Assembly (NCBI GenBank): GCA_902826395.1
Contig: CADEER010000012.1
Coordinates: 5,049-69,048 of the forward strand
DNA length: 64,000 nt
Origin: an uncultured bacterium
Lineage (GTDB): Bacteria; Desulfobacterota; Binatia; HRBIN30; CADEER01
Direction of reading: 5' to 3'
The number at the start of each line of letters is the position of its first letter. Position 1 is the first letter of the stretch. The position numbers and the translations under genes are program-made. The notes beneath the pieces are model-generated. The model made no database searches, was not told the origin of the DNA, and saw nothing but the letters and a program-made list of their open reading frames with translations. Below are positions 1 to 64,000 of the stretch, piece by piece.

Positions 1-159
1 CGTCATCCCGAACATCGCCACCGAAATGGCCATGAACGCGAAGTGGTACCACATGGTCACGCTGAAGATCCGGGTGAGGAGGATCTGCTGCATCAAGGTC
101 GCCAGCGTGACCAAGAAGACCCCGAGATAGGTTTGGGGCCGTGGGCTGGATTCGGGCAT
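1..159 (-). CDS. N-terminus of a polytopic membrane protein (partial, runs off the window start)
   Basis: The reverse strand reads ATG (complement 157-159) MPESSPRPQTYLGVFLVTLATLMQQILLTRIFSVTMWYHFAFMAISVAMFGMT. The hydrophobic helices resemble the N-termini of membrane-anchored aminopropyltransferase-like proteins. The ORF is open to position 1. Confidence 0.4.
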   Translation of the reverse strand, partial: MPESSPRPQTYLGVFLVTLATLMQQILLTRIFSVTMWYHFAFMAISVAMFGMT

Positions 160-323
160 TCGGCGGTTCTCCAATCGAGTCGGACGCGCGGGCGGTGAGG
201 CTCGAAAAAATGCTGCGGATCGCGGCGCGAAAGCGACCTTCGTAGCACACGGATAAAATCTGATGCCAGCCGGAGGCGGTCGCCGTCCGCGCCCGCCGGC
301 CCAATCGGCTGTGGCAATTGACA

Positions 324-1808
324 ATGGATGTCGGCACCGGTTTGCTGGCCGGAATGCCCGTGCGAGTCTGGTCGCGGCTGGCCGCCGCCGTCGTGATCCT
401 GCTGTCGTGCGGCGCCTGCCAGAAAGACTCCGGCAAAGACTCCCGCGACGCGCCGTCCGGGGTCGTGTTCGTCCTCGTGGATGCCCTGCGGGCGGATCGG
501 TTGGGGTGCTACGGCAACCCGCGCCCGACGTCGCCCAACATCGACGCGCTGGTCAAGCGAGGCACCCTTTTTCAGAACGCCATTACGGCGGCGCCCTGGA
601 CGCTGCCGACGATGGCTACGATCTGGACGTCGCTGAATCCCTCGGTACACGGAGCGACGCGAATCAGCGATCTGTTCCAGCACGATATCCGTCCGGTGGC
701 CAAGCTGGACGAATCGCGCGTGACCCTGGCCGAGGTGCTGAAGGAGAACGGTTTCAAGACCGGCGCCTTCGTCGACGGCACGTACTGCCGGAAGCCTTTC
801 GGGATGGCGCAGGGCTTCGATGTCTTCCTCGACGCCGAGCTGCCCGGAATCCGGCTGAACGTCGAGTCGATGTTCGATTGGCTCGATCGCGAGAAGCCGG
901 AGCGGTTCTTCGCGTACCTGCACACCGTCGAGGTCCATTCCCCGTACTCACCCGCCAAACTGCGCCCGCCGAAAACCGAGACAAAAGATCTCGTCTGGCA
1001 ACAGATCGACAGCGTGCTCGCCGAGGAGAGAGATCGCTACGAGGAGTTCAACTTCGACCCGGGCTACGAGGGCAAGATCCACGGCTACTGGACCGTTGCG
1101 AAGAAGGAGCGGCGCGGCCTGGAGCCGCTGTCGGAGCCCGATCAGAAGCAACTCTTCGCGTTGTACGATCGCGGCATCGCCTACACGGACTATTGGATCG
1201 GCCAAGTGATCGAAGGGCTGGAAAAGCGCGGTCTGCTCGATCGAACCATCGTGGTCCTGACCGCCGACCACGGCGACGAGCTGATGGACCACGGCGGCGT
1301 CGAGCACGGCGAGACCTTCTACGACGAGATGGTGCGCGTCCCGCTCGTCATACGCGTCCCGGGCCTCGCCGAAGGGCGCTCGATCGAGCAGCAGGTGGGT
1401 CTCGTCGACTTGAAGCCATCCCTGCTGGATCTCCTGGACGTTCCCCACGATCTGCGCATGCAAGGTAGGAGTTTCGCGCCGCTGATGCGGGGTGAGGACT
1501 TTGCCGAATTGCCGGCCTTCTCGGAGGCGAGCATCGTGCCCGGCGAGGGTTCGGTTCGCACCCGCGACTGGAAGTACATCAAGATGCACGGCGGCGAGGA
1601 GCTGTACGACCTGCGCGCGGATCCGCGAGAGCTGACGAACGTTTGCCCGACACGGGCCGATGTCTGTGCGGAGATGGCCGGACAGCTTCGCGCCTGGAGA
1701 AAGCAGAACACCGAGATCGCAGAGCAGCTCGTCCTACCGGCGGCACCCAAGGCGGAAGTCGACGAGGAGACGAAGGAGCGCCTGCGCAACCTCGGCTACG
1801 AGGAGTGA
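324..1808 (+). CDS. Alkaline-phosphatase-superfamily lipoprotein of the type I phosphodiesterase / nucleotide pyrophosphatase (NPP) type; not a true sulfatase
   Basis: It has a signal peptide with a lipobox (VVILLSCGAC). VLVDALRADRLG resembles the NPP metal-binding block. PWTLPTMATIWTSLNPSVHG aligns with the NPP nucleophile block [20 protein letters not shown], with Thr as nucleophile and no C/S-x-P-x-R formylglycine motif. TADHGDELMDHGGVEHG is a distal metal site. The start could instead be TTG 318 or ATG 354. Confidence 0.8.
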   Translation: MDVGTGLLAGMPVRVWSRLAAAVVILLSCGACQKDSGKDSRDAPSGVVFVLVDALRADRLGCYGNPRPTSPNIDALVKRGTLFQNAITAAPWTLPTMATIWTSLNPSVHGATRISDLFQHDIRPVAKLDESRVTLAEVLKENGFKTGAFVDGTYCRKPFGMAQGFDVFLDAELPGIRLNVESMFDWLDREKPERFFAYLHTVEVHSPYSPAKLRPPKTETKDLVWQQIDSVLAEERDRYEEFNFDPGYEGKIHGYWTVAKKERRGLEPLSEPDQKQLFALYDRGIAYTDYWIGQVIEGLEKRGLLDRTIVVLTADHGDELMDHGGVEHGETFYDEMVRVPLVIRVPGLAEGRSIEQQVGLVDLKPSLLDLLDVPHDLRMQGRSFAPLMRGEDFAELPAFSEASIVPGEGSVRTRDWKYIKMHGGEELYDLRADPRELTNVCPTRADVCAEMAGQLRAWRKQNTEIAEQLVLPAAPKAEVDEETKERLRNLGYEE

Positions 1809-1824
1809 TGGCGGGAGCGATCGC

Positions 1825-3306
1825 TCAGCGGGCGTCAGGCGCCCGGCGCGGTGCGCCGGCGGGAACCAGCGGCGGCCTGCCGAATCTGACTTCGCTGCGC
1901 GACAGCACTTCGATCACCCCGCAGTGTGGCGAAGGCTCCTCGCTCAACGTCTTGGGATTCGGGTTGCGCAGCTCGATGCCGTGATCGGCGTAGACGGCGC
2001 TGAGCAGCCCGGAGGTGACGAACCACACCGCGAACAGGTGGCCGCGATCCCAATTCTCGGGCTCGAAGGCGTGCAGCGAGAAGCAGGTGCCGGTCGGCGG
2101 CTCCGGATACTGCTCTCGCATCAGTTCGACGATCCGGAGGTTCAACGCGCCGAGCGGCGCCGTGCCGCGCTCCCAGATGGTCTGGTAGGGGACGGCGGCG
2201 GCGAGGATCAGCACCATCGCCCACTCGATCTGCCGCGCGTGCGTCGCGCCCCAGCGCGCCCACACTGCGTCGAGATGCGCGGCGATCAGCAAGCAGAACG
2301 GCGCCTCCATCGCCATCACCATGCGGTGCTGGGCGAACCAGATTCCGAGGAAGGGCGTCATCGCGACGACCGACCAGGCCAGGGCCAACAGGGAGCGGCG
2401 TGCCAGCGTGCTCACGGTGCCGCGGCTGCCGATGGCCGCGATCCAGCCGGTGGCAACGAGAAGCGCCGCGACAACGGCGTGCAGCCAGTGCTCGTGCGCC
2501 AGCAGCCAGGTGTACGACGCGAGGTTGCGCAACATGTGCCAACCCACGCGCGGTGCGTAGTAGAAAGCGGGGGCGTCCAACAGCGGTGGCGCCAACAGCG
2601 CGAAACGGAAGTAGAGGTACGCGCCGAGCAGCAGTGCGTGCGGCCAGATGCGACGAGCCGTCTCGCGTATGCGCGCGACGGAGCCCCCCGGGGTGTGCCA
2701 CAACGCCAGGACTCCGAGGATGCCCGGCAACGTGGCCCCGAGCTCGTTGCTCAGGAGGGTGAGAACCTGCGCCGCGATCGAGGCGAGCAGCCAGCCCGGA
2801 CGGCGCGTATCCAGATGGGCGAGGAAGCACGACACCGAGACAAGATAGAAGAAGATCGCGCCGACCGGCTGCAGCGCCGATGCCCAGAACAGCTCGTGCA
2901 CGGACGGATACATCAGGACCATCAGACATCCGGCAAAGCACGCGGCGCGCACCGTAAAGCCCAAGCGCAAGGCGATCCGGAACAGGACGATGCCGCTCGC
3001 GAAGTGCACCGCAATCACGAACAGCAAGAACGGAAAGGCGTGGAAACCGTAGAGCGCGAAGAACGCCGAAAAGAACACCTCGATCGTCAGCGGCCGGTAA
3101 CTCCACCACAGCCGCGGCTCGAGCGGCGCGAAGATCTTCCACCAGTCCCGCGGCATCTGCGCCAGCTTCAAGAAGATGAAGTCGTCGCCGTAGAACCATT
3201 CTCGCGATGCCACCCAGACCATCATGGCGAAAGCCAGGGCGGCGACACTGAGCGCGGGTACGACGAAGCCGGCGGGGGATGCGCGGCGCGGTGCCTGCTC
3301 AACCAT
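1825..3306 (-). CDS. Polytopic membrane protein, putative GT-C-fold glycosyltransferase-like
   Basis: The 493-aa ORF has >10 predicted TM helices. An acidic motif (WFYGDDFIF) follows the first TM, as in the first extracytoplasmic loop of GT-C enzymes. A ~90-aa soluble C-terminus follows. It is co-oriented with the next membrane gene, 30 nt downstream of it. Confidence 0.6.
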   Translation of the reverse strand: MVEQAPRRASPAGFVVPALSVAALAFAMMVWVASREWFYGDDFIFLKLAQMPRDWWKIFAPLEPRLWWSYRPLTIEVFFSAFFALYGFHAFPFLLFVIAVHFASGIVLFRIALRLGFTVRAACFAGCLMVLMYPSVHELFWASALQPVGAIFFYLVSVSCFLAHLDTRRPGWLLASIAAQVLTLLSNELGATLPGILGVLALWHTPGGSVARIRETARRIWPHALLLGAYLYFRFALLAPPLLDAPAFYYAPRVGWHMLRNLASYTWLLAHEHWLHAVVAALLVATGWIAAIGSRGTVSTLARRSLLALAWSVVAMTPFLGIWFAQHRMVMAMEAPFCLLIAAHLDAVWARWGATHARQIEWAMVLILAAAVPYQTIWERGTAPLGALNLRIVELMREQYPEPPTGTCFSLHAFEPENWDRGHLFAVWFVTSGLLSAVYADHGIELRNPNPKTLSEEPSPHCGVIEVLSRSEVRFGRPPLVPAGAPRRAPDAR

Positions 3307-3336
3307 CCGCTGCCTCGGGCGCGTGCAATCGACAGC

Positions 3337-4845
3337 TCACAACCACGGCGCGAGCTCGCGAACGAAGCCCTCGTAGAAGCTGCCGTCGGGTGATGCGTGC
3401 AGGGCATCGATGGCGAACGGTCCCGCCTGGCGGTGCACGGTCGCGCCGACGATCACCCAGGGAATTGCGACGAACAGCGCCGTGGCGCCGATGAGCAGCG
3501 CGCAGAGGTGCTGCAGCGCCCACGAGCTGCGCGTCGTGGCGAGCAGATGCGCGGCGAGCGCGGCGAGACACACGGCGGTGACCGTGAACAGGTCCCATTC
3601 GTAGGGTCCGAAGACCGGCCGCACGATGCTCGCGTAGACGAGCATCGCGACGCTCGCCGTGGTCAAGAACGCCGCCTCCGGCGTCGACCATAAACGCCGC
3701 GGCGAGAAGATCGCATACGCGAGCACCACCGGCACAACCGCGGGCGCGAGCAGGAAGAACGAGTTGGCGAGGTACTTGAGGTGGAGGCGCGAGTAGAGCG
3801 CATACTTGCTGCCGCTTTCGGGCTCCCACGGCGGCCGGATCCAAACCGTCTCGTAGTGTTCGCGGCCGCCGCCGACCTCCGACCAGTTGATCAGCTTCGT
3901 CCACGCCAGCATCACATCGCGGCCCTCGCCGATCACCACCAGCAGCACCAGGAATCCCACCAGCGGGACGGCCGTCAGCGACAAGCCCCATGTCCACTGG
4001 ATGATCCGATCGCGCAGCGGCCGCGGTGGCTCTGTCAGAAGGGGAAGCAGCAACAGGCTCGGGATCAGGAAGAGAAAACACAGGTGGATCCACAGGCCGA
4101 AACCGAGTGCGAGACAGGGGACCGTCCAGCCGCAGCGGCCGTTCAGATAGGCGAGCGCGGCCCAGAAGTACGCGGCGAGGCCGATCAACACCACCGAGTA
4201 GACCTCGACGTGGCCGGCGTAGATGCGGGTGACGCCGCCGACGATCATCAGTGCGGTTGCAAACGCCGCCCACCCGGCCCTCGGTGCGAGATAATTGCCG
4301 ACGCGTACGAAGCACCACAGTGCCGGCCATACGGCGAGGCACACGAGCACCTGCACTCCCGCGATCCCTCCCCAACCGCGCGCCTGACCGAACTCGAAGA
4401 ACCATTTCAGCAGGTATGTGGCGCCGACGTCGGGAAAATAGAACTGGGTGTCCCTGGCCGCCAGCGCGAAGAGCAGGATCTTCGAGTCGCCGAGAAAATG
4501 GCGCTCGCGCACCGCCAACAAGAGCAACGGCAGCGCCAGGATCAGCGCCCACACAAACGGAGCTGCCGCCGGTGTGCGGCCGATGGCGTGCAGGCGCGCC
4601 AGAGCGCGCAGGAAGTAGGTGCGGGGAAGAGGTACGCAGAGAGCGAGCACCAGGAACGCCAGCGCGTACGAGACGAACGGCGGCAGGTACTGCCACAGGG
4701 TGAACCCCCAAGCGTGACGAAACGAGGCGACCCAGCCCAGCTCGACCGCGACCAGGGCGATGCAAACCGCCGTCGCCGCGTACAACGCGATGCGGTGCGA
4801 AAGCGATTCCCCGTCGTCCGCCCGGGCTGGCGGGCTGCTGGTCAT
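3337..4845 (-). CDS. Polytopic membrane protein of unknown function (glycan polymerase/ligase- or GT-C-like)
   Basis: The 502-aa ORF is hydrophobic throughout with ~12 TM segments. Codon usage matches the neighbours. It lies antisense to the spurious 5' part of the long + ORF 3781-6801. Confidence 0.6.
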   Translation of the reverse strand: MTSSPPARADDGESLSHRIALYAATAVCIALVAVELGWVASFRHAWGFTLWQYLPPFVSYALAFLVLALCVPLPRTYFLRALARLHAIGRTPAAAPFVWALILALPLLLLAVRERHFLGDSKILLFALAARDTQFYFPDVGATYLLKWFFEFGQARGWGGIAGVQVLVCLAVWPALWCFVRVGNYLAPRAGWAAFATALMIVGGVTRIYAGHVEVYSVVLIGLAAYFWAALAYLNGRCGWTVPCLALGFGLWIHLCFLFLIPSLLLLPLLTEPPRPLRDRIIQWTWGLSLTAVPLVGFLVLLVVIGEGRDVMLAWTKLINWSEVGGGREHYETVWIRPPWEPESGSKYALYSRLHLKYLANSFFLLAPAVVPVVLAYAIFSPRRLWSTPEAAFLTTASVAMLVYASIVRPVFGPYEWDLFTVTAVCLAALAAHLLATTRSSWALQHLCALLIGATALFVAIPWVIVGATVHRQAGPFAIDALHASPDGSFYEGFVRELAPWL

Positions 4846-5091
4846 GCCGTGGCGTGCACCCGTATTTGCAACCGGCCGTCTATGCGATGCGCACGCGATG
4901 ACGGTTGGCGCTCAGCCCTTCGGAGATCTAGCACTCGCCACTTCAAGCCCAGAAGGAAGAGCAATTCAACTGAGCAATCGCCTCGGGGCGTTTACCTTGA
5001 CACCTCAAATCGGCGGTGGAAGCGTCGTCGAAGTCTTCGAGCTGATGGAGGGGGTACGGGCGAAAGTTCCTCCTCCGTCGGAGGTAACCAC

Positions 5092-6801
5092 TTGATACGC
5101 CATCTGGGGCCGTGGGCCAGCCGTGCAGCGCTCATCTGTGTCGGCATCGTCGCCGCCCTGGCAATGCTCGAGGGCCTGTTGCGTCTGGGTGGTGTGCTCT
5201 ACGAGTTGCGACCGGGCGCCCGCAGCGGCGTACAACTGGCGAACAGCGACAGCTATCGGGTGCTCTGCCTGGGTGAATCAACCACAGCGGGACTGGCGTG
5301 GGGCGACCGCGCCTACCCGAACCAGCTCGAACGCATCCTGAACGAACGCGCCGGTGGCCGCGCGAAGTTCGCCGTGATCAACGGCGGCAAAGTGGCTACC
5401 ACTACCGATGTGATCGTCGCGCGCCTGCCTGCCATGCTGGACGAGATCGACCCGGATGTCGTCGTCACGATGATGGGCGTCAACGACGGAAAGGCGGTAG
5501 ACCCGTCGTTTCAGGTTGGCGGCGCGTTGCGTGTCTGGAAACTGATGCGGATGCTCTACAACCAGTATCGTCCACCGACCGAGGCGGCGGACGATGTGGA
5601 CGATCTACTCATGCGTGCCCGGGCGACGATGAAGTATTGGCCCGACGTCGCGATCGGATTGGCCGAGCGGATCATTCAGCTAGAGCCCGCCGACGTGCGC
5701 GGCTATCTGGTTCTGGCTGAAGCGCGATTCGCACAAAAGAAGGCCGGGCTGGCGGCCGAAGCGTACCTGAAGGCGCTCGAGCTCGATGGACCTGCAGTCC
5801 TGGCGTATGCGTTCACCGCCGACGAAAAGCTCAGCGACTTCCTCGACGGTGTCTTTGCCCGAGCGGAGACCAGCAGCTACGCGCTGGCAGCGCGCTCGGT
5901 GCTCGGGTTGCGCCGACTCAAACTGGCTGACGCGGATCATTATGCGCGCCGGGCGATCGAGATCGATCCGCACAACGCGATCGCGTTGGTCGTTCACGGG
6001 CGCGTGCTGCAACTGCGCGGTGCCGACATGGAGGCGCGTGTCGCGTTCTACGCTGCTGCCGAAGTGAATCCACGCGTCGTGGAGTTGCTCGAGGGACGCG
6101 GGCTGTTCCGGTCCGCCGCCCTCACTGAGATTGTGAGCGGTGAGGACTTTGTCGATCTCCTGGCGAAGGCGGGACCGGTCACCTCCGACGAACGCTGGTT
6201 GCGCGCCGCCGACGAGGAAGTCCGGGAGCGGTTCCGCGGTCTGCAGTTGGTGAAAAGCTGGGAGCAGATCGCGAATGGAGAGAACAGGGAGGCGGAGGAA
6301 TATCTGCGCCAGTTGGCCGATCCCGAAGCGCAGGTCGAACCGAGTGAACGCCTGCGCGCCTACGGGCAGTTGGCGATCCTGGCCTGGCAGCGCGGTGACG
6401 CCGCGGAAGCCGAGCGCTATCACGATCTGGTCGAAGAGGCGCTCGCCGACGGGGTCAACCCGAACACCCGGAAGAACTACCAGGCCCTGGCGAAGATTCT
6501 CGAAGAACGCGGGATCCCACTGGTCGCCGTGCAGTACCCGATGCGACGGTTGGACCCGCTGCGTGAGATGCTCGCGCCGGCGTCTGATGTCGTGTTCGTC
6601 AGCAACGAGCGAATCTTCAAGGATGCGCTTTTGGGCAGGCCGTATTCCGAAATCTTTGCCGATCTGTTCGCTGGTGACTTCGGACACACGAACATCGAGG
6701 GCAACAACATTCTCGCCGGCAATGTCGCCGAGGCGATCTTGAAGTTGGCACCGCAATCCGCGACCGAAGCGGGGGACGTCGCCGCGGCCGGCGAGGGTTG
6801 A
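5092..6801 (+). CDS. Membrane-anchored SGNH/GDSL-family hydrolase split by a TPR-repeat insertion
   Basis: A TTG start at 5092 follows a GGAGG RBS at 5080-5084. The product has an N-terminal TM helix. SGNH block I (VLCLGESTTAG) and block III (VVTMMGVNDG) are followed by ~300 aa of TPR-like helical repeats, then block V (DFGHTN, a DxxH motif) near the C-terminus. The upstream 1.3 kb of ORF 3781-6801 is spurious antisense of the 3337-4845 gene. Confidence 0.7.
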   Translation: MIRHLGPWASRAALICVGIVAALAMLEGLLRLGGVLYELRPGARSGVQLANSDSYRVLCLGESTTAGLAWGDRAYPNQLERILNERAGGRAKFAVINGGKVATTTDVIVARLPAMLDEIDPDVVVTMMGVNDGKAVDPSFQVGGALRVWKLMRMLYNQYRPPTEAADDVDDLLMRARATMKYWPDVAIGLAERIIQLEPADVRGYLVLAEARFAQKKAGLAAEAYLKALELDGPAVLAYAFTADEKLSDFLDGVFARAETSSYALAARSVLGLRRLKLADADHYARRAIEIDPHNAIALVVHGRVLQLRGADMEARVAFYAAAEVNPRVVELLEGRGLFRSAALTEIVSGEDFVDLLAKAGPVTSDERWLRAADEEVRERFRGLQLVKSWEQIANGENREAEEYLRQLADPEAQVEPSERLRAYGQLAILAWQRGDAAEAERYHDLVEEALADGVNPNTRKNYQALAKILEERGIPLVAVQYPMRRLDPLREMLAPASDVVFVSNERIFKDALLGRPYSEIFADLFAGDFGHTNIEGNNILAGNVAEAILKLAPQSATEAGDVAAAGEG

Positions 6802-8606
6802 GACGGCGCGCGAGCGCTCCTTCAGCGACGATGAGGTTGTCTGTCGCCCCCGATGTACCGCGTGCAGGGGGCCATCTCCCGGTGCAACACCGGCGGTGGT
6901 GGCTGCTCGCAATCCTCGCCATCGCTCTGCTGCTGCGGGTGTTTCGCGTCACGTGGGGATTGCCGGACTTCATTCCGCCGGACGGCCTCAACTACTATAT
7001 TCGCCCCGCTGCCCGTCTGGTGGCGTTGGGGGAGTTGGTTCCGCCGTCGTTCGTCCACTCCCCTCTGTTCGTCTACACGATCGGCCTGGTCGACTTCGCG
7101 TATACGGCGCTGACGGGAGAATCGATCGATCTGAGCCCGCGCCCGCTGCGGCCGGGGCTCGGCGGAATCCTGCCGCCCAATGACGTCGGCTTGCTTGGCT
7201 CGCTCGAGTTTCCGCCGCAACTCACCAATCTGATCCTCGCGGCGCGCGCCTTTTGTGTCGTCGTCGCCACGTTGTCCGTCGGCGTGCTGTATCTGCTGAC
7301 GCGCCGTCTCGCCGGCGACAGGGCGGCGTTGCTCGCCAGCGCTGCGTTCGCGCTGAGTCCTTTGCACGTTCTGGAGTCGCACCGGGTGAACGCGGACGGT
7401 CTGATGATTCTATTGGCGCTGTCGACCGCTCATCTCAGCGTGCTGTCACTGCAACGGCGCGATCGCCGCGGAATCGTCGCGGCCTTCGCACTCGCCGGTG
7501 TTACCGCCGCGATCCGGTACAACGGCCTGGCGATCGTGACGCTGCCGACATGGGTAGTGCTCCGCTGGCCGGGAGCCGCAGCGGCGCAGCGCCTTCGGTT
7601 GTTGATCGCTGGTGGTGCCGCTGTGTCGGTGGTCCTGGTGATCGGGCTCCTGCCGGCGCTGTTCGACTGGGAGCGATTCAAGAGCGTCGTCGTCGCGCTG
7701 TTCTCGGCGGGTTTCGTCGCCAGTGGCAACTTCGATCTCTCGGGCGATGGGTGGGTCTACAACCGCTACGTCTATCAACTGGTCGCGACCCTGCCGTACT
7801 CGCTCGGCTGGGCGGTCTACATCAGCTCGCTGCTCGGCTTGGCTTTGCTGGCGCGGTTCAACCGCCCCGTCTTCGGCATCGTCCTCGCGGCGATCGTGCC
7901 GTTCTTCCTCGTGCAGGGCGCCAGCCTCACCGTGGAGCACCGCTACTACCAACTGATGTTGCCGTTCCTGGCGCTGACCGCCGGTGTCGCGTTGGACGAG
8001 GCCGCCGCCCGGTGGAGAAGCGGCCGCTGGGTCGTGTGTGCAGTGCTCGTGTACACGGCGGCGCTGACGGGCAGCCATTGCCTGCGTCTGGGCTTGGCTC
8101 CACAACGGGCGATTGCCGAGCTGGTTCACTTGCGCGCCAGCGACGCGGACGCGGATGGCGCTCTCGCCATCGCCTATCCCGGGCCGGTCGACCTCCTCTT
8201 CGATCCTTTGCGGACGCAGATTCGCAGGGGCGTCGCGAGCGTGCATCACATTCCGCACCTTGCCGGAGACAGCCTCGAAGCGATGCCGGAGCCGATGTCG
8301 GAAGAGGAGTTGACGCAGCGGCTGCGCGAGTGGCTGGCCAGCAAGCGAATCGAGTTGATCGTTCTACCCGACTGGCAGGAAGACATCGCTGCCCGATCCA
8401 GCGGGAGGCCCGTCAATGCGCGCAAGGTGTACGCGCTGCTGGCGAATGGCGCTCTCGGTTATCGCCAGGTGGCGGAGCATCGGACCGGTTTCCTGACCGA
8501 GGCGTTGTACACCTGGCCGGATCCGTTGCTGGAGACGCATCGAGCCTTGGGAATCCTCGGCTACAAGCTCTTCGTCCGAACCGAGACGACTCAGGGCGCC
8601 GGCTGA
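6798..8606 (+). CDS. Polytopic membrane protein, GT39/GT-C-like
   Basis: The 602-aa ORF has >10 TM helices and a ~170-aa soluble C-terminal domain. The start (TTG 6798) overlaps the upstream stop (TGA 6799-6801); ATG 6831 is an alternative start. Confidence 0.6.
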   Translation: MRRRASAPSATMRLSVAPDVPRAGGHLPVQHRRWWLLAILAIALLLRVFRVTWGLPDFIPPDGLNYYIRPAARLVALGELVPPSFVHSPLFVYTIGLVDFAYTALTGESIDLSPRPLRPGLGGILPPNDVGLLGSLEFPPQLTNLILAARAFCVVVATLSVGVLYLLTRRLAGDRAALLASAAFALSPLHVLESHRVNADGLMILLALSTAHLSVLSLQRRDRRGIVAAFALAGVTAAIRYNGLAIVTLPTWVVLRWPGAAAAQRLRLLIAGGAAVSVVLVIGLLPALFDWERFKSVVVALFSAGFVASGNFDLSGDGWVYNRYVYQLVATLPYSLGWAVYISSLLGLALLARFNRPVFGIVLAAIVPFFLVQGASLTVEHRYYQLMLPFLALTAGVALDEAAARWRSGRWVVCAVLVYTAALTGSHCLRLGLAPQRAIAELVHLRASDADADGALAIAYPGPVDLLFDPLRTQIRRGVASVHHIPHLAGDSLEAMPEPMSEEELTQRLREWLASKRIELIVLPDWQEDIAARSSGRPVNARKVYALLANGALGYRQVAEHRTGFLTEALYTWPDPLLETHRALGILGYKLFVRTETTQGAG

Positions 8607-9733
8607 ACCGTCGAGTCGCCGTCGATCGAGCGCGCCAGCGCTGCGGCGGTGACTCGCGCCGCCAGCTCGAGCCCGGTCGCGTTGGGGTGCTGCATGTCGA
8701 GAAAGAGCGGGCGTTGCTCGGCGCGCTGAAACGCCGGCAGCAGATCGAGACACTCGAGCTTCAGCTCGTCGCACAGCCCCTGCCAGGCGCGCTGCGGCGC
8801 GAGATCCTGAGGTGCCGCGAGGATGTCCGTGCCGACCGCTTCGCTGACCTGGAACTTTTCCGGGAACAACACCACCAGCAGCTCGATGTCGTTGGCGGTG
8901 GTCAGGTCGCGGATCTCGGTGAGCGCCTGGCGGACGCTCGTCCAGCCGGGCCCGCGCGGGTTGGCGTAGAAACGCCGGTGCCGATCGGCGACCGCGGCGT
9001 CGATCCGAGCCCACACGTCCGCCGCTACCTCGTCGCCTTTCGCTGCCGCCATCTTCTGAAACGCGTGCTCGCCGCGGGCGTAGGTGATCAGCCATTCGAG
9101 CAGCACGAAGAATTCGGATCGATCGCGCAGCCAACCCGACAAGGTCGATTCGCCAGCGGTCTTGCTCAGCACTCCGGTTTTCGTGAGCACCGGCGTCCGC
9201 CCGAAGTCATTGAAGCTGACGGCGAGCACGACGACGGTCGGGCTCAACTCCAGTCCGCGGTGACGCAACAGAGCCGCGGCTGCGGCGGTGTTGTAGCCGG
9301 AGACACCGGCGTTGATGACTTCGTACGCGAGTGCATGCTGCTCGCGCAGGGCTCGCTGCAGAGCGACCGGATACGTTTCGGCCTCCACCAGCCCTTCGCC
9401 AAAGGCGACCGAGTCCCCGAGCACCAGTGCGCGACGCATGCCGGCGCTCGGTCTCGTTTCGATCTCCGCGCCGCGAAAGCCGAGGCGGTTGACGCGTACT
9501 TCGTACTCCCCGGCTGGCGATTCGCGGACGATCGAGACGCCGGGGCGCAAGGTGTAGGCGAGGCCCGCGGCGCCGGTTGGGGCGTACAATTGTCGCGGAA
9601 ATGCGTTCATCCGATCGATGAACGAAAGCTGACGGGCGACGATCTCGCCCAGGGCGAAGAAGAGCGCGAGCGATACAGTCACCCCGAGCAACCAGGATGA
9701 GATCCGCCGCGCGCTCGATGGGCTTGACGTCAC
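8591..9733 (-). CDS. Membrane-anchored SGNH/GDSL hydrolase (esterase/acyl-transferase-like)
   Basis: It has an N-terminal TM helix. GDSL block I (LVLGDSVAFGEG), block III (GVSGYN) and catalytic DxxH (DMQHPN) are all present. Confidence 0.8.
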   Translation of the reverse strand: MTSSPSSARRISSWLLGVTVSLALFFALGEIVARQLSFIDRMNAFPRQLYAPTGAAGLAYTLRPGVSIVRESPAGEYEVRVNRLGFRGAEIETRPSAGMRRALVLGDSVAFGEGLVEAETYPVALQRALREQHALAYEVINAGVSGYNTAAAAALLRHRGLELSPTVVVLAVSFNDFGRTPVLTKTGVLSKTAGESTLSGWLRDRSEFFVLLEWLITYARGEHAFQKMAAAKGDEVAADVWARIDAAVADRHRRFYANPRGPGWTSVRQALTEIRDLTTANDIELLVVLFPEKFQVSEAVGTDILAAPQDLAPQRAWQGLCDELKLECLDLLPAFQRAEQRPLFLDMQHPNATGLELAARVTAAALARSIDGDSTVQPAP

Positions 9734-9797
9734 GAGTGTACCGATGGGTGCCGTATCGACCGTATCCGCGCTTCATGGCCGACAACGAACCGCGCCA

Positions 9798-11807
9798 TCA
9801 TCGCAACCTGACAGTGGGCACTGGACCCGCCGTTGGCGCGGCGGCAGTGGCCGCGACCTCTCTGATGGCGAACTCGCGGATGGTGAATTCCTCTTTGCCG
9901 AACCACATTTCGGCAGCTTGCTTCCCTTCGACGGTGAGTAACCCGATCTCGATGACGTGGGTGCCGGGGCCGATCGATCTCGGCAAGACCAGGTCGTAGT
10001 TCTCGAGAATGAGGTCCTGCTCGCGCAGCGGGCCGAACTCCGCCTGGTAGCGTGCCAGGTTGCCGAACCCCATCACGTGAGTGTCGAAGATCGCGCCGTC
10101 GATGCGAACCAGTACCGTGTAGCGAGCGGCCCCGACGAACGTCCATTTCAGCTCGAGGCGCAAGCGCGTCCGCGGCGGTTTCTCGATGGCCCTCACGTTT
10201 CGAGCGGCGAGCTCGACGGGTTGCTTGCCGGGGAAGCCACCCGGCGGCGGCGGGCGTCTCACGACGAGTCGCGGCGGCATGCGATCGACGCGGTACAGGA
10301 CGAGGCCCCTGGTCTGATCTCCCACCAGCTCCGGCGCCATCCAGGCGTTGGGCGGGAAGGGCGAGCGTGTGAAGGCCTCTTTCGGGCGGCCGTCCTTCAG
10401 CCTGAGCGTCGAGTACACAGGCTCGGGTGGCATGCGCAGTCGCTTGGGAAGAGAGTGAATCGTGACATCAGGGCGCCAGCCGAGGACCCTCTGAAAATAG
10501 TTGGCGCCCTGACCGAAGACACCGGCGCCGGGTGCCAGGTAGGCTTTGTGCGGCAGGTACACGAAGACGGTTTCGTAGAAGTCTTCGAAGGACGTGTCAT
10601 CCGTTCGATCGTTCTCCGCGAAGCTCGCCCGACACACGAAGATCGACCAGGTGCCGAGCAGCGCGACCAGTGCGACCTGCGCCGCGCGGCGTGCCGTTTG
10701 GCGGTCGGAGTCGATGCGAGACATCGCGGAGACCCAGATGGCTTCGGTTCCAAAACCCAGAAAGATCGCCCAGGCGATGTAGCTGGGCAGGAAGAAGACT
10801 TGCGTGTCGGTCGCATACACCTGCATCGCGATCGTGACGTTGACGGCGAAGAGGCCGCCGAAGAGCAGGAAGCGCTGCTTGTGAGCGCGCCACAGTGCCC
10901 TGATGCCGACCGCCCCAATCGCAATGCCGATGAGAGTGAAGTTCTCGTTGAGCCGGGCCAGGTAATAGAGGAATCGCGCCGGCAGCTTGTACCATGGGAA
11001 GGCGAAGCGAAGGTTGGAGAACGCTCCCAGGGTGTAGTTGTAGAACGCCTCCAGCGAGTCCGGCGGCGGATTGGGGAACGGCGCGGTATGCGCCATCAGA
11101 GGTAGCCAGACGTACTGCGACAGCCCGACCAGGAATACGAGAAAGCCGGCCGCGATGGTCATCGGCCGCTTAAGGATCGCGGTGTCGGTGGCCAGGATGA
11201 ACAGAGCGAATACGGCGCCGAAGGCGAGATTCGAAGTGTGACAACCCAGGGATATTCCATAGGCGAGCGCAAACTTGACGAAGGCCGCGGTCGAGCGGGT
11301 TTGCGCCCAGCCGAGTAGGAACCAGATGACCAGCGACAGGGCGAGAGCGTTGAGGGTGTACACCTCGGTGATGACCGCTTGCGACCAGAATGTCGTGCCG
11401 ATGCCGAACAGCATGGCGGCAAACGCCGCCGCTGCGGGACGCAGCCCCACCCGGCGCGCGACCGCGAAGATCGCGATCACCGCGCTCGCTGCATAGACGG
11501 CGGACAAGAAGTTGGTGCGATAGGCCAGCTCGCCGAACGGGAACAGCAGCGTGAACAAGTGGCCGAGCCAGGTGTAGAGCGGATAGCCGGTGCGGCGAGT
11601 CAATCGCAGCTCGGCGATCGCCATCGTGAACTCGTGGGTGTCGCCGGGTGGGTTGAGCGGATCGACCCGGAAACCCAGCCCGGGCGTCAGCGTCGACCAG
11701 TAGACGAACAGGTGGAAGCCGAAGAGTGCCAGGGCAATCGCCAGATCGGCGCGTCGAACCGCAGTCGCCGCGCCCGGCGATGGTTCACGAACTTCGGAGG
11801 ACTCCAC
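9798..11807 (-). CDS. DUF2723/TMEM260-like GT-C membrane glycosyltransferase-like protein
   Basis: The 669-aa ORF is a multi-TM protein with a ~250-aa soluble C-terminus. A D-T-H-E-F motif (PPGDTHEF) follows TM1, resembling the D(S/T)xE(F/L) signature of DUF2723. Confidence 0.65.
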   Translation of the reverse strand: MESSEVREPSPGAATAVRRADLAIALALFGFHLFVYWSTLTPGLGFRVDPLNPPGDTHEFTMAIAELRLTRRTGYPLYTWLGHLFTLLFPFGELAYRTNFLSAVYAASAVIAIFAVARRVGLRPAAAAFAAMLFGIGTTFWSQAVITEVYTLNALALSLVIWFLLGWAQTRSTAAFVKFALAYGISLGCHTSNLAFGAVFALFILATDTAILKRPMTIAAGFLVFLVGLSQYVWLPLMAHTAPFPNPPPDSLEAFYNYTLGAFSNLRFAFPWYKLPARFLYYLARLNENFTLIGIAIGAVGIRALWRAHKQRFLLFGGLFAVNVTIAMQVYATDTQVFFLPSYIAWAIFLGFGTEAIWVSAMSRIDSDRQTARRAAQVALVALLGTWSIFVCRASFAENDRTDDTSFEDFYETVFVYLPHKAYLAPGAGVFGQGANYFQRVLGWRPDVTIHSLPKRLRMPPEPVYSTLRLKDGRPKEAFTRSPFPPNAWMAPELVGDQTRGLVLYRVDRMPPRLVVRRPPPPGGFPGKQPVELAARNVRAIEKPPRTRLRLELKWTFVGAARYTVLVRIDGAIFDTHVMGFGNLARYQAEFGPLREQDLILENYDLVLPRSIGPGTHVIEIGLLTVEGKQAAEMWFGKEEFTIREFAIREVAATAAAPTAGPVPTVRLR

Positions 11808-11967
11808 GGGGCGATCACGCTAGGAAAAGCCGTTGCTTCGCGCAACGCGCGGCACTCCACCGGGATGTCCTTGAACGGGCGCACCGCGCTGCGCTAATGA
11901 CCGGCACCGACATGAGCCCGACAACGATCGAGCGCACGGCGGTCGCCGCCGCGCTGCCGCGGAGTCG

Positions 11968-12936
11968 GTGAGGTCGCCGGTGGCGGTCTCGCGGTGGATG
12001 CCGCGTTTCATCGGCCCTCTCGTCCTCGTCGCGATCCTGCTGACCCTGGACGTCGGCGACGTCGCGGTCGCTCTGCGGCGGGTCGATCTGATGGCGCTCG
12101 CCGGGGCCTGTCTGGCGGTGCTGCCGACCGTGCCGTTCCGTTCGTCGCGCTGGCGAATGTTGGTGGAGGCGGGTGGAGCCGAGTTGGGGGGGATGGAAGC
12201 GCTGCATGCCTATGCGTTCTCGATCGTCGCCGGGGCCGCGACGCCGGGGCGTCTCGGGGAGCTCGTCAAAGTCGGTCATTTGCGAAATCGCGGTGTGCCG
12301 GCCAGCACGGCGCTGCTGAGCGTCTCGCTGGATCGCCTGTTCGATGTGGTGTTCCTGATCGTCGTCGGCGCCGGTGCCGTTGTCGCGGTTTCCGGTCTGC
12401 GATCGCCATGGCTCATCGCGGCGGCCTCGGGCGGCGCGGCTCTCTCGTGCGGCGCTGTGATTGCGATCGTCTTGAGCGAGCGCGGCAGTGCAGTTCCGCT
12501 GGCGATCCTGACGCGGTTGGTGCCGGCGCGGTGGTCGCAGCGCGTTGCGAGATTGCTCGAATCAACCGCCGCGCAGGCGAAGAAGCTGCCGCGGCGGACG
12601 CTGACGATGTGCGGTGTCCTGACTGCGCTGACCTGGCTCGCTACGTATTTCGCCGTCTATCTGTGCGCCGTCGGCTTGCGGCTCGACGTGCCCTTCCTCG
12701 ACGTCTGCGGCGTAACGGCGGTGTCGTCGCTGGTGACATTCCTACCGATCTCCATTCTCGGCCTCGGCACGCGCGACGCGGCGCTCATCGCGCTGCTTGC
12801 GCCGTACGGTGTTGCCGCCAGCGACGCAGTGGCGCTGTCGGCGCTGTATCTAGGCATCACACTGTGGGTAGTGCTCGCCTGCGCCTATTCCCTGCTGACC
12901 CCGGCAGCACGCGCCTGGAAGCGTGGCTGGACGTGA
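11968..12936 (+). CDS. Flippase-like domain protein (lysylphosphatidylglycerol-synthase TM region family, PF03706-like)
   Basis: The ~320-aa ORF has 8 TM helices. The Gly-rich helical pattern is typical of the MprF flippase-domain/UPF0104 family. The start is either GTG 11968 or ATG 11998. Confidence 0.6.
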   Translation: MRSPVAVSRWMPRFIGPLVLVAILLTLDVGDVAVALRRVDLMALAGACLAVLPTVPFRSSRWRMLVEAGGAELGGMEALHAYAFSIVAGAATPGRLGELVKVGHLRNRGVPASTALLSVSLDRLFDVVFLIVVGAGAVVAVSGLRSPWLIAAASGGAALSCGAVIAIVLSERGSAVPLAILTRLVPARWSQRVARLLESTAAQAKKLPRRTLTMCGVLTALTWLATYFAVYLCAVGLRLDVPFLDVCGVTAVSSLVTFLPISILGLGTRDAALIALLAPYGVAASDAVALSALYLGITLWVVLACAYSLLTPAARAWKRGWT

Positions 12937-12958
12937 GCGTTATCCGAGCCGCGCGACA

Positions 12959-15055
12959 CTAGCGCGGGGCGGGCGGGTCCACCGCCGACTTCGCCAGCAC
13001 GAGAATCTGTTCGCGGCCGATCAAGATCTCGGGATCGCCGGCGATGCTGAGAGTTACGTCGTATCGGTTGTGCGAGACACCGACGATCTTGGCGTCGACG
13101 GCGATGTCGGTCGTACGTTCGGCTGCCAGGGCCAGCGGTAGCAGGCCCCGCACGGACTCCTCGTGCGCGACTTTGCGACCGCGCTTCCAGGTGACGCGGA
13201 AGGTCGTCGGCTCGATCGGATCCGCGTGGCGGAACGTCGCCGCACCTGCCTTGACGCCGAACCGCAGCCCCTTTTCGCCGAGGATCGACGGCAGGCGGCC
13301 GCGGCTGGCGATCGAGAGCGAGCGCACGTCCGTGGTGATCGGACCGTCCGCGACCAGACGCGCCACGCGCACCGTCTCGCCGGCTGCGATCGGTATCAGA
13401 TGAGGTCCGTCCGGCTCGCGGAGCGCCTCGAGGATTGCGTCGGCTCGGCGGCGCTCGCCGCTGATGTTTTGTACGTGAAAGATGACGTTGCGGAAGCCGA
13501 GAGCCCACAGCTCGCGGGCTGCGTCGGGATCGGGCAGGCGCCGCGCGATCGCGTTCACCTCATGCTGCACTGGAGTCAGGAACGACGATTTGCACGAGCT
13601 GACGCGCTGCTGGTGGTAGGCGCCGAGCAACACGTAGCGACTGAGATGACCTGCCCACAGAAAGCTGTAGTTGCCGGGAAGATCGAGCACCGGGCCGGGC
13701 GGTAGATCGCGCACGGCGACGAGGTCCGCCTCCGGCGGCCGCATCGGGAACGGCGCCGATGGGATGGGTTGGCCGAACGTCCAGTCGGCCCACGCCGGCG
13801 TCATGATCTCGGCCGCGCATACCAGCGCGATGATCGCAAAGGCGCTTGCCCGTCGCCATGACGCGCCGCGCTCTGGCGAAGCAACGGCATCCGCCAGCGC
13901 GCGAGCTCCGTACGCCGCCAGCAGCGCCAGTGGAACGATGATGCCGACGAATACGTTGTTGGGTGCCCGAATGGCTCCCAGTCCCGGTACCCACGACTGC
14001 GCCAGAGAGCGCAGCGAAGGCACGTTAAAGCCGGCCCAGGAGGTCGGTAGAGGAAGGACGAACCAGGTGACGGCGAACGCCGCCAGCGCCAGCGCCAAGC
14101 GCGGGTCATGGACGCGACGCCGCGGCTTGCCGAGAAAGCGATCAAGCAGGCCGATGGCGGCCAGCAGCAGCAGGCTGTTGCCGGGGTAGAGCCCGTGGCC
14201 GAGGAAGACTTGCGTGGGAAACGCCCAGGCTCTGCGACCCTCGAGAATTCCCCATGCCTCGCGCGTGCCGAGGTACGGACCGAGCGCCGCCCACGCCGTG
14301 CCCGCGATAGGTAGTGTCGCGAGGAGCAGCTGCGGCAAGATCTTCGGTAGCGTCCGCCAATGCTTGAAGCACAGGTAAGTGCCGTAGATGCCCACGATCA
14401 AGGCGTAGTGCAGGAGCACGTACATGCTCTCGAGACATTGTGCGGAGCCGACAGCAGCGAGCATGACGGCGTATCGCCACTGGCGGCGCGTGAAGACGAG
14501 ATCGAGCAGCAAGAGAACCAGCGGCATCCACTCGTTGGCGCGCACCGAAGGATGCTGCAGATCGAGCAGGCGCATCGGATGAAAGCCGAACAACAGCCCG
14601 GCGATCATTGCGGCTGCGCTGTTGCCCGTCCAGTAGAGCGCCAGCGCATACATGGAAAGGGCGGCGATCCAGGGTTTGAATGCGCCGACGAAGTTATAGG
14701 TGATCACCGGATCGCCGGAGAACAGGTACACCGGGAGTCCCTGCAACCCCTCGCCCAACATGTGCTCGCCGAAGGTGACGCTGTCGGCGCTCGGATGGCA
14801 CATGGCGCCGTCGAAGAACTCGAGCGGCCGCGTCGACAGCGTGCGCGCCGCGTAGACCAGTTGAGTGAGTCCGCGGGTCATATCACTGCCCACCAGTTCA
14901 GCTGGATAGCGGCTGGACTGCATAACGGGATCGAAGTTCACGACGGTCGCCGGGTGATCCAGAACCGCGCGGTTGCACCACAGGGCAACGACCGTGAAAA
15001 GCGCGACAGCCACTAGGTGGCGCGGCCACCTTGCGGAAACCCAATCGCCGCTCAT
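12959..15055 (-). CDS. Large GT-C/YfhO-like membrane protein, paralog 1 of 3
   Basis: The 698-aa ORF has an N-in TM1, a ~100-aa extracytoplasmic loop carrying a conserved FFDGAMCHP...FGEHMLGEGL block, ~12 more TM helices, and a ~300-aa C-terminal soluble domain (AYHQQRVSSCKSSFLTPVQ...ELWALGFR). It overlaps the upstream paralog by 4 nt. Confidence 0.8.
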   Translation of the reverse strand: MSGDWVSARWPRHLVAVALFTVVALWCNRAVLDHPATVVNFDPVMQSSRYPAELVGSDMTRGLTQLVYAARTLSTRPLEFFDGAMCHPSADSVTFGEHMLGEGLQGLPVYLFSGDPVITYNFVGAFKPWIAALSMYALALYWTGNSAAAMIAGLLFGFHPMRLLDLQHPSVRANEWMPLVLLLLDLVFTRRQWRYAVMLAAVGSAQCLESMYVLLHYALIVGIYGTYLCFKHWRTLPKILPQLLLATLPIAGTAWAALGPYLGTREAWGILEGRRAWAFPTQVFLGHGLYPGNSLLLLAAIGLLDRFLGKPRRRVHDPRLALALAAFAVTWFVLPLPTSWAGFNVPSLRSLAQSWVPGLGAIRAPNNVFVGIIVPLALLAAYGARALADAVASPERGASWRRASAFAIIALVCAAEIMTPAWADWTFGQPIPSAPFPMRPPEADLVAVRDLPPGPVLDLPGNYSFLWAGHLSRYVLLGAYHQQRVSSCKSSFLTPVQHEVNAIARRLPDPDAARELWALGFRNVIFHVQNISGERRRADAILEALREPDGPHLIPIAAGETVRVARLVADGPITTDVRSLSIASRGRLPSILGEKGLRFGVKAGAATFRHADPIEPTTFRVTWKRGRKVAHEESVRGLLPLALAAERTTDIAVDAKIVGVSHNRYDVTLSIAGDPEILIGREQILVLAKSAVDPPAPR

Positions 15056-17208
15056 TGCCGGTCCCCTGGAGCTGAGCCGCGGAGCGCACCCTTCGGTGAT
15101 TGCACTGCTTTCGGTTTAGCCGGGCGCACGACGATGCGTTCGACGCCGAGCACATGCGCCGACTCATCGGCGAGTGCGAAGGTCACGTCATATTTGCCGA
15201 GCGCCGTCGGCGCGGTCGCTTTGACGACCACGTCGACGGTGCGACCGGGCGCCAGTGTGATGGGCAACAGTCCTCGGGCGACCTCGGTGTGCACCACCGT
15301 CTGGTCGCGCCGCCAGGTCACGAGCAACTCGGTCGGCTGGATGGGATCGGGATGGCGAAACGTCGCACCGGTGCTGGTGACGCCGAACGGAACGCCGATA
15401 CCGCCGGCATGGGCCGGCAGGCGCGGCGCGGGCGCCGGCGAGAGCGAGTCGAGATCTCGCGAGATCGGTCCATCGGCCACCAAACGCGCTATGCGAATGG
15501 TGTCGCCGGCCGGCAGCGGCACCAGGTGCGCGCCCGCGGCCGGGTCGGCGAGTCCGTTCAGAATCCGGTCGGTGTCGGCGCGGATGCGCTCGATGTCCTG
15601 CGCATGGAAGACGATGCTGCGGAAGCCGAGTGCCCACAGCTCGCGCGCCGCGTCGACGTCGGGTAGCCGCTCGGCGATGCGATTGACCTCGAACTGGATG
15701 GGTGTGTGAAACGACGCCTTACAGGTCGATATGCGGTGCTGGTGGTAGGAGCCGAGCAGCACGTAGTCGCTCAGCTCGCCGATCCAGAAGAAGTTGTAGT
15801 TGCCGGGTAAATCCAACACTGGACCGGGCGGCAGATTGCGCGCGGCCGCGAGATCGCCCTCGGGCGGTCGCAGCCGATAGGTGGCGGCAGGCAGCGCGGC
15901 TCCGAAGCTGCGCCGTGCGACGGCAGGTACGAAGACCTCGATCGCACAAGCTAGCGCGAGCACCGCCAGCGCGATGCCGCGCGCCGCGCTGCCGACCCGG
16001 GTCTCCATGGCGCGAATACCGTAGGCGGCGAGCACCGCCAGAGGCACGATGGCGGCAAAGAATACTTTGTCGGGTGCTCGCACCGCGGCGACACCCGGCA
16101 CATACGAACGCATCAAGTCGCCGAGTGACGGCACGCCGAACTGCGTGCCCGGTACCTGGAGTGGGAACAGGAACCATACCGCCGCCAGCGCTGCGGCAGT
16201 CAGGGGCAATCGCGGGTCGACGGGTCGCTCGCGAGTTTTTCCGAACAGTCGGTCGGCGAGACCCAGCAATGCGAGCAGCGACAGGCAAACGCCAGCGAAG
16301 TAGCGGCCTCCGAACCAGAAGAACCAAGGCGGCCCCTGGAAACCGCCGGGGCGATCGACGAATCCCCAGATCCGGCGGGTCTCGAGATATGGACCGAGTG
16401 CCCACGCCATGGTTACCGCGATGGCAGCGGCGACCGGCACCAGGCGGGGCAGGATCACCGCCAGCGCCGTCCGGTACTTCCAAAGCAGATAGAGTCCGTA
16501 GCTGCCGACGACCAATGCATACTGGATCAGCACGTACATGCTCGACAGCGCCTGCACCGAGGCGAATAGCGCCAGCGCCAGCGCGTCGCGCCAGCGACGT
16601 CGCGCGAAGACGCGGTCGAGAAAGAGCAGAATCAGGGGAATCCATTCGTTGCCGACCACCGACGGGTGTGCGGCATCGCTCAACCTCAGTGGATGGAAGC
16701 CGAACAGAAACCCGGCTAGCAGCGCCGCCCCCCAGCTCGACGTCCAGTGATAAGCCAACGCGTACATCCCCGCGGCGGCGATCCAGGGTTTGATCGTGGC
16801 GACGAAGTTGTAGGTGATGACCGGATCGTCCCAGAGGAGCTGGACCGGCGCGCCGACGATGCCGTCGGCGAGCATGTGCTCTCCGAACGCCACGCCATCG
16901 ACCGGATAGCACATCCACCCGGTGAAGAAGTCCTGCGGCGCGGTGGGCAGAGTCCTCGCGACATACGAAAGCTGTGCGACGCCGCGTTTGAGGTCGCTCG
17001 CCGCGAACTCGACCAGTTTGTCGAGATCGCGCTGCGACTTTCGCGGGAAATCGACGGATGGATCGTAGGTGACTACCGTGGCCGGATCGTTCAGCACGGC
17101 GCGCGAGTTCCACAGGGCGGCGCTCGCGAAGACGCACATCCCCAGCAGGTGCAATCCCCAGCGCATCATGGTCGGGCGAACTCTCATCCAGCAGGCGGGA
17201 CGGCGCAA
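15052..17208 (-). CDS. Large GT-C/YfhO-like membrane protein, paralog 2 of 3
   Basis: The 718-aa ORF is collinear with paralog 1 and ~55-65% identical by eye (FFTGWMCYP...FGEHMLADGI; SYHQHRISTCKASFHTPIQ...ELWALGFR). Confidence 0.8.
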   Translation of the reverse strand: MRRPACWMRVRPTMMRWGLHLLGMCVFASAALWNSRAVLNDPATVVTYDPSVDFPRKSQRDLDKLVEFAASDLKRGVAQLSYVARTLPTAPQDFFTGWMCYPVDGVAFGEHMLADGIVGAPVQLLWDDPVITYNFVATIKPWIAAAGMYALAYHWTSSWGAALLAGFLFGFHPLRLSDAAHPSVVGNEWIPLILLFLDRVFARRRWRDALALALFASVQALSSMYVLIQYALVVGSYGLYLLWKYRTALAVILPRLVPVAAAIAVTMAWALGPYLETRRIWGFVDRPGGFQGPPWFFWFGGRYFAGVCLSLLALLGLADRLFGKTRERPVDPRLPLTAAALAAVWFLFPLQVPGTQFGVPSLGDLMRSYVPGVAAVRAPDKVFFAAIVPLAVLAAYGIRAMETRVGSAARGIALAVLALACAIEVFVPAVARRSFGAALPAATYRLRPPEGDLAAARNLPPGPVLDLPGNYNFFWIGELSDYVLLGSYHQHRISTCKASFHTPIQFEVNRIAERLPDVDAARELWALGFRSIVFHAQDIERIRADTDRILNGLADPAAGAHLVPLPAGDTIRIARLVADGPISRDLDSLSPAPAPRLPAHAGGIGVPFGVTSTGATFRHPDPIQPTELLVTWRRDQTVVHTEVARGLLPITLAPGRTVDVVVKATAPTALGKYDVTFALADESAHVLGVERIVVRPAKPKAVQSPKGALRGSAPGDRQ

Positions 17209-17246
17209 CCTTCCGGGATTCTCCGGCTCGAGGTGCAGCCTGCGAC

Positions 17247-19283
17247 CTACTCGATGACTTTCACGCGTTGCGTCCCGATGATGTGTTCCGGTTGAGCTAC
17301 CGGTGCCAGGGTCACCTGGTAGATCGCGGCCTCGCGAGGTGCGCGATCCGCAACGACGATTTCGGTCTTGTGTCCGGGCGCGAGAGCGAGCGGCAGCAGA
17401 ACCCGCTGCTGCGTGGTCTGCGCAACGGCATCGTCACGGTTCCAGCGCACGACGACTTCCGTCGGCTGTACCGGATCTGGGTGTCGGAACGTCCTGCCGC
17501 CGGCGCTCTGCACGCCGAAGCGCGGCGCGATGTCGGAATTGGCCAGAACCGACCGCTTGCGAGCGACCGGCGCGAGCGAGGCGAAGTCGCTCGTCGTCGG
17601 CCGACCGGCCTCCAGGCGATACACTCGAAGCGTTGCGCCCGATGCGATCGGCTGTAGTCGAGGTCGTGCGTCGGCCCTCGACAATCGTTCGATGATCTCG
17701 TCGGCACGGCGTCGACGATCTTCGTCCTTCTGTCCGGAGAAGATGATCGTTCGCAGGCCGAGTGCCCAGAGCTCCTGGGCCGCGCGCGAGCTTGGCAAGC
17801 GGTCGACGATCGCGGCGATCTCGGTCTGCACCGGGGTTACGAAGGATGCCCGGCACGCTGCGAGCCGGCGTCGATGGTAGGCGCCGAGGAGCGCGTTGTG
17901 ACTCATGAAGAGTGAGCTCGCGCCTTGGTAGGACAACGGTATGTCGAGAACGGGTCCGGGCGGCAGATCGCGCAGCGCCGCCAGATCCTCCGCCGCAGGT
18001 CGGACGTGCAGCGTCGACGTCGGCAGCGGAGATCCAAAACTCACGCTCGCCAATCGGGGATGGAACACCTCGGCGGCGCAGCCCAGCGCGAGACCGGCGC
18101 TGGCCATGATCCGCGTCCTCGGCGAGAGCTTCTCGACCAGGGCCAGCACTCCGTAGGCGGCCATCAAGCCGAGGGGCGCGACGACGAGGAAGTACACGTT
18201 GCCCGGTGCGCGCACCGCATCGAGGCCGGGAAGCCAGGCGCGCAAGAGACGGTCGAGGGACGGCACCGCGAAGTCGGTGCCCGGCACTTGCCATGAGAGC
18301 ACGAACCAGCTCGCCGCCAATGCGAGTGCGGCCATCGGCAGTCGCGGGTCGTGTCCGAGTCGCGATCTAGCTCCGCGCAGCCGGTCCAGCATGCCGACGG
18401 AAGCGAGAATGAGCAGGCCGATCCCGACAAATCGGTGACCGCCGAAATGGACGAACTTCGACACAGTCGGAAAACCCACGCGGTCTTGCAGGACGCCCCA
18501 GATCTCGCGAGTCACCAGATAGGGTCCGAGTACCCAGAAGCCGCTTGCCCCGAGCGCAACCACCACCAGCGCCAGCTTGGGCAGGAGACCTGCTAGCTCG
18601 CCGCGGAATCGCCAAGACAAATAGGTTCCGTAGATGCCGCCGACCAGCGCGAGCTGGAGAACCACGTAGAAGCTCTCGAGAATCTGCAACGCCACGAGCG
18701 CGGCGAGGAGCAGTGCGTCCCGCCAGCGCCTGTTTGCGAAGAGTAACTGTAGTGCGAGCAGAATTGCCGGAAGGATCTCGTTGCCCACCACGGATGGGTG
18801 CGCGAGGTCGCGCAGGCGCATGGGGTGGAAGCCGAACAGAAATCCGGCGATCAGCGCCGCCCCGGAGCTTCCCGTCCAGTAGTACGCCAGCGCGTACATG
18901 CTCACGGCCCCGATCAAGGGCCGCGCAATGACTACGAAGTTGAACGTGACTACGGGGTCGTTCGACAGCAGGTATGCCGGGGCGCCCAGCAGGCCCTCGC
19001 CGAGCATGTGCTCTCCCAGGCTGACGCTGTTCGGAGTCGGGTAACACATCGGGCCTTCGAAGAATCGCCACGGTTCGCGCGTGAGAATTCGGCTGGCATA
19101 GGCCGTCTGGGCGATGTTCCGCCGCACGTCGGATGCCAAGAGGGGACTGTCGGGATAGCTGACCGTGACGAGCGCGGACGGATCTCGCAGCACGGCGCGC
19201 GACGGCCAGAGAGCGGCGATTGCGAACGCACCAACCGCCAGAGCGTGGATTGCAGGGTGTGTTCGCCTACCGGATATGATCAT
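17247..19283 (-). CDS. Large GT-C/YfhO-like membrane protein, paralog 3 of 3
   Basis: The 678-aa ORF has the same architecture (FFEGPMCYP...LGEHMLGEGL; AYHRRRLAACRASFVTPVQ...ELWALGLR). It is the first gene of the three-gene minus-strand operon. Confidence 0.8.
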   Translation of the reverse strand: MIISGRRTHPAIHALAVGAFAIAALWPSRAVLRDPSALVTVSYPDSPLLASDVRRNIAQTAYASRILTREPWRFFEGPMCYPTPNSVSLGEHMLGEGLLGAPAYLLSNDPVVTFNFVVIARPLIGAVSMYALAYYWTGSSGAALIAGFLFGFHPMRLRDLAHPSVVGNEILPAILLALQLLFANRRWRDALLLAALVALQILESFYVVLQLALVGGIYGTYLSWRFRGELAGLLPKLALVVVALGASGFWVLGPYLVTREIWGVLQDRVGFPTVSKFVHFGGHRFVGIGLLILASVGMLDRLRGARSRLGHDPRLPMAALALAASWFVLSWQVPGTDFAVPSLDRLLRAWLPGLDAVRAPGNVYFLVVAPLGLMAAYGVLALVEKLSPRTRIMASAGLALGCAAEVFHPRLASVSFGSPLPTSTLHVRPAAEDLAALRDLPPGPVLDIPLSYQGASSLFMSHNALLGAYHRRRLAACRASFVTPVQTEIAAIVDRLPSSRAAQELWALGLRTIIFSGQKDEDRRRRADEIIERLSRADARPRLQPIASGATLRVYRLEAGRPTTSDFASLAPVARKRSVLANSDIAPRFGVQSAGGRTFRHPDPVQPTEVVVRWNRDDAVAQTTQQRVLLPLALAPGHKTEIVVADRAPREAAIYQVTLAPVAQPEHIIGTQRVKVIE

Positions 19284-19537
19284 CTGCCTGGTGCGGTGTT
19301 CGATCCCGGACAGCCTGCTCGAATCGGTCCGTCATGGCGGATATGCCCGGTGGCCGTTCGGCTTCGCTGGCAATACGGATGTGGTTCTTGGTAGACAAGC
19401 CGACGGCACCGAGTCGACCGATCTTTCCGATCGGGGCGAGGCGAACGAAGGGGCACCAGGATGAGGTCGCCCAGGATCCGTCGCCCATGGTCGATCACCG
19501 GTAGTAGTTCCATGAAAAGTGAATGCAGGAGAGGTTC

Positions 19538-20749
19538 ATGAGAGTTCTCATCACCGGCGTCGACGGCTATCTGGGCTGGGCGCTGTCTCTACATCTGGCC
19601 GGTCGTGGGCACCAGGTGGCCGGCATCGACAACTACTCCCGGCGCGACTGGGTGCAGGAGATGGCATCGCAGTCGGCGACCCCGATTGCCCGCATGTCGG
19701 ATAGGCTCCTCGCCTACTACAAGCGGTTCGGCAAGAATCTGATCTTCCACAAGGGCGATCTGACCGACTTCAACTTCGTCCTGAACGTCTACAAGAGCTT
19801 CCGACCCGAGGCGATCGTCTATCTCGGCGAGATGCCGTCGGCGCCTTACAGCATGCTCGACGTGCACCACGCGGTGTACACGCAGACCAACAACATCGTC
19901 GGCACCCTGATGACCCTGTACGCGATGGCCGATGCGGTGCCCGAGTGTCATCTGGTGAAGCTCGGTACCATGGGCGAGTACGGCACTCCCAACGTCGACA
20001 TCCCCGAGGGCTTCTTCGAGATCGAGTACCGCGGCCGCAAGGACCGGATGATGTTCCCGCGCAAGGCGGGGAGCTGGTACCACCAGTCCAAGGTGCACGA
20101 CACCAACAACGTCGAGATGGCCTGCCGCCTGTGGGGCTTGCGCTCGACCGACATCATGCAGGGTGTGGTGTACGGCACGCGCGTCGATGAGATGGCGGGC
20201 GATGCGCACTTGCTGACGCGGTTCGACTTCGACCAATGCTTCGGCACGGCGATCAACCGCTTCTGCGCGCAGGCAGTCGTCGGTCTGCCATTGACGCCGT
20301 TCGGCAGAGGAACGCAACGACGCGGTTTCCTGCCGCTCCGCGACTCCGTGCAGTGCCTGACGCTGGCGGTGGAAAATCCGCCCGAGGCCGGCGAGTATCG
20401 CGTCTTCAACCAGTTTGAAGAGGTGTACAGCATCATGGAGCTGGCTGAAAAAGTCCGCACGGTGGCGGGCCGCCTCGGCATGGACGTCGAAATCCAGCCG
20501 CTCGAGAACCCGCGCATCGAGGCGGAGGATCACTACTACAATCCCGACCATCGACACCTGCTCGATCTCGGCTACCAGCCGACGCAGGACATGGAGAGCG
20601 AGCTCGAGATCGTGCTCAAGGACCTGCTCGAGTACCGCGATCGCATCGAGGCCCGCCAGGAGGCGCAGTTCCCGGACATCCGCTGGGACCGCGAGCGGCG
20701 CCGCTCGCAGACACTCCCCGCCGCGGGTGAGCGAAAGGCCGCTGGCTGA
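19538..20749 (+). CDS. sqdB: UDP-sulfoquinovose synthase (SQD1/SqdB family SDR)
   Basis: A GGAGAGG RBS sits 3 nt before ATG 19538. The product is collinear with plant SQD1 and bacterial SqdB across diagnostic blocks: RVLITGVDGYLGWA (Rossmann), MPSAPYSMLD, HHAVYTQTNNIVGTL, VKLGTMGEYGTPNVDIPEG, AGSWYHQSKVHD, GTAINRFCAQAVVG, and RVFNQFEEVYSIMELA. Confidence 0.9.
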   Translation: MRVLITGVDGYLGWALSLHLAGRGHQVAGIDNYSRRDWVQEMASQSATPIARMSDRLLAYYKRFGKNLIFHKGDLTDFNFVLNVYKSFRPEAIVYLGEMPSAPYSMLDVHHAVYTQTNNIVGTLMTLYAMADAVPECHLVKLGTMGEYGTPNVDIPEGFFEIEYRGRKDRMMFPRKAGSWYHQSKVHDTNNVEMACRLWGLRSTDIMQGVVYGTRVDEMAGDAHLLTRFDFDQCFGTAINRFCAQAVVGLPLTPFGRGTQRRGFLPLRDSVQCLTLAVENPPEAGEYRVFNQFEEVYSIMELAEKVRTVAGRLGMDVEIQPLENPRIEAEDHYYNPDHRHLLDLGYQPTQDMESELEIVLKDLLEYRDRIEARQEAQFPDIRWDRERRRSQTLPAAGERKAAG

Positions 20750-20768
20750 CGAGCCGCGGCGGGCGCAG

Positions 20769-21770
20769 ATGAACTGGCTGATCACGGGAGGCTGCGGATT
20801 CATCGGCACGAATCTGATCCGTTACCTCCGCGATCGCGGCGATCAGAGCGTTCGCGTGTACGACGACCTGAGCGTCGGGCGAACCGACGATCTCGCGGCG
20901 GTTGCTCCGATCGCGGAAGCAGCATCCGCGCCCGGCGAGTTCGCTCCGCCAGGTGGCCCGGTGCAGCTCGTGGTCGGCGACATCGAGAATGCCGAGGATC
21001 TCTGCGCGGCTGCCCACGGCGCCGACGTCGTCGTTCACCTCGCCGCCAGTACGGGCGTGTTGCCGTCGATCGAGAATCCGCGCCAGGACTGCAACGCCAA
21101 CGTGATCGGTACGCTGAATGCTCTCGAGGCGGCCCGCCTGCAGGGCGTCGACCGCTTCGTGTTTGCGTCGTCCGGCGCCGTGCTCGGCGAGCAGTTGCCG
21201 CCGATCGACGAGGGCAAGGTGCCGAAGCCGCTGTCGCCGTACGGCGCCGGCAAGCTCGCGGGAGAAGGGTACTGTTCCGTGTACGCGGCCTGTTACGGAA
21301 TCCACACCGCGGCGCTGCGGTTCGGCAACGTCTACGGTCCCGGCTCGGCGTCGAAGGGCAGCGTCGTCGCCAAGTTCATCAAGCAGGCTTTGGCAGGCGA
21401 GAAACTGGTGATCTACGGCGACGGCGCGCAGACGCGCGACTTCATCTACGTCGAGGATCTCGTCGACGCGGTGTTTCGCGCCGCGACTCTCGGCGCCGGC
21501 GGCGAGGTGTTCCAGATCGCCACCAACCGCGAAACCACCGTCAACGAGATCGTCGAGATGCTGTCATCGCTGGTTCACGAGGTGACCGGTCGCGAGGTCG
21601 AGGTCGAATACGCAGCGGCTCGCTCCGGCGAGATCCTGCGCAACTACGCCGACGTCTCCAAGGCGAAGCGCCTGCTCGGTTGGCAGCCGGTGCACTCTCT
21701 GCGCGATGGGCTGCGCGAGACCGTGCGCTGGTACGTCGAGGGCGGCCGCGCCGGCGGGGTCGCGGCGTAG
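20769..21770 (+). CDS. NAD-dependent nucleotide-sugar epimerase/dehydratase (UDP-glucose 4-epimerase-like SDR)
   Basis: MNWLITGGCGFIGTNL is a GxxGxxG Rossmann motif, and PYGAGK is the YxxxK catalytic motif. It lies 19 nt downstream of sqdB. The 5' part of ORF 20415-21770 is a frame artefact. Confidence 0.85.
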   Translation: MNWLITGGCGFIGTNLIRYLRDRGDQSVRVYDDLSVGRTDDLAAVAPIAEAASAPGEFAPPGGPVQLVVGDIENAEDLCAAAHGADVVVHLAASTGVLPSIENPRQDCNANVIGTLNALEAARLQGVDRFVFASSGAVLGEQLPPIDEGKVPKPLSPYGAGKLAGEGYCSVYAACYGIHTAALRFGNVYGPGSASKGSVVAKFIKQALAGEKLVIYGDGAQTRDFIYVEDLVDAVFRAATLGAGGEVFQIATNRETTVNEIVEMLSSLVHEVTGREVEVEYAAARSGEILRNYADVSKAKRLLGWQPVHSLRDGLRETVRWYVEGGRAGGVAA

Positions 21771-21785
21771 GGCCGCGAGGCGAGC

Positions 21786-22841
21786 ATGGGATCGATCTCG
21801 GTCTTGCGGCTGATCGGCGTCGTCGCCGGCTTGTACGTCGTCGCGTCGGCGTTCTGGGGATTCCGCGCGCGGCGGATCAACCGTCGCGAGACGCTGGTCC
21901 GCTGGCTGGTCGGCGGCGGCCTGGTCGTCGTCAGTCTGTTTCCCGACAGCATCAATTTCCTCCGCGACGTGCTGGCCCTCGATTCGGATGCGTACGGCAG
22001 GCTCCTCGCCCTGCTCGTCGTCTCGAACCTGCTCATCTGGCTGCTGTTCCTGCGCCAGCGCGGCAAGGTCTATCTGCTCGGCCGCCACCTCGACGGCCTG
22101 GTGCGAAGCTCGATGGTGCTGCGCAACCCCGAAGAGGGCCTCGCCAACCTGCCGGCCGGCGTCGACGTGCTGGTCGTGCTGCCGGCGTACAACGAAGAGC
22201 AAAACCTGCCCGGGGTGCTGGCGCGAATGCCCAAGGAGATCGACGGGTACACCGTCGGCGTCGCGGTGATCGACGATGGCAGCGAGGACGCCACTCGCCG
22301 CGTCGCTCTCGAGGCGGGAGCCGGCGTCGTGTCCAATCCGATCCGCCGCGGCCAGGGGGCGGCGTCGCGCCTCGGCTACGATCTGGCGCGGCGACTCGAT
22401 GCCAAGGTGGTGGTCACCCACGATGCCGACGGCCAGCACAGCCCCGAGGAGATCGCCACGGTGATCCGGCCGATCCTCGCCGGCGACAAAGATTTCGTCA
22501 TCGGCTCGCGACTGTTGGGCGAGCGCGAGAGCGACAGCCAGGTGCGCCTGGTAGGCATCCACGTCAACAACTTGCTGATCAACTTCCTCGCCGGCACCGG
22601 GGTGTCGGACTGCTCGAGCGGTTTCAAGGCGATCCGCGTCGAATCGCTGAAACAGTTCGAGCTCGCCGAGGACCAGTTTCAGGCAGCCGAAGCGATCATC
22701 GCCGCGGCGAAAGCCGGGCTGCGCATCGGCGAGGCGCCGATCACCGTAAAGCGGCGGTGGACTGGCGAGAGCAAGAAGGGCCGCAATTTCAGCTACGGCC
22801 TCAACTTCACGCGCACCGTGCTCAAGGCCTGGTGGAAGTGA
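21786..22841 (+). CDS. Polyprenyl-phosphate glycosyltransferase (GT2, DPM1/GtrB/ArnC-like) with an N-terminal 3-TM extension
   Basis: VLVVLPAYNEE, AVIDDGSEDAT (DxD) and VVTHDADGQHSPEE are GT2 DPM1-family blocks. The first ~100 aa form three TM helices (DUF2304-like). Confidence 0.8.
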   Translation: MGSISVLRLIGVVAGLYVVASAFWGFRARRINRRETLVRWLVGGGLVVVSLFPDSINFLRDVLALDSDAYGRLLALLVVSNLLIWLLFLRQRGKVYLLGRHLDGLVRSSMVLRNPEEGLANLPAGVDVLVVLPAYNEEQNLPGVLARMPKEIDGYTVGVAVIDDGSEDATRRVALEAGAGVVSNPIRRGQGAASRLGYDLARRLDAKVVVTHDADGQHSPEEIATVIRPILAGDKDFVIGSRLLGERESDSQVRLVGIHVNNLLINFLAGTGVSDCSSGFKAIRVESLKQFELAEDQFQAAEAIIAAAKAGLRIGEAPITVKRRWTGESKKGRNFSYGLNFTRTVLKAWWK

Positions 22842-23596
22842 AAGCCGACGCCGCCGCACCCGCTAGCCCGGTCCGCGACTTCTACGAGGCGAAGTATCTC
22901 GCCGGCGAGGAGATCCAGCGCACCAGCAAGCTGTACACGCTCGACTGTGTTCCCGCGGCCGGGGCGCTGGAGATCATCGACATCGGCTGCGGCACTGGGC
23001 ACAACTCGCGAGCGATGGCCGCCAGGGGACACCGCGTGCGGGGCATCGACATCTCCGAGCACGCCATCGCGCGGTACCGGGAGAGCGGCTTCGACGGCCG
23101 CACGATGGATATCGAGCGCGGGCTCGAGTTCGCCGACGAGTCGTTCGATCTGGCCTTCTGCTCGGAGGTGATCGAACATCTCGTCCGTCCGGAGCGCTTC
23201 GCGGCGGAGGTGCGCCGCGTGCTGCGCCCGGGCGGCCGCTTGGTGCTGTCGACGCCGAACTCGGCCTTCTGGCTCTACCGCGTCCTCGCCGTGTTCGGCT
23301 GGGTCGTCAGCGACGTCCAACACCCCATGCACCTGCGCTTCTTCACGCGCGCCAGCCTGCGCCGTCTGCTGGAGGGAGCGGGTTTCCGCGTCGACACGGC
23401 GCTCGGCCGCAACATGTACCTGATCCTGCCGGACCCGCGCCTCGAAGCGCTGCGGTCGCTCTATCGCGCGGTGGGCCTGCGCGAGGAGATCCGCTTCACG
23501 ACCAAGAAGAGCTTCTGGCACCTGTCGTCGCGGTCCGGCTTCTGGAGCTCCTTGTTCGCGGACACGCTGATCTTCGCCGTCGTCAAAGACCGCTGA
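22838..23596 (+). CDS. Class I SAM-dependent methyltransferase
   Basis: A GTG start overlaps the GT2 stop (GTGA). IIDIGCGTGHNS is motif I. It has a ~250-aa Methyltransf_11/23-like fold. Confidence 0.8.
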   Translation: MKADAAAPASPVRDFYEAKYLAGEEIQRTSKLYTLDCVPAAGALEIIDIGCGTGHNSRAMAARGHRVRGIDISEHAIARYRESGFDGRTMDIERGLEFADESFDLAFCSEVIEHLVRPERFAAEVRRVLRPGGRLVLSTPNSAFWLYRVLAVFGWVVSDVQHPMHLRFFTRASLRRLLEGAGFRVDTALGRNMYLILPDPRLEALRSLYRAVGLREEIRFTTKKSFWHLSSRSGFWSSLFADTLIFAVVKDR

Positions 23597-23605
23597 CCGC
23601 CGCCG

Positions 23606-24706
23606 TCAGGCGACCTGCAGCACCGTGCGGATACCGCGGCCGGCGCGCAGATCCTCGGCTGCGTGATTGATCTCGGCGAGCGGGCGTTTGGCGGTGACCA
23701 ACGCTTCGAGATCGAGCCGCCCGGCGCGCCACAGATCGACCAGGCGCGGAATGTCGCGCAGAGAATTGCAGCTTCCCAGCGTGCAACCGAGCAGCTTCTT
23801 CTCGGCGATGGTGAACAGCGCCGCCGGAGCGATCGAGATCGACTCGTCGATCGGCGCGGCGCCGACGCACACGGTGGTGCCGCCGGCGCGCGTCGCCCAG
23901 ACGCCCGCGGTGATTAGCGCCGAGCGGCCGACCGCGTCGAATGCGTAATCCGCGCCGATGCCGCGCGTGATCTCCATGACTCTCGTCGCCAGGTCTTCGC
24001 GGGTCGGATCGATGGCGTCGGTGGCGCCGAGACGAGTCGCCGCTGCGCGCCGCTCGGCGATCGGATCGGAGACGATGATACGCGCGGCGCCGGCGAGGCG
24101 GGCACCCTGGACGATCGACAGCCCGACGCCGCCGAGACCCATCACCAGCACGTTGGCGCCTTCTTCGACGCGCGCCGTGTTGAGCACCGATCCGACGCCA
24201 GTCTGGACCGCGCAGCCGATGACGCAGACGACGTCGAGGGGAATGTCCGCGTCGATCTTGATCGCACCGCTCGCCGGCGTCACCACCTTTTCCGCGAAGG
24301 CCGCGACCCCGACGCCGCGCAGGACGCGCTGCCCGTCGCGCGACAGGCCGGTCGAGCCGTCGGCCAACGTGTGACTCGTGATGCCGGTGACGTTCGAACA
24401 GGTGCCGGGCTCGCCGCGCAGACATCCGTAGCAGACGCCGCACGGCGGCACCGGCGTCAGGATCACGTGGTCGCCCGGCGCGAGATGGGTGACGCCCGGA
24501 CCGACCTGATCGACGACGCCGGCCGCCTCGTGGCCGAGGACGATCGGGACTTCACTGGGGAAGACACCGTCCACGATGCTGAGATCGGAGTGGCAGAGCC
24601 CGCAATAGTGAATGTCGACCCGCACTTCGCCGGCGCGCGGCGCGACGATGTCGACGTCGCCGATGACCAGGGGCTCGCCCTGCTTCTCCAGAATGGCTGC
24701 CTTCAT
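23606..24706 (-). CDS. Zinc-dependent alcohol dehydrogenase (class III / S-(hydroxymethyl)thiol dehydrogenase-like)
   Basis: CGLCHSDL...GHEAAG is the catalytic Zn site, PPCGVCYGCLRG the structural Zn site, and GLGGVGLS the Rossmann motif. Confidence 0.85.
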   Translation of the reverse strand: MKAAILEKQGEPLVIGDVDIVAPRAGEVRVDIHYCGLCHSDLSIVDGVFPSEVPIVLGHEAAGVVDQVGPGVTHLAPGDHVILTPVPPCGVCYGCLRGEPGTCSNVTGITSHTLADGSTGLSRDGQRVLRGVGVAAFAEKVVTPASGAIKIDADIPLDVVCVIGCAVQTGVGSVLNTARVEEGANVLVMGLGGVGLSIVQGARLAGAARIIVSDPIAERRAAATRLGATDAIDPTREDLATRVMEITRGIGADYAFDAVGRSALITAGVWATRAGGTTVCVGAAPIDESISIAPAALFTIAEKKLLGCTLGSCNSLRDIPRLVDLWRAGRLDLEALVTAKRPLAEINHAAEDLRAGRGIRTVLQVA

Positions 24707-24714
24707 CGGTAATC

Positions 24715-25857
24715 CTAGCGAACGGTGCGAAAGAACTTTCGCACGTCCTCGATGTAGAGCTCAGGTTGTTCCATGGCGGCGAAATGCCCACCGCGCGGCA
24801 TGTCGGTCCAGTGCGTGACGTTGAAGTGGTTCTCCACCCACTTTCTCGGAAAGCGCATGATCTCCTTCGGGAAGCGCGCGACGCCGGTCGGCACCTCGAC
24901 CTTCTTCTCGAGCAGGCCGATGCGCCCGCCCTTGAAGGTCTCGTAGTAGAGACGGGTCGACGAGGTGATCGTGCCGGTAACCCAGTAGATGGTGATGTTG
25001 GTGAGTAGCTCGTCACGGGTGAAGACGCTTTCGACGTCGCCGTTGCAGTCGCTCCAGCCGCGGAACTTCTCGGTGATCCAGGCGGCGAGGCCGGCCGGCG
25101 AATCCATGAGACCGAAACCCAGAGTCTGCGGTTTGGTGCCCTGGATCTTCTGGTAGCCGGCCTCGTCGCGATCCCACTGCTGCATCTCGGCGAAGACCGC
25201 CTGTTCCTCCGCCGTGAGCTGCACCGACGGATCGGGAAAGGCGAGCGGCATGTTGGTGTGCAGTCCGCGCACGTGTGCCGCGTCGAGCAGCGCCATCTCG
25301 GTGGTGACGATCGAGCCCCAATCGCCGCCCTGTGCGCCGTAGCGGTCGTAGCCGAGTCGAGCCATCAGGATGGCGAAAGCCTCGGCGATGCGGCGCGTAT
25401 CCCATTGCCGGCTGCGGGTCGGCTCGGAAAAGCCGTAACCGGGCAGCGACGGACAGACGACGTGAAAGGCGTCCGAAGCATCGCCGCCGTGCTGTTCAGG
25501 TTGCGTGAGCGGGCCGAGGACCTTGAGAAACTCGACGATCGATCCCGGCCAGCCGTGCGAGATCAGCAGCGGCATCGCGTGCTCGTGCGTCGAGCGGACG
25601 TGCAGGAAATGGATCGACTGGCCGTCGATCGAGGTCGTGAAGTTGGGATACGAATTCAGCTCCGCTTCGTGTCGGCGCCAATCGTAGCCGTCGCGCCAGT
25701 ACTCGATCAGGTCGCGAATCGCGCCGAGCTCGGCGCCGTAGTCCCATTCCGTGCCGGGGATCTGATCCGGCAGACGGGTCTTGCCGAGCCGCTCTCGCAG
25801 GTCGTCGAGGGTCGCCTGTGGTACGTCGATACGGAAGGGTGAGATTGCCTCCGGCAT
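24715..25857 (-). CDS. Epoxide hydrolase (microsomal EH-like alpha/beta hydrolase with EH N-terminal domain)
   Basis: PFRIDVPQATLDDLRERL is an EHN domain, HGWPGS the oxyanion-hole motif, and GGDWGS the nucleophile elbow. Confidence 0.85.
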   Translation of the reverse strand: MPEAISPFRIDVPQATLDDLRERLGKTRLPDQIPGTEWDYGAELGAIRDLIEYWRDGYDWRRHEAELNSYPNFTTSIDGQSIHFLHVRSTHEHAMPLLISHGWPGSIVEFLKVLGPLTQPEQHGGDASDAFHVVCPSLPGYGFSEPTRSRQWDTRRIAEAFAILMARLGYDRYGAQGGDWGSIVTTEMALLDAAHVRGLHTNMPLAFPDPSVQLTAEEQAVFAEMQQWDRDEAGYQKIQGTKPQTLGFGLMDSPAGLAAWITEKFRGWSDCNGDVESVFTRDELLTNITIYWVTGTITSSTRLYYETFKGGRIGLLEKKVEVPTGVARFPKEIMRFPRKWVENHFNVTHWTDMPRGGHFAAMEQPELYIEDVRKFFRTVR

Positions 25858-25952
25858 GATGCCTCCTCATGGTGCGAGCTGCGTTTGAGGAGCCATCTCT
25901 AGCGACTGCGCCGCGCGCAGCGCAACGCCGGCGGCTGCGGTCGCGACCCCAG

Positions 25953-25990
25953 GACTGCAAGGCCGCATGTCGCTGCAGTCCTTGCAGTCC
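25953..25990 (-). terminator. GC-rich hairpin downstream of lon (possible intrinsic terminator lacking a U-tract)
   Basis: A perfect 10-bp inverted repeat ggactgcaag (25953-25962) / cttgcagtcc (25981-25990) flanks an 18-nt loop. It lies 17 nt after the lon stop. No T-run follows it on the minus strand. Confidence 0.3.
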
Positions 25991-26006
25991 CCTTGGTCCC
26001 TTTGTC

Positions 26007-28286
26007 CTAGGCCGCGATGGCGGCCCTGTCACTGCCGAGCGCGACGCGCAACACCTGATCGATCGTGCCGACCGGGTGGAAGTGCATGACGTTGCGCACC
26101 TCCGCCGGCACGTCGTCGAGATCCGGCGCATTGCGTTCGGGCAGTACCACGTCGGTCAATCCAGCCGCGTGGGCGGCCAGCACCTTCTGCTTGAGGCCGC
26201 CGATCGGCAACACGCGTCCCTGCAGCGTCACCTCGCCGGTCATGCCGACGTGATTGCGCACCGCTCTGCCGGTGAGCAGCGACACCAGCGCGGTGGCGAT
26301 CGTGATGCCGGCGCTCGGGCCGTCCTTGGGGATTGCGCCGGCCGGGACGTGGATGTGGAACTCGCGTTCCTTCAGCAGGTTCTTGTCGATGCCCAGCGGT
26401 GCGGCGTGGCTGCGCACGTAGCTGAGCGCGATCTGCGCCGACTCCTTCATCACCTCGCCGAGCTGCCCGGTCAGCACCAACCCGCCTTTGCCCGGCATTG
26501 TGGCGACCTCGACGAAGAGGACATCGCCACCGGCGCCGGTCACGGCGAGCCCGGTTGCGACACCGGGCACGGCGACGCGCGAAGCCACTTCGGTGTAGTG
26601 CTTTTGCCGCCCGAGTGCGTCGCGGATTGTCGCCTCGTCGATCTCGATCGCAGCGTCCGGCTGAATCGCGACGCGTGTCGCCATCTTGCGCAACAGCTTG
26701 CCCAGCTCGCGTTCGAGCTGGCGCACGCCCGCCTCGCGTGTGTACTCGTCGATGATCAGCCGCAACAGCGGTGCGCTGATTTCGACCTCGCCCGGGCGCA
26801 GGGCGTTGCGCTTCAACTGGCGCGGCCACAGGTAGTCGCGCGCGATGGCCGTCTTCTCGTCGAGCGTGTAGCCGTCGAAGCGGATGATCTCCATGCGATC
26901 CAAGAGTGGCGCCGGAATGCTGTCGACGACGTTGGCGGTGGCGATGAACAAGACCTCCGACAAGTCGAGCTCGACGTCGAGGTAGTGATCGCGGAAGGTG
27001 TGGTTCTGCGCCGGGTCCAGGACCTCGAGCAACGCCGCCGACGGATCGCCGCGCCAGTCGTTGCCGAGCTTGTCGACCTCGTCGAGCAGAATGACCGGGT
27101 TCATCGTGCCGGCATCGCGCAGAGCGCGCACCAGTCGCCCGGGCATCGCGCCGATGTAGGTGCGGCGGTGGCCGCGGATCTCCGCCTCGTCGCGCACGCC
27201 GCCGAGGGCGATGCGGACGAACTCGCGACCGGTAGCGCGAGCCACCGACTCGCCGATCGAGGTCTTGCCGGTTCCCGGAGGGCCGACCAACGTGAGAATC
27301 ACGCCCGACTTGCGGTCCGGCTCGATTCCGCGCTCCTCGCGCAGCTTGCGCACCGCCAGGTAGTCGGTGATGCGCTGCTTGACGTCATCCAGTCCGGCGT
27401 GGTCGGCGTCTAGGACGGAGCGAGCGTTCAGCGGGTCGAGATTCTCGTCGCTGCGCTTCGACCAAGGCAGTGAGACCAGCCAGTCGAGGTAGGTGCGGAT
27501 CTGCTGCGACTCGGGACTCGAGTCGCCCATTCGTTCCAGCCGTCCGAGCTCGCGCTCGGCCTGCTCGCGGATGGCGTCCGGCATGCCGGCCTCGGCGATC
27601 TTGCTGCGGTATTCGTCGACGACGGCGTCGTCGTCATCGCCGAGCTCCTTGCGGATGGCGTCCATCTGACGGCGCAGCACGTACTCCTTCTGCTGCTTTT
27701 GCGAGCCGGCGTCGACGTCTTCGCGGATGCGCTTGCGCAGTTGCAGCTCGGTGAGCCGCTCGCGCTGCAGGTCGAGCGCGCGGCGCAGACGCTCCTTGAC
27801 GTCGAACGTCTCGAGGATCTCGACCTTTTGCGCAAAGGTCAGGTCGGGCGAGTATCCGCACGTGTCGGCGAGCGTTCCGACCTCTTCGATCGCGCGCACG
27901 AAAGACGCAATGCGGCCGTCGTCGCCGCGCAGGTCGAGAATCTCGGCCACCACGGCTCGGTATTCCTTCTCGAGCTCGATGGTCTGTGAGCGAGGCGGAT
28001 TCTCGTCCGGACGCTCGTCGACCTCGACGCGCAGATTGCCTTCCTGGTCGGGATGAGCCGAGCCGGCGACGGCCCGATGCAAGCCCTTCAGGGTGACGGC
28101 GCGCACGCCGCCGGGCAGCCGCAGGGCTTGCCCGACTTCGGCGACAACGCCGACGGACGCGAACCGGCCGTCTTCACGGGGGACCAGCAAAACTCGTGAT
28201 TCCGACCCCACCGAGACCGGCAGGGTCACGTCCATTCCAGGAAAAACCACGAGATCATCGGTTGGAATCAGTCTGAGGGTGGTCAT
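26007..28286 (-). CDS. lon: ATP-dependent Lon protease
   Basis: The true start is ATG (complement 28284-28286, [24 protein letters not shown], the LON N-domain). Walker A is GPPGTGKTS. The catalytic Ser-Lys motif is [17 protein letters not shown]. Upstream codons of ORF 26007-29117 are spurious. Confidence 0.9.
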
Positions 28287-28369
28287 GGCCGCCGAAGCTA
28301 ACCACGCAACTCGGACTGTCAACGTCAACGTTCGTGGTCTTGCAGCACACGAACGTGGAGCCTGACGGA

Positions 28370-29647
28370 CTACGGCGAGACCGCTGCGATGTAGCGCATC
28401 AGAGTGTCGTGGAAATGCCGGATTCGGATCTCTTGGTCGCCCAGATGCAGGGCCTCGAAAGCGCTCGACTGCATGCCGGCCTGGATGCGCGGCAGGTTGT
28501 AGAGATCCTCGTCGAGGATCTCGCCGCCCGGGATGTGCGACAGATCGCCTCCCTCGCCGGCGCGGCGCCGCTCGTGGCGCGGTCTGGGGACGTCCTGCGC
28601 GGGCGTGTTCAGCAGGTTGAAGAAATCGAAGTACATCTTGTTCGGATCGGTTGGGTGCGGTCGGTGGCGGAAGATCCAGACGAACATCGAGTGCACGTTG
28701 AAGGTCAGGTTGGGAAACACCGTGTAGTGAAAGTCGTCGCACATCTGCGTGTCGTCGAGCTGCGAGAAGTCGCTGCCCAGAGATTCGCCGAGACGCCGGA
28801 CGGCGGCGGCGAACTCGCGGCGGGCGTCGGCCGGGCCGCCGTGAAACGACTCCACGTCGACACCGACTCGCGCCAGGAAGTTCTTCTTGATGCCCTCGGT
28901 CACCGTGCCGTGCCCGGGATGGCGGCGGCTGGCGATCACTTCGGGAAAGATCATGCGCGTGTGACGCTCGTAGCAGTCGTAGGTGGTGCCGGTATCGTCG
29001 GTGAATTCGAGCGTCGCGGCGTGCGTTGCGTGGACGTGGTACGCCTCGTTGAACGCGTCGACCGAGGTCTTCCAGTTGCAGTCGACCTCGATCGTCATGT
29101 CGGTTTCCAGCTTCCATCGCTCGAAGCCGTAGGGATCGAGGTGTTCCGGAATCACGCCGAGATACTCGCGCAGCGGTATCGCACCGGCGTGGAGATTGAT
29201 CCAGACGAAGCCGCCCCAGGTTTCGCAGCGTACCGGGCGAAGGGCGAGCTTCTCCGCCGGCAGTCTTTGCGGGAAGGACTCCGGGTCGGTGGCCGCCAGC
29301 AGCGTGCCGTCGAGGCAGTACTGCCAGCCGTGGTAGGCGCAGGTAAAGCGCCCGGCGTTGCCGCGACCGGGCTCGCGCAGTCGATTGCCGCGGTGCATGC
29401 AGACGTTGTAGCGCGCGGCGACCGAGCCGTCCGGTTGCCGTACCACCAGGATCGATTCAGTTCCGATCTCGAACGTGAAGTAGTCGCCGCTGCGCTTGAG
29501 GTCTGATTCGAAGCCGGCGAACAACCAGACCCGCTGCCACATGCGCTCCCACTCGCTGCGCGCGAACTCGGGACTGGTGTAGCGATCCTTCGGGATTGGT
29601 TCGTGGCCGAGCTCGGGCCACGGAGCGCGCTGCATGGGCGTGGACAC
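28370..29647 (-). CDS. Rieske [2Fe-2S] ring-hydroxylating oxygenase alpha subunit
   Basis: CMHRGNRL...CAYHGWQY is a Rieske CxH-x(15-17)-CxxH motif. The C-terminal catalytic domain has a mononuclear-iron His motif (EAYHVHATH). Confidence 0.85.
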   Translation of the reverse strand: MSTPMQRAPWPELGHEPIPKDRYTSPEFARSEWERMWQRVWLFAGFESDLKRSGDYFTFEIGTESILVVRQPDGSVAARYNVCMHRGNRLREPGRGNAGRFTCAYHGWQYCLDGTLLAATDPESFPQRLPAEKLALRPVRCETWGGFVWINLHAGAIPLREYLGVIPEHLDPYGFERWKLETDMTIEVDCNWKTSVDAFNEAYHVHATHAATLEFTDDTGTTYDCYERHTRMIFPEVIASRRHPGHGTVTEGIKKNFLARVGVDVESFHGGPADARREFAAAVRRLGESLGSDFSQLDDTQMCDDFHYTVFPNLTFNVHSMFVWIFRHRPHPTDPNKMYFDFFNLLNTPAQDVPRPRHERRRAGEGGDLSHIPGGEILDEDLYNLPRIQAGMQSSAFEALHLGDQEIRIRHFHDTLMRYIAAVSP

Positions 29648-29697
29648 GGCCCAAGCCTACAGCCTACGGCCGACGGGGAGTCAATGACGGCGGCCGT

Positions 29698-32600
29698 TCA
29701 GACGCTGCCTTGGCCGTCGAGGAAGGAGCGCAGAAAACGGCCGGTGTGCGACGCCTTCACACGCATCACGTCGGCGACGCTGCCCATCGCGACGACGCGT
29801 CCGCCGCCTTCGCCTCCTTCGGGCCCGAGGTCGATGATCCAGTCCGCTTCTTTGACGATGTCGAGGTTGTGCTCGATGGTGATCACCGTGTTGCCGTGAT
29901 CGACGAGCCGGTGCAGGACGTCGATCAGCTTCTCCACGTCGGCGAAATGAAGGCCGGTGGTCGGCTCGTCGAGCACGTAGAGAGTCGCGCCCTGCGACTC
30001 CTTGCTCAGCTCGTAGGCGAGCTTGATGCGCTGCGCTTCACCGCCGGACAACGTGTTGCTGCCTTGCCCGAGAGTCAGGTAGCCGAGACCGATGTCGTTC
30101 AGTAGACGGAGCGGCTTTGCGACCTTCGGAACCGACGAGAAGAGCTCGGCGGCATCCTCGATCGTCATCGCCAGGACTTCGCCCATGTTACGGCCGCCGT
30201 ACAACACCGCGAGAGTTTCCTTGTTGAATCGCGCGCCGCCGCAGGTGTCGCACGAGACGTAGACGTCGGGCAGGAAGCTCATCTCCATCTTGATGCGTCC
30301 CTGACCGGCGCATTCTTCGCAGCGCCCGCCTTTTACGTTGAAAGAGAACCGACTCGCCTTGTATCCGCGGCTGCGGGCCTCGGGTGTGAGCGCGAAGAGT
30401 TTGCGGATCTCGTCGAAGAAGCCGACGTACGATGCCGGGATCGAGCGCGGAGTGCGCCCGATCGGCGTCTGGTCGACCTCGATGATGCGACCGAGTCGCT
30501 CGAATCCCTCGATGCGCGCGTGCGCGCCCGCTCGCCCGCCGGCGAGGCCGAGCTGTCTGCGCAAGCCGGCGTAGAGGACATCGCGTACCAGCGTCGACTT
30601 GCCGGAGCCGGATACGCCGGTCACACAGGTCCAGGCCCCGAGCGGCAGGTCGACATCGATGTCGCGGAGGTTGTGCTCGGCGGCACCGCGCAGAGCCAGG
30701 CGGTCGGAGGCAGTGGTGTCGCGGGTCGGACCGCGGCGGCTGCGCGCGCGACCGAGAAAGCGGCCGGTGAGGGATCGCTCGTTGCGTGCCAGCTCGCGCG
30801 GCGATCCGAGCCCTACCAGCTCGCCGCCCTTCGATCCGCCGCCCGGTCCGAGATCGACGATCAGGTCGGCCGCGTCGATCGTCGCTTCGTCGTGCTCGAC
30901 CACCAGTAGCGTGTTGCCCTTCTCCTTCAAGCCGACGAGCGTGCCGATCAACATGGCGTTGTCGCGCGGATGCAGGCCGATGGTCGGCTCGTCCAGGATG
31001 TAGCAGACACCGCGCAGATTGGAGCCGAGCTGGGACGCAAGGCGGATGCGCTGTGCCTCGCCGCCGGACAGAGTGTCGGCGCGCCGGTCGAGAGTCAGAT
31101 AGGGCAGCCCGACCTCCTCGAGGAAGCGCAGCCTGGGCAGGATCTCCTTCATCACGTTGTCGGCGATCGCCGCGTCGCGCTTGGAGAAACGCAGGCGGCC
31201 CAGCGCCGCGTGGGCGTCGGCGACGGAGTCGGCGGTCACTTCCGAGATGGCGCGACCCTGTACGCGAACCGCGCGCGCGCGATCGTTGAGGCGCGAACCG
31301 TGACACTCGCCGCAGGGCTTCTCGCTCAACAGCTCGAGCAGGCCCGCGGCCGCGTCGTCGTCCTCCGCCATCAGCTCGTGCAGCGCGTCGACGAGGCCGG
31401 GCTTGCCGTTGCCTGCGAAGAACGCCTTGCGCTTGCTCGCCGTCAGCTTGGCGTAGGATCGATCGAGGGCGACGCGATGGCTGCGGGCGATCTTCTTGGC
31501 CAGACGCTGGGCCTTGCTGCCGGCTTCGCTGAGACCGGCTTGCAGCGCCGCGCCGAGCGGCTGGTCGAAGTCGGCTATCAGCGAGGCGGGCTCGAAGGTG
31601 ACGACGGTTCCCATACCATCGCAGGCGGAACAGGCCCCCTGGCGGCTGTTGAAGGAGAACAGCCGCGGATCGAGCTCCTCGTAGCCGATGCCGCACGCCG
31701 CGCAGTAGAGGCGCTCGCTGTAGATGCGCTCGCCGCTGTGGCCGATGGTGACGACGGCGCCGCCGCCGAGTCGCTGCGCGGTGGCGACGCACTCGTCGAG
31801 CTGGGCGCGAGCGCTGCCGCGCACGTCGACCTCGCCGACGACGATGTCGATATCGTGCTCCTTGTAGCGGGCCAGCGATGGAGTCGGGTTCAGCGCGACG
31901 ATGGCCCCGTCGATGCGGGCGCGGCGGAATCCGATCTTGCGCACCGCCTGGAACAGCTCCTTGTAGATCCCCTTGCGCCCGCGCACCGCCGGCGCCAGGA
32001 GTGTCACGCTCTCGCCCTTGTGATCGCGCTGGATTCGCTTGACGATCTCCTCGCGCGTCATCGCGCTGAGCGGCTGATCGCAGCGCGTGCAGTGCTGCAC
32101 GCCGACCTTGGCGTAGAGGAGCCGCAGGTAGTGGTAGATCTCGGTGACGGTCGCCACGGTCGACCTCTTGCTGCCGCGGCTGAGGCGTTGCTCGATCGCG
32201 ACGGTCGCCGGCACGCCGGCGAGAAGGGCGACGTTGGGACGCGGCAGAATCTTCACGTACTGCCGCGCGTAGGTCGACAGGCTGTCCAGGTAACGCCTCT
32301 GTCCCTCGGCATAGATGATGTCGAAGGCGAGCGTCGACTTGCCCGAGCCGCTGAGGCCGGTGACGACGATGAAGCGGTCGCGCGGCAAGTCGATCGAAAT
32401 GTCGCGCAGGTTGTGCTCCTTCGCGCCGACGACGCGGATCTGGCCGGTCACGCGACCGTTGCGCGAGCCGTAGTCCGCAGCGTCTTCGCCGATCCCCGCG
32501 CGGCTGTGGGTGTCCGCTGCCGCGGGCTCGGCGGCGAGCGCGTGCTTCAGGTAGCGACCGGTGTGCGATGCGGCGCAGTCGGCGACCTCTTCGGGCGTGC

Positions 32601-35304
32601 CGGCGACGACGACCTGGCCGCCGCCGGCTCCGCCCTCGGGCCCGAGATCGATGACGTGATCGGCGACCTTCACGACCTCCATGTTGTGCTCGATGACGAC
32701 GACCGAGTGACCCTGTTCGACCAGGGCCTGGAAGGCGGCGAGCAGTTTCTCGACGTCGGCGAAGTGCAGGCCGATGGTCGGTTCGTCGAAGAGGAATAGC
32801 GTGCCGGTCTTGTTCTGCCCTCCCAGGGCGGCCGCCAGCTTCAATCGCTGTGCCTCGCCTCCCGACAGGGTCGTGAGCGGCTGCCCGAGCCGGAGATAGC
32901 CGAGACCGATCTCGATGAGCGGTCGCAGCCGCTCCCCGACCTCGGCGACGTCATCGAAGAACTCGACCGCCGCCTCTGCGGTGAGATCGAGCACGTCGCG
33001 AATCGACTTACCCTTGTGGGTTACCTCCAGAACTTCGGCGGAGAACCTCGCCCCGGCGCACGCCGGGCAGGTGACGTAGACGTCCGAGAGAAACTGCATC
33101 TCGATCTTCTCGAAGCCTTCTCCGGCGCAGGTTTCGCAGCGGCCGCCGGCGACGTTGAACGAGAACGTCGCGGCCGAATAGCCGCGCAGGCGGGCGAGGC
33201 TCGACGCGGCGAAGATCTTGCGGATCGGGTCGAACGCCTTCAGGTAGGTCGCGGGATTGCCGCGCCGCGTGCTGCCGAGCGCCGCCTGGTCGACCATCAC
33301 GATGTCGCGGACGTGCTGGGCGCCGGCGATCTCGTCGTACTCGCCGGGCGTGGCGACGAACTCACCCCGCTCCTTCTTGATCGCCCGGTACACGATGTCC
33401 TCGATCAGCGTCGACTTTCCGGATCCGGAAACTCCGGTGACCGCGACGAAGCGAGCCAGCGGAATCGACACGTTGACGTTGCGCAGGTTGTTCTCGCGAG
33501 CGCCGCGCACGACGAGGCGCAGGTTGGAGCTGAGAGGCCGCCGGCGGCGCGGCAGGGGGATGGCTTTGCGACCCGACAGATACTCGGCGGTGCTGGAACC
33601 GGTTTCGGAGAGGAGATCGCGATATGGGCCGGCGAACATCACCTCGCCCCCCTTCTCGCCGGCGCGCGGTCCCAGATCGATGATGTGATCGGCCTCGCGG
33701 ATGATCTCCGCCTCGTGCTCGACCACGACTACGGTGTTCTCTTTGGCGCGCAGCTCCTGAAGGATGCGCACCAGCCGCTGGCTGTCGCGAGGGTGCAGAC
33801 CGACCGAAGGCTCGTCCAGCACGTACAGCGTATTGACGAGCGACGATCCTACGGCGCGCGTCAGGTCGACGCGCGCCAACTCGCCGCCGGAGAGTGTTCG
33901 CGACTGGCGATCGAGCGTGAGGTACTCGAGGCCGACGGCGAGCAGATAGCCGAGCCGTGAGCGGATCTCCTTCAGAATGAGATCGGCGATCTGCGCTTCC
34001 TGGTCGGTCAGCGAGAGATCGGCGAAGAACGCTGCGACGTCGGCGACGCTGCGCCGATGCAGCTCCACGATGGTCTCCCCGCCGACGCGGTAGTTGAGGG
34101 CATCCTTCTTGAGACGCCCGCCGTCACAAGTCGTGCAGACGCGATAGGAGCGATAGCGCGCCAGGAAGACGCGGACGTGCATCTTGTAAGTCCGCCCCTC
34201 GAGCCAGCGGAACCAGCCGCGGATGCCGTGGAACTTGCCCTCGCCGTCGACGATACGCCGTTTGTGGTCCTCGCGCAGATTTTCGTACGCGACGTCCATC
34301 GGGATGCCGGCGCCGCGGCAATAGCGGGCGAGAACGCCGCGCTCCCACTCGGTGGAGTTGGTGTTCCACGGTTTGATGGCGCCGTCCTTCAGCGACTTGC
34401 GGGTGTCGGGCACGACTAGATCCAGATCGACGTCGATGATGCGGCCGAAGCCGCGGCAGGCGTCGCAGGCGCCGAGCGGGCTGTTGAAGGAGAAGAGATT
34501 CGGCACCGGCTCGCGCAGCGAAATGTTGCAGCGGGCGCAGACGAGATCTTCGCTGTGCGGTTCGATCTCGCCGCTGTCCGGGTAGACGACGGCCATCGAC
34601 CCCTTGCCGAAGCGAAACGCCTGCTCGATCGAGTCGGTCGCGCGCTTCTTCTGGTCGCTGCCGCCCGCGGCGCGGATTACCAGCCGATCGACCACGACGC
34701 AGAGCGGCCGTGGCATGCCCTGGTTGTCGTCGATGCTCTCCAGATCGCGCACCTCGCCGTCGACGAGAAGACGGCGAAAGCCCGCGGCCTGCAGCCCGGC
34801 GCGCACCTCCGACCACGGCAGCGAATCCGGGACCGACGGCGCGAAGGTGACCAGCGCGCGTGTACCATCGGAGCGCTGCATCAGGGCGTGGGCGACGCGC
34901 TCGGGCGTTTCGCGCGCGACGACGGTGCCGCACTGTGGGCAGTGCGGCACTCCGATCTTCGCGAACAGCAGCTTCAGATGGTCGTGAAGCTCGGTCATGG
35001 TGCCGACCGTCGAACGCGACGTCTTGACCGAGTTCCCCTGGCTGATGGCAATCGCCGGCAGAATTCCTTCGATCTGTTCGACCTGCGGCTTGTCCATGCG
35101 ATCGAGGAACTGACGCGTGTATGCCGAGAAGCTCTCGACGTAGCGCCGCTGCCCTTCGGCATAGAGGACGTCGAAGGCGAGGCTGGATTTCCCCGACCCC
35201 GACACGCCGGTAATGACCGTCAGCTGGTTGACCGGGATGTCGACGTCGACGTTGCGGAGGTTGTTCTGACTCGCCCCGCGAATGCGAATCCAATCCTTCT
35301 TCAC
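29698..35304 (-). CDS. uvrA: Tandem-duplicated UvrA-like excinuclease ABC subunit A (two complete UvrA units fused, four ABC ATPase modules)
   Basis: The 1868-aa ORF has UvrA homology end to end. Unit 1 begins [62 protein letters not shown]. Unit 2 begins ~aa 930 with [62 protein letters not shown]. Each unit has two Walker A sites (GxSGSGKST), ABC signature motifs (LSGGE) and Zn-finger Cys pairs. Confidence 0.85.
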
Positions 35305-35469
35305 TGCTCGCCCACCACGAACCGGCGACTATAGCGAAGGCCACGCACCCCGGCCATGCACCCGCCGAATCCCCGCTTTTTTCGTCCGCCGATTGCCTGA
35401 TATGAGTCGCATCAGACACTGCGCTCTTCGTGGGTCGGGGCGGTCGTAGGTTATCGAGGAAGGCAGGTC

Positions 35470-36732
35470 ATGAGCGACAAACTGGGTATTCTCGTCTCGG
35501 GCGGACCGGCGCCCGGCATCAACAGCGTCATCGCGGCGGCGTCGATTCGGGCTCGGCTGGAGGGCACCGAGGTCTTCGGTATCCGCGACGGTTTCGAGTG
35601 GATCATGCAAGGCAGCGTTGCCGAGGTGATCCCCCTGACCATCGAGGCGGTGAGCCGCATCCACTTTCGCGGCGGCTCCTTCATCGGCATCTCGCGCGCC
35701 AATCCCACGAAATCGCCGGAGCGGATGCAAAACGTATTGCAGTCGTTCCAGCGCCTGGGGATCACGCAGTTGATCACCATCGGCGGCGACGGCACGGCCT
35801 TTCTGGCCGGCAAGGTTCACGAGGCCAGCGGCGGTGTCGTACGCGTCGTCCACGTTCCCAAGACGATCGACAACGACCTGCCCCTGCCGGACAACATCAA
35901 CAGCTTCGGATACCAAACGGCGCGTCACATCGGGGCGGGAATCCTGAAGTCGCTCATGACCGACGCGCACTCGATGTCGCGCTGGTACTTCGTCATCACG
36001 ATGGGGCGCTCGGCCGGCCACCTGGCGTTGGGCATCGGCAAGGCCGCCGGCGCCACCCTGACGATCATCCCGGAAGAGCTCGATCGACCCTGCCCGCTCG
36101 CCACCGTCGTCGACACGCTGGTGGGGGCCATCATCAAACGCCGAGCCCTCGGACAGCGACACGGCGTGGCGGTGATTGCCGAAGGCATCGCGACCGTTCT
36201 CGAGGAGGGCGCGCTCGAGGGCGCCTACGTGGAGGGCCGGGACGGCAGGCCCAAGCTCTCCAGCATCCGCATCGGCGACATTCTCGCTGCGGGCGTGGAG
36301 GAGCAGCTCGCGGGTCTCGGCATCGAAGCCTCGATCGTGTCGAAGGACATCGGGTACGAGGTTCGTTCGGCCGAGCCGATTCCCTACGACATGGAGTACA
36401 CGCGCGATCTCGGCTACTGCGCGGCGCGCTATCTGTGCGAAGGCGGCAGCGGCGCCATGGTGACGATGCAGGGCGGTCGCTTCGTGCCGATCCCGTTCGC
36501 AGAGATGCGGGATCCGGCAACCGGCGGCACGCGAGTGCGGCTAGTCGACGTCAACGCCGAGCGCTACAAGATCGCACGCCGCTACATGATCCGCATCCGG
36601 CGCGACGATTTCGACGACCCCGAGCTGCTCGCCCGTCTCGCGAAGACGGCGAATCTCACGGTCGAGCAGTTTCGCGATCGCTTCCAGCCGCTGACCAGGA
36701 ACGAGCCGCCGCCGCTGACCATGTGCGAGTGA
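35470..36732 (+). CDS. 6-phosphofructokinase (PFK-A family; the GGPAPG variant suggests PPi-dependent type)
   Basis: GILVSGGPAPGINSVI, ITIGGDGT, MGRSAGHLAL and PKTIDNDL are PFK blocks. Confidence 0.9.
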   Translation: MSDKLGILVSGGPAPGINSVIAAASIRARLEGTEVFGIRDGFEWIMQGSVAEVIPLTIEAVSRIHFRGGSFIGISRANPTKSPERMQNVLQSFQRLGITQLITIGGDGTAFLAGKVHEASGGVVRVVHVPKTIDNDLPLPDNINSFGYQTARHIGAGILKSLMTDAHSMSRWYFVITMGRSAGHLALGIGKAAGATLTIIPEELDRPCPLATVVDTLVGAIIKRRALGQRHGVAVIAEGIATVLEEGALEGAYVEGRDGRPKLSSIRIGDILAAGVEEQLAGLGIEASIVSKDIGYEVRSAEPIPYDMEYTRDLGYCAARYLCEGGSGAMVTMQGGRFVPIPFAEMRDPATGGTRVRLVDVNAERYKIARRYMIRIRRDDFDDPELLARLAKTANLTVEQFRDRFQPLTRNEPPPLTMCE

Positions 36733-36907
36733 AGCGATTCAACGCGGAGGCGCGGAGACTCAGAGGCGCAGAGGAAAGCCCAAAGTACGTTGACTCAATG
36801 CAACCTCCGCGCCTTTGCGCCTCTGCGTTTGGATCTCCTCGTGGCGCCTTCGTGGTTTCTTTGACGCGCTGTTTGCGGTAGTGCGCCGATCGGGGAGGGA
36901 ACGGCAG

Positions 36908-37717
36908 ATGGATCATTTCGACGGCAAGGTCGCGATCGTCACCGGCGCGGCCTCCGGCATCGGCAAGGAGATCGCCAGGGCTCTCTTGGCCCGCGGTGCG
37001 ACGGTCGCGCTCGCCGATAATCACGCGGCGAACCTCGCGACGGCCGCCGACGAGCTCGGGCGCCAGAAGACCGAGCCGCACGTCGTCGACGTCACCGATG
37101 CGCAGGCAGTCGCGGATCTGGTTCGCGACGTCGCCGCGCGCCACGGGCGGCTCGACTTCATGTTCAACAACGCCGGAATCGCGGTCTTCGGCAATGCCCA
37201 GGACATGACGCTCGAGGATTGGAACCGCCTGGTCGACATCAACGTCCGCGGCGTCATCCACGGCGTTGCTGCCGCCTACCCGCTCATGATCGACCAGGGC
37301 GGCGGACATATCGTAAACACCGCCTCGGTCGCGGGCCTGGTGCCGACTCCCTCTGGCGTCGGCTACAGCATGACCAAGCATGCGGTAGTCGGACTCTCCA
37401 GCTCGTTGCGCATCGAGGCGGCTCGGTACGGTGTGCGGGTCAGCGCCGTGTGCCCGGGGTTCATCGACACGCCGATCGTGCAGAACGCGAAAGTGATCAA
37501 GTTGGATCGCGAACGAATGCTGCGCGAGATGCCTGTTCGCTTCCACTCGCCCGTCGCCTTGGCACAGGCGGTCCTACACGGCGTCGAACGGAATCGCGGT
37601 ATCATCGTGTTCAGCGGCTTCGCGCGCTTCGGTTGGTACTTCCATCGACTGTCGCCGGCGTTCATGACGCGCATGCTGGCGGCGGGCGCTCGCCGCAATC
37701 CGATGCTGGCCGAGTAG
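36908..37717 (+). CDS. Short-chain dehydrogenase/reductase (SDR) family oxidoreductase
   Basis: Start at ATG 36908 (MDHFDGKVAIVTGAASGIGKEIA). TGxxxGxG, NNAG and YSMTK (YxxxK) are present. Confidence 0.85.
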   Translation: MDHFDGKVAIVTGAASGIGKEIARALLARGATVALADNHAANLATAADELGRQKTEPHVVDVTDAQAVADLVRDVAARHGRLDFMFNNAGIAVFGNAQDMTLEDWNRLVDINVRGVIHGVAAAYPLMIDQGGGHIVNTASVAGLVPTPSGVGYSMTKHAVVGLSSSLRIEAARYGVRVSAVCPGFIDTPIVQNAKVIKLDRERMLREMPVRFHSPVALAQAVLHGVERNRGIIVFSGFARFGWYFHRLSPAFMTRMLAAGARRNPMLAE

Positions 37718-37730
37718 AGAAGCTGCTGCG

Positions 37731-39212
37731 ATGACGGTGCCCGGTCCCGTGTCGCTGCCGCACCTGGCCGAAGGCCTACGCGCCAGAATCCCGGGTGTGA
37801 CGGAGCTCGTTTCGTGCACACGACTGTCGGGCGGCGCGAGCCAGGAGACGTACCGCGTCGTCACCGGCGGCCCGGCCGGTGAGCGGCGCTTCGCGATGCG
37901 CCGATCGCTCGGCGGCGTGGCGCAATCGGTCATGCCCGGCCATCCCGGCCTGCGCGTCGAAGCCCGCCTGATGACCGTGGCGCGTGCCGCCGGAGTGCCG
38001 GAGCCCGAGGTGCTGTGGGTCTTCGATCCGGAGGACGGTCTCGGTGAGGGCTTCGTGATGGAGTGGCTCGACGGCGAGACGCTCGGCAAGCGCATCGTCG
38101 CCGCCGACGAGCTGGCGGAGGTCCGGCCGCGTCTGGCCTACCAGTGCGGTGAGATCCTGGCGCGCGTTCACGCGATCGACGTCGATGCAGATTTCGGATC
38201 GGCGCTGGCCAGGCTGACGCCGGAGGCGTTCCTCGACCAAACGTACGCGCGCTACCGGAGCTTCGACGCACCGCAGCCGATGATCGACTACACGGCGCGG
38301 TGGTTGCGTGAACGTCTCGAGCGCATGCCGCCGCCGGAGCGATTGGCTCTCGTGCACAACGATTTTCGCAACGGCAACCTGATGGTCGGTGCCAAAGGCG
38401 TGGTCGCTGTGCTCGATTGGGAACTGGCGCACGTCGGCGATCCGATGCGCGATCTCGGCTGGATCTGCACCAATTCATGGCGTTTCGGGCGCAGCGATCT
38501 GCCGGTCGGCGGCTTCGGTGCGTACGAGGATCTCTTTGCCGGTTACGAGTCGGTATCCGGCTCGCCGGTCGATCGCGAACGAGTCCACTACTGGGAAGTG
38601 TTCGGCTCCTTCTGGTGGGCGGTGGGCTGCCTCGAGATGGCGAATGCGTTCCGCACGGGCATCGACCGCAGTATCGAGCGCGCCGCGATCGGCCGCCGAT
38701 CGTCGGAGTGCCAGATCGACTGCGTGAACCTGATCATCCCCGGTCCAGTCCACCAGCTGGAACCGACTACCGCGCACAGTTCGTCCGACATGCCGCGCGC
38801 CGCCGAGCTGTTGGAGGCCGCCAGCCGATACCTGCGCGAAGAGGTCATGACGACGACGGCGGGACGCACCGCCTTCCTCGCCCGAGTGACCGCCAACGCT
38901 CTCGACATCGTCGCGCGCGAGAACACGCTCGGACCCGCGCACCGAGAGATAGAGCGCCGGCAACTCGCGGCTCTGCTGGCGCGGGACGGCGAAGCGGACG
39001 AGCTGCGGCGCGAGCTGGCGGATGGGCTGCGGTCCGGTGCCATGCCGCTCGACCGCCCCGGGCTCGCCGACTACCTGCGCGACTCGGTGGTCAGGCAGGT
39101 CGCAATCGACCAGCCGGGATACGGCGGCTTGCGGAGCGCACTGCGCCAGTCGGGCCATTCCGCAACCCCGGCAAAAGTGCCATCGTCGGCATCCCCGAAG
39201 CAGCGGAGGTAG
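37731..39212 (+). CDS. Phosphotransferase-family kinase (APH/CHK-like) with a C-terminal extension
   Basis: LVHNDFRNGNLMV is the HxDxxxxN catalytic loop of the aminoglycoside/choline-kinase-like fold. VLDWE is a DxE/DFG-like metal site. The ~150-aa C-terminal tail is unassigned. Confidence 0.8.
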   Translation: MTVPGPVSLPHLAEGLRARIPGVTELVSCTRLSGGASQETYRVVTGGPAGERRFAMRRSLGGVAQSVMPGHPGLRVEARLMTVARAAGVPEPEVLWVFDPEDGLGEGFVMEWLDGETLGKRIVAADELAEVRPRLAYQCGEILARVHAIDVDADFGSALARLTPEAFLDQTYARYRSFDAPQPMIDYTARWLRERLERMPPPERLALVHNDFRNGNLMVGAKGVVAVLDWELAHVGDPMRDLGWICTNSWRFGRSDLPVGGFGAYEDLFAGYESVSGSPVDRERVHYWEVFGSFWWAVGCLEMANAFRTGIDRSIERAAIGRRSSECQIDCVNLIIPGPVHQLEPTTAHSSSDMPRAAELLEAASRYLREEVMTTTAGRTAFLARVTANALDIVARENTLGPAHREIERRQLAALLARDGEADELRRELADGLRSGAMPLDRPGLADYLRDSVVRQVAIDQPGYGGLRSALRQSGHSATPAKVPSSASPKQRR

Positions 39213-39214
39213 CG

Positions 39215-39685
39215 ATGTCCGGAAATCCGAAGATGCCTGCATACCGCCCGCCGCTGCTCGCGGGCCTCGCCATGGTCGCTCTGCTCGGGACGATTGCCGA
39301 GCCGGCGCATGCGCGGCGCGCCAGACTGCCGCTCTCGGTGCGGATCACCGCTTACGTCAATGCCAAGCCCGAGGGTTTCAACCCGCAGTTCGAGTGGGTC
39401 GTATCGCATCGGCGCGAGAGGATACGGCTGTACATCCAGCGCTTGTTCGTAACGACCGGCGATGCCTCGCCCGGTCAGGTCGACAGTGCCGTCGATCCCT
39501 TCCAGGTACAGTTTCAACTTGCCGGCGAGGCGGCGGCGCTGGAGCAATTGATGACGGCTCCAGCCGGGACCCGTGTCGTCATCGATGCCTTTCTGCAGAT
39601 GGCAGGTGCCCGCATGATGATGGTCAACAGCGTGCGGATCGAGGCCGAGCCGACCGTGGCCGCGACGCCGGCGGTGACCCCGTGA
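39215..39685 (+). CDS. Small secreted hypothetical protein
   Basis: ATG 39215 lies 3 nt after a GGAGGT RBS. It has a signal peptide (LLAGLAMVALLGTIAEPAHA). There is no recognisable domain. It is tightly coupled to the upstream kinase. Confidence 0.5.
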   Translation: MSGNPKMPAYRPPLLAGLAMVALLGTIAEPAHARRARLPLSVRITAYVNAKPEGFNPQFEWVVSHRRERIRLYIQRLFVTTGDASPGQVDSAVDPFQVQFQLAGEAAALEQLMTAPAGTRVVIDAFLQMAGARMMMVNSVRIEAEPTVAATPAVTP

Positions 39686-39831
39686 GCTGGGAGGACCGGA
39701 CCGGCCTCCGCTTTCTTGCGCCACTCTCGTCCCCCCGCCTGTCTGGATCATCTTGAGCCGAGGAAGCGCCCGCGGAAGTGCAGTCAAAGGACGCCATTGA
39801 GCCGACGGCCTCGGGCGGTGGCGACTGGAAT

Positions 39832-39851
39832 TCATGAATATTGCGGGCTAG
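39832..39851 (+). promoter_or_regulatory. AT-rich palindromic motif tcatgaatattgcgggctag (copy 1), 11 nt upstream of the MoxR ATG
   Basis: 18/20 identical to 56711-56730. It contains the 10-bp perfect palindrome ATTCATGAAT (39830-39839). It is an AT-rich island in a ~70% GC context. Confidence 0.35.
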
Positions 39852-39861
39852 GGGTGTCCGG

Positions 39862-40743
39862 ATGACGACCAACGAAGACTTCCTGCGCTTTAAGGGCACC
39901 GACCGATACATCGCCTCCGGACCGCTCGTCGACGCGGTCAACTGCGCCATCGCGCTCGAGCGGCCGCTGCTGCTGAAGGGCGAGCCCGGCACCGGCAAGA
40001 CGGTGCTGGCACAGCACGTCGCGGCAGGGCTCGGCATGCCGATGCTGTCGTGGCACATCAAGTCGACTTCGAAGGCGGCCGACGGACTCTACATCTACGA
40101 CACGGTGCAGCGCCTCAACGACAGCCGCTTCGGCGGCGGCGACGTCGCCGACATCAACCACTACATCAAGCTCGGCCCGCTCGGACGCACGTTCGAAGCC
40201 GAGAATCGACACGTTCTGTTGATCGACGAGATCGACAAGGCCGACCTCGAGTTTCCGAACGACCTCCTGCGCGAGCTCGACGAGATGCGCTTCACGATCA
40301 CCGAGACCGGCCGCGAGGTCATGGCGCAACAGCGACCCGTCGTGTTGATCACCTCGAACAACGAGAAAGAATTGCCGGACGCCTTCCTGCGCCGCTGCGT
40401 GTTCTACTTCATCGAGTTCCCCAGCGTCGAGCTGATGCGACGCATCATCGCCGTGCACCATCCCAACCTCGACGCGGCGCTGCTCGACCAGGTGTTGATC
40501 AAGTTCTACTGGCTGCGCGAGCAGAACGAGCTGCGCAAGAAGCCGTCGACCTCGGAGCTCATCGACTGGATCAGCGCCCTCTTGCGCTCCGGCATCTCAC
40601 AGGAGCAGCTCGAGGCGCACATCCCGTTCATCGGAGCGCTGCTGAAGACCGAGCAGGACGTCGAAGCCCTCACCACATACAACAAGCGCGACGGCCGCTA
40701 CCCGACCAACTGGCAAGACCTCGGCCCGCGCTACAATCAGTGA
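39862..40743 (+). CDS. MoxR-family AAA+ ATPase (CoxD/CbbQ-like, ~293 aa)
   Basis: Start at ATG 39862 (MTTNEDFL). Walker A is LLKGEPGTGKT, Walker B is HVLLIDEIDKA, and sensor/Arg-finger motifs are present. The size and layout match CoxD-like partners of CoxE VWA proteins. Confidence 0.85.
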   Translation: MTTNEDFLRFKGTDRYIASGPLVDAVNCAIALERPLLLKGEPGTGKTVLAQHVAAGLGMPMLSWHIKSTSKAADGLYIYDTVQRLNDSRFGGGDVADINHYIKLGPLGRTFEAENRHVLLIDEIDKADLEFPNDLLRELDEMRFTITETGREVMAQQRPVVLITSNNEKELPDAFLRRCVFYFIEFPSVELMRRIIAVHHPNLDAALLDQVLIKFYWLREQNELRKKPSTSELIDWISALLRSGISQEQLEAHIPFIGALLKTEQDVEALTTYNKRDGRYPTNWQDLGPRYNQ

Positions 40744-41311
40744 TGCAGCAGCATTGAGGGCGGGAGATTGCCACATACGGCGCAAGCTCGAATAGGGCTC
40801 GGCTTGCTACCTCCGTCCCGGTAAACATTTGTCCTCGTCCGGGCCGACACACAGGCTGACTTCGCTTTGCCCGTCGGCGGTCGATGACGAGATTGTAGTA
40901 CATTGCAAGCCGTCCTCACACGGGTTGCACTCTTTCATCAGGCAGGCGAACGAGCAGCTCAGTTGACGTGCGGCTGCATCGCCGCACGTGGCGCGTATGC
41001 ACTCCGTCTGACAGACACGCATGCCGCGCTCATCCGCCTCGCATTTCTCGTGACACGTGTCGGTGCAAGCTCGGACTTCAGGTTGCGAGCAGTCGTCCTT
41101 CTCCATGCACTTCGCTTGGCATTCCTTCGCCTTCTGAGGGTCGCATGGTTGACACTCCGCAAGCTTAGTCGCTGGATTCTTACTCCAGCTCATCCCCGGT
41201 GAAATCAGTGTCGCGATCATTACGAGCACCGATCCACAACGATGCGTTCTGCCCGACCTTAACGCTGAAGTCATCGAGCGGAGTTGTGTACAGAATGTGG
41301 ACCGGAGGCAA
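40744..41311. other. ~0.57-kb lower-GC islet between the MoxR stop and a duplicated copy of the MoxR 3' end
   Basis: Visibly lower GC (~57% by eye) than the flanks. It carries the Cys-rich ORF on the minus strand. It is bounded by 40627-40743 (gene 3' end) and 41312-41365 (diverged duplicate). Confidence 0.4.
40807..41274 (-). CDS. Cysteine-rich (18 Cys) small secreted protein, unknown function
   Basis: The 155-aa ORF has a signal-peptide-like N-terminus (RCGSVLVMIATLISPG). The mature ~125 aa contain 18 Cys in repeated C-x(2-7)-C spacing (ECQPCDPQKAKECQAKCMEKDDC...CHEKCEADERGMRVCQTECIRATC...). There is no strong RBS and the start is uncertain. Codon composition differs from the neighbours. 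Confidence 0.5.
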   Translation of the reverse strand: MTSALRSGRTHRCGSVLVMIATLISPGMSWSKNPATKLAECQPCDPQKAKECQAKCMEKDDCSQPEVRACTDTCHEKCEADERGMRVCQTECIRATCGDAAARQLSCSFACLMKECNPCEDGLQCTTISSSTADGQSEVSLCVGPDEDKCLPGRR

Positions 41312-41365
41312 GCGAAGTGCCTTCATCGGAGCGCTGCTCGAGACTGAGCAGGACGGCCCGCGCTA
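41312..41365 (+). repeat. Diverged duplicate of the 3' end of the MoxR gene (direct repeat of 40627-40660 + 40724-40743)
   Basis: ttcatcggagcgctgctcgagactgagcaggacg|gcccgcgctacaatcagtag matches the gene end except for a 63-nt internal gap and a few substitutions. It is in frame, forming a 27-codon mini-ORF (ATG 41286, MWTGGKRSAFIGALLETEQDGPRYNQ*). Confidence 0.6.
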
Positions 41366-41390
41366 CAATCAGTAGCGCGGGCCGTAAAGG

Positions 41391-41798
41391 TCAATATGCC
41401 TGCGCCGCTCCGACGGCGGGCTGGAACAACACCTCGGCCAGGCGAAACTGTCGCGAGCGCCCGGACGGTACCGGCCAGGAGATGGATTGGCCGGTGCGCA
41501 AACCGAGCAAGGCCGCTCCGACGGGCGCGAGGACGGAGATCTTGTTCTCCGCGACATTTGCGTCGTGCGGATACACGAGTGTGATTTCCGTCTGGTCGCC
41601 TGTTTCCTCGTCGACGAACCGCACCACCGAGCCCATGGTGACGACATCGGACGTCACTTCACTCTCGTCGACGATCTCGGCGCGCTCGAGCTCGGCGGCG
41701 AGCGCCGCGACTTCGCCGCTGCGTCGCCGCTGCGCGAGCAAGCGCTCCAGGACGGCGTGATCGTTCTGGCAGATGGTGATCGGCGGAAGTGGCTTCAT
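41391..41798 (-). CDS. rnk: GreA/GreB-family protein, Rnk-like (regulator of nucleoside diphosphate kinase)
   Basis: The 135-aa product has a GreA/GreB C-terminal FKBP-like domain (VTMGSVVRFVDEETGDQTEITLVYPHDAN...SVLAPVGAALLGLRTGQSISW). Confidence 0.75.
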   Translation of the reverse strand: MKPLPPITICQNDHAVLERLLAQRRRSGEVAALAAELERAEIVDESEVTSDVVTMGSVVRFVDEETGDQTEITLVYPHDANVAENKISVLAPVGAALLGLRTGQSISWPVPSGRSRQFRLAEVLFQPAVGAAQAY

Positions 41799-41959
41799 GG
41801 CAGACTCCTACTGTGCTGCGAGGCGCGAGATCCACGCCCGGGTGCCGCAGGGCCAACACGGCGAGTGATGACTTCCATGAGTAACCGCCGATTCCGTTGC
41901 CGGCAATCTCCGGCGTTCCCACGTTCGTAGCCGGATCGGCCGCGCGGCAGCTCGCCGGT

Positions 41960-43258
41960 CTAGTCCGCCGAAGGCAGAGCGAGGCGGACGCTGAGGCCGC
42001 CGAGGTTGGCGCGCTCCAGCGTCAGGGCGCCGCCGTAGAGATCGGTCAGATCGGCGGCGATCGACAGGCCGAGGCCGGAACCGGGGGTCGTCGCGTCGAA
42101 GCGCGTGCCCCTTTCCAGGGAGCGCTTCGCCGCTTCGGGGCTCAGGCCGGGTCCGTCGTCGTCAATCTGTAGGTGGAGTTGTTGGCCAACGACATTCCCG
42201 CGCACCGAGACAGTCGCGGCGGCCCACTTACACGCATTGTCCATCAAGTTTCCGAGGATCTCTTCGAGATCCTGCTGCTCGCCGGCGAAGACGAGATCGC
42301 GAGGCATTGTGACATCGATCGAGAGGCCTCTTCCGGTGTGTAGTCGCAGCAAGGTTGGGCGCAACGCGTCCACGACGGCGCGGACGTCCGTGCGCGATCC
42401 CGGAATGCGTCGCGCGCCGGCGGCGGCAGCGCGTGTGAGGTGGTGATCCACCAGGCGTCTCATGATGCCCACCTGATCCTTGATCGCTCCGACTTGCGGG
42501 CTGCCGCCGGAAGCATCGGCGGCGATCACCGACAACGGGGTCTTCAGCGCGTGGGCGAGATCGCCGACGTGGCTTCGCGCTCGTTCGATCAGTTGCCGCT
42601 GGTGCTCGAGGACGTCGTTCATCGCGCCGACCAGCGGCTCGACCTCGCGGGGATACTCGTCGCGCAGCCGCTCGGCTCGCCCTGCGCGAACGTCCTGCAG
42701 CTCGTCGGCGAGGCGCTGCAGCGGACGCAATCCGTAGCCCACCTGGACGGCGATCGCGATGGCGAGGCCGACGCCGAAGATCGCCAGCGCAGAAAGCAGC
42801 AGTCGATCGAACGCATCGATCTCGCGCTGCAGCTCCTCCTGCGGTGCCGCCACGGCGACGCGGATGGCCTGTGCCCGCGACGGAAACTGCAGCGTGCGTT
42901 CTCTGAGGCGCAGCGCCTCGCCGCGCGGTCCCGAGATCGCACCGGTCTCCAGCAGGTGATCCCAGAGCGAACGCGAGCGCAGGTGGTGGTCTTCGTCGGA
43001 CACCTGCCAGTACCAACCCGAGTAGGGGCGCTCGAAGCGCGGCTCGGGAATCGGCCGCGTCATCGCCGCCGGTCCGCCGGGTGGCACGTCGAGGGCCGCA
43101 ATCACCGCAATCAACAGCGACTGCAGGCGGTCGTCGAATGCGTTCTCGACGGATCGGCGGAATGCGACGGATAAAACCAGGCCGGCGGCGGCAAGTGCCA
43201 GGATGGTCCACACCGCCGTGCCAGCGAGGAGGCGGGCGCGGAAGGAGCGCAGCCTCAT
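41960..43258 (-). CDS. Sensor histidine kinase (periplasmic sensor + HAMP + HisKA + HATPase_c)
   Basis: Start at ATG (complement 43256-43258), overlapping the response-regulator stop (ATGA). Two TM helices flank a ~150-aa periplasmic domain. The H-box is DLAHALKTPL, the N-box LGNLMDNACKWA, and the G-boxes DDGPGL / GSGLGLSI. Confidence 0.85.
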   Translation of the reverse strand: MRLRSFRARLLAGTAVWTILALAAAGLVLSVAFRRSVENAFDDRLQSLLIAVIAALDVPPGGPAAMTRPIPEPRFERPYSGWYWQVSDEDHHLRSRSLWDHLLETGAISGPRGEALRLRERTLQFPSRAQAIRVAVAAPQEELQREIDAFDRLLLSALAIFGVGLAIAIAVQVGYGLRPLQRLADELQDVRAGRAERLRDEYPREVEPLVGAMNDVLEHQRQLIERARSHVGDLAHALKTPLSVIAADASGGSPQVGAIKDQVGIMRRLVDHHLTRAAAAGARRIPGSRTDVRAVVDALRPTLLRLHTGRGLSIDVTMPRDLVFAGEQQDLEEILGNLMDNACKWAAATVSVRGNVVGQQLHLQIDDDGPGLSPEAAKRSLERGTRFDATTPGSGLGLSIAADLTDLYGGALTLERANLGGLSVRLALPSAD

Positions 43259-43920
43259 CGAGACTTCGAGCTCATGCGATAGCCCTGACCGCGTATGGTC
43301 TCGATCACGTCGACGGTGATCTTGCGCCGGATGCGACCGATCAGCACGTCGATGACGTTCGAGTCGCGATCGAAGTCGCGGTCGTAGACGTGGTCGATGA
43401 TGTCGAGGCGGCTGACGATGCGATCGCGGCGGTGCAGGAGATACTCGAGGATTCTCAGCTCGTGTGTGGTGAGCCGCACCGGCGCGCCGTCGACGGTGAC
43501 CGAGCCGCTGGTGGTGTCCAGTCGCAGAGGGCCGCACTCGATCGCCGCCGACGGCGCACCGGCGGCGCGGCGCATGAGCGCTCGCAAACGGACGATCACC
43601 TCCTGAACCTCGAACGGCTTGGTCACGTAGTCGTCAGCGCCCGCCGAGAAGGCAGCAAGCTTCTCGGGCCAGCGGCCGCGAGCGGTGAGGACGAGGACGG
43701 GCGTTTCGATTCCGGCGGAGCGCCAGCGTTGCAGCACCGACACCCCATCCATTCGCGGCAGACCGAGATCGAGGACGACCGCATCGTATGGCTCGATCTT
43801 GCCGAGGTGCAGCGCCTCTTCGCCGTCGGCGACTGGTTCGACGACGAACCCGGCATCCACCAGAGCCTCGCGAAGCCGCTGCGCGAGCGCGGCTTCGTCC
43901 TCGACCAGAAGGATTCTCAT
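43255..43920 (-). CDS. OmpR-family response regulator
   Basis: Start MRILLVEDE (complement 43918-43920). The receiver Asp is in AVVLDLGLP. The C-terminal winged helix is LTTHELRILEYLL...VIDVLIGRIRRKI. Confidence 0.9.
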   Translation of the reverse strand: MRILLVEDEAALAQRLREALVDAGFVVEPVADGEEALHLGKIEPYDAVVLDLGLPRMDGVSVLQRWRSAGIETPVLVLTARGRWPEKLAAFSAGADDYVTKPFEVQEVIVRLRALMRRAAGAPSAAIECGPLRLDTTSGSVTVDGAPVRLTTHELRILEYLLHRRDRIVSRLDIIDHVYDRDFDRDSNVIDVLIGRIRRKITVDVIETIRGQGYRMSSKSR

Positions 43921-44237
43921 TTCGCTTTGCGCGCCGCGTCGACTTTCTCGCCGGTCGTTTCGAGGCGCACCGTCTTGGCGTCGTACTCGAGCTCGAGCAC
44001 GCTCCCGCTGGTGAGCAGCTCGACTTCGTAGATCCATCGGCCGCCGTCGCGTTCCAACTCGACCTCGATGACCTCTCCCTCGAAGCTCGATTGGACTGCG
44101 TCGAGCACCTTCGTGAGAGCGACGATCTCGCCGGCCTCGTATGCTTTTCGAGCCTCGTCGTGATCCCCGTCGGCCAGGGTTGTGCCGACCAAGCCGACCA
44201 GGGGCAGGGTTGCCAGTATCACCCGTCGTATGCGCAT
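43917..44237 (-). CDS. PepSY domain secreted protein
   Basis: The 106-aa product has a signal peptide and a single PepSY fold (VIEVELERDGGRWIYEVELL). Its stop overlaps the RR start. Confidence 0.7.
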   Translation of the reverse strand: MRIRRVILATLPLVGLVGTTLADGDHDEARKAYEAGEIVALTKVLDAVQSSFEGEVIEVELERDGGRWIYEVELLTSGSVLELEYDAKTVRLETTGEKVDAARKAK

Positions 44238-44258
44238 CGCTTTTCTTTACTCGTTGCG

Positions 44259-44314
44259 ATTAAACGCCGAATGAACGAACGAGTCACGTTCGGTTCACGG
44301 ACGGGTATTAAACG
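44259..44314. promoter_or_regulatory. Divergent promoter/operator region between two PepSY genes: direct repeats ATTAAACG x2 flanking an imperfect palindrome
   Basis: ATTAAACG occurs at 44259-44266 and 44307-44314 (48-bp spacing). gaacgaacg-agtca-cgttcggttc (44273-44296) is an imperfect inverted repeat. The region is AT-rich relative to the window. A GGAGA RBS precedes ATG 44372. Confidence 0.35.
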
Positions 44315-44371
44315 TGTCTGCGAAATCGGCGCGATGGGCGCGCCGACACTACGGACACAAGGAGATCGCAG

Positions 44372-44656
44372 ATGAAGACGACGATGCACAAGATCCGTAC
44401 CCTCGGCCTGTTCGCCGCGGCGATGGGGCTGGCCGCGACACCTGTCCTCGCGGCAGATGTCACCGATGCGGCGAAAGCCGAGATGTCGCCGGCCGAGATC
44501 GTTCGCGCCGTCGAGGCAGCCGGCTACACCAACGTCCGCGACATCGAGTTCGACGACGGGCGCTGGGAAATGGAAGCGACGTCACCGGCCGGTGCGCCGG
44601 TCGATCTCGAGGTCGACGCCAAGACCGGCAAGGTCCTGCATGAGGAAGCCGACTGA
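44372..44656 (+). CDS. PepSY domain secreted protein
   Basis: The 94-aa product has a signal peptide (LGLFAAAMGLAATPVLA) and a PepSY fold (IEFDDGRWEMEATSPAGAPVDLEVDAKTGKVL). Confidence 0.7.
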   Translation: MKTTMHKIRTLGLFAAAMGLAATPVLAADVTDAAKAEMSPAEIVRAVEAAGYTNVRDIEFDDGRWEMEATSPAGAPVDLEVDAKTGKVLHEEAD

Positions 44657-44723
44657 ACAAAGCGATGGCTCGGGGGCGCCGCCCCCGGGCCATCGAAGGT
44701 CGCCGCCGGCGTCCGGTTCGCGT

Positions 44724-45674
44724 TCAATGGAGCGACGCGTCCGCCACGACGTGCGGTAAGTTCGAAGGTTCGGCGGTGCGCTCCGGACTCTGGGATGATC
44801 GCTCCAACGCCAGTCGGCGCAGCGGCGACGGCCCCTCGATCCAACGAATCAAGCTCGAGATCAGCTTCGCTGCCGGCGTCACGACGGCGCGATGCGCTAG
44901 CGTGGAATGCGCCAACCCGAGCTTGCGCTTGGCCCAACCCGGCAGGATGCCGATCGATGCCCGGATCAGCACCGACCGAGCGATCTGGTCTGCCGGTTCG
45001 GCGCTGGGGTCGTGCATGAGGAACTCGACCGTTTCGCGCGCCTGCTGGCCGGCGTCGAGCTCGGGTTGCATCGCGCGGTAGTAGGCGCGCACCTCGGCGA
45101 CCGATTGTGGCACCTGGGCGGCCCCCAGCCGCGCCGCGATCACCGACATCTCGGCGAGGTATCGATCGCAGTCGCGGTCGGACAGCGGCGCTCCGGAGTA
45201 GCGCTGGTAGCCGCGCAAGAACGACGCCGCCTCGGCGGTGTGGACCCAGGTGAGCAGCTTCGGATCGTTGGCCGAGTACGGCCGTCCATCGGGTGCCGAG
45301 CCGACTACCCGCTCGTGCACCTTGCGAACACCTCGAATGGCGCGCTCGGCCAGCGGCGTACCGCCGTAGGTCGTGACCGCGATGAAGCGCGCCGTCATCG
45401 CCAGCCGGTGCTTCGGATCCTCGCGAAAGTTGGAGTGGTCGGTGACGCCGGCCATGGCCAGCGGGTGGAGAGTTTGAATCAGCAGCGCTCCCACGCCGCC
45501 GATCAGCATACTCGGCAGGTCGGAGTGCACCTGCCACGTCACGCTGTCGGGACCGAAGAGGCCCGCGTCGCCGAGCGGCTGCGAATAATCATCGGGCTCG
45601 CGCACGCCTCCGTAGAGACTGCGTTCGAGCGACACATGTGCTTCGCGGCGGATGCTCTCCAGGCGGTCGCCCAT
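44724..45674 (-). CDS. MpaB/RubberOxygenase-family (DUF2236) oxygenase
   Basis: The true start is ATG (complement 45672-45674, MGDRLESIRREAH). The conserved GPDSVTWQVH...LLIQTLHPLAMAGV...HTAEAASFLRGY blocks are typical of DUF2236 ER-bound-oxygenase-like proteins. The upstream 270 codons of the ORF are spurious. Confidence 0.7.
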   Translation of the reverse strand: MGDRLESIRREAHVSLERSLYGGVREPDDYSQPLGDAGLFGPDSVTWQVHSDLPSMLIGGVGALLIQTLHPLAMAGVTDHSNFREDPKHRLAMTARFIAVTTYGGTPLAERAIRGVRKVHERVVGSAPDGRPYSANDPKLLTWVHTAEAASFLRGYQRYSGAPLSDRDCDRYLAEMSVIAARLGAAQVPQSVAEVRAYYRAMQPELDAGQQARETVEFLMHDPSAEPADQIARSVLIRASIGILPGWAKRKLGLAHSTLAHRAVVTPAAKLISSLIRWIEGPSPLRRLALERSSQSPERTAEPSNLPHVVADASLH

Positions 45675-45676
45675 TG

Positions 45677-46714
45677 CTACGCCAGGGGGTCGAAGGGGGC
45701 GTCGGCGTTCGAGGAGGTGTCTTCGTCGCTGCGGCGTCTGTCTTCGCGCCGGTCGGCGATCAGAGAGGCGGCAACTGTGATGGTGAGAATGACACTGATG
45801 ACGACCAGCGAAGTCCAGGTGGGCGGATGCCAGTGGAAGAAGTAGCCGGCCAGCATTTTCAAGCCTACGAAGGCGAGAATCAGGCCCAGGCCGTTGTTCA
45901 GATAGCGGAGCTTGTCCTGCATCCCGTTGAGCAGGAAGTAGAGAGAGCGCAGGCCGAGGATCGCGAAGGCGTTCGAGCTGAACACGATGAACGGCTCGTG
46001 TGACACGGCGAGGATCGCCGGAATGGAGTCGACGGCGAACACCACGTCGGTAGTCTCGACCATGATCAGCACGGCAAACAGCGGCGTCGCCATGCGCTTG
46101 CCGTCGCGCACGGTGAAGAGCTTCTGTCCGTCGTACACGCCGGTCGATGGGATGACCTTGCGCATCAGCCGCAGCACCGGGTTCTTTTCCGGGTGAACCT
46201 CGGCGTCGTCGTGGGTGGCGATCTTCCACGCCGAGTACAGCAGGATCACGCCGAAGATGGCCAGGGTCCAGTCGAAGGCCTCGATCATGGCAACGCCGGC
46301 GAAGATGAAGATGGCGCGCAGTACGAGTGCGCCGAAGATGCCCCAGAACAGGACTCGGAACTGATACTTCTTGGGCACGCCGAAGTAGCTGAAGATGACG
46401 GCCCAGACGAAGACGTTGTCGACCGACAGCGATTTCTCGATCAGGTAGCCGGCGATGTACTCCCCGGCGGCCTGGGTTCCCTGCCACCAGAACATGACTC
46501 CGGTGAAGGCCACTCCAATGGCGATCCAGATCGTCGACTCGATGGCCGCCTCGCGAAACGAGATTTCATGTGCGGTGCGATGCACCAGCAGCAGGTCGGC
46601 CACGAGCAGAATGGTGACGAAGGCCAGGAAAAGACCCCACTGCCAGGGGTGCACGTCGAAAGTGGCGAAGTTCGCCGCCCGACTCGAGGTCTCGGCGAGA
46701 GTGATGGCGTTCAT
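45677..46714 (-). CDS. TerC/Alx-family integral membrane protein
   Basis: The 345-aa product has ~9 TM helices. The TerC signature is LSVDNVFVWAVIF...FAVDSIPAILAVSHEPFIVFSSNAFAILGLRSLYF. Confidence 0.85.
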   Translation of the reverse strand: MNAITLAETSSRAANFATFDVHPWQWGLFLAFVTILLVADLLLVHRTAHEISFREAAIESTIWIAIGVAFTGVMFWWQGTQAAGEYIAGYLIEKSLSVDNVFVWAVIFSYFGVPKKYQFRVLFWGIFGALVLRAIFIFAGVAMIEAFDWTLAIFGVILLYSAWKIATHDDAEVHPEKNPVLRLMRKVIPSTGVYDGQKLFTVRDGKRMATPLFAVLIMVETTDVVFAVDSIPAILAVSHEPFIVFSSNAFAILGLRSLYFLLNGMQDKLRYLNNGLGLILAFVGLKMLAGYFFHWHPPTWTSLVVISVILTITVAASLIADRREDRRRSDEDTSSNADAPFDPLA

Positions 46715-46875
46715 GAGAGATGTTGCCTCCGGCTAGGAAAGTGATTTTTTCCAGCCTGAGTCTCTCCACCTCCGGGTGTCGAACACCAAGAGGCCTGCCG
46801 TCCCGGGTGACCATGCGGCCACCGTGCTGACGTCACGGCTGTTTCGGATACTCCCTCAGACGGGCGTCAACCTAG
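46715..46875 (-). ncRNA. Candidate yybP-ykoY (Mn2+) riboswitch-like 5' leader of the TerC gene
   Basis: A 160-nt untranslated leader precedes TerC. It contains GGGAGUA and UUGGUGUUCGACACCCGGAGG...GAGAGACUCAGG, reminiscent of conserved yybP-ykoY junction/loop elements. TerC/Alx genes are the canonical downstream genes of this riboswitch class. Not verified by a covariance model. Confidence 0.3.
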
Positions 46876-46936
46876 CGGAGCGGTCGATGAGAGCCAATAT
46901 CCCAGGGCGGATTCCAGGCAATGGGCGCGGGGGCCG

Positions 46937-48325
46937 CTAAACCTGGAGCAAATAGAGCATCGCGCCAGCCGCGGTGCAGGCCGCGAGGGTCGATACCATT
47001 CCCCAGCCGAGGCGGAAGAGCATGACGAAGGCGGCAGCGGCCACTGCGACGGATGCCCAACTGGTGGTGTGCGGGTCCGGTACCAGAAGTCGCAAGCCGT
47101 GCCAGTGGACCTCGGTGACGACGCCGAAGGCGACGTGCAGGCCGAACCAGACGGCGAGGTTGAGAATGACTCCGACGACGGCCGCCGTGATTGCGCTCAG
47201 CGCCGCGGTGAGCGAGCGGCTGCCGCGCAGTCTCTCGATGTACGGCGCACCGAGAAAGATCCACAGGAAGCACGGCACGAACGTCACCCAAACCGTCATC
47301 AGGGCGCCCAGGACTCCGGCGACCAGCGGGGTGAACGGCTCCGGGTTGCGGTAGGCGCCGAGGAAGCCGACGAACTGCACCACCATGATCAGCGGCCCGG
47401 GCGTCGTCTCCGCCATGCCGAGGCCGTCGAGCATCTCGCCGGGCGCCAGCCAGCCGTAGGTCTCGACCGCCTGCTGCGCGATGTAGGCGAGAACGGCGTA
47501 GGCACCACCGAACGTGACGACGGCGGCTTTGCTGAAGAAGACGCCCTCGCGCACCAGCACGTGTGACGAGCCGAGCCACAGCGCCAGCAGGGCCAGCGGG
47601 GTTCCCCATAGGACGATGAAGATCGCCGCGACGCGCAGCGCGCGCGCAGCGGTCGGTTTCACCGCGGGTCCTGTCAGTTCGTCGGTGACGGCGGCCGATG
47701 CCGTTGCGCCGCCGCGCGGCGTCGCAAAGATCTCGGGCAGCACGCGACCGCCCAGCAATCCCAGCAATCCCGCTCCGAGAACGATCAGAGGAAAGGGCAC
47801 ATCCAGGAAGAAGATCGCCAGGAAGGCAGCGGCGGCGATGCCGACCATGAAACGGTTCTTCAGTGCGCGCTTGCCGATGCGGACCACCGCCTCGATCACG
47901 ATGGCGAGGACCGCGGCCTTGAGGCCGAAGAACAACGCCGCGAGCGCGGTCGTGTCGTGGTACGAGGCGTAGAGAATCGACAGCGTCATGATCGCGACGA
48001 AGCCGGGCAGCACGAACAGGATCCCCGCCGCGAGACCGCCGGCCGTGCCGTGCAGGAGCCAACCGATATAGGTGGCGAGCTGCTGTGCCTCGGGACCGGG
48101 CAGCAACATGCAGTAGTTGAGCGCGTGCAGAAACCGCTCCTCGCTCACCCAACGCTTCTCCTCGACGAGGATGCGGTGCATCACCGCAATCTGCCCCGCC
48201 GGCCCGCCGAAGCTTAGCGCCGCAACCCGCAGCCACACGCGCAACGCCTCGGAGAAGGAGACGGTGTGGGCTGCACCGCCCGGCGGCGCCGCTCCGAGGG
48301 TACGGTGTGGAGGGGATTTGAGCAC
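46937..48325 (-). CDS. chrA: Chromate transporter ChrA (fused two-domain CHR family)
   Basis: The 462-aa product has two homologous halves of ~6 TM each. CHR family motifs are ALSFGGPAGQIAVMH and GLGMAETTPGPLIMVVQFVGFLGA. Confidence 0.85.
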   Translation of the reverse strand: MLKSPPHRTLGAAPPGGAAHTVSFSEALRVWLRVAALSFGGPAGQIAVMHRILVEEKRWVSEERFLHALNYCMLLPGPEAQQLATYIGWLLHGTAGGLAAGILFVLPGFVAIMTLSILYASYHDTTALAALFFGLKAAVLAIVIEAVVRIGKRALKNRFMVGIAAAAFLAIFFLDVPFPLIVLGAGLLGLLGGRVLPEIFATPRGGATASAAVTDELTGPAVKPTAARALRVAAIFIVLWGTPLALLALWLGSSHVLVREGVFFSKAAVVTFGGAYAVLAYIAQQAVETYGWLAPGEMLDGLGMAETTPGPLIMVVQFVGFLGAYRNPEPFTPLVAGVLGALMTVWVTFVPCFLWIFLGAPYIERLRGSRSLTAALSAITAAVVGVILNLAVWFGLHVAFGVVTEVHWHGLRLLVPDPHTTSWASVAVAAAAFVMLFRLGWGMVSTLAACTAAGAMLYLLQV

Positions 48326-48473
48326 CGCGCGACGTCTAGCAAACGAGTGAGACGCGGGCGACGACGTCGGGGTCGGGCCGCGGTGGCCTTACGAACCGAC
48401 ATAGGCTAGCCAATAGGCATCTCGGTGAACCCCTCTGTGCCTGCGTGCCTCTGTGGTTCAGAGTCTCTCGACC

Positions 48474-49676
48474 ATGTTTCTCGACTTATTCTACGGACTG
48501 CGCGACGAAGGCGTGCCGATCGGCATCCAGGAGTGGATGGCGTTCCTGCAGGCGCTGGAGAAGGGCCTGCACGGCTCGGACCTGCTGCGCTTCTACCATC
48601 TCGGCCGCGCCTGTCTGATCAAGAGCGAGACCTACTTCGACGCCTACGACCGCGTCTTCGCGCGCGTCTTCAAGGGCATCGAGGGGCAGTTCGGCGACGA
48701 CGTCACCCAGGAGGTGATGGACTGGCTGCGCAATCCGGAGAACTTCAAGGAGCTGACCGACGAGCAGCGCGCGCAGCTCGAGGCGCTGAGCCGCGACGAG
48801 CTGATGCGGCGCTTCCTCGAGACGCTGGCCGAGCAGGACGAGCGACACGACGGTGGTGACCGCTGGGTGGGCACCGGCGGGCGGTCGCCGTTCGGCAACA
48901 ACGGCGAGCACCCGAGCGGCATCCGGGTCGGCGGCCAGAGCAAGAACCGCTCGGCGATGAAGGTCGCCGAGGAGCGCAAGTTCAAGGACTATCGCACCGA
49001 TCAGCAGCTCGATGTCCGCCAGCTGAAGGTGTCGCTGCGCCGCCTGCGCCAGCTCACCCGCAACGGTCAGGCGACCGAGCTCGACCTCGACGAAACGGTC
49101 GACGAGACCTGCCGCAACGCCGGCGAGATCGAGCTGGTGTTCCGCGCGCCGCGGCGCAACAACGTGCGCCTGCTGCTGTTGATGGATGTCGGCGGGACCA
49201 TGGACCCGTACTTCGAACCGGTCAGCCGCCTGCTCACCGCCCTGCACGAGTATCACGGCCTGCGCGAGCTGCAGTCGTACTACTTCCACAACTGCATCTA
49301 CGACCACGTCTACACCAGCGGCCGCATGACCCGCGCCGACGCCTTTCCGACCGCCGACATCCTGCGCCGCCTCGACAGCCGCTGGAAGGTCGCGATTGTC
49401 GGCGACGCCTCGATGCACCCCGCCGAGCTGCTCGAGGCCTACGGCTCGATCGACCCGCGCAAGGAGTCGCCGACGCCCGGCATCGTCTGGCTGCAACGCA
49501 TCGCCGATCATTTCGAGCGCACGGTATGGGTCAATCCCGACGGCCGCGCCTATTGGAACGGCTCGCACACCGCGCGCATCGTGCAGCGCCTGTTCCCGAT
49601 GTTCCACCTCAGCGTCGACGGCATCACCGAGGCCATGCAGGCGCTCGTCGGCGCCCGCCGCTCGACCGCTGCGTAG
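48474..49676 (+). CDS. VWA-domain protein, CoxE-like (partner family of CoxD/MoxR ATPases)
   Basis: ATG 48474 gives the N-terminus [28 protein letters not shown], typical of the CoxE family. The VWA/MIDAS region is [14 protein letters not shown]. An upstream GTG 48453 is less likely. Confidence 0.8.
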
Positions 49677-49721
49677 CGCAGGCGCACCCGATCCGAATGG
49701 ACGGGTGCGCCTGGACTGCAG

Positions 49722-51572
49722 CTACAGCTTGTCGTTGAACTGTGCCGGCTCGTTCTTGGTAGCCGGCGTCGACAGCGTTGTCTCGAAGCAAGCTCCGCCG
49801 TCGCTCGACACGAGTTGGACGATGACGTCGGTGTCCTGCTCGAGCATCATGCTGCCGCTGAACGGCACCGGCAGCGGCAGCGACGAACCTTTGCCCTTGA
49901 TGACGATCTTCGCCTTGCCGGCGGCGCCCGCCTTGAGAATCATGCGCTCGACGCCCTGCGAGCCGCGATCGGGATCCTTGTACTTCCAGCCCTTGCCGTC
50001 CGGCGGCCCACCGCCCAGCGCTTTGAAGCAGGGCTTGCCGTCGCAGGTGTCGCCGGCGCGATGGACCTGCATCTCCATCGACAGGCTCGGCGCACCGCTC
50101 GACTCGTCGTACAGACAGATCGCGTAGCTGGTGCTGCCGGCCACCGGGTCGGCGCCGAGCTCCGTCTGCGTGGTCGCGGCTCCCTTGATCCACTTCCACA
50201 AGAAGAGATCCTTGCTGGAGTCGACGTCGTTCTTGATCTTGAGGATGCCCTTCTCCGCAGTGCGGCAACCTCCCGCCGGCGTTGCCGGGCAAGAAGCGGG
50301 GACTGGAGTTTCGGTCGGCATCGCGGTGTCCGTCGGTGTCGCCGTCGGCACCCCGTCACCGACCAGCATATAGATGTCGTCGCCGACGGCGGCGTACAGC
50401 TCGCCGTCTATATCCTCGCCGAAGCTGGTCAGCTCGAAGCCGAGGTCTTCGATGACCGGATCGTCACCCGCGTCGCCGGGATCGAGAGCGATGATGTCGC
50501 CGGAGCAGTAGTCGCTGAAGATGTAGCGGCCGACCAGGCCGGGGATCGCGGAGCCGCGATAGACGAATCCGCCGGTGACCGCGCAGGTGCCGCCGCCGGT
50601 GTATTCATAAAATGGAAAGGTCAGGCTGGCGCAGTTCGGAATCGGCAGCGGGCAGTTGGTCAGAGCGCAGGTGCCGGGGTTGCACTGCGAGCCCTCGGCG
50701 ACCGGCCAACCGTAATTCTGACCGCCGACGCCCGCGGCCTGCACGTTGATCTCCTCGCGGCGCGACCCGCCGCTCTGCCCGACATCGCCGAGCCACAGGT
50801 CGCCAGTGGCGCGGTCGAACGAGAACCGCCACGGATTGCGCAGCCCGTACGCCCAGATCTCGGGCTCGAACGCGGCGTTGCCGACGAACGGATTGTCGCC
50901 CGGCACCGCGTAGTTGAGATTCGGATCGCCGGGAAAGTCGTCGCCGTCAACGTCGATACGCAGCAGCGACCCGAGCAGCGAGTCGGTCTTTTGGGCGTTG
51001 CATCCGCTGCCGGCGCTGTCACAACCGCCGCCGCCGTCTCCCATTGCCGCGTACAGATAGCCGTCGGGTCCGAAGTGCAGTTGGCCACCGTTGTGATTGC
51101 CGGCCGGCTGATCAATGCCGAGGATGATCAGCGCGCTGCCGGCGTTGGCGACGTTGGGATCTCCGGAGACCTGGTAGCGCGCGATCACCGTGTCGCTGCT
51201 GTTGTTGATGTATTCGACGTAGAAGAAACCGTTGCTGTCGTAGTCGGGATGGAAGGCGATGCTGAGGAGCCCTCGCTCATCGCCGCCGCCGCTCGGGTTG
51301 ACCACCAGCGCGTCGATGTCGAGGAACGGCGTCGCGATGATGCTGCCGCCATCGAGGATCTGCACGATGCCGCGCTTGCGGACGATGAACATCCGATCGT
51401 CGCCCGCCACGCCGCTGTTGGTCAGATGCACGAGCTGGTCGGCGGCGGTCGCCACCAGTTGCATCTCGACACCGGGCAGTGTCCCACCGAGCGCCGGCCC
51501 CGCCAGAAGCGCGAAACAACCAACCAGCAGCCCGGATCCCAACAGCGCAGAAACTACGGAACGCGCGTTCAT
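49722..51572 (-). CDS. PQQ-dependent sugar (glucose/sorbosone) dehydrogenase-like beta-propeller with an extra C-terminal domain
   Basis: Start at ATG (complement 51570-51572, MNARSVVSALL, a signal peptide). SGL/soluble-GDH blocks are LLSIAFHPDY, GNHNGGQLHFGPDGYLY and GLRNPWRFSFD. A Pro/Thr linker (PTATPTDTAMPTETPVPA) precedes a ~190-aa Cys-containing C-terminal domain of unknown type. Confidence 0.8.
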   Translation of the reverse strand: MNARSVVSALLGSGLLVGCFALLAGPALGGTLPGVEMQLVATAADQLVHLTNSGVAGDDRMFIVRKRGIVQILDGGSIIATPFLDIDALVVNPSGGGDERGLLSIAFHPDYDSNGFFYVEYINNSSDTVIARYQVSGDPNVANAGSALIILGIDQPAGNHNGGQLHFGPDGYLYAAMGDGGGGCDSAGSGCNAQKTDSLLGSLLRIDVDGDDFPGDPNLNYAVPGDNPFVGNAAFEPEIWAYGLRNPWRFSFDRATGDLWLGDVGQSGGSRREEINVQAAGVGGQNYGWPVAEGSQCNPGTCALTNCPLPIPNCASLTFPFYEYTGGGTCAVTGGFVYRGSAIPGLVGRYIFSDYCSGDIIALDPGDAGDDPVIEDLGFELTSFGEDIDGELYAAVGDDIYMLVGDGVPTATPTDTAMPTETPVPASCPATPAGGCRTAEKGILKIKNDVDSSKDLFLWKWIKGAATTQTELGADPVAGSTSYAICLYDESSGAPSLSMEMQVHRAGDTCDGKPCFKALGGGPPDGKGWKYKDPDRGSQGVERMILKAGAAGKAKIVIKGKGSSLPLPVPFSGSMMLEQDTDVIVQLVSSDGGACFETTLSTPATKNEPAQFNDKL

Positions 51573-51768
51573 TCGACTCACCCCTTTTCGCGCTCGCCGC
51601 ACGAGCGCGGTTCTCAGATAGGCTGTACGCGGAAACCCTAGTGGCCTGAGTGAGCCGTGGCAATCACCAATTTGCGCTCGGGACGGTCGATCTAGCCGTT
51701 GACAGTGGCCAGGTCGGGGCACTAAACAGGATGCAAAGGTCCTGATTGAGAAAGGGCGGGGTCATCGC

Positions 51769-52215
51769 ATGATCTCTCAAACCGCCGAGTATGCGTTGCG
51801 TGCGGTCGTCTACCTGGCATCGCAAGGTGGCGAAGCGCGTAGCGTCCAGCAGATCGCCGCGACGACGCGGGTTCCGACGGGCTACCTGGCCAAGGTGATG
51901 CAGAGCTTGAGCCGTGCCGGCTTGGTGCAGTCGTGGAGAGGGGCGGCGGGAGGGTTTTCACTCAGTCACGCACCGGAGAAGGTGTCGGTTCTCGATGTGA
52001 TCAATGTCGTAGAGCCAATTCGCCGTTTCCCGGAGTGCCCGCTCGGATTGCCGGGTCACGCTGGCCGGTTGTGTCCGCTGCACCAGCAGTTGGACGATGC
52101 CGGGCGGCAGCTGGAAGCGGCGTTTCGAGGGCAGATGCTGAGCGATATCGCCGAGCTGCCGAGCGGCCGCCGCCGGATGTGCCCTTTCCCCGTCGCCGGA
52201 GCGGATGCGACGTGA
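51769..52215 (+). CDS. Rrf2-family transcriptional regulator (IscR/NsrR-like, Fe-S capable)
   Basis: The N-terminal wHTH is SQTAEYALRAVVYLA...VQQIAATTRVPTGYLAKVMQSL. The three Cys in FPECPLGLPGHAGRLCPLH are arranged like Rrf2 cluster ligands. Confidence 0.85.
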   Translation: MISQTAEYALRAVVYLASQGGEARSVQQIAATTRVPTGYLAKVMQSLSRAGLVQSWRGAAGGFSLSHAPEKVSVLDVINVVEPIRRFPECPLGLPGHAGRLCPLHQQLDDAGRQLEAAFRGQMLSDIAELPSGRRRMCPFPVAGADAT

Positions 52216-52228
52216 AAGCGAGAGATAG

Positions 52229-53758
52229 TTGATGGCTCCCCACTACGCTGCGGATCGACTGTCCGCGCTCGACGCGATGTTTCTGGGAATCGAGTCTCAT
52301 TCGGCGCACATGCACGTCGGCTCGATCTCCATCTTCGAAGGCGATGCCCTGCGGGCGCCGGGCGGCGGCATCGACATGGAGAAGTTGCGCCGAGGGATGG
52401 AGGCCGTGGTGTCGCACACCCCGCGCCTGCGCCAGAAGATCGAACGGACGCCGGTGATCGGACACCCGGTTTGGGTCGACGATCATCGCTTCAATCTGCA
52501 CTTCCACATCCGCCACACGATGCTGCCGCCGCCCGGCGACGACCGTCAGCTCAAGGAAGTGATCGGTCAGGTCATGTCGCGAAGCCTCGACCGGCACAAG
52601 CCGCTTTGGGAGATGTGGTTCGTGGACGGTCTCTCGGGTGGGCGGGTTGCGCAGATCACCAAGGTGCATCACTGCATGATCGATGGCGCCGGCGGCGTGA
52701 GCCTGATGATGGCCATGCTGTCGCTCGATGCCGATCCTGAGCCGCCGGCGATCAAGCATTGGGTTGCGAGCGAACCGCCCTCGGGAGCGCAGATGCTGGC
52801 CGCCGAGCTCGCTCACCGCGCGACGTTTCCGCTGGCGGCGCTGCGTATGGCGAGCTCCGCTCTAGCCGGCTCCGGCCCTGTGCGGCCGTCGCTGCGCGGT
52901 GCAATCGAGTCCCTCGGCGATCTATTGCAGGCCGGACTGTCGCCGGCGTCGGCGACGGCGCTGAACGGCCGGATCGGCGCCTTCCGGCGTTTCGATTGGT
53001 CGGTCACCGATCTGGAGCGCATCAAGCGCATCAAGAATCGGTTGGGCGGCACGGTGAACGACATCGTGTTGGCGTGCGTCGCGGGTGCCGTGCGCGGATT
53101 TCTGCTCGGCCGCGGCGAGGATGTCGCATGCATCGACTTCCGCACGGCGGCACCGGTCAATGTTCGCGACGCGCAGAACGCCAACTCGGCGCGCGGCAAC
53201 TTCGTGTCGTCGCTGATCGTGCCGCTGCCGCTCGACGAACCGTTGCCGCTGCGGCGATTGAGCCGCGTCCGAGACGCGACCGAGCGGGCCAAGGCTGCAC
53301 AGCAAGCTCGCGGCGCCGAGTTTCTCGAGGAGTTGAGCGACCGCATGGCTCCGGGCTTGATGGTCCAGATCGGCCGCGTCGTGCCGCTGCTGCGCCCCTG
53401 CAACACCATCGTCACCAACGTGCCGGGACCGCCCTTCCCACTGTTCCTGCTCGGCGCGCGCCTGCTCGAAGTGTATCCGTACGTGCCGTTGATGGCGCAC
53501 ACCTCGGTGGCCGTCGCGCTGTTTAGCTACTGCGGGCGGATGTTCTGGGGCTTCAACGCCGACTGGGACGAGCTGCCCGATCTCGACGATCTCGTCACCG
53601 CGGTCGAGGCGGAGCTCGACCTGCTCGACGAGCTCGCTGTAGCCGCCTCCCCACCGGCGCCGCCGCGCCGGCGCGCCGCGACGCGCAAGGCCACGTCGCG
53701 CCGCGCGACCACGCGGAGCTCCGGCAATCAACAGAGCCACGGCCGCCGGCGAAAGTAG
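52229..53758 (+). CDS. Wax ester synthase/diacylglycerol acyltransferase (WS/DGAT)
   Basis: It has the HHxxxDG active-site motif (HHCMIDGAG), an N-terminal LDAMFLGIES block, and a C-terminal NxxxSNVPGP-type motif (VTNVPGPPFPLFLLG). Confidence 0.85.
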   Translation: MMAPHYAADRLSALDAMFLGIESHSAHMHVGSISIFEGDALRAPGGGIDMEKLRRGMEAVVSHTPRLRQKIERTPVIGHPVWVDDHRFNLHFHIRHTMLPPPGDDRQLKEVIGQVMSRSLDRHKPLWEMWFVDGLSGGRVAQITKVHHCMIDGAGGVSLMMAMLSLDADPEPPAIKHWVASEPPSGAQMLAAELAHRATFPLAALRMASSALAGSGPVRPSLRGAIESLGDLLQAGLSPASATALNGRIGAFRRFDWSVTDLERIKRIKNRLGGTVNDIVLACVAGAVRGFLLGRGEDVACIDFRTAAPVNVRDAQNANSARGNFVSSLIVPLPLDEPLPLRRLSRVRDATERAKAAQQARGAEFLEELSDRMAPGLMVQIGRVVPLLRPCNTIVTNVPGPPFPLFLLGARLLEVYPYVPLMAHTSVAVALFSYCGRMFWGFNADWDELPDLDDLVTAVEAELDLLDELAVAASPPAPPRRRAATRKATSRRATTRSSGNQQSHGRRRK

Positions 53759-53821
53759 TCGCCTCGCCGGCGATCGACGGCCGCCTTCTTCTCGAGGTCG
53801 CATTCGCATAGCTTTGGCCCC

Positions 53822-56392
53822 ATGAGCGACCGAGACTACCGATTACCCACGAACATTCGGCCAAGCCGCTACACCCTGCGCATCGACGTCGATCTCGAGA
53901 ATTGGCGATTTCGCGTCGACGAAGTGGTCGAGATCGATGTCGACGATCCGAGCGCGAGCATCGCGTTGCATGCTGTCGACCTGGAGCTCCGCAAGGCGGA
54001 GGCGGTGATCGGCGATCGCGTCATCGCCGCCGATGCGTCATGGCAGGCGGAGGCGGAAACCGTGACCCTGCACTTCGCCGAGCCGCTGCCGGCCGGTCGA
54101 GCGCGGCTCCAGCTCGAGTTGCACGGCGCGATTCTCGAGCGCTTGCGCGGGTTCTATCGCTCGGTCAAGGACGGCGTCCGCTATGCCGCAACGCAGTTCG
54201 AAGCCGCGGACGCGCGGCGCGCCTTCGCTTGTTTCGACGAGCCGGAGTTCAAGGCGCGGTTCTCGCTTGCGCTGATCGTCCCCTCCGACGTCACCGCGAT
54301 TTCCAACGGCGCGGTCGTCGGCGAGCGGCAGCTCGGCGGCGGACGCAAGGAGGTTCGTTTCGAAGAGACGCCGCCGATCTCCACCTACCTGGTTGCCTAC
54401 TGCGTCGGTCCGTTCGAAGCGACGCCGACCGTCGCAACCCCCAACGGCTGGCCGGTGCGGGTCTTTCTACCGCGCGGTATGGCCGACAAGGGAATCTTCG
54501 CCCGCGACGCGCACGCGAGCTCGCTGACCTGGCTCGAGGCGTACACCGGCCTCCCCTACCCGTACGGAAAAGTCGATGCCATCGGCGTTCCCGATTTCGA
54601 GGCCGGGGCGATGGAGAATCCGGGCGCCATCACCTATCGGCTGACGGCTATCGCCGCCGACGAGCAGCGCGCCTCGACGCACGCTCTCAAGGGGATCTAC
54701 TACACGGCGGCCCACGAGCTCACGCACATGTGGTGGGGCGACCTGGTGACCATGGCGTGGTGGGACGACCTGTGGCTGAACGAGTCTTTCGCCACCTTCA
54801 TCGGCTACAAGGCGGTCGCCGAGCTGATGCCGGAGTGGGGCTTGTGGCGCGACTTCGTCGCGACCCTGTCACGGCCGTTCGCACTCGACGCCCTGGTGTC
54901 GACGCATCCGATCTCGTTCGAGGTGCGCAACGCCCACCAGGCCACCGAGCGGTTCGACGTCATCACGTACTGGAAGGGAGCCGGCGTCGTCCGCATGATC
55001 GAGGGCTACCTCGGAGCCGACGAGTTCCGCGCCGGCGTGCGCACCTATCTCGACGCGTACCGCGAGCGCAACGCCACCGCCGACGATTTCTGGCGCGAGC
55101 TGACGAAAGCCTCCGGGCGCGACGTGGCGCAGATCGCCAACGCCTGGATCCGCGAGCCGGGTCATCCGGTGGTGCACGCGTCGGCGACGGCGAACGGCAC
55201 CGGCCTGCGAATCGAGCTGCGCCAGGAGCGCTTCTTCGCCGACCCGGCGGCCGCGGCCGGCGCCCCCGATCAACTGTGGCCGGTGCCGCTGGTCATCAAG
55301 TACGGCGCGGGAGCCAACGCCGAAACGCGCAGCGTGCTGCTCGACGGCCGAGAGGCGCAGGTCGAGCTCGGCGACGCCGATTGGTTCTTCCCCAACGCCG
55401 AAGGCGCCGGCTTCTATAGGTTCAGTCTCGACGACGGATCGCTCGCTGCGCTCGGCGGTCGGATGCAGCAGGTACTGGCACCGCACGAGCGGCTGTTGCT
55501 CGCCAACAACCAATGGGCGTTGCTCAAGGCGGGGCACGTTTCGATCGAACAGTTTCTCCAGTTGCTCGACGCCTACGGAGATGATGAGGACCGCGCCGTC
55601 GTGTCCACCATCACCGAGCAGCTCGGCTGGCTGTGGACGCACGTCGCCGATGCGGCGAGCGAGGCGCCTTTTGCCGCGCTCGTTACCGAAGCCTTCGGCA
55701 AGCGGCTCGAGGCGATCGGTTGGGACGCGGCGCCGGACGAATCGGCGGACGAACGCATGAAGCGCGCCGCCATTCTCGGCGCATTGGGACGCATCGCGCG
55801 ACTCGACGGCGTGCGCGGCGAAGCGCGGACGCGCCTCGAGACGTACTTTGCCGATCCGTCGACGCTCGATCCGAACATCGTCGGCGCGGTCGCCGGCATC
55901 GCCGCCATCGACGGCGATCCGGGATTGTTCGATCGCTACCTCGACCGCAAGCGCCGTGCGACCAGCGATCCCGAAGAAGAGCAGCGATTCCTGATGGCCC
56001 TCGGCGGTTTCGAGAGAATGGAGCTGGTCGAGCGCGCCCTGGCGTTGGCGTTGAGCGACGAGGTCAGACCGCAGGACCGGCCGTTTCTGCTGGCGACGCT
56101 GCTCGGCCAGAAGCGAGCCCGCCGCGCCGCGTGGCAGTTCGTCCGCGATCGGTGGGACGAGCTGAGCGCATCGATGGACCCGATGCTGATGCAGAACCTG
56201 GTGCGAGCGACGGGCCAGCTCACCGACCCGACCCTTGCCGACGAAGTATCGGCATTTCTCGCCGACAAGACGACACCGCAATCGGAGGAGACGACCGCCC
56301 AGGTCCGCGAGCAACTGCGCATCGACGCCGCCACCGTCCAACGCCTGCGCCCAAGGTTGACCACGGCACTGCAAGCGAGAGGGGCCGAATAG
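53822..56392 (+). CDS. pepN: M1-family aminopeptidase N
   Basis: GAMEN is the exopeptidase motif, HELTHMWWGD...WLNESFA is HExxH-x18-E zinc binding, and an ERAP1-like C-terminal domain follows. Confidence 0.9.
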   Translation: MSDRDYRLPTNIRPSRYTLRIDVDLENWRFRVDEVVEIDVDDPSASIALHAVDLELRKAEAVIGDRVIAADASWQAEAETVTLHFAEPLPAGRARLQLELHGAILERLRGFYRSVKDGVRYAATQFEAADARRAFACFDEPEFKARFSLALIVPSDVTAISNGAVVGERQLGGGRKEVRFEETPPISTYLVAYCVGPFEATPTVATPNGWPVRVFLPRGMADKGIFARDAHASSLTWLEAYTGLPYPYGKVDAIGVPDFEAGAMENPGAITYRLTAIAADEQRASTHALKGIYYTAAHELTHMWWGDLVTMAWWDDLWLNESFATFIGYKAVAELMPEWGLWRDFVATLSRPFALDALVSTHPISFEVRNAHQATERFDVITYWKGAGVVRMIEGYLGADEFRAGVRTYLDAYRERNATADDFWRELTKASGRDVAQIANAWIREPGHPVVHASATANGTGLRIELRQERFFADPAAAAGAPDQLWPVPLVIKYGAGANAETRSVLLDGREAQVELGDADWFFPNAEGAGFYRFSLDDGSLAALGGRMQQVLAPHERLLLANNQWALLKAGHVSIEQFLQLLDAYGDDEDRAVVSTITEQLGWLWTHVADAASEAPFAALVTEAFGKRLEAIGWDAAPDESADERMKRAAILGALGRIARLDGVRGEARTRLETYFADPSTLDPNIVGAVAGIAAIDGDPGLFDRYLDRKRRATSDPEEEQRFLMALGGFERMELVERALALALSDEVRPQDRPFLLATLLGQKRARRAAWQFVRDRWDELSASMDPMLMQNLVRATGQLTDPTLADEVSAFLADKTTPQSEETTAQVREQLRIDAATVQRLRPRLTTALQARGAE

Positions 56393-56449
56393 GCAGCGCC
56401 GACTGGGCGCGAGACCTGACGACTGTTTTCGATTAAGCTGACCGCACGT

Positions 56450-56700
56450 ATGAAGCGAGGAGCTCCCACCCGCAGGATCACCGGCCGCACTTTCCGCCCG
56501 GGGCAGCCGGTCGCCGAAAACCTCGAGGCGCGATCGACGCCGGCCGAACGGATCGCGATGGTCTGGGAGCTCACCCTGCAATGTCTCGCCTGGGGAAAGG
56601 ACTGCGAGGGTGAACCGAGACTTCAGAGATCTGTTGGCCGAGTTCAACGCCCACGGCGTTGAGTACATCGTCGTCGGCGCCCTGGGAGTGTGGCGGGCGC
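56450..56700 (+). pseudogene. Degenerate nucleotidyltransferase-like (MNT/AbiEii-type) gene remnant
   Basis: A 70-codon ORF (56450-56662) is followed in another frame by ...FRDLLAEFNAHGVEYIVVGALG, which resembles nucleotidyltransferase toxin/antitoxin-associated proteins. The frame is broken and there is no intact domain. Confidence 0.25.
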
Positions 56701-56710
56701 TTCTTCAAAC

Positions 56711-56730
56711 TCATGAATAATCCGGGCTAG
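56711..56730 (+). promoter_or_regulatory. AT-rich motif tcatgaataatccgggctag (copy 2), 17 nt upstream of the HEAT-like gene ATG
   Basis: 18/20 identical to 39832-39851. ACTCATGAAT is a 9/10 palindrome. Confidence 0.35.
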
Positions 56731-56747
56731 CTGACCGGCGGTTCGCC

Positions 56748-57590
56748 ATGCCCAAGGGACACGACATGACGAAGCTCGACATTCTGAGGGCTAGCGAACC
56801 GTGGCAGTGGCCGGAGGACGCGGCCGCGACGCTGCTTGACGTCCTGCGCGACCGCGAGGGCAGCGACGACAGCTTGTTCCTCGCCGCCGAGCTGGCCGGC
56901 GATCTTCCCGACCTCGACGAGGGTGTCGCCCTGGCGTTGCTCGGGATCGCTGGCGACGCGCGATGCTCCGAGCGATCTCGCTGCGCAGCGACAGCGTCGC
57001 TCGGGCCGCTGTTGGACAACGCGGAGATGGAGGGCTTCGAGGACGATCTCTCCGGCCCGGCGGTTTCGCAGACGACCTTTCGAGAAATCTGCGATGGCTT
57101 GGAATCCCTGTATCGAGACGCCGCCGCATCGAAGACACTGCGCCGGCGCGCCCTGGAGGCTTCGTGCATGGCGTCGCGCGACTGGCATCCGGCGGCGGTG
57201 CGCGCCGCTTACGCCAGCGGCGATGCCGAGTGGCGGCTCACGGCCGTGTTCTCCATGCGTTTCATCAATGGGTTCCTCAAGGAGATCCTCACGGCGCTGT
57301 CGGATGAAGACGAGTATATCCGGCGCGAGGCGTTGCTCGCCGCCGGTAACTGGGAAATCGAAGAGGCATGGCCACAAGTTGCCGAACTGCTCTCGGCAGG
57401 CGATACGGCGCGACCGTTATTGCTGGCCGCCATCGAAGCGGCGCCGACTATCGCGCCGGCTGCGGAGCTAGTTCTACTCTCCGATCTGGCGGACGACCGG
57501 GACGACGAGATCGCCGACGCGGCTGCGGAAGCAATGATGCTCGCGGAGCAACTCCGTGGCTTCGAGGAGTCGTTCGACGACGACGATTGA
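56748..57590 (+). CDS. HEAT/ARM-like repeat hypothetical protein with an acidic C-terminus
   Basis: The 280-aa ORF has repeated helical LLxAA/EA motifs and ends in EESFDDDD. No enzymatic motif was seen. Confidence 0.55.
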   Translation: MPKGHDMTKLDILRASEPWQWPEDAAATLLDVLRDREGSDDSLFLAAELAGDLPDLDEGVALALLGIAGDARCSERSRCAATASLGPLLDNAEMEGFEDDLSGPAVSQTTFREICDGLESLYRDAAASKTLRRRALEASCMASRDWHPAAVRAAYASGDAEWRLTAVFSMRFINGFLKEILTALSDEDEYIRREALLAAGNWEIEEAWPQVAELLSAGDTARPLLLAAIEAAPTIAPAAELVLLSDLADDRDDEIADAAAEAMMLAEQLRGFEESFDDDD

Positions 57591-57636
57591 ATCCCTTGCG
57601 AACTACCCGCCGACGATGACGAACTCGAGGCCGGTG

Positions 57637-57834
57637 TCAGCCAGACTCTCGAGGAGCTTTAGAAAGTCGACGTGCATAACGGGGATTCTGCTCGACGAAC
57701 GCGCTCTCCAATTCGCGCAGGGCGTTTACGGCAGCGGAAAGCGCGTCGAGGCGGCGGGTGAACGTCTCGGGCGTCAGCGCCGGCGACTCGGACGCCACCG
57801 CCTGCCGCCGATCCTGTAACACCCTTGACGACAC
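57637..57834 (-). CDS. Small hypothetical ORF downstream of copA (possible small regulator)
   Basis: The 65-aa ORF MSSRVLQDRRQAVASESPALTPETFTRRLDALSAAVNALRELESAFVEQNPRYARRL is helical and has no Cys. It is on the same strand as copA, 110 nt downstream. Support is weak. Confidence 0.2.
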   Translation of the reverse strand: MSSRVLQDRRQAVASESPALTPETFTRRLDALSAAVNALRELESAFVEQNPRYARRLSKAPRESG

Positions 57835-57942
57835 GCCGGGATGATCGCAGGGCAGCCCGACCCATGCAATCGGCGATCCGCATCGACGCTTTGGGAACCT
57901 GTCGTCCGGAGCGATCAGATGCCGGCGTTCGGCGATGGACAG

Positions 57943-60296
<2,354 letters not shown>

Positions 60297-60300
<4 letters not shown>

Positions 60301-63300
60301 ATCGTCCCTCGTGTGTCTCGCGGCTCGTCGTGTTGCTCGGTGAGATGCCAACCTTTCCATAGAAAGAAGATCGCCGGATAGACGAGCAGCTCGAGCAGGA
60401 ACGAGCTCGCCAGGCCGCCGATCATCGGCGCGGCGATGCGCCGCATCACGTCGGCCCCTGTGCCGGTCGCCCACATCACCGGCAAGAGGCCGAGGAAGTC
60501 CGTCAGCACCGTCATCAGTTTCGGACGGATTCGCTGCGCCGCACCGTCGACGATAGCCTCCCGCAGGTCGGCGCGATCGTTCAATCGCCCTCCCGCTACG
60601 GCGCGCTCGTGCGACAGCTTCAGGTAGAGGAGCATCACCACTCCGGTCTCGGCGTCGAGTCCCGCCAGTGCGATCAAGCCGACCCACACCGCGACGCTGA
60701 GGTTGTAGTCGAGCCAGTAGAGAAGCCATACCGCGCCGATCAGAGAGAACGGCACGGCGAGGAGCACGATCGCCACCTCGGCCGCCGATTGGGTGCTCAA
60801 GTAGAGCAACAGGCAGATGATGGCCAAGGTCACGGGGACGACGATCTTCAGTCGCTCGATGGCGCGCTCGAAGTACGTGAATTGCCCCGCCCATTCGATG
60901 CGAGTACCCGCCGGTAGTTGTACCCGCTCGCTCACCACCTCGCGCGCCTCGGCGACGTAGTCGGGGATCGGCCGACTGCCGGTGTCGACGAATACGTAGC
61001 CCACCAGTTTCCCGGCCTCGCTGCGAATCATCGGCGGCCCGACGTTCGTTTGGATCGTCGCCACCTGCCCGAGCGGCACTTGGGCACCGTCCGATGCCGC
61101 GACCAATAGGCGAGATAGTTGCTCCGGATCGTCGCGGAAGTCGCGCGCATACGAGATGCTCACCGGATAGCGCTGGCGACCTTCGACCGTTTCGGTCACC
61201 CGCATGCCTCCGACTGCGGTCCGGATGACTTCGTTGACGTCGGCGGCGCGCACTCCGACGCGGGCGGCGCGCTCGCGGTCGATCGCTACGTCGACGTAGA
61301 AGCCGCCGGTCGATCGATCGGCAAAGGCGCTGCGCGTGCCGTCGATCTGCGCGACTACCTTTTCGATCGCGATGGCGGTGCGCTCGATCGTCTGCAGATC
61401 GTCGCCGAAGATCTTGATACCGAGCGGGCTGCGGATACCCGTCGACAGCATCTCGGTACGCGTCTGAACCGGCATCCACCAGATGTTCGGCATGCCGGGA
61501 TAGACCAGCGCACGGTCCATCTCGTCGATCAGTGCGTCCCAGGTCAGGCCCTCGCGCCACTCGCTCCTGGGCTTCAGCGTGACCACGGTCTCCACCATGC
61601 CGATCGGCGCCGGATCGGTGGCCGTCCGCGCCCTCCCCATCTTGCCGAAGACGGTCAGCACCTCCGGAAACTCCTTCAGCCTGCGATCCATCGACTGCAG
61701 GATCATCGTAGCCTCGCTGGTCGACATGCCGGGCGGGGCGGTCGGCATGTAGAGAAGCACGCCTTCGTTCAGCGGCGGCATGAACTCGCCTTCGAGCTGC
61801 AGGAGAGCCCAGCCGGTGGGCAGCATGGCCAGAAAAGCCAGGGCGATCACCGTGCGCGGAATCCTGATGACGGCGCACACGACCGGCGCGTAGGCGCGAA
61901 CGAGCCAACGGTTGAGCGGATTCGTTTGCTCGCGATGTGCGCGTCCTCGGATGAGGAGTGCGGCGAGCGCGGGTGTCAGCGTCACCGCTAGAATGGCGCC
62001 GAACCCCATCGAGTAGGTCTTGGTGAAGGCGAGTGGGCGAAACAGGCGGCCCTCGACGCCCTGCAGTGTGAAGACGGGTAGGAACGCCACCGCGATCACG
62101 AGCAGCGAGAAGAAGATGCTCGGCCCGACTTCCTGCATTGCCTCGATCAGCACCGTCGATCGATCGCCCTGTCCGCCGCTCTCCTCCCAATCGGCGAGTC
62201 GCTTGTGGATGTTCTCGATGATGATGATCGAAGCGTCGACCATGGCGCCGATCGCCACCACGATGCCGCCCAGGGACAAGATGTTTACGGTCAGTCCCTG
62301 AATCGACATCGGGATGAACGCCAGCAGCACGGCGAGGGGCAGGGTGAGGATCGGCACCAGGGCGCTGCGCACGTGCAACAGGAAGAGAAAGATGATCGCG
62401 CCGACGATCAGCATCTCCTCCAACAAGGCGTCGCGCAGCGTGGCGACTGACTCCTCGATCAAGCTGGAGCGGTCGTAGGTAATCACGACCTCGACTCCGT
62501 CCGGCAGGCTGCCCTGGATCTGCGCCAATCTCTCCTTGACCGCATCGATCACGTTCAGAGCGTTCTCGCCGTGGCGCATGATGACGATGCCGCCGACCGC
62601 TTCGCCACGCCCGTTCAACTCGGCGAAGCCGCGGCGGCTCGCAGGCCCCACCTGCACGACCGCGACATCGCGCAGACGAATCGGCGTGCCGCCGCTGCCC
62701 ACTCTGAGGGGAATCGACTCGAGGTCGGCGATTGAGCGCAGATAGCCGCGGCCGCGCACCATGTACTCGTGCTCGGCGAGGTCGAGCACCTGGCCGCCCG
62801 CGTCCTCGTTGGACTCGCGCACGGCTTGCACGATGTCCCGCAGGCGGACGTCGTACGCGCGCAGCGCGACCGGATCGAGGAGGATTTGATACTCCTTGAC
62901 GAAGCCGCCGACGGAAGCGACCTCGGCGACGCCGGGCACACTCTCCAGCGCGTAGCGGATTATCCAATCCTGCAGGGTGCGCAGCTCTTGCAGATCCGTC
63001 TGGCCGGTCTCGTCGACCAGAGCGTACTGGAAGACCCAGCCGACGCCGGTTGCATCCGGCCCGAGGGTCGGCGTGACGCCGTCGGGCAAGCTACCCTGTA
63101 CCTCGTTGAGATATTCGAGGACGCGCGAGCGCGCCCAGTAGATGTCGGTGCCGTCCTCGAACACGACGTACACGAAGGACATCCCGAACATCGATTGACC
63201 GCGCACGTACTTCACCTGCGGTGCCGACAGCAGGGTCGACGAGATCGGGTACGTCACCTGATCTTCGATGATGTCCGGGCTCTGTCCGTCCCACTCGGTG

Positions 63301-63449
63301 AAGATGATCACCTGTGTGTCGGATAGATCGGGGATGGCATCGAGCGGCGCGCCGATCATCGCGAACCAGCCCCAGACGCCGAGCCCGATCGACAGCAAGA
63401 TGGTCAGCAGTCGGTTGCGCGCACACGCTTCGATCACGCGCGCGATCAT
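60297..63449 (-). CDS. cusA: CusA/CzcA-family heavy-metal efflux RND transporter
   Basis: The 1050-aa product has 12 TM helices and two large periplasmic loops. It is collinear with CusA from the N-terminus [20 protein letters not shown] to the C-terminus. Confidence 0.9.
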
Positions 63450-64000
63450 TTCCAGTGCTCCATGTCGAGCTTCAATCGGCTCTCGGCTGCCACCAGGAAG
63501 TTTCCGGAAGTGACGACCGAGTCACCGGCCTCGATGCCGTCCAGCACTTCGATCCAGTCGCCACTCTTGCGGCCGATCTGAATCGATCGCGGCGCGAGGC
63601 GGCCCTCGCCGAGGTCGAGAAAGACGAATTGTCGCTCGCCGGCGTACAGCACCGCGTCGGAAGGCACGACGAGAGCCTCGCCGAGCTGCTTTTCGATCTC
63701 GACGTCGACGTACATGTCCGGCCGCAGCGCCAGCTCGGGGTTGGCGATCTCGGCGCGGATGCGGCCGGTGCGCGTCGCGCCGTCGAGATAGGGATAGACG
63801 AAGGCGATCTCGCCTTCGAGGGTGCCGCCCGGCGTGTACGGCATGCGCACCGTCACCGGATCGCCGGGAGCGAGCAGCGGCAGGTCGGACTCGTATACGT
63901 CCGCCTCGACCCAGACGCGGTCGAGATCGGCGATGCGATAGAGACGCGCGCCCGGTTCGACAGTGGCGCCGGCGACGACGTTCTTTTCGACCACGTGTCC
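63446..64000 (-). CDS. cusB: CusB-like RND efflux membrane fusion protein (C-terminal part; 5' end beyond the window)
   Basis: Beta-barrel/MP domain motifs of the periplasmic adaptor subunit (VVPSDAVLYAGERQFVFL...GDWIEVLDGIEAGDSVVTSGNFLV). Its stop overlaps the cusA start (ATGA). Confidence 0.8.
   Translation of the reverse strand, partial: GHVVEKNVVAGATVEPGARLYRIADLDRVWVEADVYESDLPLLAPGDPVTVRMPYTPGGTLEGEIAFVYPYLDGATRTGRIRAEIANPELALRPDMYVDVEIEKQLGEALVVPSDAVLYAGERQFVFLDLGEGRLAPRSIQIGRKSGDWIEVLDGIEAGDSVVTSGNFLVAAESRLKLDMEHWK

Follow-up and report, generated by a model that had tools for sequence, protein, structure and literature searches.

The double-length uvrA gene described here, from an uncultured bacterium, raises the question of how two UvrA units joined head-to-tail in one chain are organised, and whether such a protein belongs to nucleotide excision repair at all. 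The gene lies inside the window, the whole stretch of 64,000 nucleotides that was analysed; its features are collected in Table 1.

Structure and authenticity of the fused gene

Motif searches of the fused UvrA find, in addition to the four Walker A motifs, four copies each of LSGGE (residues 471, 813, 1412 and 1752) and Walker B (residues 496, 839, 1437 and 1778), together with 12 CxxC pairs, located where expected, which constitute six zinc modules (three per unit) and are kept family-wide. Both units carry the full set of Walker A, LSGGE, Walker B and H-loop, conserved across 73 family members, and signature I of the N unit is followed by a deviant L-x-R-V-D-L-T (canonical A-Q-R-I-R-L-A). 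The four ATPase sites are all intact, as are the six zinc modules. The frame is uninterrupted, and both halves run nearly end-to-end along the NCBIfam UvrA equivalog model NF001503/TIGR00630 (N half, 1102.8 bits, model positions 2-941 of 943; C half, 1158.7 bits, model positions 5-941 of 943). These results bear out the earlier note, which had described two complete UvrA units in one 1868-aa ORF, with four Walker A sites and two full sets of signature and zinc-finger motifs, and had considered the product a covalently linked pseudo-dimer: two full units share one ORF, and the same single ORF is kept across phyla. A protein identical to the fused UvrA is present in NCBI (P0001). The hexamer TATAGT upstream of the start codon, conserved along with a flanking TTCG among close relatives in the Binatia, probably marks a promoter.

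Table 1. Features of the fused uvrA gene and its product (coordinates are positions in the window).
Feature	Residues	Coordinates	Strand	Evidence or remark
-10-like hexamer TATAGT, ~25 nt upstream of the GTG start		35328..35333	-	sequence conservation only
Whole fused uvrA-uvrA ORF	1868 aa	29698..35304	-	GTG start, stop codon 29698-29700, stop-free translation
N unit, complete class I UvrA protomer	1-919	32548..35304	-	profile and structure matches
Walker A 1, GVSGSGKS	33-40	35185..35208	-	motif search
N-unit UvrB-binding domain	120-262	34519..34947	-	PF17760 46.4 bits
N-unit insertion (DNA-binding) domain	293-385	34150..34428	-	PF17755 53.3 bits, model 1-66 of 110
Walker A 2, GVSGSGKS	624-631	33412..33435	-	motif search
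N-unit signature domain II	674-827	32824..33285	-	arginine set partly lost
Inter-unit linker, A/S/R/G/P-rich	920-955 (~36 aa)	32440..32547	-	predicted disordered
C unit, complete class I-type UvrA protomer	956-1868	29701..32439	-	profile and structure matches
Walker A 3, GLSGSGKS	983-990	32335..32358	-	motif search
C-unit UvrB-binding-domain fold	1070-1207	31684..32097	-	PF17760 98.0 bits
C-unit insertion-domain remnant, predicted helical	1238-1326	31327..31593	-	PF17755 12.4 bits
Walker A 4, GVSGSGKS	1563-1570	30595..30618	-	motif search
C-unit signature domain II	1613-1766	30007..30468	-	arginine set intact

That a sequencing or assembly error joined two adjacent uvrA genes, or that a duplication was collapsed, has next to no probability. 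The N and C halves are 41% identical over 920 aa and, when compared at the DNA level as the earlier note had proposed, are not identical but share motif-sized repeats only (60-80% identity); with such divergence and no long DNA repeats, the gene cannot be the artefact of an assembly collapse or a duplication. The uninterrupted ORF recurs in independent assemblies of more than 70 species of Binatia, Acidobacteriota, Thermodesulfobacteriota and Verrucomicrobiota, closed chromosomes included, and reaches at least 1800 aa in 72 of 81 related loci, the shorter cases being mostly contig-end cuts, plus one frameshifted copy (L072). A few relatives are indeed split (the frameshift in L072; P0126 and P0128 on one contig), but no support for a split was found for the gene in the window, where GC3 is 0.87 throughout the gene and typical of its surroundings. 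The junction is genuine, with a single ORF conserved across phyla around a linker of low complexity that is hypervariable in sequence and in length (24-89 aa, with a minimum of 24 residues). In AF2 models of the units made separately, pLDDT falls below 50 at residues 928-937 of the N model and residues 1-15 of the C model; overall pLDDT is 86.1 for the N unit and 85.3 for the C unit, each modelled singly, and the UvrB-binding and insertion regions of both are predicted to be well folded. The best Foldseek matches of the N-unit model are the Bst UvrA structures 2r6f_A and 3uwx_A (query-normalised TM 0.84-0.88), with a TM of 0.88 to Bst UvrA from the UvrA-UvrB complex.

Fused forms, which had been thought rare, are not: related stretches number at least 579 in GTDB species genomes, and 106 of the best 150 representatives (50% identity clusters) have four Walker A motifs. 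Across phyla, N halves are 49-55% identical to one another and C halves 49-54%, the N and C types being always ~40% identical, and in a neighbour-joining tree the N halves and the C halves each form a clade (100/100 for both), canonical UvrA being split from N+C with 89/100. These identities and this topology show a single, ancient fusion, orthologous across at least four phyla. Only ~40 of the 106 four-Walker-A representatives among the best 150 have an N-type first half, and in 22 'long+long' and 20 'short+short' representatives both halves are nearer to canonical UvrA than to the halves of the window protein, which indicates that UvrA fusion occurred several times; by this comparison of sequences, fused UvrAs fall into several independent lineages.

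Class assignment and gene context

Class II UvrA proteins have lost the UvrB-binding domain and Zn module 1 (PMC9328131, PMC3167621) and work independently of UvrB (PMC9328131). The suggestion that the UvrB-binding and insertion regions of the fused protein are shortened as in class II holds for the insertion domains, each ~20 aa short (93 aa in the N unit and 89 aa in the C unit versus the canonical 113), but not for the UvrB-binding domains, which have median lengths of 140 aa (N unit) and 138 aa (C unit) versus 139 in Bst UvrA. A class II-like reading is contradicted by end-to-end alignment of both halves with class I UvrA, and by PF17760 scores above the cut-off (23.3 bits; E. coli UvrA control, 135.7). 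Class II membership of the fused UvrA was rejected on the presence of the UvrB-binding domain and Zn module 1 in both units. Each half matches the Bst and C. thermocellum UvrA structures over its full length at E ~1e-270; in scores against PDB sequences, the halves reach ~905-935 bits with class I but far less with the Deinococcus UvrA2 structure 2vf7 (~575-585) and with 7sh1 (466-481). They are 44-49% identical to canonical UvrA sequences. Against the NF001503 cut-off of 1147 bits, the whole protein scores 2254.7, the N half falls just below and the C half just above; a canonical Chthoniobacterales UvrA scores 1426.

In five Chthoniobacterales genomes, a separate canonical uvrA is found 6-9 kb away from the ortholog of the fused gene, and the fused UvrA of those genomes is therefore a paralog; because the canonical gene coexists there, the fused protein may serve some special purpose other than housekeeping. 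The doubt whether this is the repair UvrA or a DrrC-like paralog was justified and is half settled: the orthologs in those five genomes are paralogs, yet the N unit keeps UvrB/Mfd contact residues, which speaks against a role like that of DrrC, independent of UvrB. It is very unlikely that the protein is a UvrB-independent DNA-binding or drug-resistance paralog resembling UvrA2, DrrC or Ecm16: the coexistence of orthologs with canonical uvrA in five Chthoniobacterales genomes, the N-half score just short of the NF001503 cut-off and the UvrB independence of class II proteins would all fit, but neither half shows the losses that define class II, the N unit has invariant contact residues, structures of class II are much poorer matches than those of class I, and the neighbours are of a housekeeping kind. 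These neighbours, in a synteny common to the window and the related locus L001, encode PFK, SDR, APH/DUF6285, a MoxR-like AAA protein, a Rieske oxygenase, Lon, an epoxide hydrolase and ADH, with no biosynthetic cluster, resistance or efflux genes around the fused uvrA in that synteny. Neither uvrB nor uvrC is linked to the fused gene in the window or in 80 related loci, so that we infer its partnership with UvrB; mfd is absent from the window and is found nearby in only one of the 80 related loci (L029). The fused UvrA probably functions in nucleotide excision repair.

Distribution of accessory elements between the units

The two units differ in the elements that accompany the ATPase core. In E. 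coli UvrA, R216 and E222 form the UvrB(/Mfd) surface (PMC3025350), the UvrB contact role being known from a double-alanine mutant that retained some repair (PMC3025350). Their equivalents in the window protein are R221 and E227 of the N unit; among family members, N units have R216 in 73/73 and E222 in 71/73, whereas C units have each in 0/73, and the C unit of the window protein has Q1168 and A1174 at these positions while keeping the canonical RGRKG and KEH core motifs. The apparent loss of the C-unit UvrB site rests on two contact residues, and some C units have basic residues 1-2 positions off the R216 column. The C-unit UvrB-binding domain has invariant residues of its own (R171, R173, K174, G175, D195, R209 and H213 in C-unit numbering), so that it must be under selection for some function, possibly an altered contact with UvrB. 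The PF17760 score is higher for the C unit (98) than for the N unit (46), a ranking that runs against site loss in the C unit.

The insertion domain, which acts in damage discrimination (PMC3025350), is conserved in the N unit, where it bears a family motif of 14 residues ([14 protein letters not shown]) and is 40% identical between Binatia and Verrucomicrobia. Its C-unit counterpart scores below the PF17755 cut-off (23.2 bits; E. coli UvrA control, 135.9), is 14% identical in the same comparison, retains 0 of 9 canonical invariant positions, being unconstrained in sequence, and in many of the related representatives has no more than 2-30 aligned residues left. The reverse is seen in signature domain II, in which substitution of R712, R722, R724 and R730 gives a DNA-binding mutant of E. 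coli UvrA (PMC3025350). C units have these arginines in 73/73, 71/73, 69/73 and 73/73 members, respectively, but N units have R730 in 0/73 (T, A or S instead), R722 in 36/73 and R724 in 46/73; 60 of 77 canonical invariant positions of this domain are retained in the C unit and 51 of 77 in the N unit. Both units keep Y62, Q65, F66 and F755, the residues of lesion sensing and of the interface. As judged from residue conservation, the complementary asymmetry between N and C units is family-wide, and it is reported here as a new result.

On balance, we favour the reading that the product of the ORF is an asymmetric pseudo-dimer of covalently fused UvrA units, with accessory functions split between the units and a single UvrB to load. 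The N and C units would fold back onto one another as the equivalent of a UvrA2 dimer, and the accessory functions duplicated by the fusion would then have been partitioned: the N unit would have retained the UvrB/Mfd docking surface (R216/E222) and the conserved, damage-discriminating insertion domain, and the C unit the canonical DNA-binding surface of signature II, its docking residues being lost and its insertion domain decayed. Published work places the two UvrA-UvrB interfaces in trans (PMC11985968, PMC12796330). The retained elements would pair as N-unit UvrB-binding domain with C-unit signature II, and so make up exactly one complete UvrB site, the lost or weakened elements, C-unit UvrB-binding domain and N-unit signature II, corresponding to the second site; survival of exactly one such site would imply an intramolecular pseudo-dimer that loads one UvrB. 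We infer the intramolecular N:C pairing from complementary conservation only. Since each copy has kept a different accessory subset, the fused UvrA is likely to recruit a single UvrB helicase rather than two. The pseudo-dimer would scan DNA as a concentration-independent 'dimer'. In both units it would sense lesions with the conserved wedge of Y62, Q65 and F66 and with the F755 hairpins, and one UvrB would be loaded, or Mfd engaged, on one of its sides. Other fused lineages tend the same way: a UvrB interface by our own criterion occurs in one half only in 46 of the 60 four-Walker-A representatives that have at least one.

A symmetric covalent UvrA2, in which both units bind UvrB, the C unit via a remodelled surface co-evolved with the host UvrB, would work like canonical UvrA2B2, the fusion only making dimerisation concentration-independent. 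This is rather unlikely, since R216/E222 equivalents are missing from 73/73 C units and present in essentially all N units, and sides that had stayed equivalent would be expected to show neither the complementary loss in signature II of the N unit nor a decayed or deleted insertion domain in the C unit; it can nevertheless appeal to two full-length UvrB-binding domains above the Pfam cut-off, the higher-scoring one in the C unit (98.0 bits) with its invariant residues, to four intact ATPase sites, and to 14 of 106 fused representatives with R216/E222 in both halves. Improbable, too, is pairing between chains (N with N', C with C', or a domain swap) to give a dimer of fused chains with one fully equipped, UvrA2-like module and one stripped module. 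Y55 and F66, which make self-contacts across the two-fold axis, are kept in both units, and the linkers are long and flexible, as such pairing would allow; a tether of at least 24 aa should, however, strongly favour the intramolecular partner. An N:N' pair would set both UvrB-binding domains against an N-unit signature II that is weakened, and leave the canonical signature II of the C unit opposite domains without docking residues, so that, given the observed complementarity, no functional site would be complete.

Comparison with known UvrA systems

The asymmetric pseudo-dimer proposed here can be set beside several UvrA types. Class II proteins (D. radiodurans UvrA2, 2VF7; DrrC; Ecm16, 7SH1) share with the window protein the ABC-ATPase core, the insertion domain and the C-terminal Zn finger, and paralog status is possible for the window protein too; unlike them, UvrB-independent and without Zn module 1 and UvrB-binding domain, both window units have these elements. 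The DrrC/Ecm16 subgroup belongs to intercalator biosynthesis/resistance clusters, whereas the window gene lies amid other neighbours. Other tandem UvrA lineages likewise carry four Walker A motifs within a single ORF and comprise a ~1600-aa type without UvrB-binding domains, a symmetric ~1900-aa type and a ~1800-aa type without the second insertion domain; a category of 'class III = duplicated UvrA' reportedly goes back to Goosen and Moolenaar in 2008.

C. trachomatis CT333 (1786 aa), likewise a single ORF of about twice the UvrA length, carries the annotation UvrABC system protein A (PMC6686042). The annotated uvrA of a genome can be a tandem UvrA, as this case shows. Chlamydia is not known to have a uvrA other than this double-length gene. 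Against the model of the chlamydial double UvrA (NF001885/PRK00635, length 1809), the window protein scores 1218.8 bits versus a cut-off of 3054 and therefore lies outside the chlamydial equivalog.

With class I UvrA (E. coli; G. stearothermophilus, 2R6F and 3UWX; C. thermocellum, 9GXK), the window protein has all catalytic motifs and all lesion-sensing residues in common. Class I UvrA is a homodimer of ~940-aa protomers, whereas the window protein holds two diverged protomers in one 1868-aa chain, both with insertion domains ~20 aa shorter, and has the docking residues and a conserved insertion domain in the N unit only and intact signature-II arginines in the C unit only.

Architecture, distribution and descent of the fused UvrA

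The giant ORF reported in the earlier note is present in full, and its GC3 (0.87) is like that of real genes in the window (window GC 66%). The four Walker A sites and doubled signature and zinc-finger sets that the note had listed were all recovered, the Walker A motifs being accompanied by four LSGGE signatures, four Walker B motifs and 12 CxxC pairs, which make up six zinc modules. The N half (residues 1-919) and the C half (residues 956-1868) each match the UvrA equivalog model NF001503 nearly end to end on their own (1102.8 and 1158.7 bits, respectively; cut-off 1147), and both match class I UvrA structures along the whole length of the solved proteins (E about 1e-270). Both units have intact catalytic motifs, and both keep G502, the lesion-contacting Y62/Q65/F66 and hairpin F755 (C. 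thermocellum UvrA numbering, PMC12796330). Identity of the two halves at the DNA level, proposed previously as the sign of an artefact, was not found: the halves are 41% identical across 920 residues, and DNA-level repeats between them are only motif-sized (60-80% identity). Because uninterrupted ORFs of at least 1800 aa also occur in 72 of 81 related loci (80 from a scan of GTDB species, plus the relative L001), with closed chromosomes among their sources, the fused ORF is not an assembly artefact.

Coordinates of the fused uvrA, its features and the associated genes
Feature	Source	Position	Strand	Details
Fused uvrA-uvrA ORF	Window	29698..35304	-	GTG start, 1868 aa
Walker A motifs (four)	Fused UvrA	residues 33-40, 624-631, 983-990, 1563-1570	-	motif scan
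Linker	Window	32440-32547		acidic/neutral, alanine-rich
TATAGT hexamer	Window	35328-35333	-	flanked by TTCG repeats; about 25-35 nt ahead of the start of the fused gene
Rieske-type ring-hydroxylating oxygenase, alpha subunit	Window	28370-29647	-	between fused uvrA and lon
Lon ORF	Window	26007-29117	-	1036 aa
Frameshifted fused gene	L072	9977-15581		frameshift after about 1371 aa
mfd homolog	L029 (Binatia MAG)	17243-20623	+	39% identity to E. coli Mfd across 1141 aa
Canonical uvrA	L078 (Chthoniobacterales)	371-3241	-	956 aa, NF001503 1426 bits
Canonical uvrA	L056 (Chthoniobacterales)	897-3746
Canonical uvrA	L068 (Chthoniobacterales)	1201-4050
Canonical uvrA	L045 (Chthoniobacterales)	171-3068
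Canonical uvrA	L079 (Chthoniobacterales)	1-2562		cut by locus end

The gene belongs to a widespread, uncharacterised lineage of fused UvrAs that databases label plain UvrA. At least 579 stretches coding for relatives were found when one genome of each GTDB species was scanned, and identity to the window protein is 57-77% in Candidatus Binatia, 52-54% in Acidobacteriota, 46-59% in Thermodesulfobacteriota/Syntrophales and 43-48% in Verrucomicrobiota. By these relationships, a Binatia MAG is the most likely source of the window. Occasional split copies, such as the frameshifted gene of locus L072 and the 1469-aa and 418-aa products (P0126 and P0128) of a split gene on one NCBI contig (5,221,352 bp), may be sequencing errors or pseudogenes.

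The units are joined by a flexible tether of 24-89 residues, bounded by conserved "...SHTGRYL" and "I.V.GA[KR]" motifs, rich in A, S, R, G and P, not conserved in sequence, and modelled by AlphaFold2 with pLDDT below 50. A subclade of Binatia (L012, L014-L016, L018, L028, L041, L042 and L075) has a strongly basic linker (e.g. "...RPQRKRRKAKS..."), unlike that of the window protein, which might provide extra DNA affinity.

For 73 fused orthologs (full-length proteins aligned with MAFFT in its faster mode), the 73 N halves and 73 C halves were aligned with canonical UvrAs. Across phyla, N halves are 49-55% identical to each other and C halves 49-54%, and N and C halves are always about 40% identical; canonical UvrA shares 43-46% identity with the N halves and 47-48% with the C halves. 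In a neighbour-joining tree (78 sequences, 909 columns, 100 bootstraps), the N clade and the C clade each have support of 100, and the split of canonical UvrAs from N plus C has 89. These patterns fit a single ancient tandem duplication and fusion, after which both units diverged. Long-branch attraction between the two fast-evolving clades may play a part here.

Partition of functional features between the two units

In E. coli UvrA, R216A/E222A is a mutant of the interaction surface for UvrB (and Mfd), R712A/R722A/R724A/R730A is a DNA-binding mutant, and the insertion domain (residues 290-400) is required to tell damaged from undamaged DNA (PMC3025350). With residue roles taken as published, these features are divided between the units throughout the fused family. 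The N unit has R216 in 73 of 73 members and E222 in 71; the C unit has neither in any of the 73, loss of its UvrB site being judged from these two residues. The C unit has R712 (73/73), R722 (71/73), R724 (69/73) and R730 (73/73); the N unit retains R712, has arginine at R722 in 36 and at R724 in 46 of the 73, and never has arginine at R730, where T, A or S is found. The N-unit insertion domain (PF17755, 53.3 bits) is 40% identical between Binatia and Verrucomicrobia and has a family motif. Its C-unit counterpart (12.4 bits) is 14% identical between the same groups, keeps none of nine canonical invariant positions and is unconstrained; in related representatives it has often shrunk to 2-30 aligned residues. 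Thus, judging by conservation, the UvrB/Mfd docking surface and a conserved insertion domain appear on the N unit only, and intact DNA-binding arginines mainly on the C unit. The C-unit UvrB-binding domain, with its invariant RGRKG and KEH motifs and a PF17760 score above that of the N-unit domain, evidently retains some role. This division of features across the family, with UvrB docking and the insertion domain on one side and DNA binding on the other, is the apparent novelty of the fused UvrA.

[quoted passage not shown] UvrB is reported to bind the protomer in which the insertion domain opens (PMC11985968), which matches the N unit in its retention of both docking residues and insertion domain. 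The complementary pattern would make sense only with N:C pairing, from which we infer an intramolecular pseudo-dimer, formed within one chain, that would load one UvrB or engage Mfd and would act in nucleotide excision repair (NER). The covalent pseudo-dimer suggested in the earlier note is supported. A covariation analysis of the dimer interface, with Ct-UvrA residues 54-85 set against 505-510, gave N509/T510 for the N unit and T84/V85 for the C unit, asymmetric changes that are real but compatible with either pairing mode.

Because UvrA works as a symmetric homodimer, genetics cannot tell apart what its two protomers contribute; whether one UvrB or two must be loaded, and what makes a second insertion domain necessary, have been debated for decades. 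A natural, conserved covalent UvrA offers an asymmetric system in which mutations can be placed at one site at a time. From the partition, an asymmetric damage sensor with a single UvrB is predicted, and the roles of the two protomers could be separated in it. Interfaces of the R216/E222 type on a single half, a crude two-residue criterion, were found in 46 of the 60 representatives with four Walker A motifs that have at least one such interface, and fused lineages generally seem to lean toward a one-half interface. Tentatively, and with the balance somewhat against it, fused UvrAs may be natural single-UvrB-site sensors in which, once the units are fused, one of the two UvrB/Mfd docking sites and one of the insertion domains become dispensable and decay, repeatedly in independent lineages. 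If so, one UvrB per sensor would be enough for productive repair, and the family of N-type and C-type units in Binatia, Acidobacteriota, Thermodesulfobacteriota and Verrucomicrobiota would be a distinct asymmetric branch of NER that replaces, or parallels, the canonical symmetric UvrA2B2 pathway.

Gene neighbourhood and canonical uvrA copies

The fused gene has housekeeping neighbours, in an arrangement shared with L001, a relative that lies on a 4.77-Mb contig: a divergent phosphofructokinase, SDR, APH/DUF6285 and a MoxR-like AAA protein to one side of it, and a Rieske oxygenase, Lon, epoxide hydrolase and ADH to the other. At the Rieske position L001 has a MarR regulator instead; the oxygenase is therefore a local insertion or replacement. 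The Lon ORF has about 270 residues ahead of its first Lon domain and is overlapped by a plus-strand 514-aa ORF with no Pfam match; translation of Lon probably begins further downstream.

The 64-kb window contains no uvrB, uvrC or second uvrA, and a tblastn search of the window and all loci with E. coli UvrA found extra copies in Chthoniobacterales only. There, five loci encode, 6-9 kb upstream and in the opposite orientation to the fused gene, a separate intact canonical UvrA (956-972 aa, 51-55% identical to the E. coli protein); the fused gene is therefore a paralog of canonical uvrA in this order. Between the two lie genes for GTP-dependent PEP carboxykinase and a TIGR04283-type glycosyltransferase. 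This corrects annotation practice, under which the fused proteins are named plain "excinuclease ABC subunit UvrA", although at least in Chthoniobacterales a bona fide uvrA exists beside these paralogs. For Binatia, a rough estimate places the fused gene about equally between sole UvrA and paralog; the best single-length representative (P0279), used as a homolog query, returned Planctomycetes and no Binatia.

In one Binatia MAG (L029), the fused gene is followed about 1.6 kb downstream by mfd on the same strand, an arrangement seen at none of 79 other loci and, as a single case, possibly due to chance. The TATAGT hexamer, kept at the equivalent position in L001-L005, L007, L029 and L046 against a background of 66% GC, is probably a promoter -10 element. 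SOS regulation was discarded: no LexA box was recognised, and a palindrome of the window (CTGATGCGACTCATATCAG) is not conserved.

Other fused UvrAs and comparison with known systems

The earlier note called such fusions rare, which is not supported by the scan of GTDB species genomes or by an exhaustive HMMER search in which the C half was run against 1.84 billion representatives of 50%-identity clusters. The best 150 are nearly all multi-unit or over-length proteins, and 106 have exactly four Walker A motifs. When the halves of these four-Walker-A representatives were compared with those of the window protein and with canonical UvrAs, about 40 clusters had an N-type first half; both halves of 22 "long+long" clusters were nearer to canonical UvrA than to either half of the window protein, as were those of 20 "short+short" clusters that have no UvrB-binding domain in either half. 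Tandem UvrA fusions are thus common and have arisen repeatedly. Sorting halves into class I and class II by Walker A spacing proved misleading, as many "short" second halves have no insertion domain and keep the UvrB-binding domain. Two symmetric double UvrAs (P0138, 2334 aa; P0140, 2343 aa) have R216/E222 and the arginine set in both halves, and are extended at the C terminus by a further 650 aa or so.

The literature searched has a class I/IIa/IIb scheme of UvrA (PMC9328131) and yielded no "class III", duplicated or tandem category. The 1786-aa UvrA of C. trachomatis is the documented double-length precedent (PMC6686042); the window protein differs from it in scoring 1218.8 bits with the chlamydial double UvrA model NF001885 (cut-off 3054). 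As for the shortening of UvrB-binding and insertion regions described in the earlier note, it holds for the insertion domains (93 aa in N and 89 aa in C, versus 113) but not for the UvrB-binding domains, which are of full length (medians of 140 aa in N and 138 aa in C, versus 139 in Bst UvrA; PF17760 46.4 and 98.0 bits, cut-off 23.3, E. coli control 135.7). The likeness to class II drawn in that note was wrong. For both halves, class II structures score far below class I structures, and with the halves modelled separately in AlphaFold2, the best superposition of the N half is on Bst UvrA of the UvrA-UvrB complex (TM 0.88). Whereas class II UvrAs have neither Zn module 1 nor a UvrB-binding domain (PMC9328131, PMC3167621), both units of the window protein have both.

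What the first reader, a model, noticed from the sequence alone, without database searches (positions are those of the whole stretch)
40627..41365. Lower-GC 0.57-kb insert encoding an 18-cysteine secreted protein, bracketed by a duplicated 3' end of the MoxR gene
The last ~35 nt plus the final 20 nt of the MoxR gene (40627-40660 and 40724-40743) recur 570 bp downstream at 41312-41365. The copy is diverged and shortened but still in frame with a stop, and forms a 27-codon remnant ORF. The intervening DNA has clearly lower GC than the window. Its only ORF is a minus-strand Cys-rich small secreted protein with metallothionein- or defensin-like C-x(n)-C spacing. This is the signature of an element integrated at the 3' end of a protein-coding gene with att-like direct repeats. 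The element is either a minimal or decayed integrative element, or a cassette-like insertion. The Cys-rich cargo has no obvious homolog class.
Basis: seen in the sequence. Interest (0 to 1): 0.65.

Follow-up and report, generated by a model that had tools for sequence, protein, structure and literature searches.

The report
Orphan cysteine-rich gene beside displaced moxR end
A 0.58-kb lower-GC stretch carrying one orphan gene for a secreted 18-cysteine protein sits between the intact end of a moxR gene and a decayed copy of that end; it is a real insertion, but it looks like an ordinary recombination scar, not a mobile element.

Summary
The last 34 nt and last 20 nt of the moxR repeat unit (40627-40660, 40722-40741) recur at 41322-41375, in frame, with a stop and a 63-nt internal deletion. 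The 578 nt in between are the lowest-GC stretch of the 64-kb window. They hold a 155-codon minus-strand ORF: a signal peptide plus a 124-aa mature part with 18 Cys. The ORF looks coding. Its only database relative (L087) gives dN/dS 0.32 and conserves 12 of 12 Cys.

A sister lineage (L088/L089) has moxR directly abutting rnk, with no insert and no duplicate. That is an empty-site allele.

The "integrative element with att sites" reading is only partly supported. I found no recombinase in the predicted genes scanned with Pfam across the window, no terminal repeats and no second copy. The element's ends are not conserved elsewhere. Both repeat copies carry this lineage's own sequence states.

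The wider context is a moxR-VWA operon, contiguous in all nine closest relatives, that is split here by 7.7 kb. The only relative of the Cys ORF lies in the same interval of another rearranged genome.

Best reading: a joint made by one-sided homologous plus illegitimate recombination, which displaced the old moxR 3' end. The feature is real and tidy, but mechanistically ordinary.

The parts
39862..40743 (+). moxR-type AAA+ ATPase gene, intact, 293 aa, stop TGA
   Evidence: Pfam AAA_5 and AAA. It is 87-91% identical at the protein level to orthologues that carry the same long C-terminus.
40627..40743 (+). Direct-repeat copy 1: the functional last 39 codons of moxR
   Evidence: It is conserved against orthologues, including the 63 nt that copy 2 lacks.
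40744..40806 (.). Spacer s1 between the moxR stop and the Cys-ORF stop, 60% GC
   Evidence: It has no counterpart in L087 or L088. It contains GCCACATACGGCG, which resembles the 16-nt moxR-VWA spacer of L084; this is weak evidence.
40807..41274 (-). Orphan ORF, 155 aa. Residues 1-31 look like a Sec signal peptide (three Arg, then a hydrophobic core at 13-25, then SWS). The mature part is 124 aa, pI 4.8, with 18 Cys in CX2C, CX3C and CX4C spacings.
   Evidence: Against L087, dN/dS is 0.32 and 12 of 12 Cys are conserved. The one population SNP (40867) is synonymous. No family hit.
41275..41321 (.). Spacer s2 with the illegitimate joint. 41309-41320 is a perfect 12-nt inverted copy of 41107-41118 and ends 1 nt before the remnant.
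   Evidence: only 1.8% of shuffles give any 12-nt inverted repeat in this 881-nt region.
41322..41375 (+). Direct-repeat copy 2: the displaced, decaying moxR 3' end. It has 3 substitutions and a 63-nt deletion, and its stop is TAG, as in three of the close orthologues (L084-L086).
   Evidence: It occupies the position next to rnk that the intact moxR end occupies in L088/L089.
41353..41385 (.). Perfect 14-bp GC-rich hairpin with a 5-nt loop. It straddles the remnant's stop and lies 6 nt from the rnk stop.
   Evidence: dG -35 kcal/mol, z = -8.4. It is unique in the window. It is the longest perfect hairpin in the window and the only intergenic one.
41391..41798 (-). rnk (GreA/GreB-family regulator), the first gene of the 7.1-kb accessory block
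   Evidence: Pfam GreA_GreB and Rnk_N. Its orthologue in L088/L089 lies directly next to moxR.
41376..48473 (.). Accessory block separating moxR from its VWA partner: rnk, a PhoQ-like kinase, an OmpR-type regulator (assigned by reading the translation, not searched), two PepSY proteins, an MpaB-like oxygenase, TerC and ChrA
   Evidence: ChrA, the window's TerC and the OmpR-type regulator were named from their translations (TerC also by 89% nt identity to the Pfam-annotated TerC of L088), not from a family search. L088 carries part of the block at 84-89% nt identity. The block is absent from nine closer or more distant relatives.
48474..49676 (+). VWA (CoxE-type) partner gene of moxR, intact but 7.7 kb from moxR
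   Evidence: tblastn gives 70% identity to the L001 VWA protein. Nucleotide identity to L084-L087 is 82-86%.

Best explanation
This is a recombination joint, not a self-mobile element.

In this lineage (named Candidatus Binatia on some related proteins) the normally contiguous moxR-VWA operon has been pulled apart by accessory DNA. At one stage moxR ended directly against the convergent rnk gene, which is the state still seen in L088/L089.

Later, DNA from a close relative, or from elsewhere in the same genome, arrived. It carried "moxR 3' end - 63-nt spacer - Cys-rich gene". It paired with the resident moxR by homology on one side. On the other side it was joined illegitimately at 41321/41322, 39 codons upstream of the resident stop codon. 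This is the topology of homology-facilitated illegitimate recombination, or "C-terminal displacement".

The resident last 39 codons were therefore displaced downstream, not replaced. Freed from selection, they lost 63 nt and gained three substitutions. The remaining stub pairs with the sequence just after its stop to form a perfect hairpin, which probably terminates the convergent transcripts.

The cargo is an orphan gene for an acidic, Sec-exported protein that is mostly helical and has 18 Cys. The protein is most likely disulfide-knotted (nine pairs possible) or metal-binding.

What is shown:
- the duplication and its decay;
- the compositional break exactly at the moxR stop;
- the empty-site allele;
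- the coding signature of the ORF;
- the absence of recombinase hits in the genes scanned and of element termini.

What is inferred:
- the one-sided homologous mechanism;
- which side was the donor;
- export, disulfides and metal binding of the protein;
- the terminator role of the hairpin.
For: 1. Repeat anatomy. Identity starts at 40627/41322 and ends at the first base of the stop codon. Copy 1 ends TGA and copy 2 ends TAG. That is what is expected if two haplotypes differing only downstream of moxR were joined.

2. Native flank. Copy 2 keeps rnk 15 nt away, just as the full moxR end lies 31 nt from rnk in L088/L089.

3. Timing. The two copies agree at 5 sites where L088 differs. The private changes are 1 in copy 1, 2 in copy 2 and 5 in L088. 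The duplication is therefore younger than the split from L088, and the duplicate is of native origin.

4. Ancestral state. moxR-VWA is contiguous in 9 of 9 relatives at 73-91% protein identity, and the gap is 60 nt or less in about 131 of 147 loci overall.

5. Same interval elsewhere. Among 1.84 billion representative proteins, the only relative of the ORF (P0168/L087) lies in the same moxR-VWA interval, in the same orientation, in a genome rearranged differently.

6. Coding signature. dN/dS is 0.32 in the ORF frame against 0.53-1.6 in the other five frames. All 12 aligned Cys are kept, while 19 of 70 other residues changed.

7. No recombinase, terminal repeats or extra copies.

8. A 12-nt inverted filler-like copy lies at the joint.

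9. The mechanism is documented elsewhere. PMC5361080 describes displaced gene ends left by one-sided homologous plus illegitimate recombination. It cites de Vries and Wackernagel 2002 (PMC122324) and Jackson et al. 2009 (PMC2935791).
Against: - No donor haplotype (moxR - s1 - Cys gene) has been seen. L087 has the Cys sequence next to VWA, not next to moxR, and only its 3' 250 nt.
- The crossover point inside moxR cannot be located.
- The L088 "empty site" could equally be a secondary precise deletion between the two direct repeats.
- The timing argument rests on 8 variable sites, and gene conversion between the copies would mimic it.
- Ending the duplication exactly at the stop codon is also what a surrogate 3' end carried on an attP would give.
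- L087 has many indels in moxR and VWA. It may be partly misassembled.
Confidence: 0.5

Rival explanations
1. A minimal or decayed site-specific integrative element (CIME-like, mobilised in trans) integrated into an attB formed by the moxR 3' end. It brought a surrogate 3' end. The two repeats are attL and attR.
For: - Direct repeats bracket a compositionally distinct single-gene segment.
- Identity stops exactly at the stop codon, and the gene is reconstituted.
- An empty site exists.
- The only other copy of the cargo also lies in the moxR-VWA interval, as site specificity would predict.
Against: - No recombinase hit in the predicted genes scanned across the 64-kb window.
- No conserved element ends: L087 shares only 250 nt inside the ORF.
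- No third repeat at the chrA-VWA boundary, which tandem accretion would leave.
- No copy in plasmid, phage, viral or metagenome collections.
- Both repeats carry the host lineage's own states.
Confidence: 0.17
2. Reversed polarity. The Cys gene is the older resident of the moxR-VWA spacer (ancestor: moxR - Cys - VWA). The incoming piece was the 7.1-kb rnk...chrA block, preceded by a fragment of a moxR 3' end. It was anchored by homology in VWA and joined illegitimately upstream of the Cys gene. L088 later lost the Cys gene by recombination between the two then-longer direct repeats.
For: - The Cys sequence is present in both the window and L087. These two share orf156 and GSDH synteny, so parsimony puts the Cys gene in their common ancestor.
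- W-L087 divergence of the Cys fragment (80% nt) matches that of the flanking genes (82-84%).
- Direct repeats of 117 nt would readily delete the 578-nt segment.
Against: - The repeat copies are more alike (3 of 54 differences) than either is to L088 (6-7 of 54), and they share 5 states against L088.
- The Cys segment has not ameliorated: GC3 is 65-70% in the window against 83% for the same codons in L087. That fits poorly with long residence.
- The model needs an earlier, unexplained moxR-rnk junction to supply the fragment.
Confidence: 0.2
3. Purely local replication error. A tandem duplication or template switch within the interval was followed by deletions. It moved an already nearby Cys gene and copied the moxR end, with no horizontal input.
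For: - A perfect 14-bp palindrome at the remnant's end.
- A 12-nt inverted copy exactly at the joint.
- A 63-nt deletion with 2-nt microhomology.
- The Cys homologue in L087 sits beside VWA, where it could also have been in the window's ancestor.
Against: - At least three events are needed.
- No leftover of the Cys region or of the moxR end lies at the chrA-VWA side.
- It does not explain the low GC and atypical codon usage of the segment.
Confidence: 0.1
4. The Cys-rich ORF is not a functional gene. On this view the segment is non-coding filler or a dying pseudogene, and the cysteine pattern is incidental.
For: - The gene caller behind the protein databases did not call the ORF in identical contigs.
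- No Shine-Dalgarno-like sequence precedes the ATG (read directly).
- GC3 is low.
- The L087 copy is 5'-truncated and fused to the VWA start.
- AlphaFold confidence is low, pLDDT 52-54.
Against: - The frame stays open for 155 codons at 58% GC.
- Cys codons are frame-specific: 19 in frame against 4 and 4.
- dN/dS is 0.32 and is lowest in this frame; 12 of 12 Cys are conserved; third-position changes predominate at 24 of 52.
- The N-terminus looks like a signal peptide.
- The only population SNP is synonymous.
Confidence: 0.12

Closest known systems
C-terminal displacement and orphan 3' ends at Rhs, CDI and T6SS effector loci, attributed to homology-facilitated illegitimate recombination (Kirchberger et al. 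2017, PMC5361080; Jackson et al. 2009, PMC2935791; de Vries and Wackernagel 2002, PMC122324)
   Same: - A new gene 3' end plus downstream cargo sits next to the intact 5' part.
- The old 3' end is pushed downstream as a decaying stub.
- No dedicated recombinase is involved.
- One side is homologous and the other illegitimate.
   Different: - The target here is a housekeeping-type AAA+ chaperone gene, not a polymorphic toxin.
- The new and old ends encode the same sequence, so there is no functional swap.
- Only one displaced stub is present, not an array.
- The cargo is not an immunity gene.
Genomic islands and cis-mobilisable elements (CIMEs) integrated at the 3' end of a gene, with attL and attR direct repeats (named from my own knowledge of the ICE/IME literature)
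   Same: - Direct repeats derive from the target gene's 3' end.
- The target gene is restored.
- The cargo differs in composition.
- Relatives carry an empty site.
   Different: - No recombinase was found in the genes scanned with Pfam across the window.
- The ends are not conserved in the one other occurrence.
- At 0.58 kb the segment is far smaller than known islands.
- The repeats carry the host's own lineage-specific states.
Cysteine-rich helical proteins: vanabins (18 Cys, nine disulfides, PMC9486056), alpha-hairpinin-type CX3C proteins such as Ole e 6 (PDB 1SS3), and Csp copper-storage four-helix bundles (from my own knowledge)
   Same: - 18 Cys in a domain of about 120 aa.
- CX3C, CX2C and CX4C spacings on predicted helices.
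- An export signal.
- In L087 the homologue sits beside a copper-oxidase and efflux cluster.
   Different: - Sequence matches are sub-threshold only. Ole e 6 gives E 0.07. Vanabin-2 (PF11437) gives E 0.017-0.053, 14-16 bits against a cut-off of 25, and only for the L087 fragment.
- No other Pfam family reached E<=10, so none of the metallothionein or copper-storage families I know of matched.
- The structure model is too weak to compare folds.

Membership tests
Site-specific integrative element / CIME | Direct repeats (attL/attR) flanking the element, derived from the target site | tested here: met
   40627-40743 and 41322-41375.
Site-specific integrative element / CIME | A tyrosine or serine recombinase inside or beside the element; for a CIME, a cognate one elsewhere in the genome | tested here: not met
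   About 40 predicted genes across the 64-kb window gave no integrase, transposase or resolvase hit. The rest of the genome could not be examined.
Site-specific integrative element / CIME | The same element with conserved ends recurs in other genomes or sites | tested here: not met
   The only relative (L087) shares window 40805-41055, inside the ORF. Neither spacer and neither repeat is shared. Nothing was found in plasmids, phages, viral contigs or metagenome contigs.
Site-specific integrative element / CIME | Empty attB in related genomes | tested here: met
   In L088/L089, moxR's full 3' end lies 31 nt from rnk. A secondary deletion between the repeats cannot be excluded.
Site-specific integrative element / CIME | Excised circular form or attP junction | not testable with these tools
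   This needs raw reads of ERR3089230, ERR3089232 and ERR3089240.
Homology-facilitated illegitimate recombination / C-terminal displacement | A displaced old 3' end lies downstream of a complete new 3' end plus non-homologous cargo | tested here: met
Homology-facilitated illegitimate recombination / C-terminal displacement | An illegitimate joint with microhomology or filler at the non-homologous end | tested here: inconclusive
   A 12-nt inverted copy of 41107-41118 ends 1 nt before the remnant (p about 0.02 by shuffling). No donor sequence is available to define the joint.
Homology-facilitated illegitimate recombination / C-terminal displacement | A donor haplotype that carries anchor plus cargo | tested here: not met
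   No contig with moxR - s1 - Cys gene was found apart from the window's own population.
Integron gene cassette | An attC hairpin site at the 3' end of the ORF, and an IntI integrase or attI nearby | tested here: not met
   The spacer downstream of the ORF folds no better than shuffles (z = -1.25). There is no integrase.
Diversity-generating retroelement (VR/TR pair at a gene's 3' end) | A reverse transcriptase nearby, and adenine-specific mismatches between TR and VR | tested here: not met
   There is no RT. The three mismatches are G/C, A/G and C/T, not adenine-specific.
Known Cys-rich metal-binding or disulfide-rich protein families (metallothionein, Csp/DUF326, Vanabin-2, myxococcal Cys-rich repeat) | A match to the family profile above its curated threshold | tested here: not met
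   Pfam and NCBIfam gave no hit for the window protein. Vanabin-2 scored 14-16 bits against a cut-off of 25, and only for the L087 fragment.
MoxR-VWA chaperone pair (context) | An AAA+ MoxR gene immediately followed by its VWA partner gene | tested here: not met
   Both genes are intact in the window but lie 7.7 kb apart. They are contiguous in 9 of 9 close relatives.

The most novel reading that the evidence does not exclude
The moxR 3' end / moxR-VWA spacer could be a specific landing site for small recombinase-less cassettes. Each would carry a replacement gene end plus one secreted-protein gene and would be mobilised in trans. The 18-Cys protein would then be the founding member of a new family of exported, vanabin- or Csp-like metal-binding or redox proteins, linked to copper and metal-stress islands. 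In L087 it sits beside multicopper oxidases and an RND pump. In the window it sits beside ChrA, TerC and PepSY genes.
Probability: 0.08. Interest if true: 0.6.

Novelty: new member of a known kind. Interest (0 to 1): 0.3.

Why it matters
This is a clean natural example of how a small foreign gene gets lodged at the end of a conserved gene without any dedicated mobility machinery. The snapshots are all available: an intact operon in nine relatives, an empty site in a sister lineage, and the filled site with a decaying duplicate.

It also exposes a blind spot. The Cys-rich ORF was not called as a gene in identical public contigs, so protein databases under-report such orphans.

If the protein proves to be exported and either nine-fold disulfide-bonded or metal-binding, it would add a new small family. 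So far that family is seen only in this Binatia-like clade. None of this changes current understanding of integration mechanisms.

Tried and rejected
- Assembly artefact. Rejected: four contigs from three runs agree.
- Chance repeat. Rejected.
- Rfam families in 38-44 kb. None found.
- Diversity-generating retroelement (TR/VR). No RT, and the mismatch pattern is wrong.
- Integron cassette. No attC-like fold and no IntI.
- IS or MITE. No terminal inverted repeats and no other copy.
- Tandem accretion of two islands. No third moxR-end copy at the chrA-VWA boundary.
- Phage or plasmid origin. No match.
- Homologues of the Cys protein. Searched with the word-indexed 5.8-billion protein database (none), exact-sequence look-up (none) and back-translated scans of metagenome and viral contigs (none). 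Exhaustive HMMER over 1.84 billion representatives gave one hit, P0168.
- Structure. Two single-sequence AlphaFold runs gave pLDDT 52 and 54. A Foldseek search of the PDB gave nothing below E = 1. No fold conclusion is possible.
- Displaced moxR end in L087. Not found.
- Recombination breakpoint inside moxR. I compared divergence to L089 along the gene by eye. Rate heterogeneity shared with other relatives makes this uninformative.
- Spacer homology. s1 and the VWA-upstream region each contain a motif of about 12 nt that resembles L084's moxR-VWA spacer. After correcting for multiple tests this is too weak to use.
Full report
**1. What is in the sequence**

moxR (39862-40743, +) is an intact AAA+ ATPase gene of the MoxR type (Pfam AAA_5 and AAA). 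Its last codons are repeated downstream.
- 40627-40660 matches 41322-41355 at 31 of 34 nt.
- 40722-40741 matches 41354-41373 at 20 of 20 nt.
- The two blocks are collinear, in frame and followed by a stop.
- Against the whole window their blastn-short E-values are 2.7e-6 and 4.2e-5, and no third copy exists.

Copy 2 therefore encodes FIGALLETEQD-GPRYNQ*. It lacks exactly 63 nt (21 codons) of copy 1, with a 2-nt overlap at the deletion joint.

The 578 nt between the copies are 58.3% GC. The window mean is 66.2% (sd 2.3% for windows of this size), and this is the lowest such stretch in 64 kb. The drop starts right after the moxR stop codon.

**2. The ORF**

40807-41274 (-) encodes 155 aa.
- The N-terminus has three arginines, a 13-residue hydrophobic core and an SWS motif, which looks like a Sec signal peptide.
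- The remaining 124 aa are acidic (pI 4.8) and contain 18 Cys, spaced CX2C, CX3C and CX4C.
- Cys codons are strongly frame-specific: 19 in frame against 4 and 4 out of frame.
- GC3 is 65%, against 79-93% in 12 neighbouring genes. Codon usage is atypical for this genome.
- Pfam, NCBIfam and PHROGs give nothing.
- The gene was not called in public contigs identical to the window.

An exhaustive HMMER scan of 1.84 billion representative proteins gave one hit, P0168 (E 2e-27, 77% identity over the C-terminal 70 residues). Aligning the underlying DNA (82 codons, no indels) gives:
- dN/dS of 0.32 in the ORF frame, against 0.53-1.6 in the other five frames;
- 24 of 52 differences at third codon positions;
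- 12 of 12 Cys conserved, while 19 of 70 other residues changed.

The single SNP in the window's own population is synonymous. I conclude the ORF is, or recently was, a real protein-coding gene. About 0.12 remains for the alternative.

Two single-sequence AlphaFold models were of low confidence (pLDDT 52-54). They show four helices plus a beta-hairpin. A fold search was uninformative.

The only sequence resemblances are sub-threshold pattern matches to other Cys-rich helical proteins. Ole e 6 gives E 0.07. Vanabin-2 gives 14-16 bits against a cut-off of 25, and only for the L087 fragment. Vanabins have 18 Cys forming nine disulfides (PMC9486056). That is an analogy, not membership.

**3.

In every close relative, moxR is followed within 10-115 nt by a VWA (CoxE-type) gene.
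- L001, L002 and L027 are 73-79% identical at the protein level.
- L084, L085, L086, L170, L171 and L172 are 87-91% identical.
- Over 147 loci with both genes, about 131 have a gap of 60 nt or less.

In the window the VWA orthologue is at 48474-49676, 7.7 kb downstream. Between the two genes lie:
- the Cys ORF;
- the moxR remnant;
- a 7.1-kb block of ordinary accessory genes: rnk, a PhoQ-like kinase, an OmpR-type regulator, two PepSY proteins, an MpaB-like oxygenase, TerC and ChrA.

The upstream backbone (Lon, UvrA-like, PFK, SDR, APH) is syntenic with the relatives, so this is chromosomal DNA. Pfam scans of about 40 predicted genes across the window found no integrase, transposase or resolvase.

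**4. Two informative relatives**

*L088/L089.* These contigs are about 85-91% identical to the window at the nucleotide level. They carry TerC - MpaB - two small genes - rnk. After a 31-nt spacer with its own hairpin comes the convergent, full-length 3' end of moxR.

There is no Cys ORF and no duplicate. This is an empty site for the 0.63-kb insert. It also shows that the moxR-rnk junction predates the insert. In the window the remnant, not the functional end, occupies the position next to rnk, 15 nt from its stop.

*L087.* This contig is 82-84% identical at the nucleotide level and shares orf156 and GSDH synteny with the window. Its order is:
- a moxR truncated at a point equivalent to about window 40695;
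- an 8.8-kb block: RND pump, HMBD protein, two multicopper oxidases, cytochromes c, Rrf2 and a 437-aa unknown;
- the 3' 250 nt of the Cys ORF (window 40805-41055);
- the VWA start codon, fused directly to that fragment.

moxR and VWA in L087 are 84% identical in DNA but only 38-54% identical when translated, so they are frameshifted pseudogenes. GSDH next door is 82% identical at both levels.

No spacer, repeat or displaced moxR end is shared with the window. The cargo therefore recurs in the same interval and orientation, but without conserved element ends.

**5. Origin and age of the duplicate**

At five sites the two window copies agree with each other and differ from L088. Copy 1 has one private change, copy 2 has two, and L088 has five.

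The copy was therefore made from this lineage's own moxR, after the split from L088, or else it has been homogenised by gene conversion. It is not a diverged surrogate end brought in from a distant donor.

Copy 1 matches the orthologues throughout, including the 63 nt missing from copy 2. Copy 2 is therefore the decaying one.

**6. Mechanism**

The simplest account is a joint between two haplotypes that differ only downstream of the moxR stop codon. One is "moxR - spacer - Cys gene". The other is "moxR - rnk...".

Homologous pairing inside moxR on one side, and an illegitimate join at 41321/41322 on the other, leaves the resident last 39 codons displaced downstream. This is the topology described for homology-facilitated illegitimate recombination and for C-terminal displacement at Rhs and T6SS loci (PMC5361080 and references therein).

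This account explains four things:
- why identity ends at the stop codon;
- why the remnant keeps its native neighbour;
- why there is no recombinase;
- why the gene stays intact.

A 12-nt perfect inverted copy of an internal ORF segment ends 1 nt before the remnant (p about 0.02). This is compatible with filler at an illegitimate joint.

I give this account 0.5. The rivals are:
- the reversed polarity (0.2), in which the Cys gene is the older resident and L088 lost it by recombination between the repeats;
- a purely local template-switch or duplication-deletion history (0.1).

These cannot be separated without the complete L088-lineage genome or raw-read evidence of excision.

**7. The hairpin**

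The remnant's last codons pair with the 13 nt that follow its stop. The result is a perfect 14-bp stem (41353-41385; dG -35 kcal/mol, z = -8.4).

It is the longest perfect hairpin in the window and the only intergenic one. It lies 6 nt beyond the rnk stop. L088 has a different hairpin at the same place.

I infer that it terminates the convergent transcripts. That role could explain why this part of the remnant is preserved perfectly (20 of 20 nt). This is inference only.

**8. Verdict**

The feature is a new example of a known kind of event, carrying an orphan gene of a so far two-member family. Interest is modest.

Noticed in passing
window 39862-40743 and 48474-49676; L087 2981-4149 and 13179-13970: The moxR-VWA pair is contiguous in nearly all relatives but split by 7.7 kb here, with both genes still intact. 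In L087 the pair is split by a different 8.8-kb block, and both genes have decayed into frameshifted pseudogenes (84% nt identity but 38-54% aa), while the neighbouring GSDH is intact.
   Followed up: partly
window 41353-41385: A perfect 14-bp GC-rich hairpin is built from the remnant's last codons and the sequence just after its stop. It is the longest perfect hairpin in the 64 kb and the only intergenic one. It may be a bidirectional terminator without a U-tract, or a corrected quasi-palindrome.
   Followed up: partly
window 41107-41118 and 41309-41320: A 12-nt perfect inverted repeat. One arm lies inside the Cys ORF. The other ends 1 nt before the moxR remnant. It may be templated filler at the recombination joint; only 1.8% of shuffles give any 12-nt inverted repeat in this region.
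   Followed up: partly
window 39215-39685 (+): A 156-aa ORF with a signal-peptide-like N-terminus and no family hit lies between APH and moxR. It is absent from L084 and L086, where APH and moxR are 40-47 nt apart. Its only detected relative is in L087 (about 47-52% aa). This is a second lineage-restricted secreted orphan at the same locus.
   Followed up: partly
L081 2248-2896; L082; L083 (contigs identical to window 40224-43638 and neighbouring parts): The public gene calls on contigs identical to the window skip the Cys-rich ORF entirely. Protein-database searches for such atypical-codon orphans are therefore biased towards "no homologue".
   Followed up: yes
L088 2490-3172 compared with window 41960-44656: The accessory block differs between the sister lineages. 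L088 has a DUF6036/AbiEii-like nucleotidyltransferase plus a 61-aa gene (toxin-antitoxin-like). The window has a PhoQ-like kinase, a response regulator and two PepSY genes in the same place.
   Followed up: no
L102 724-2119; L003 767-4413: Other relatives (about 78% aa identity) also have insertions right after moxR. L102 has a thiolase gene between moxR and VWA. L003 has a HEAT-like protein and a sulfatase, with no VWA within 3.6 kb. The moxR-VWA spacer is an occasional insertion point.
   Followed up: no
window 40769-40781 and 48407-48418; L084 10883-10898: Both the spacer after moxR and the region upstream of VWA contain a motif of about 12 nt (GCCACATACGGCG and AGCCAATAGGC). It resembles the 16-nt moxR-VWA spacer of L084 (AGCCAATACGGCGACG). 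The motifs could be relics of the ancestral spacer on both sides of the inserted DNA, but this is not significant after multiple testing.
   Followed up: partly
L087 4184-12945: In L087 the Cys-ORF fragment is the first reading frame of a same-strand series: a 437-aa unknown, then, after a divergent Rrf2 gene, cytochromes c, two multicopper oxidases, an HMBD-containing membrane-fusion protein and an RND pump. This hints at a link to copper handling.
   Followed up: no
L171 10883-10997: The moxR-VWA spacer of this relative is 115 nt long and consists of two copies of a C-rich unit of about 57 nt.
   Followed up: no
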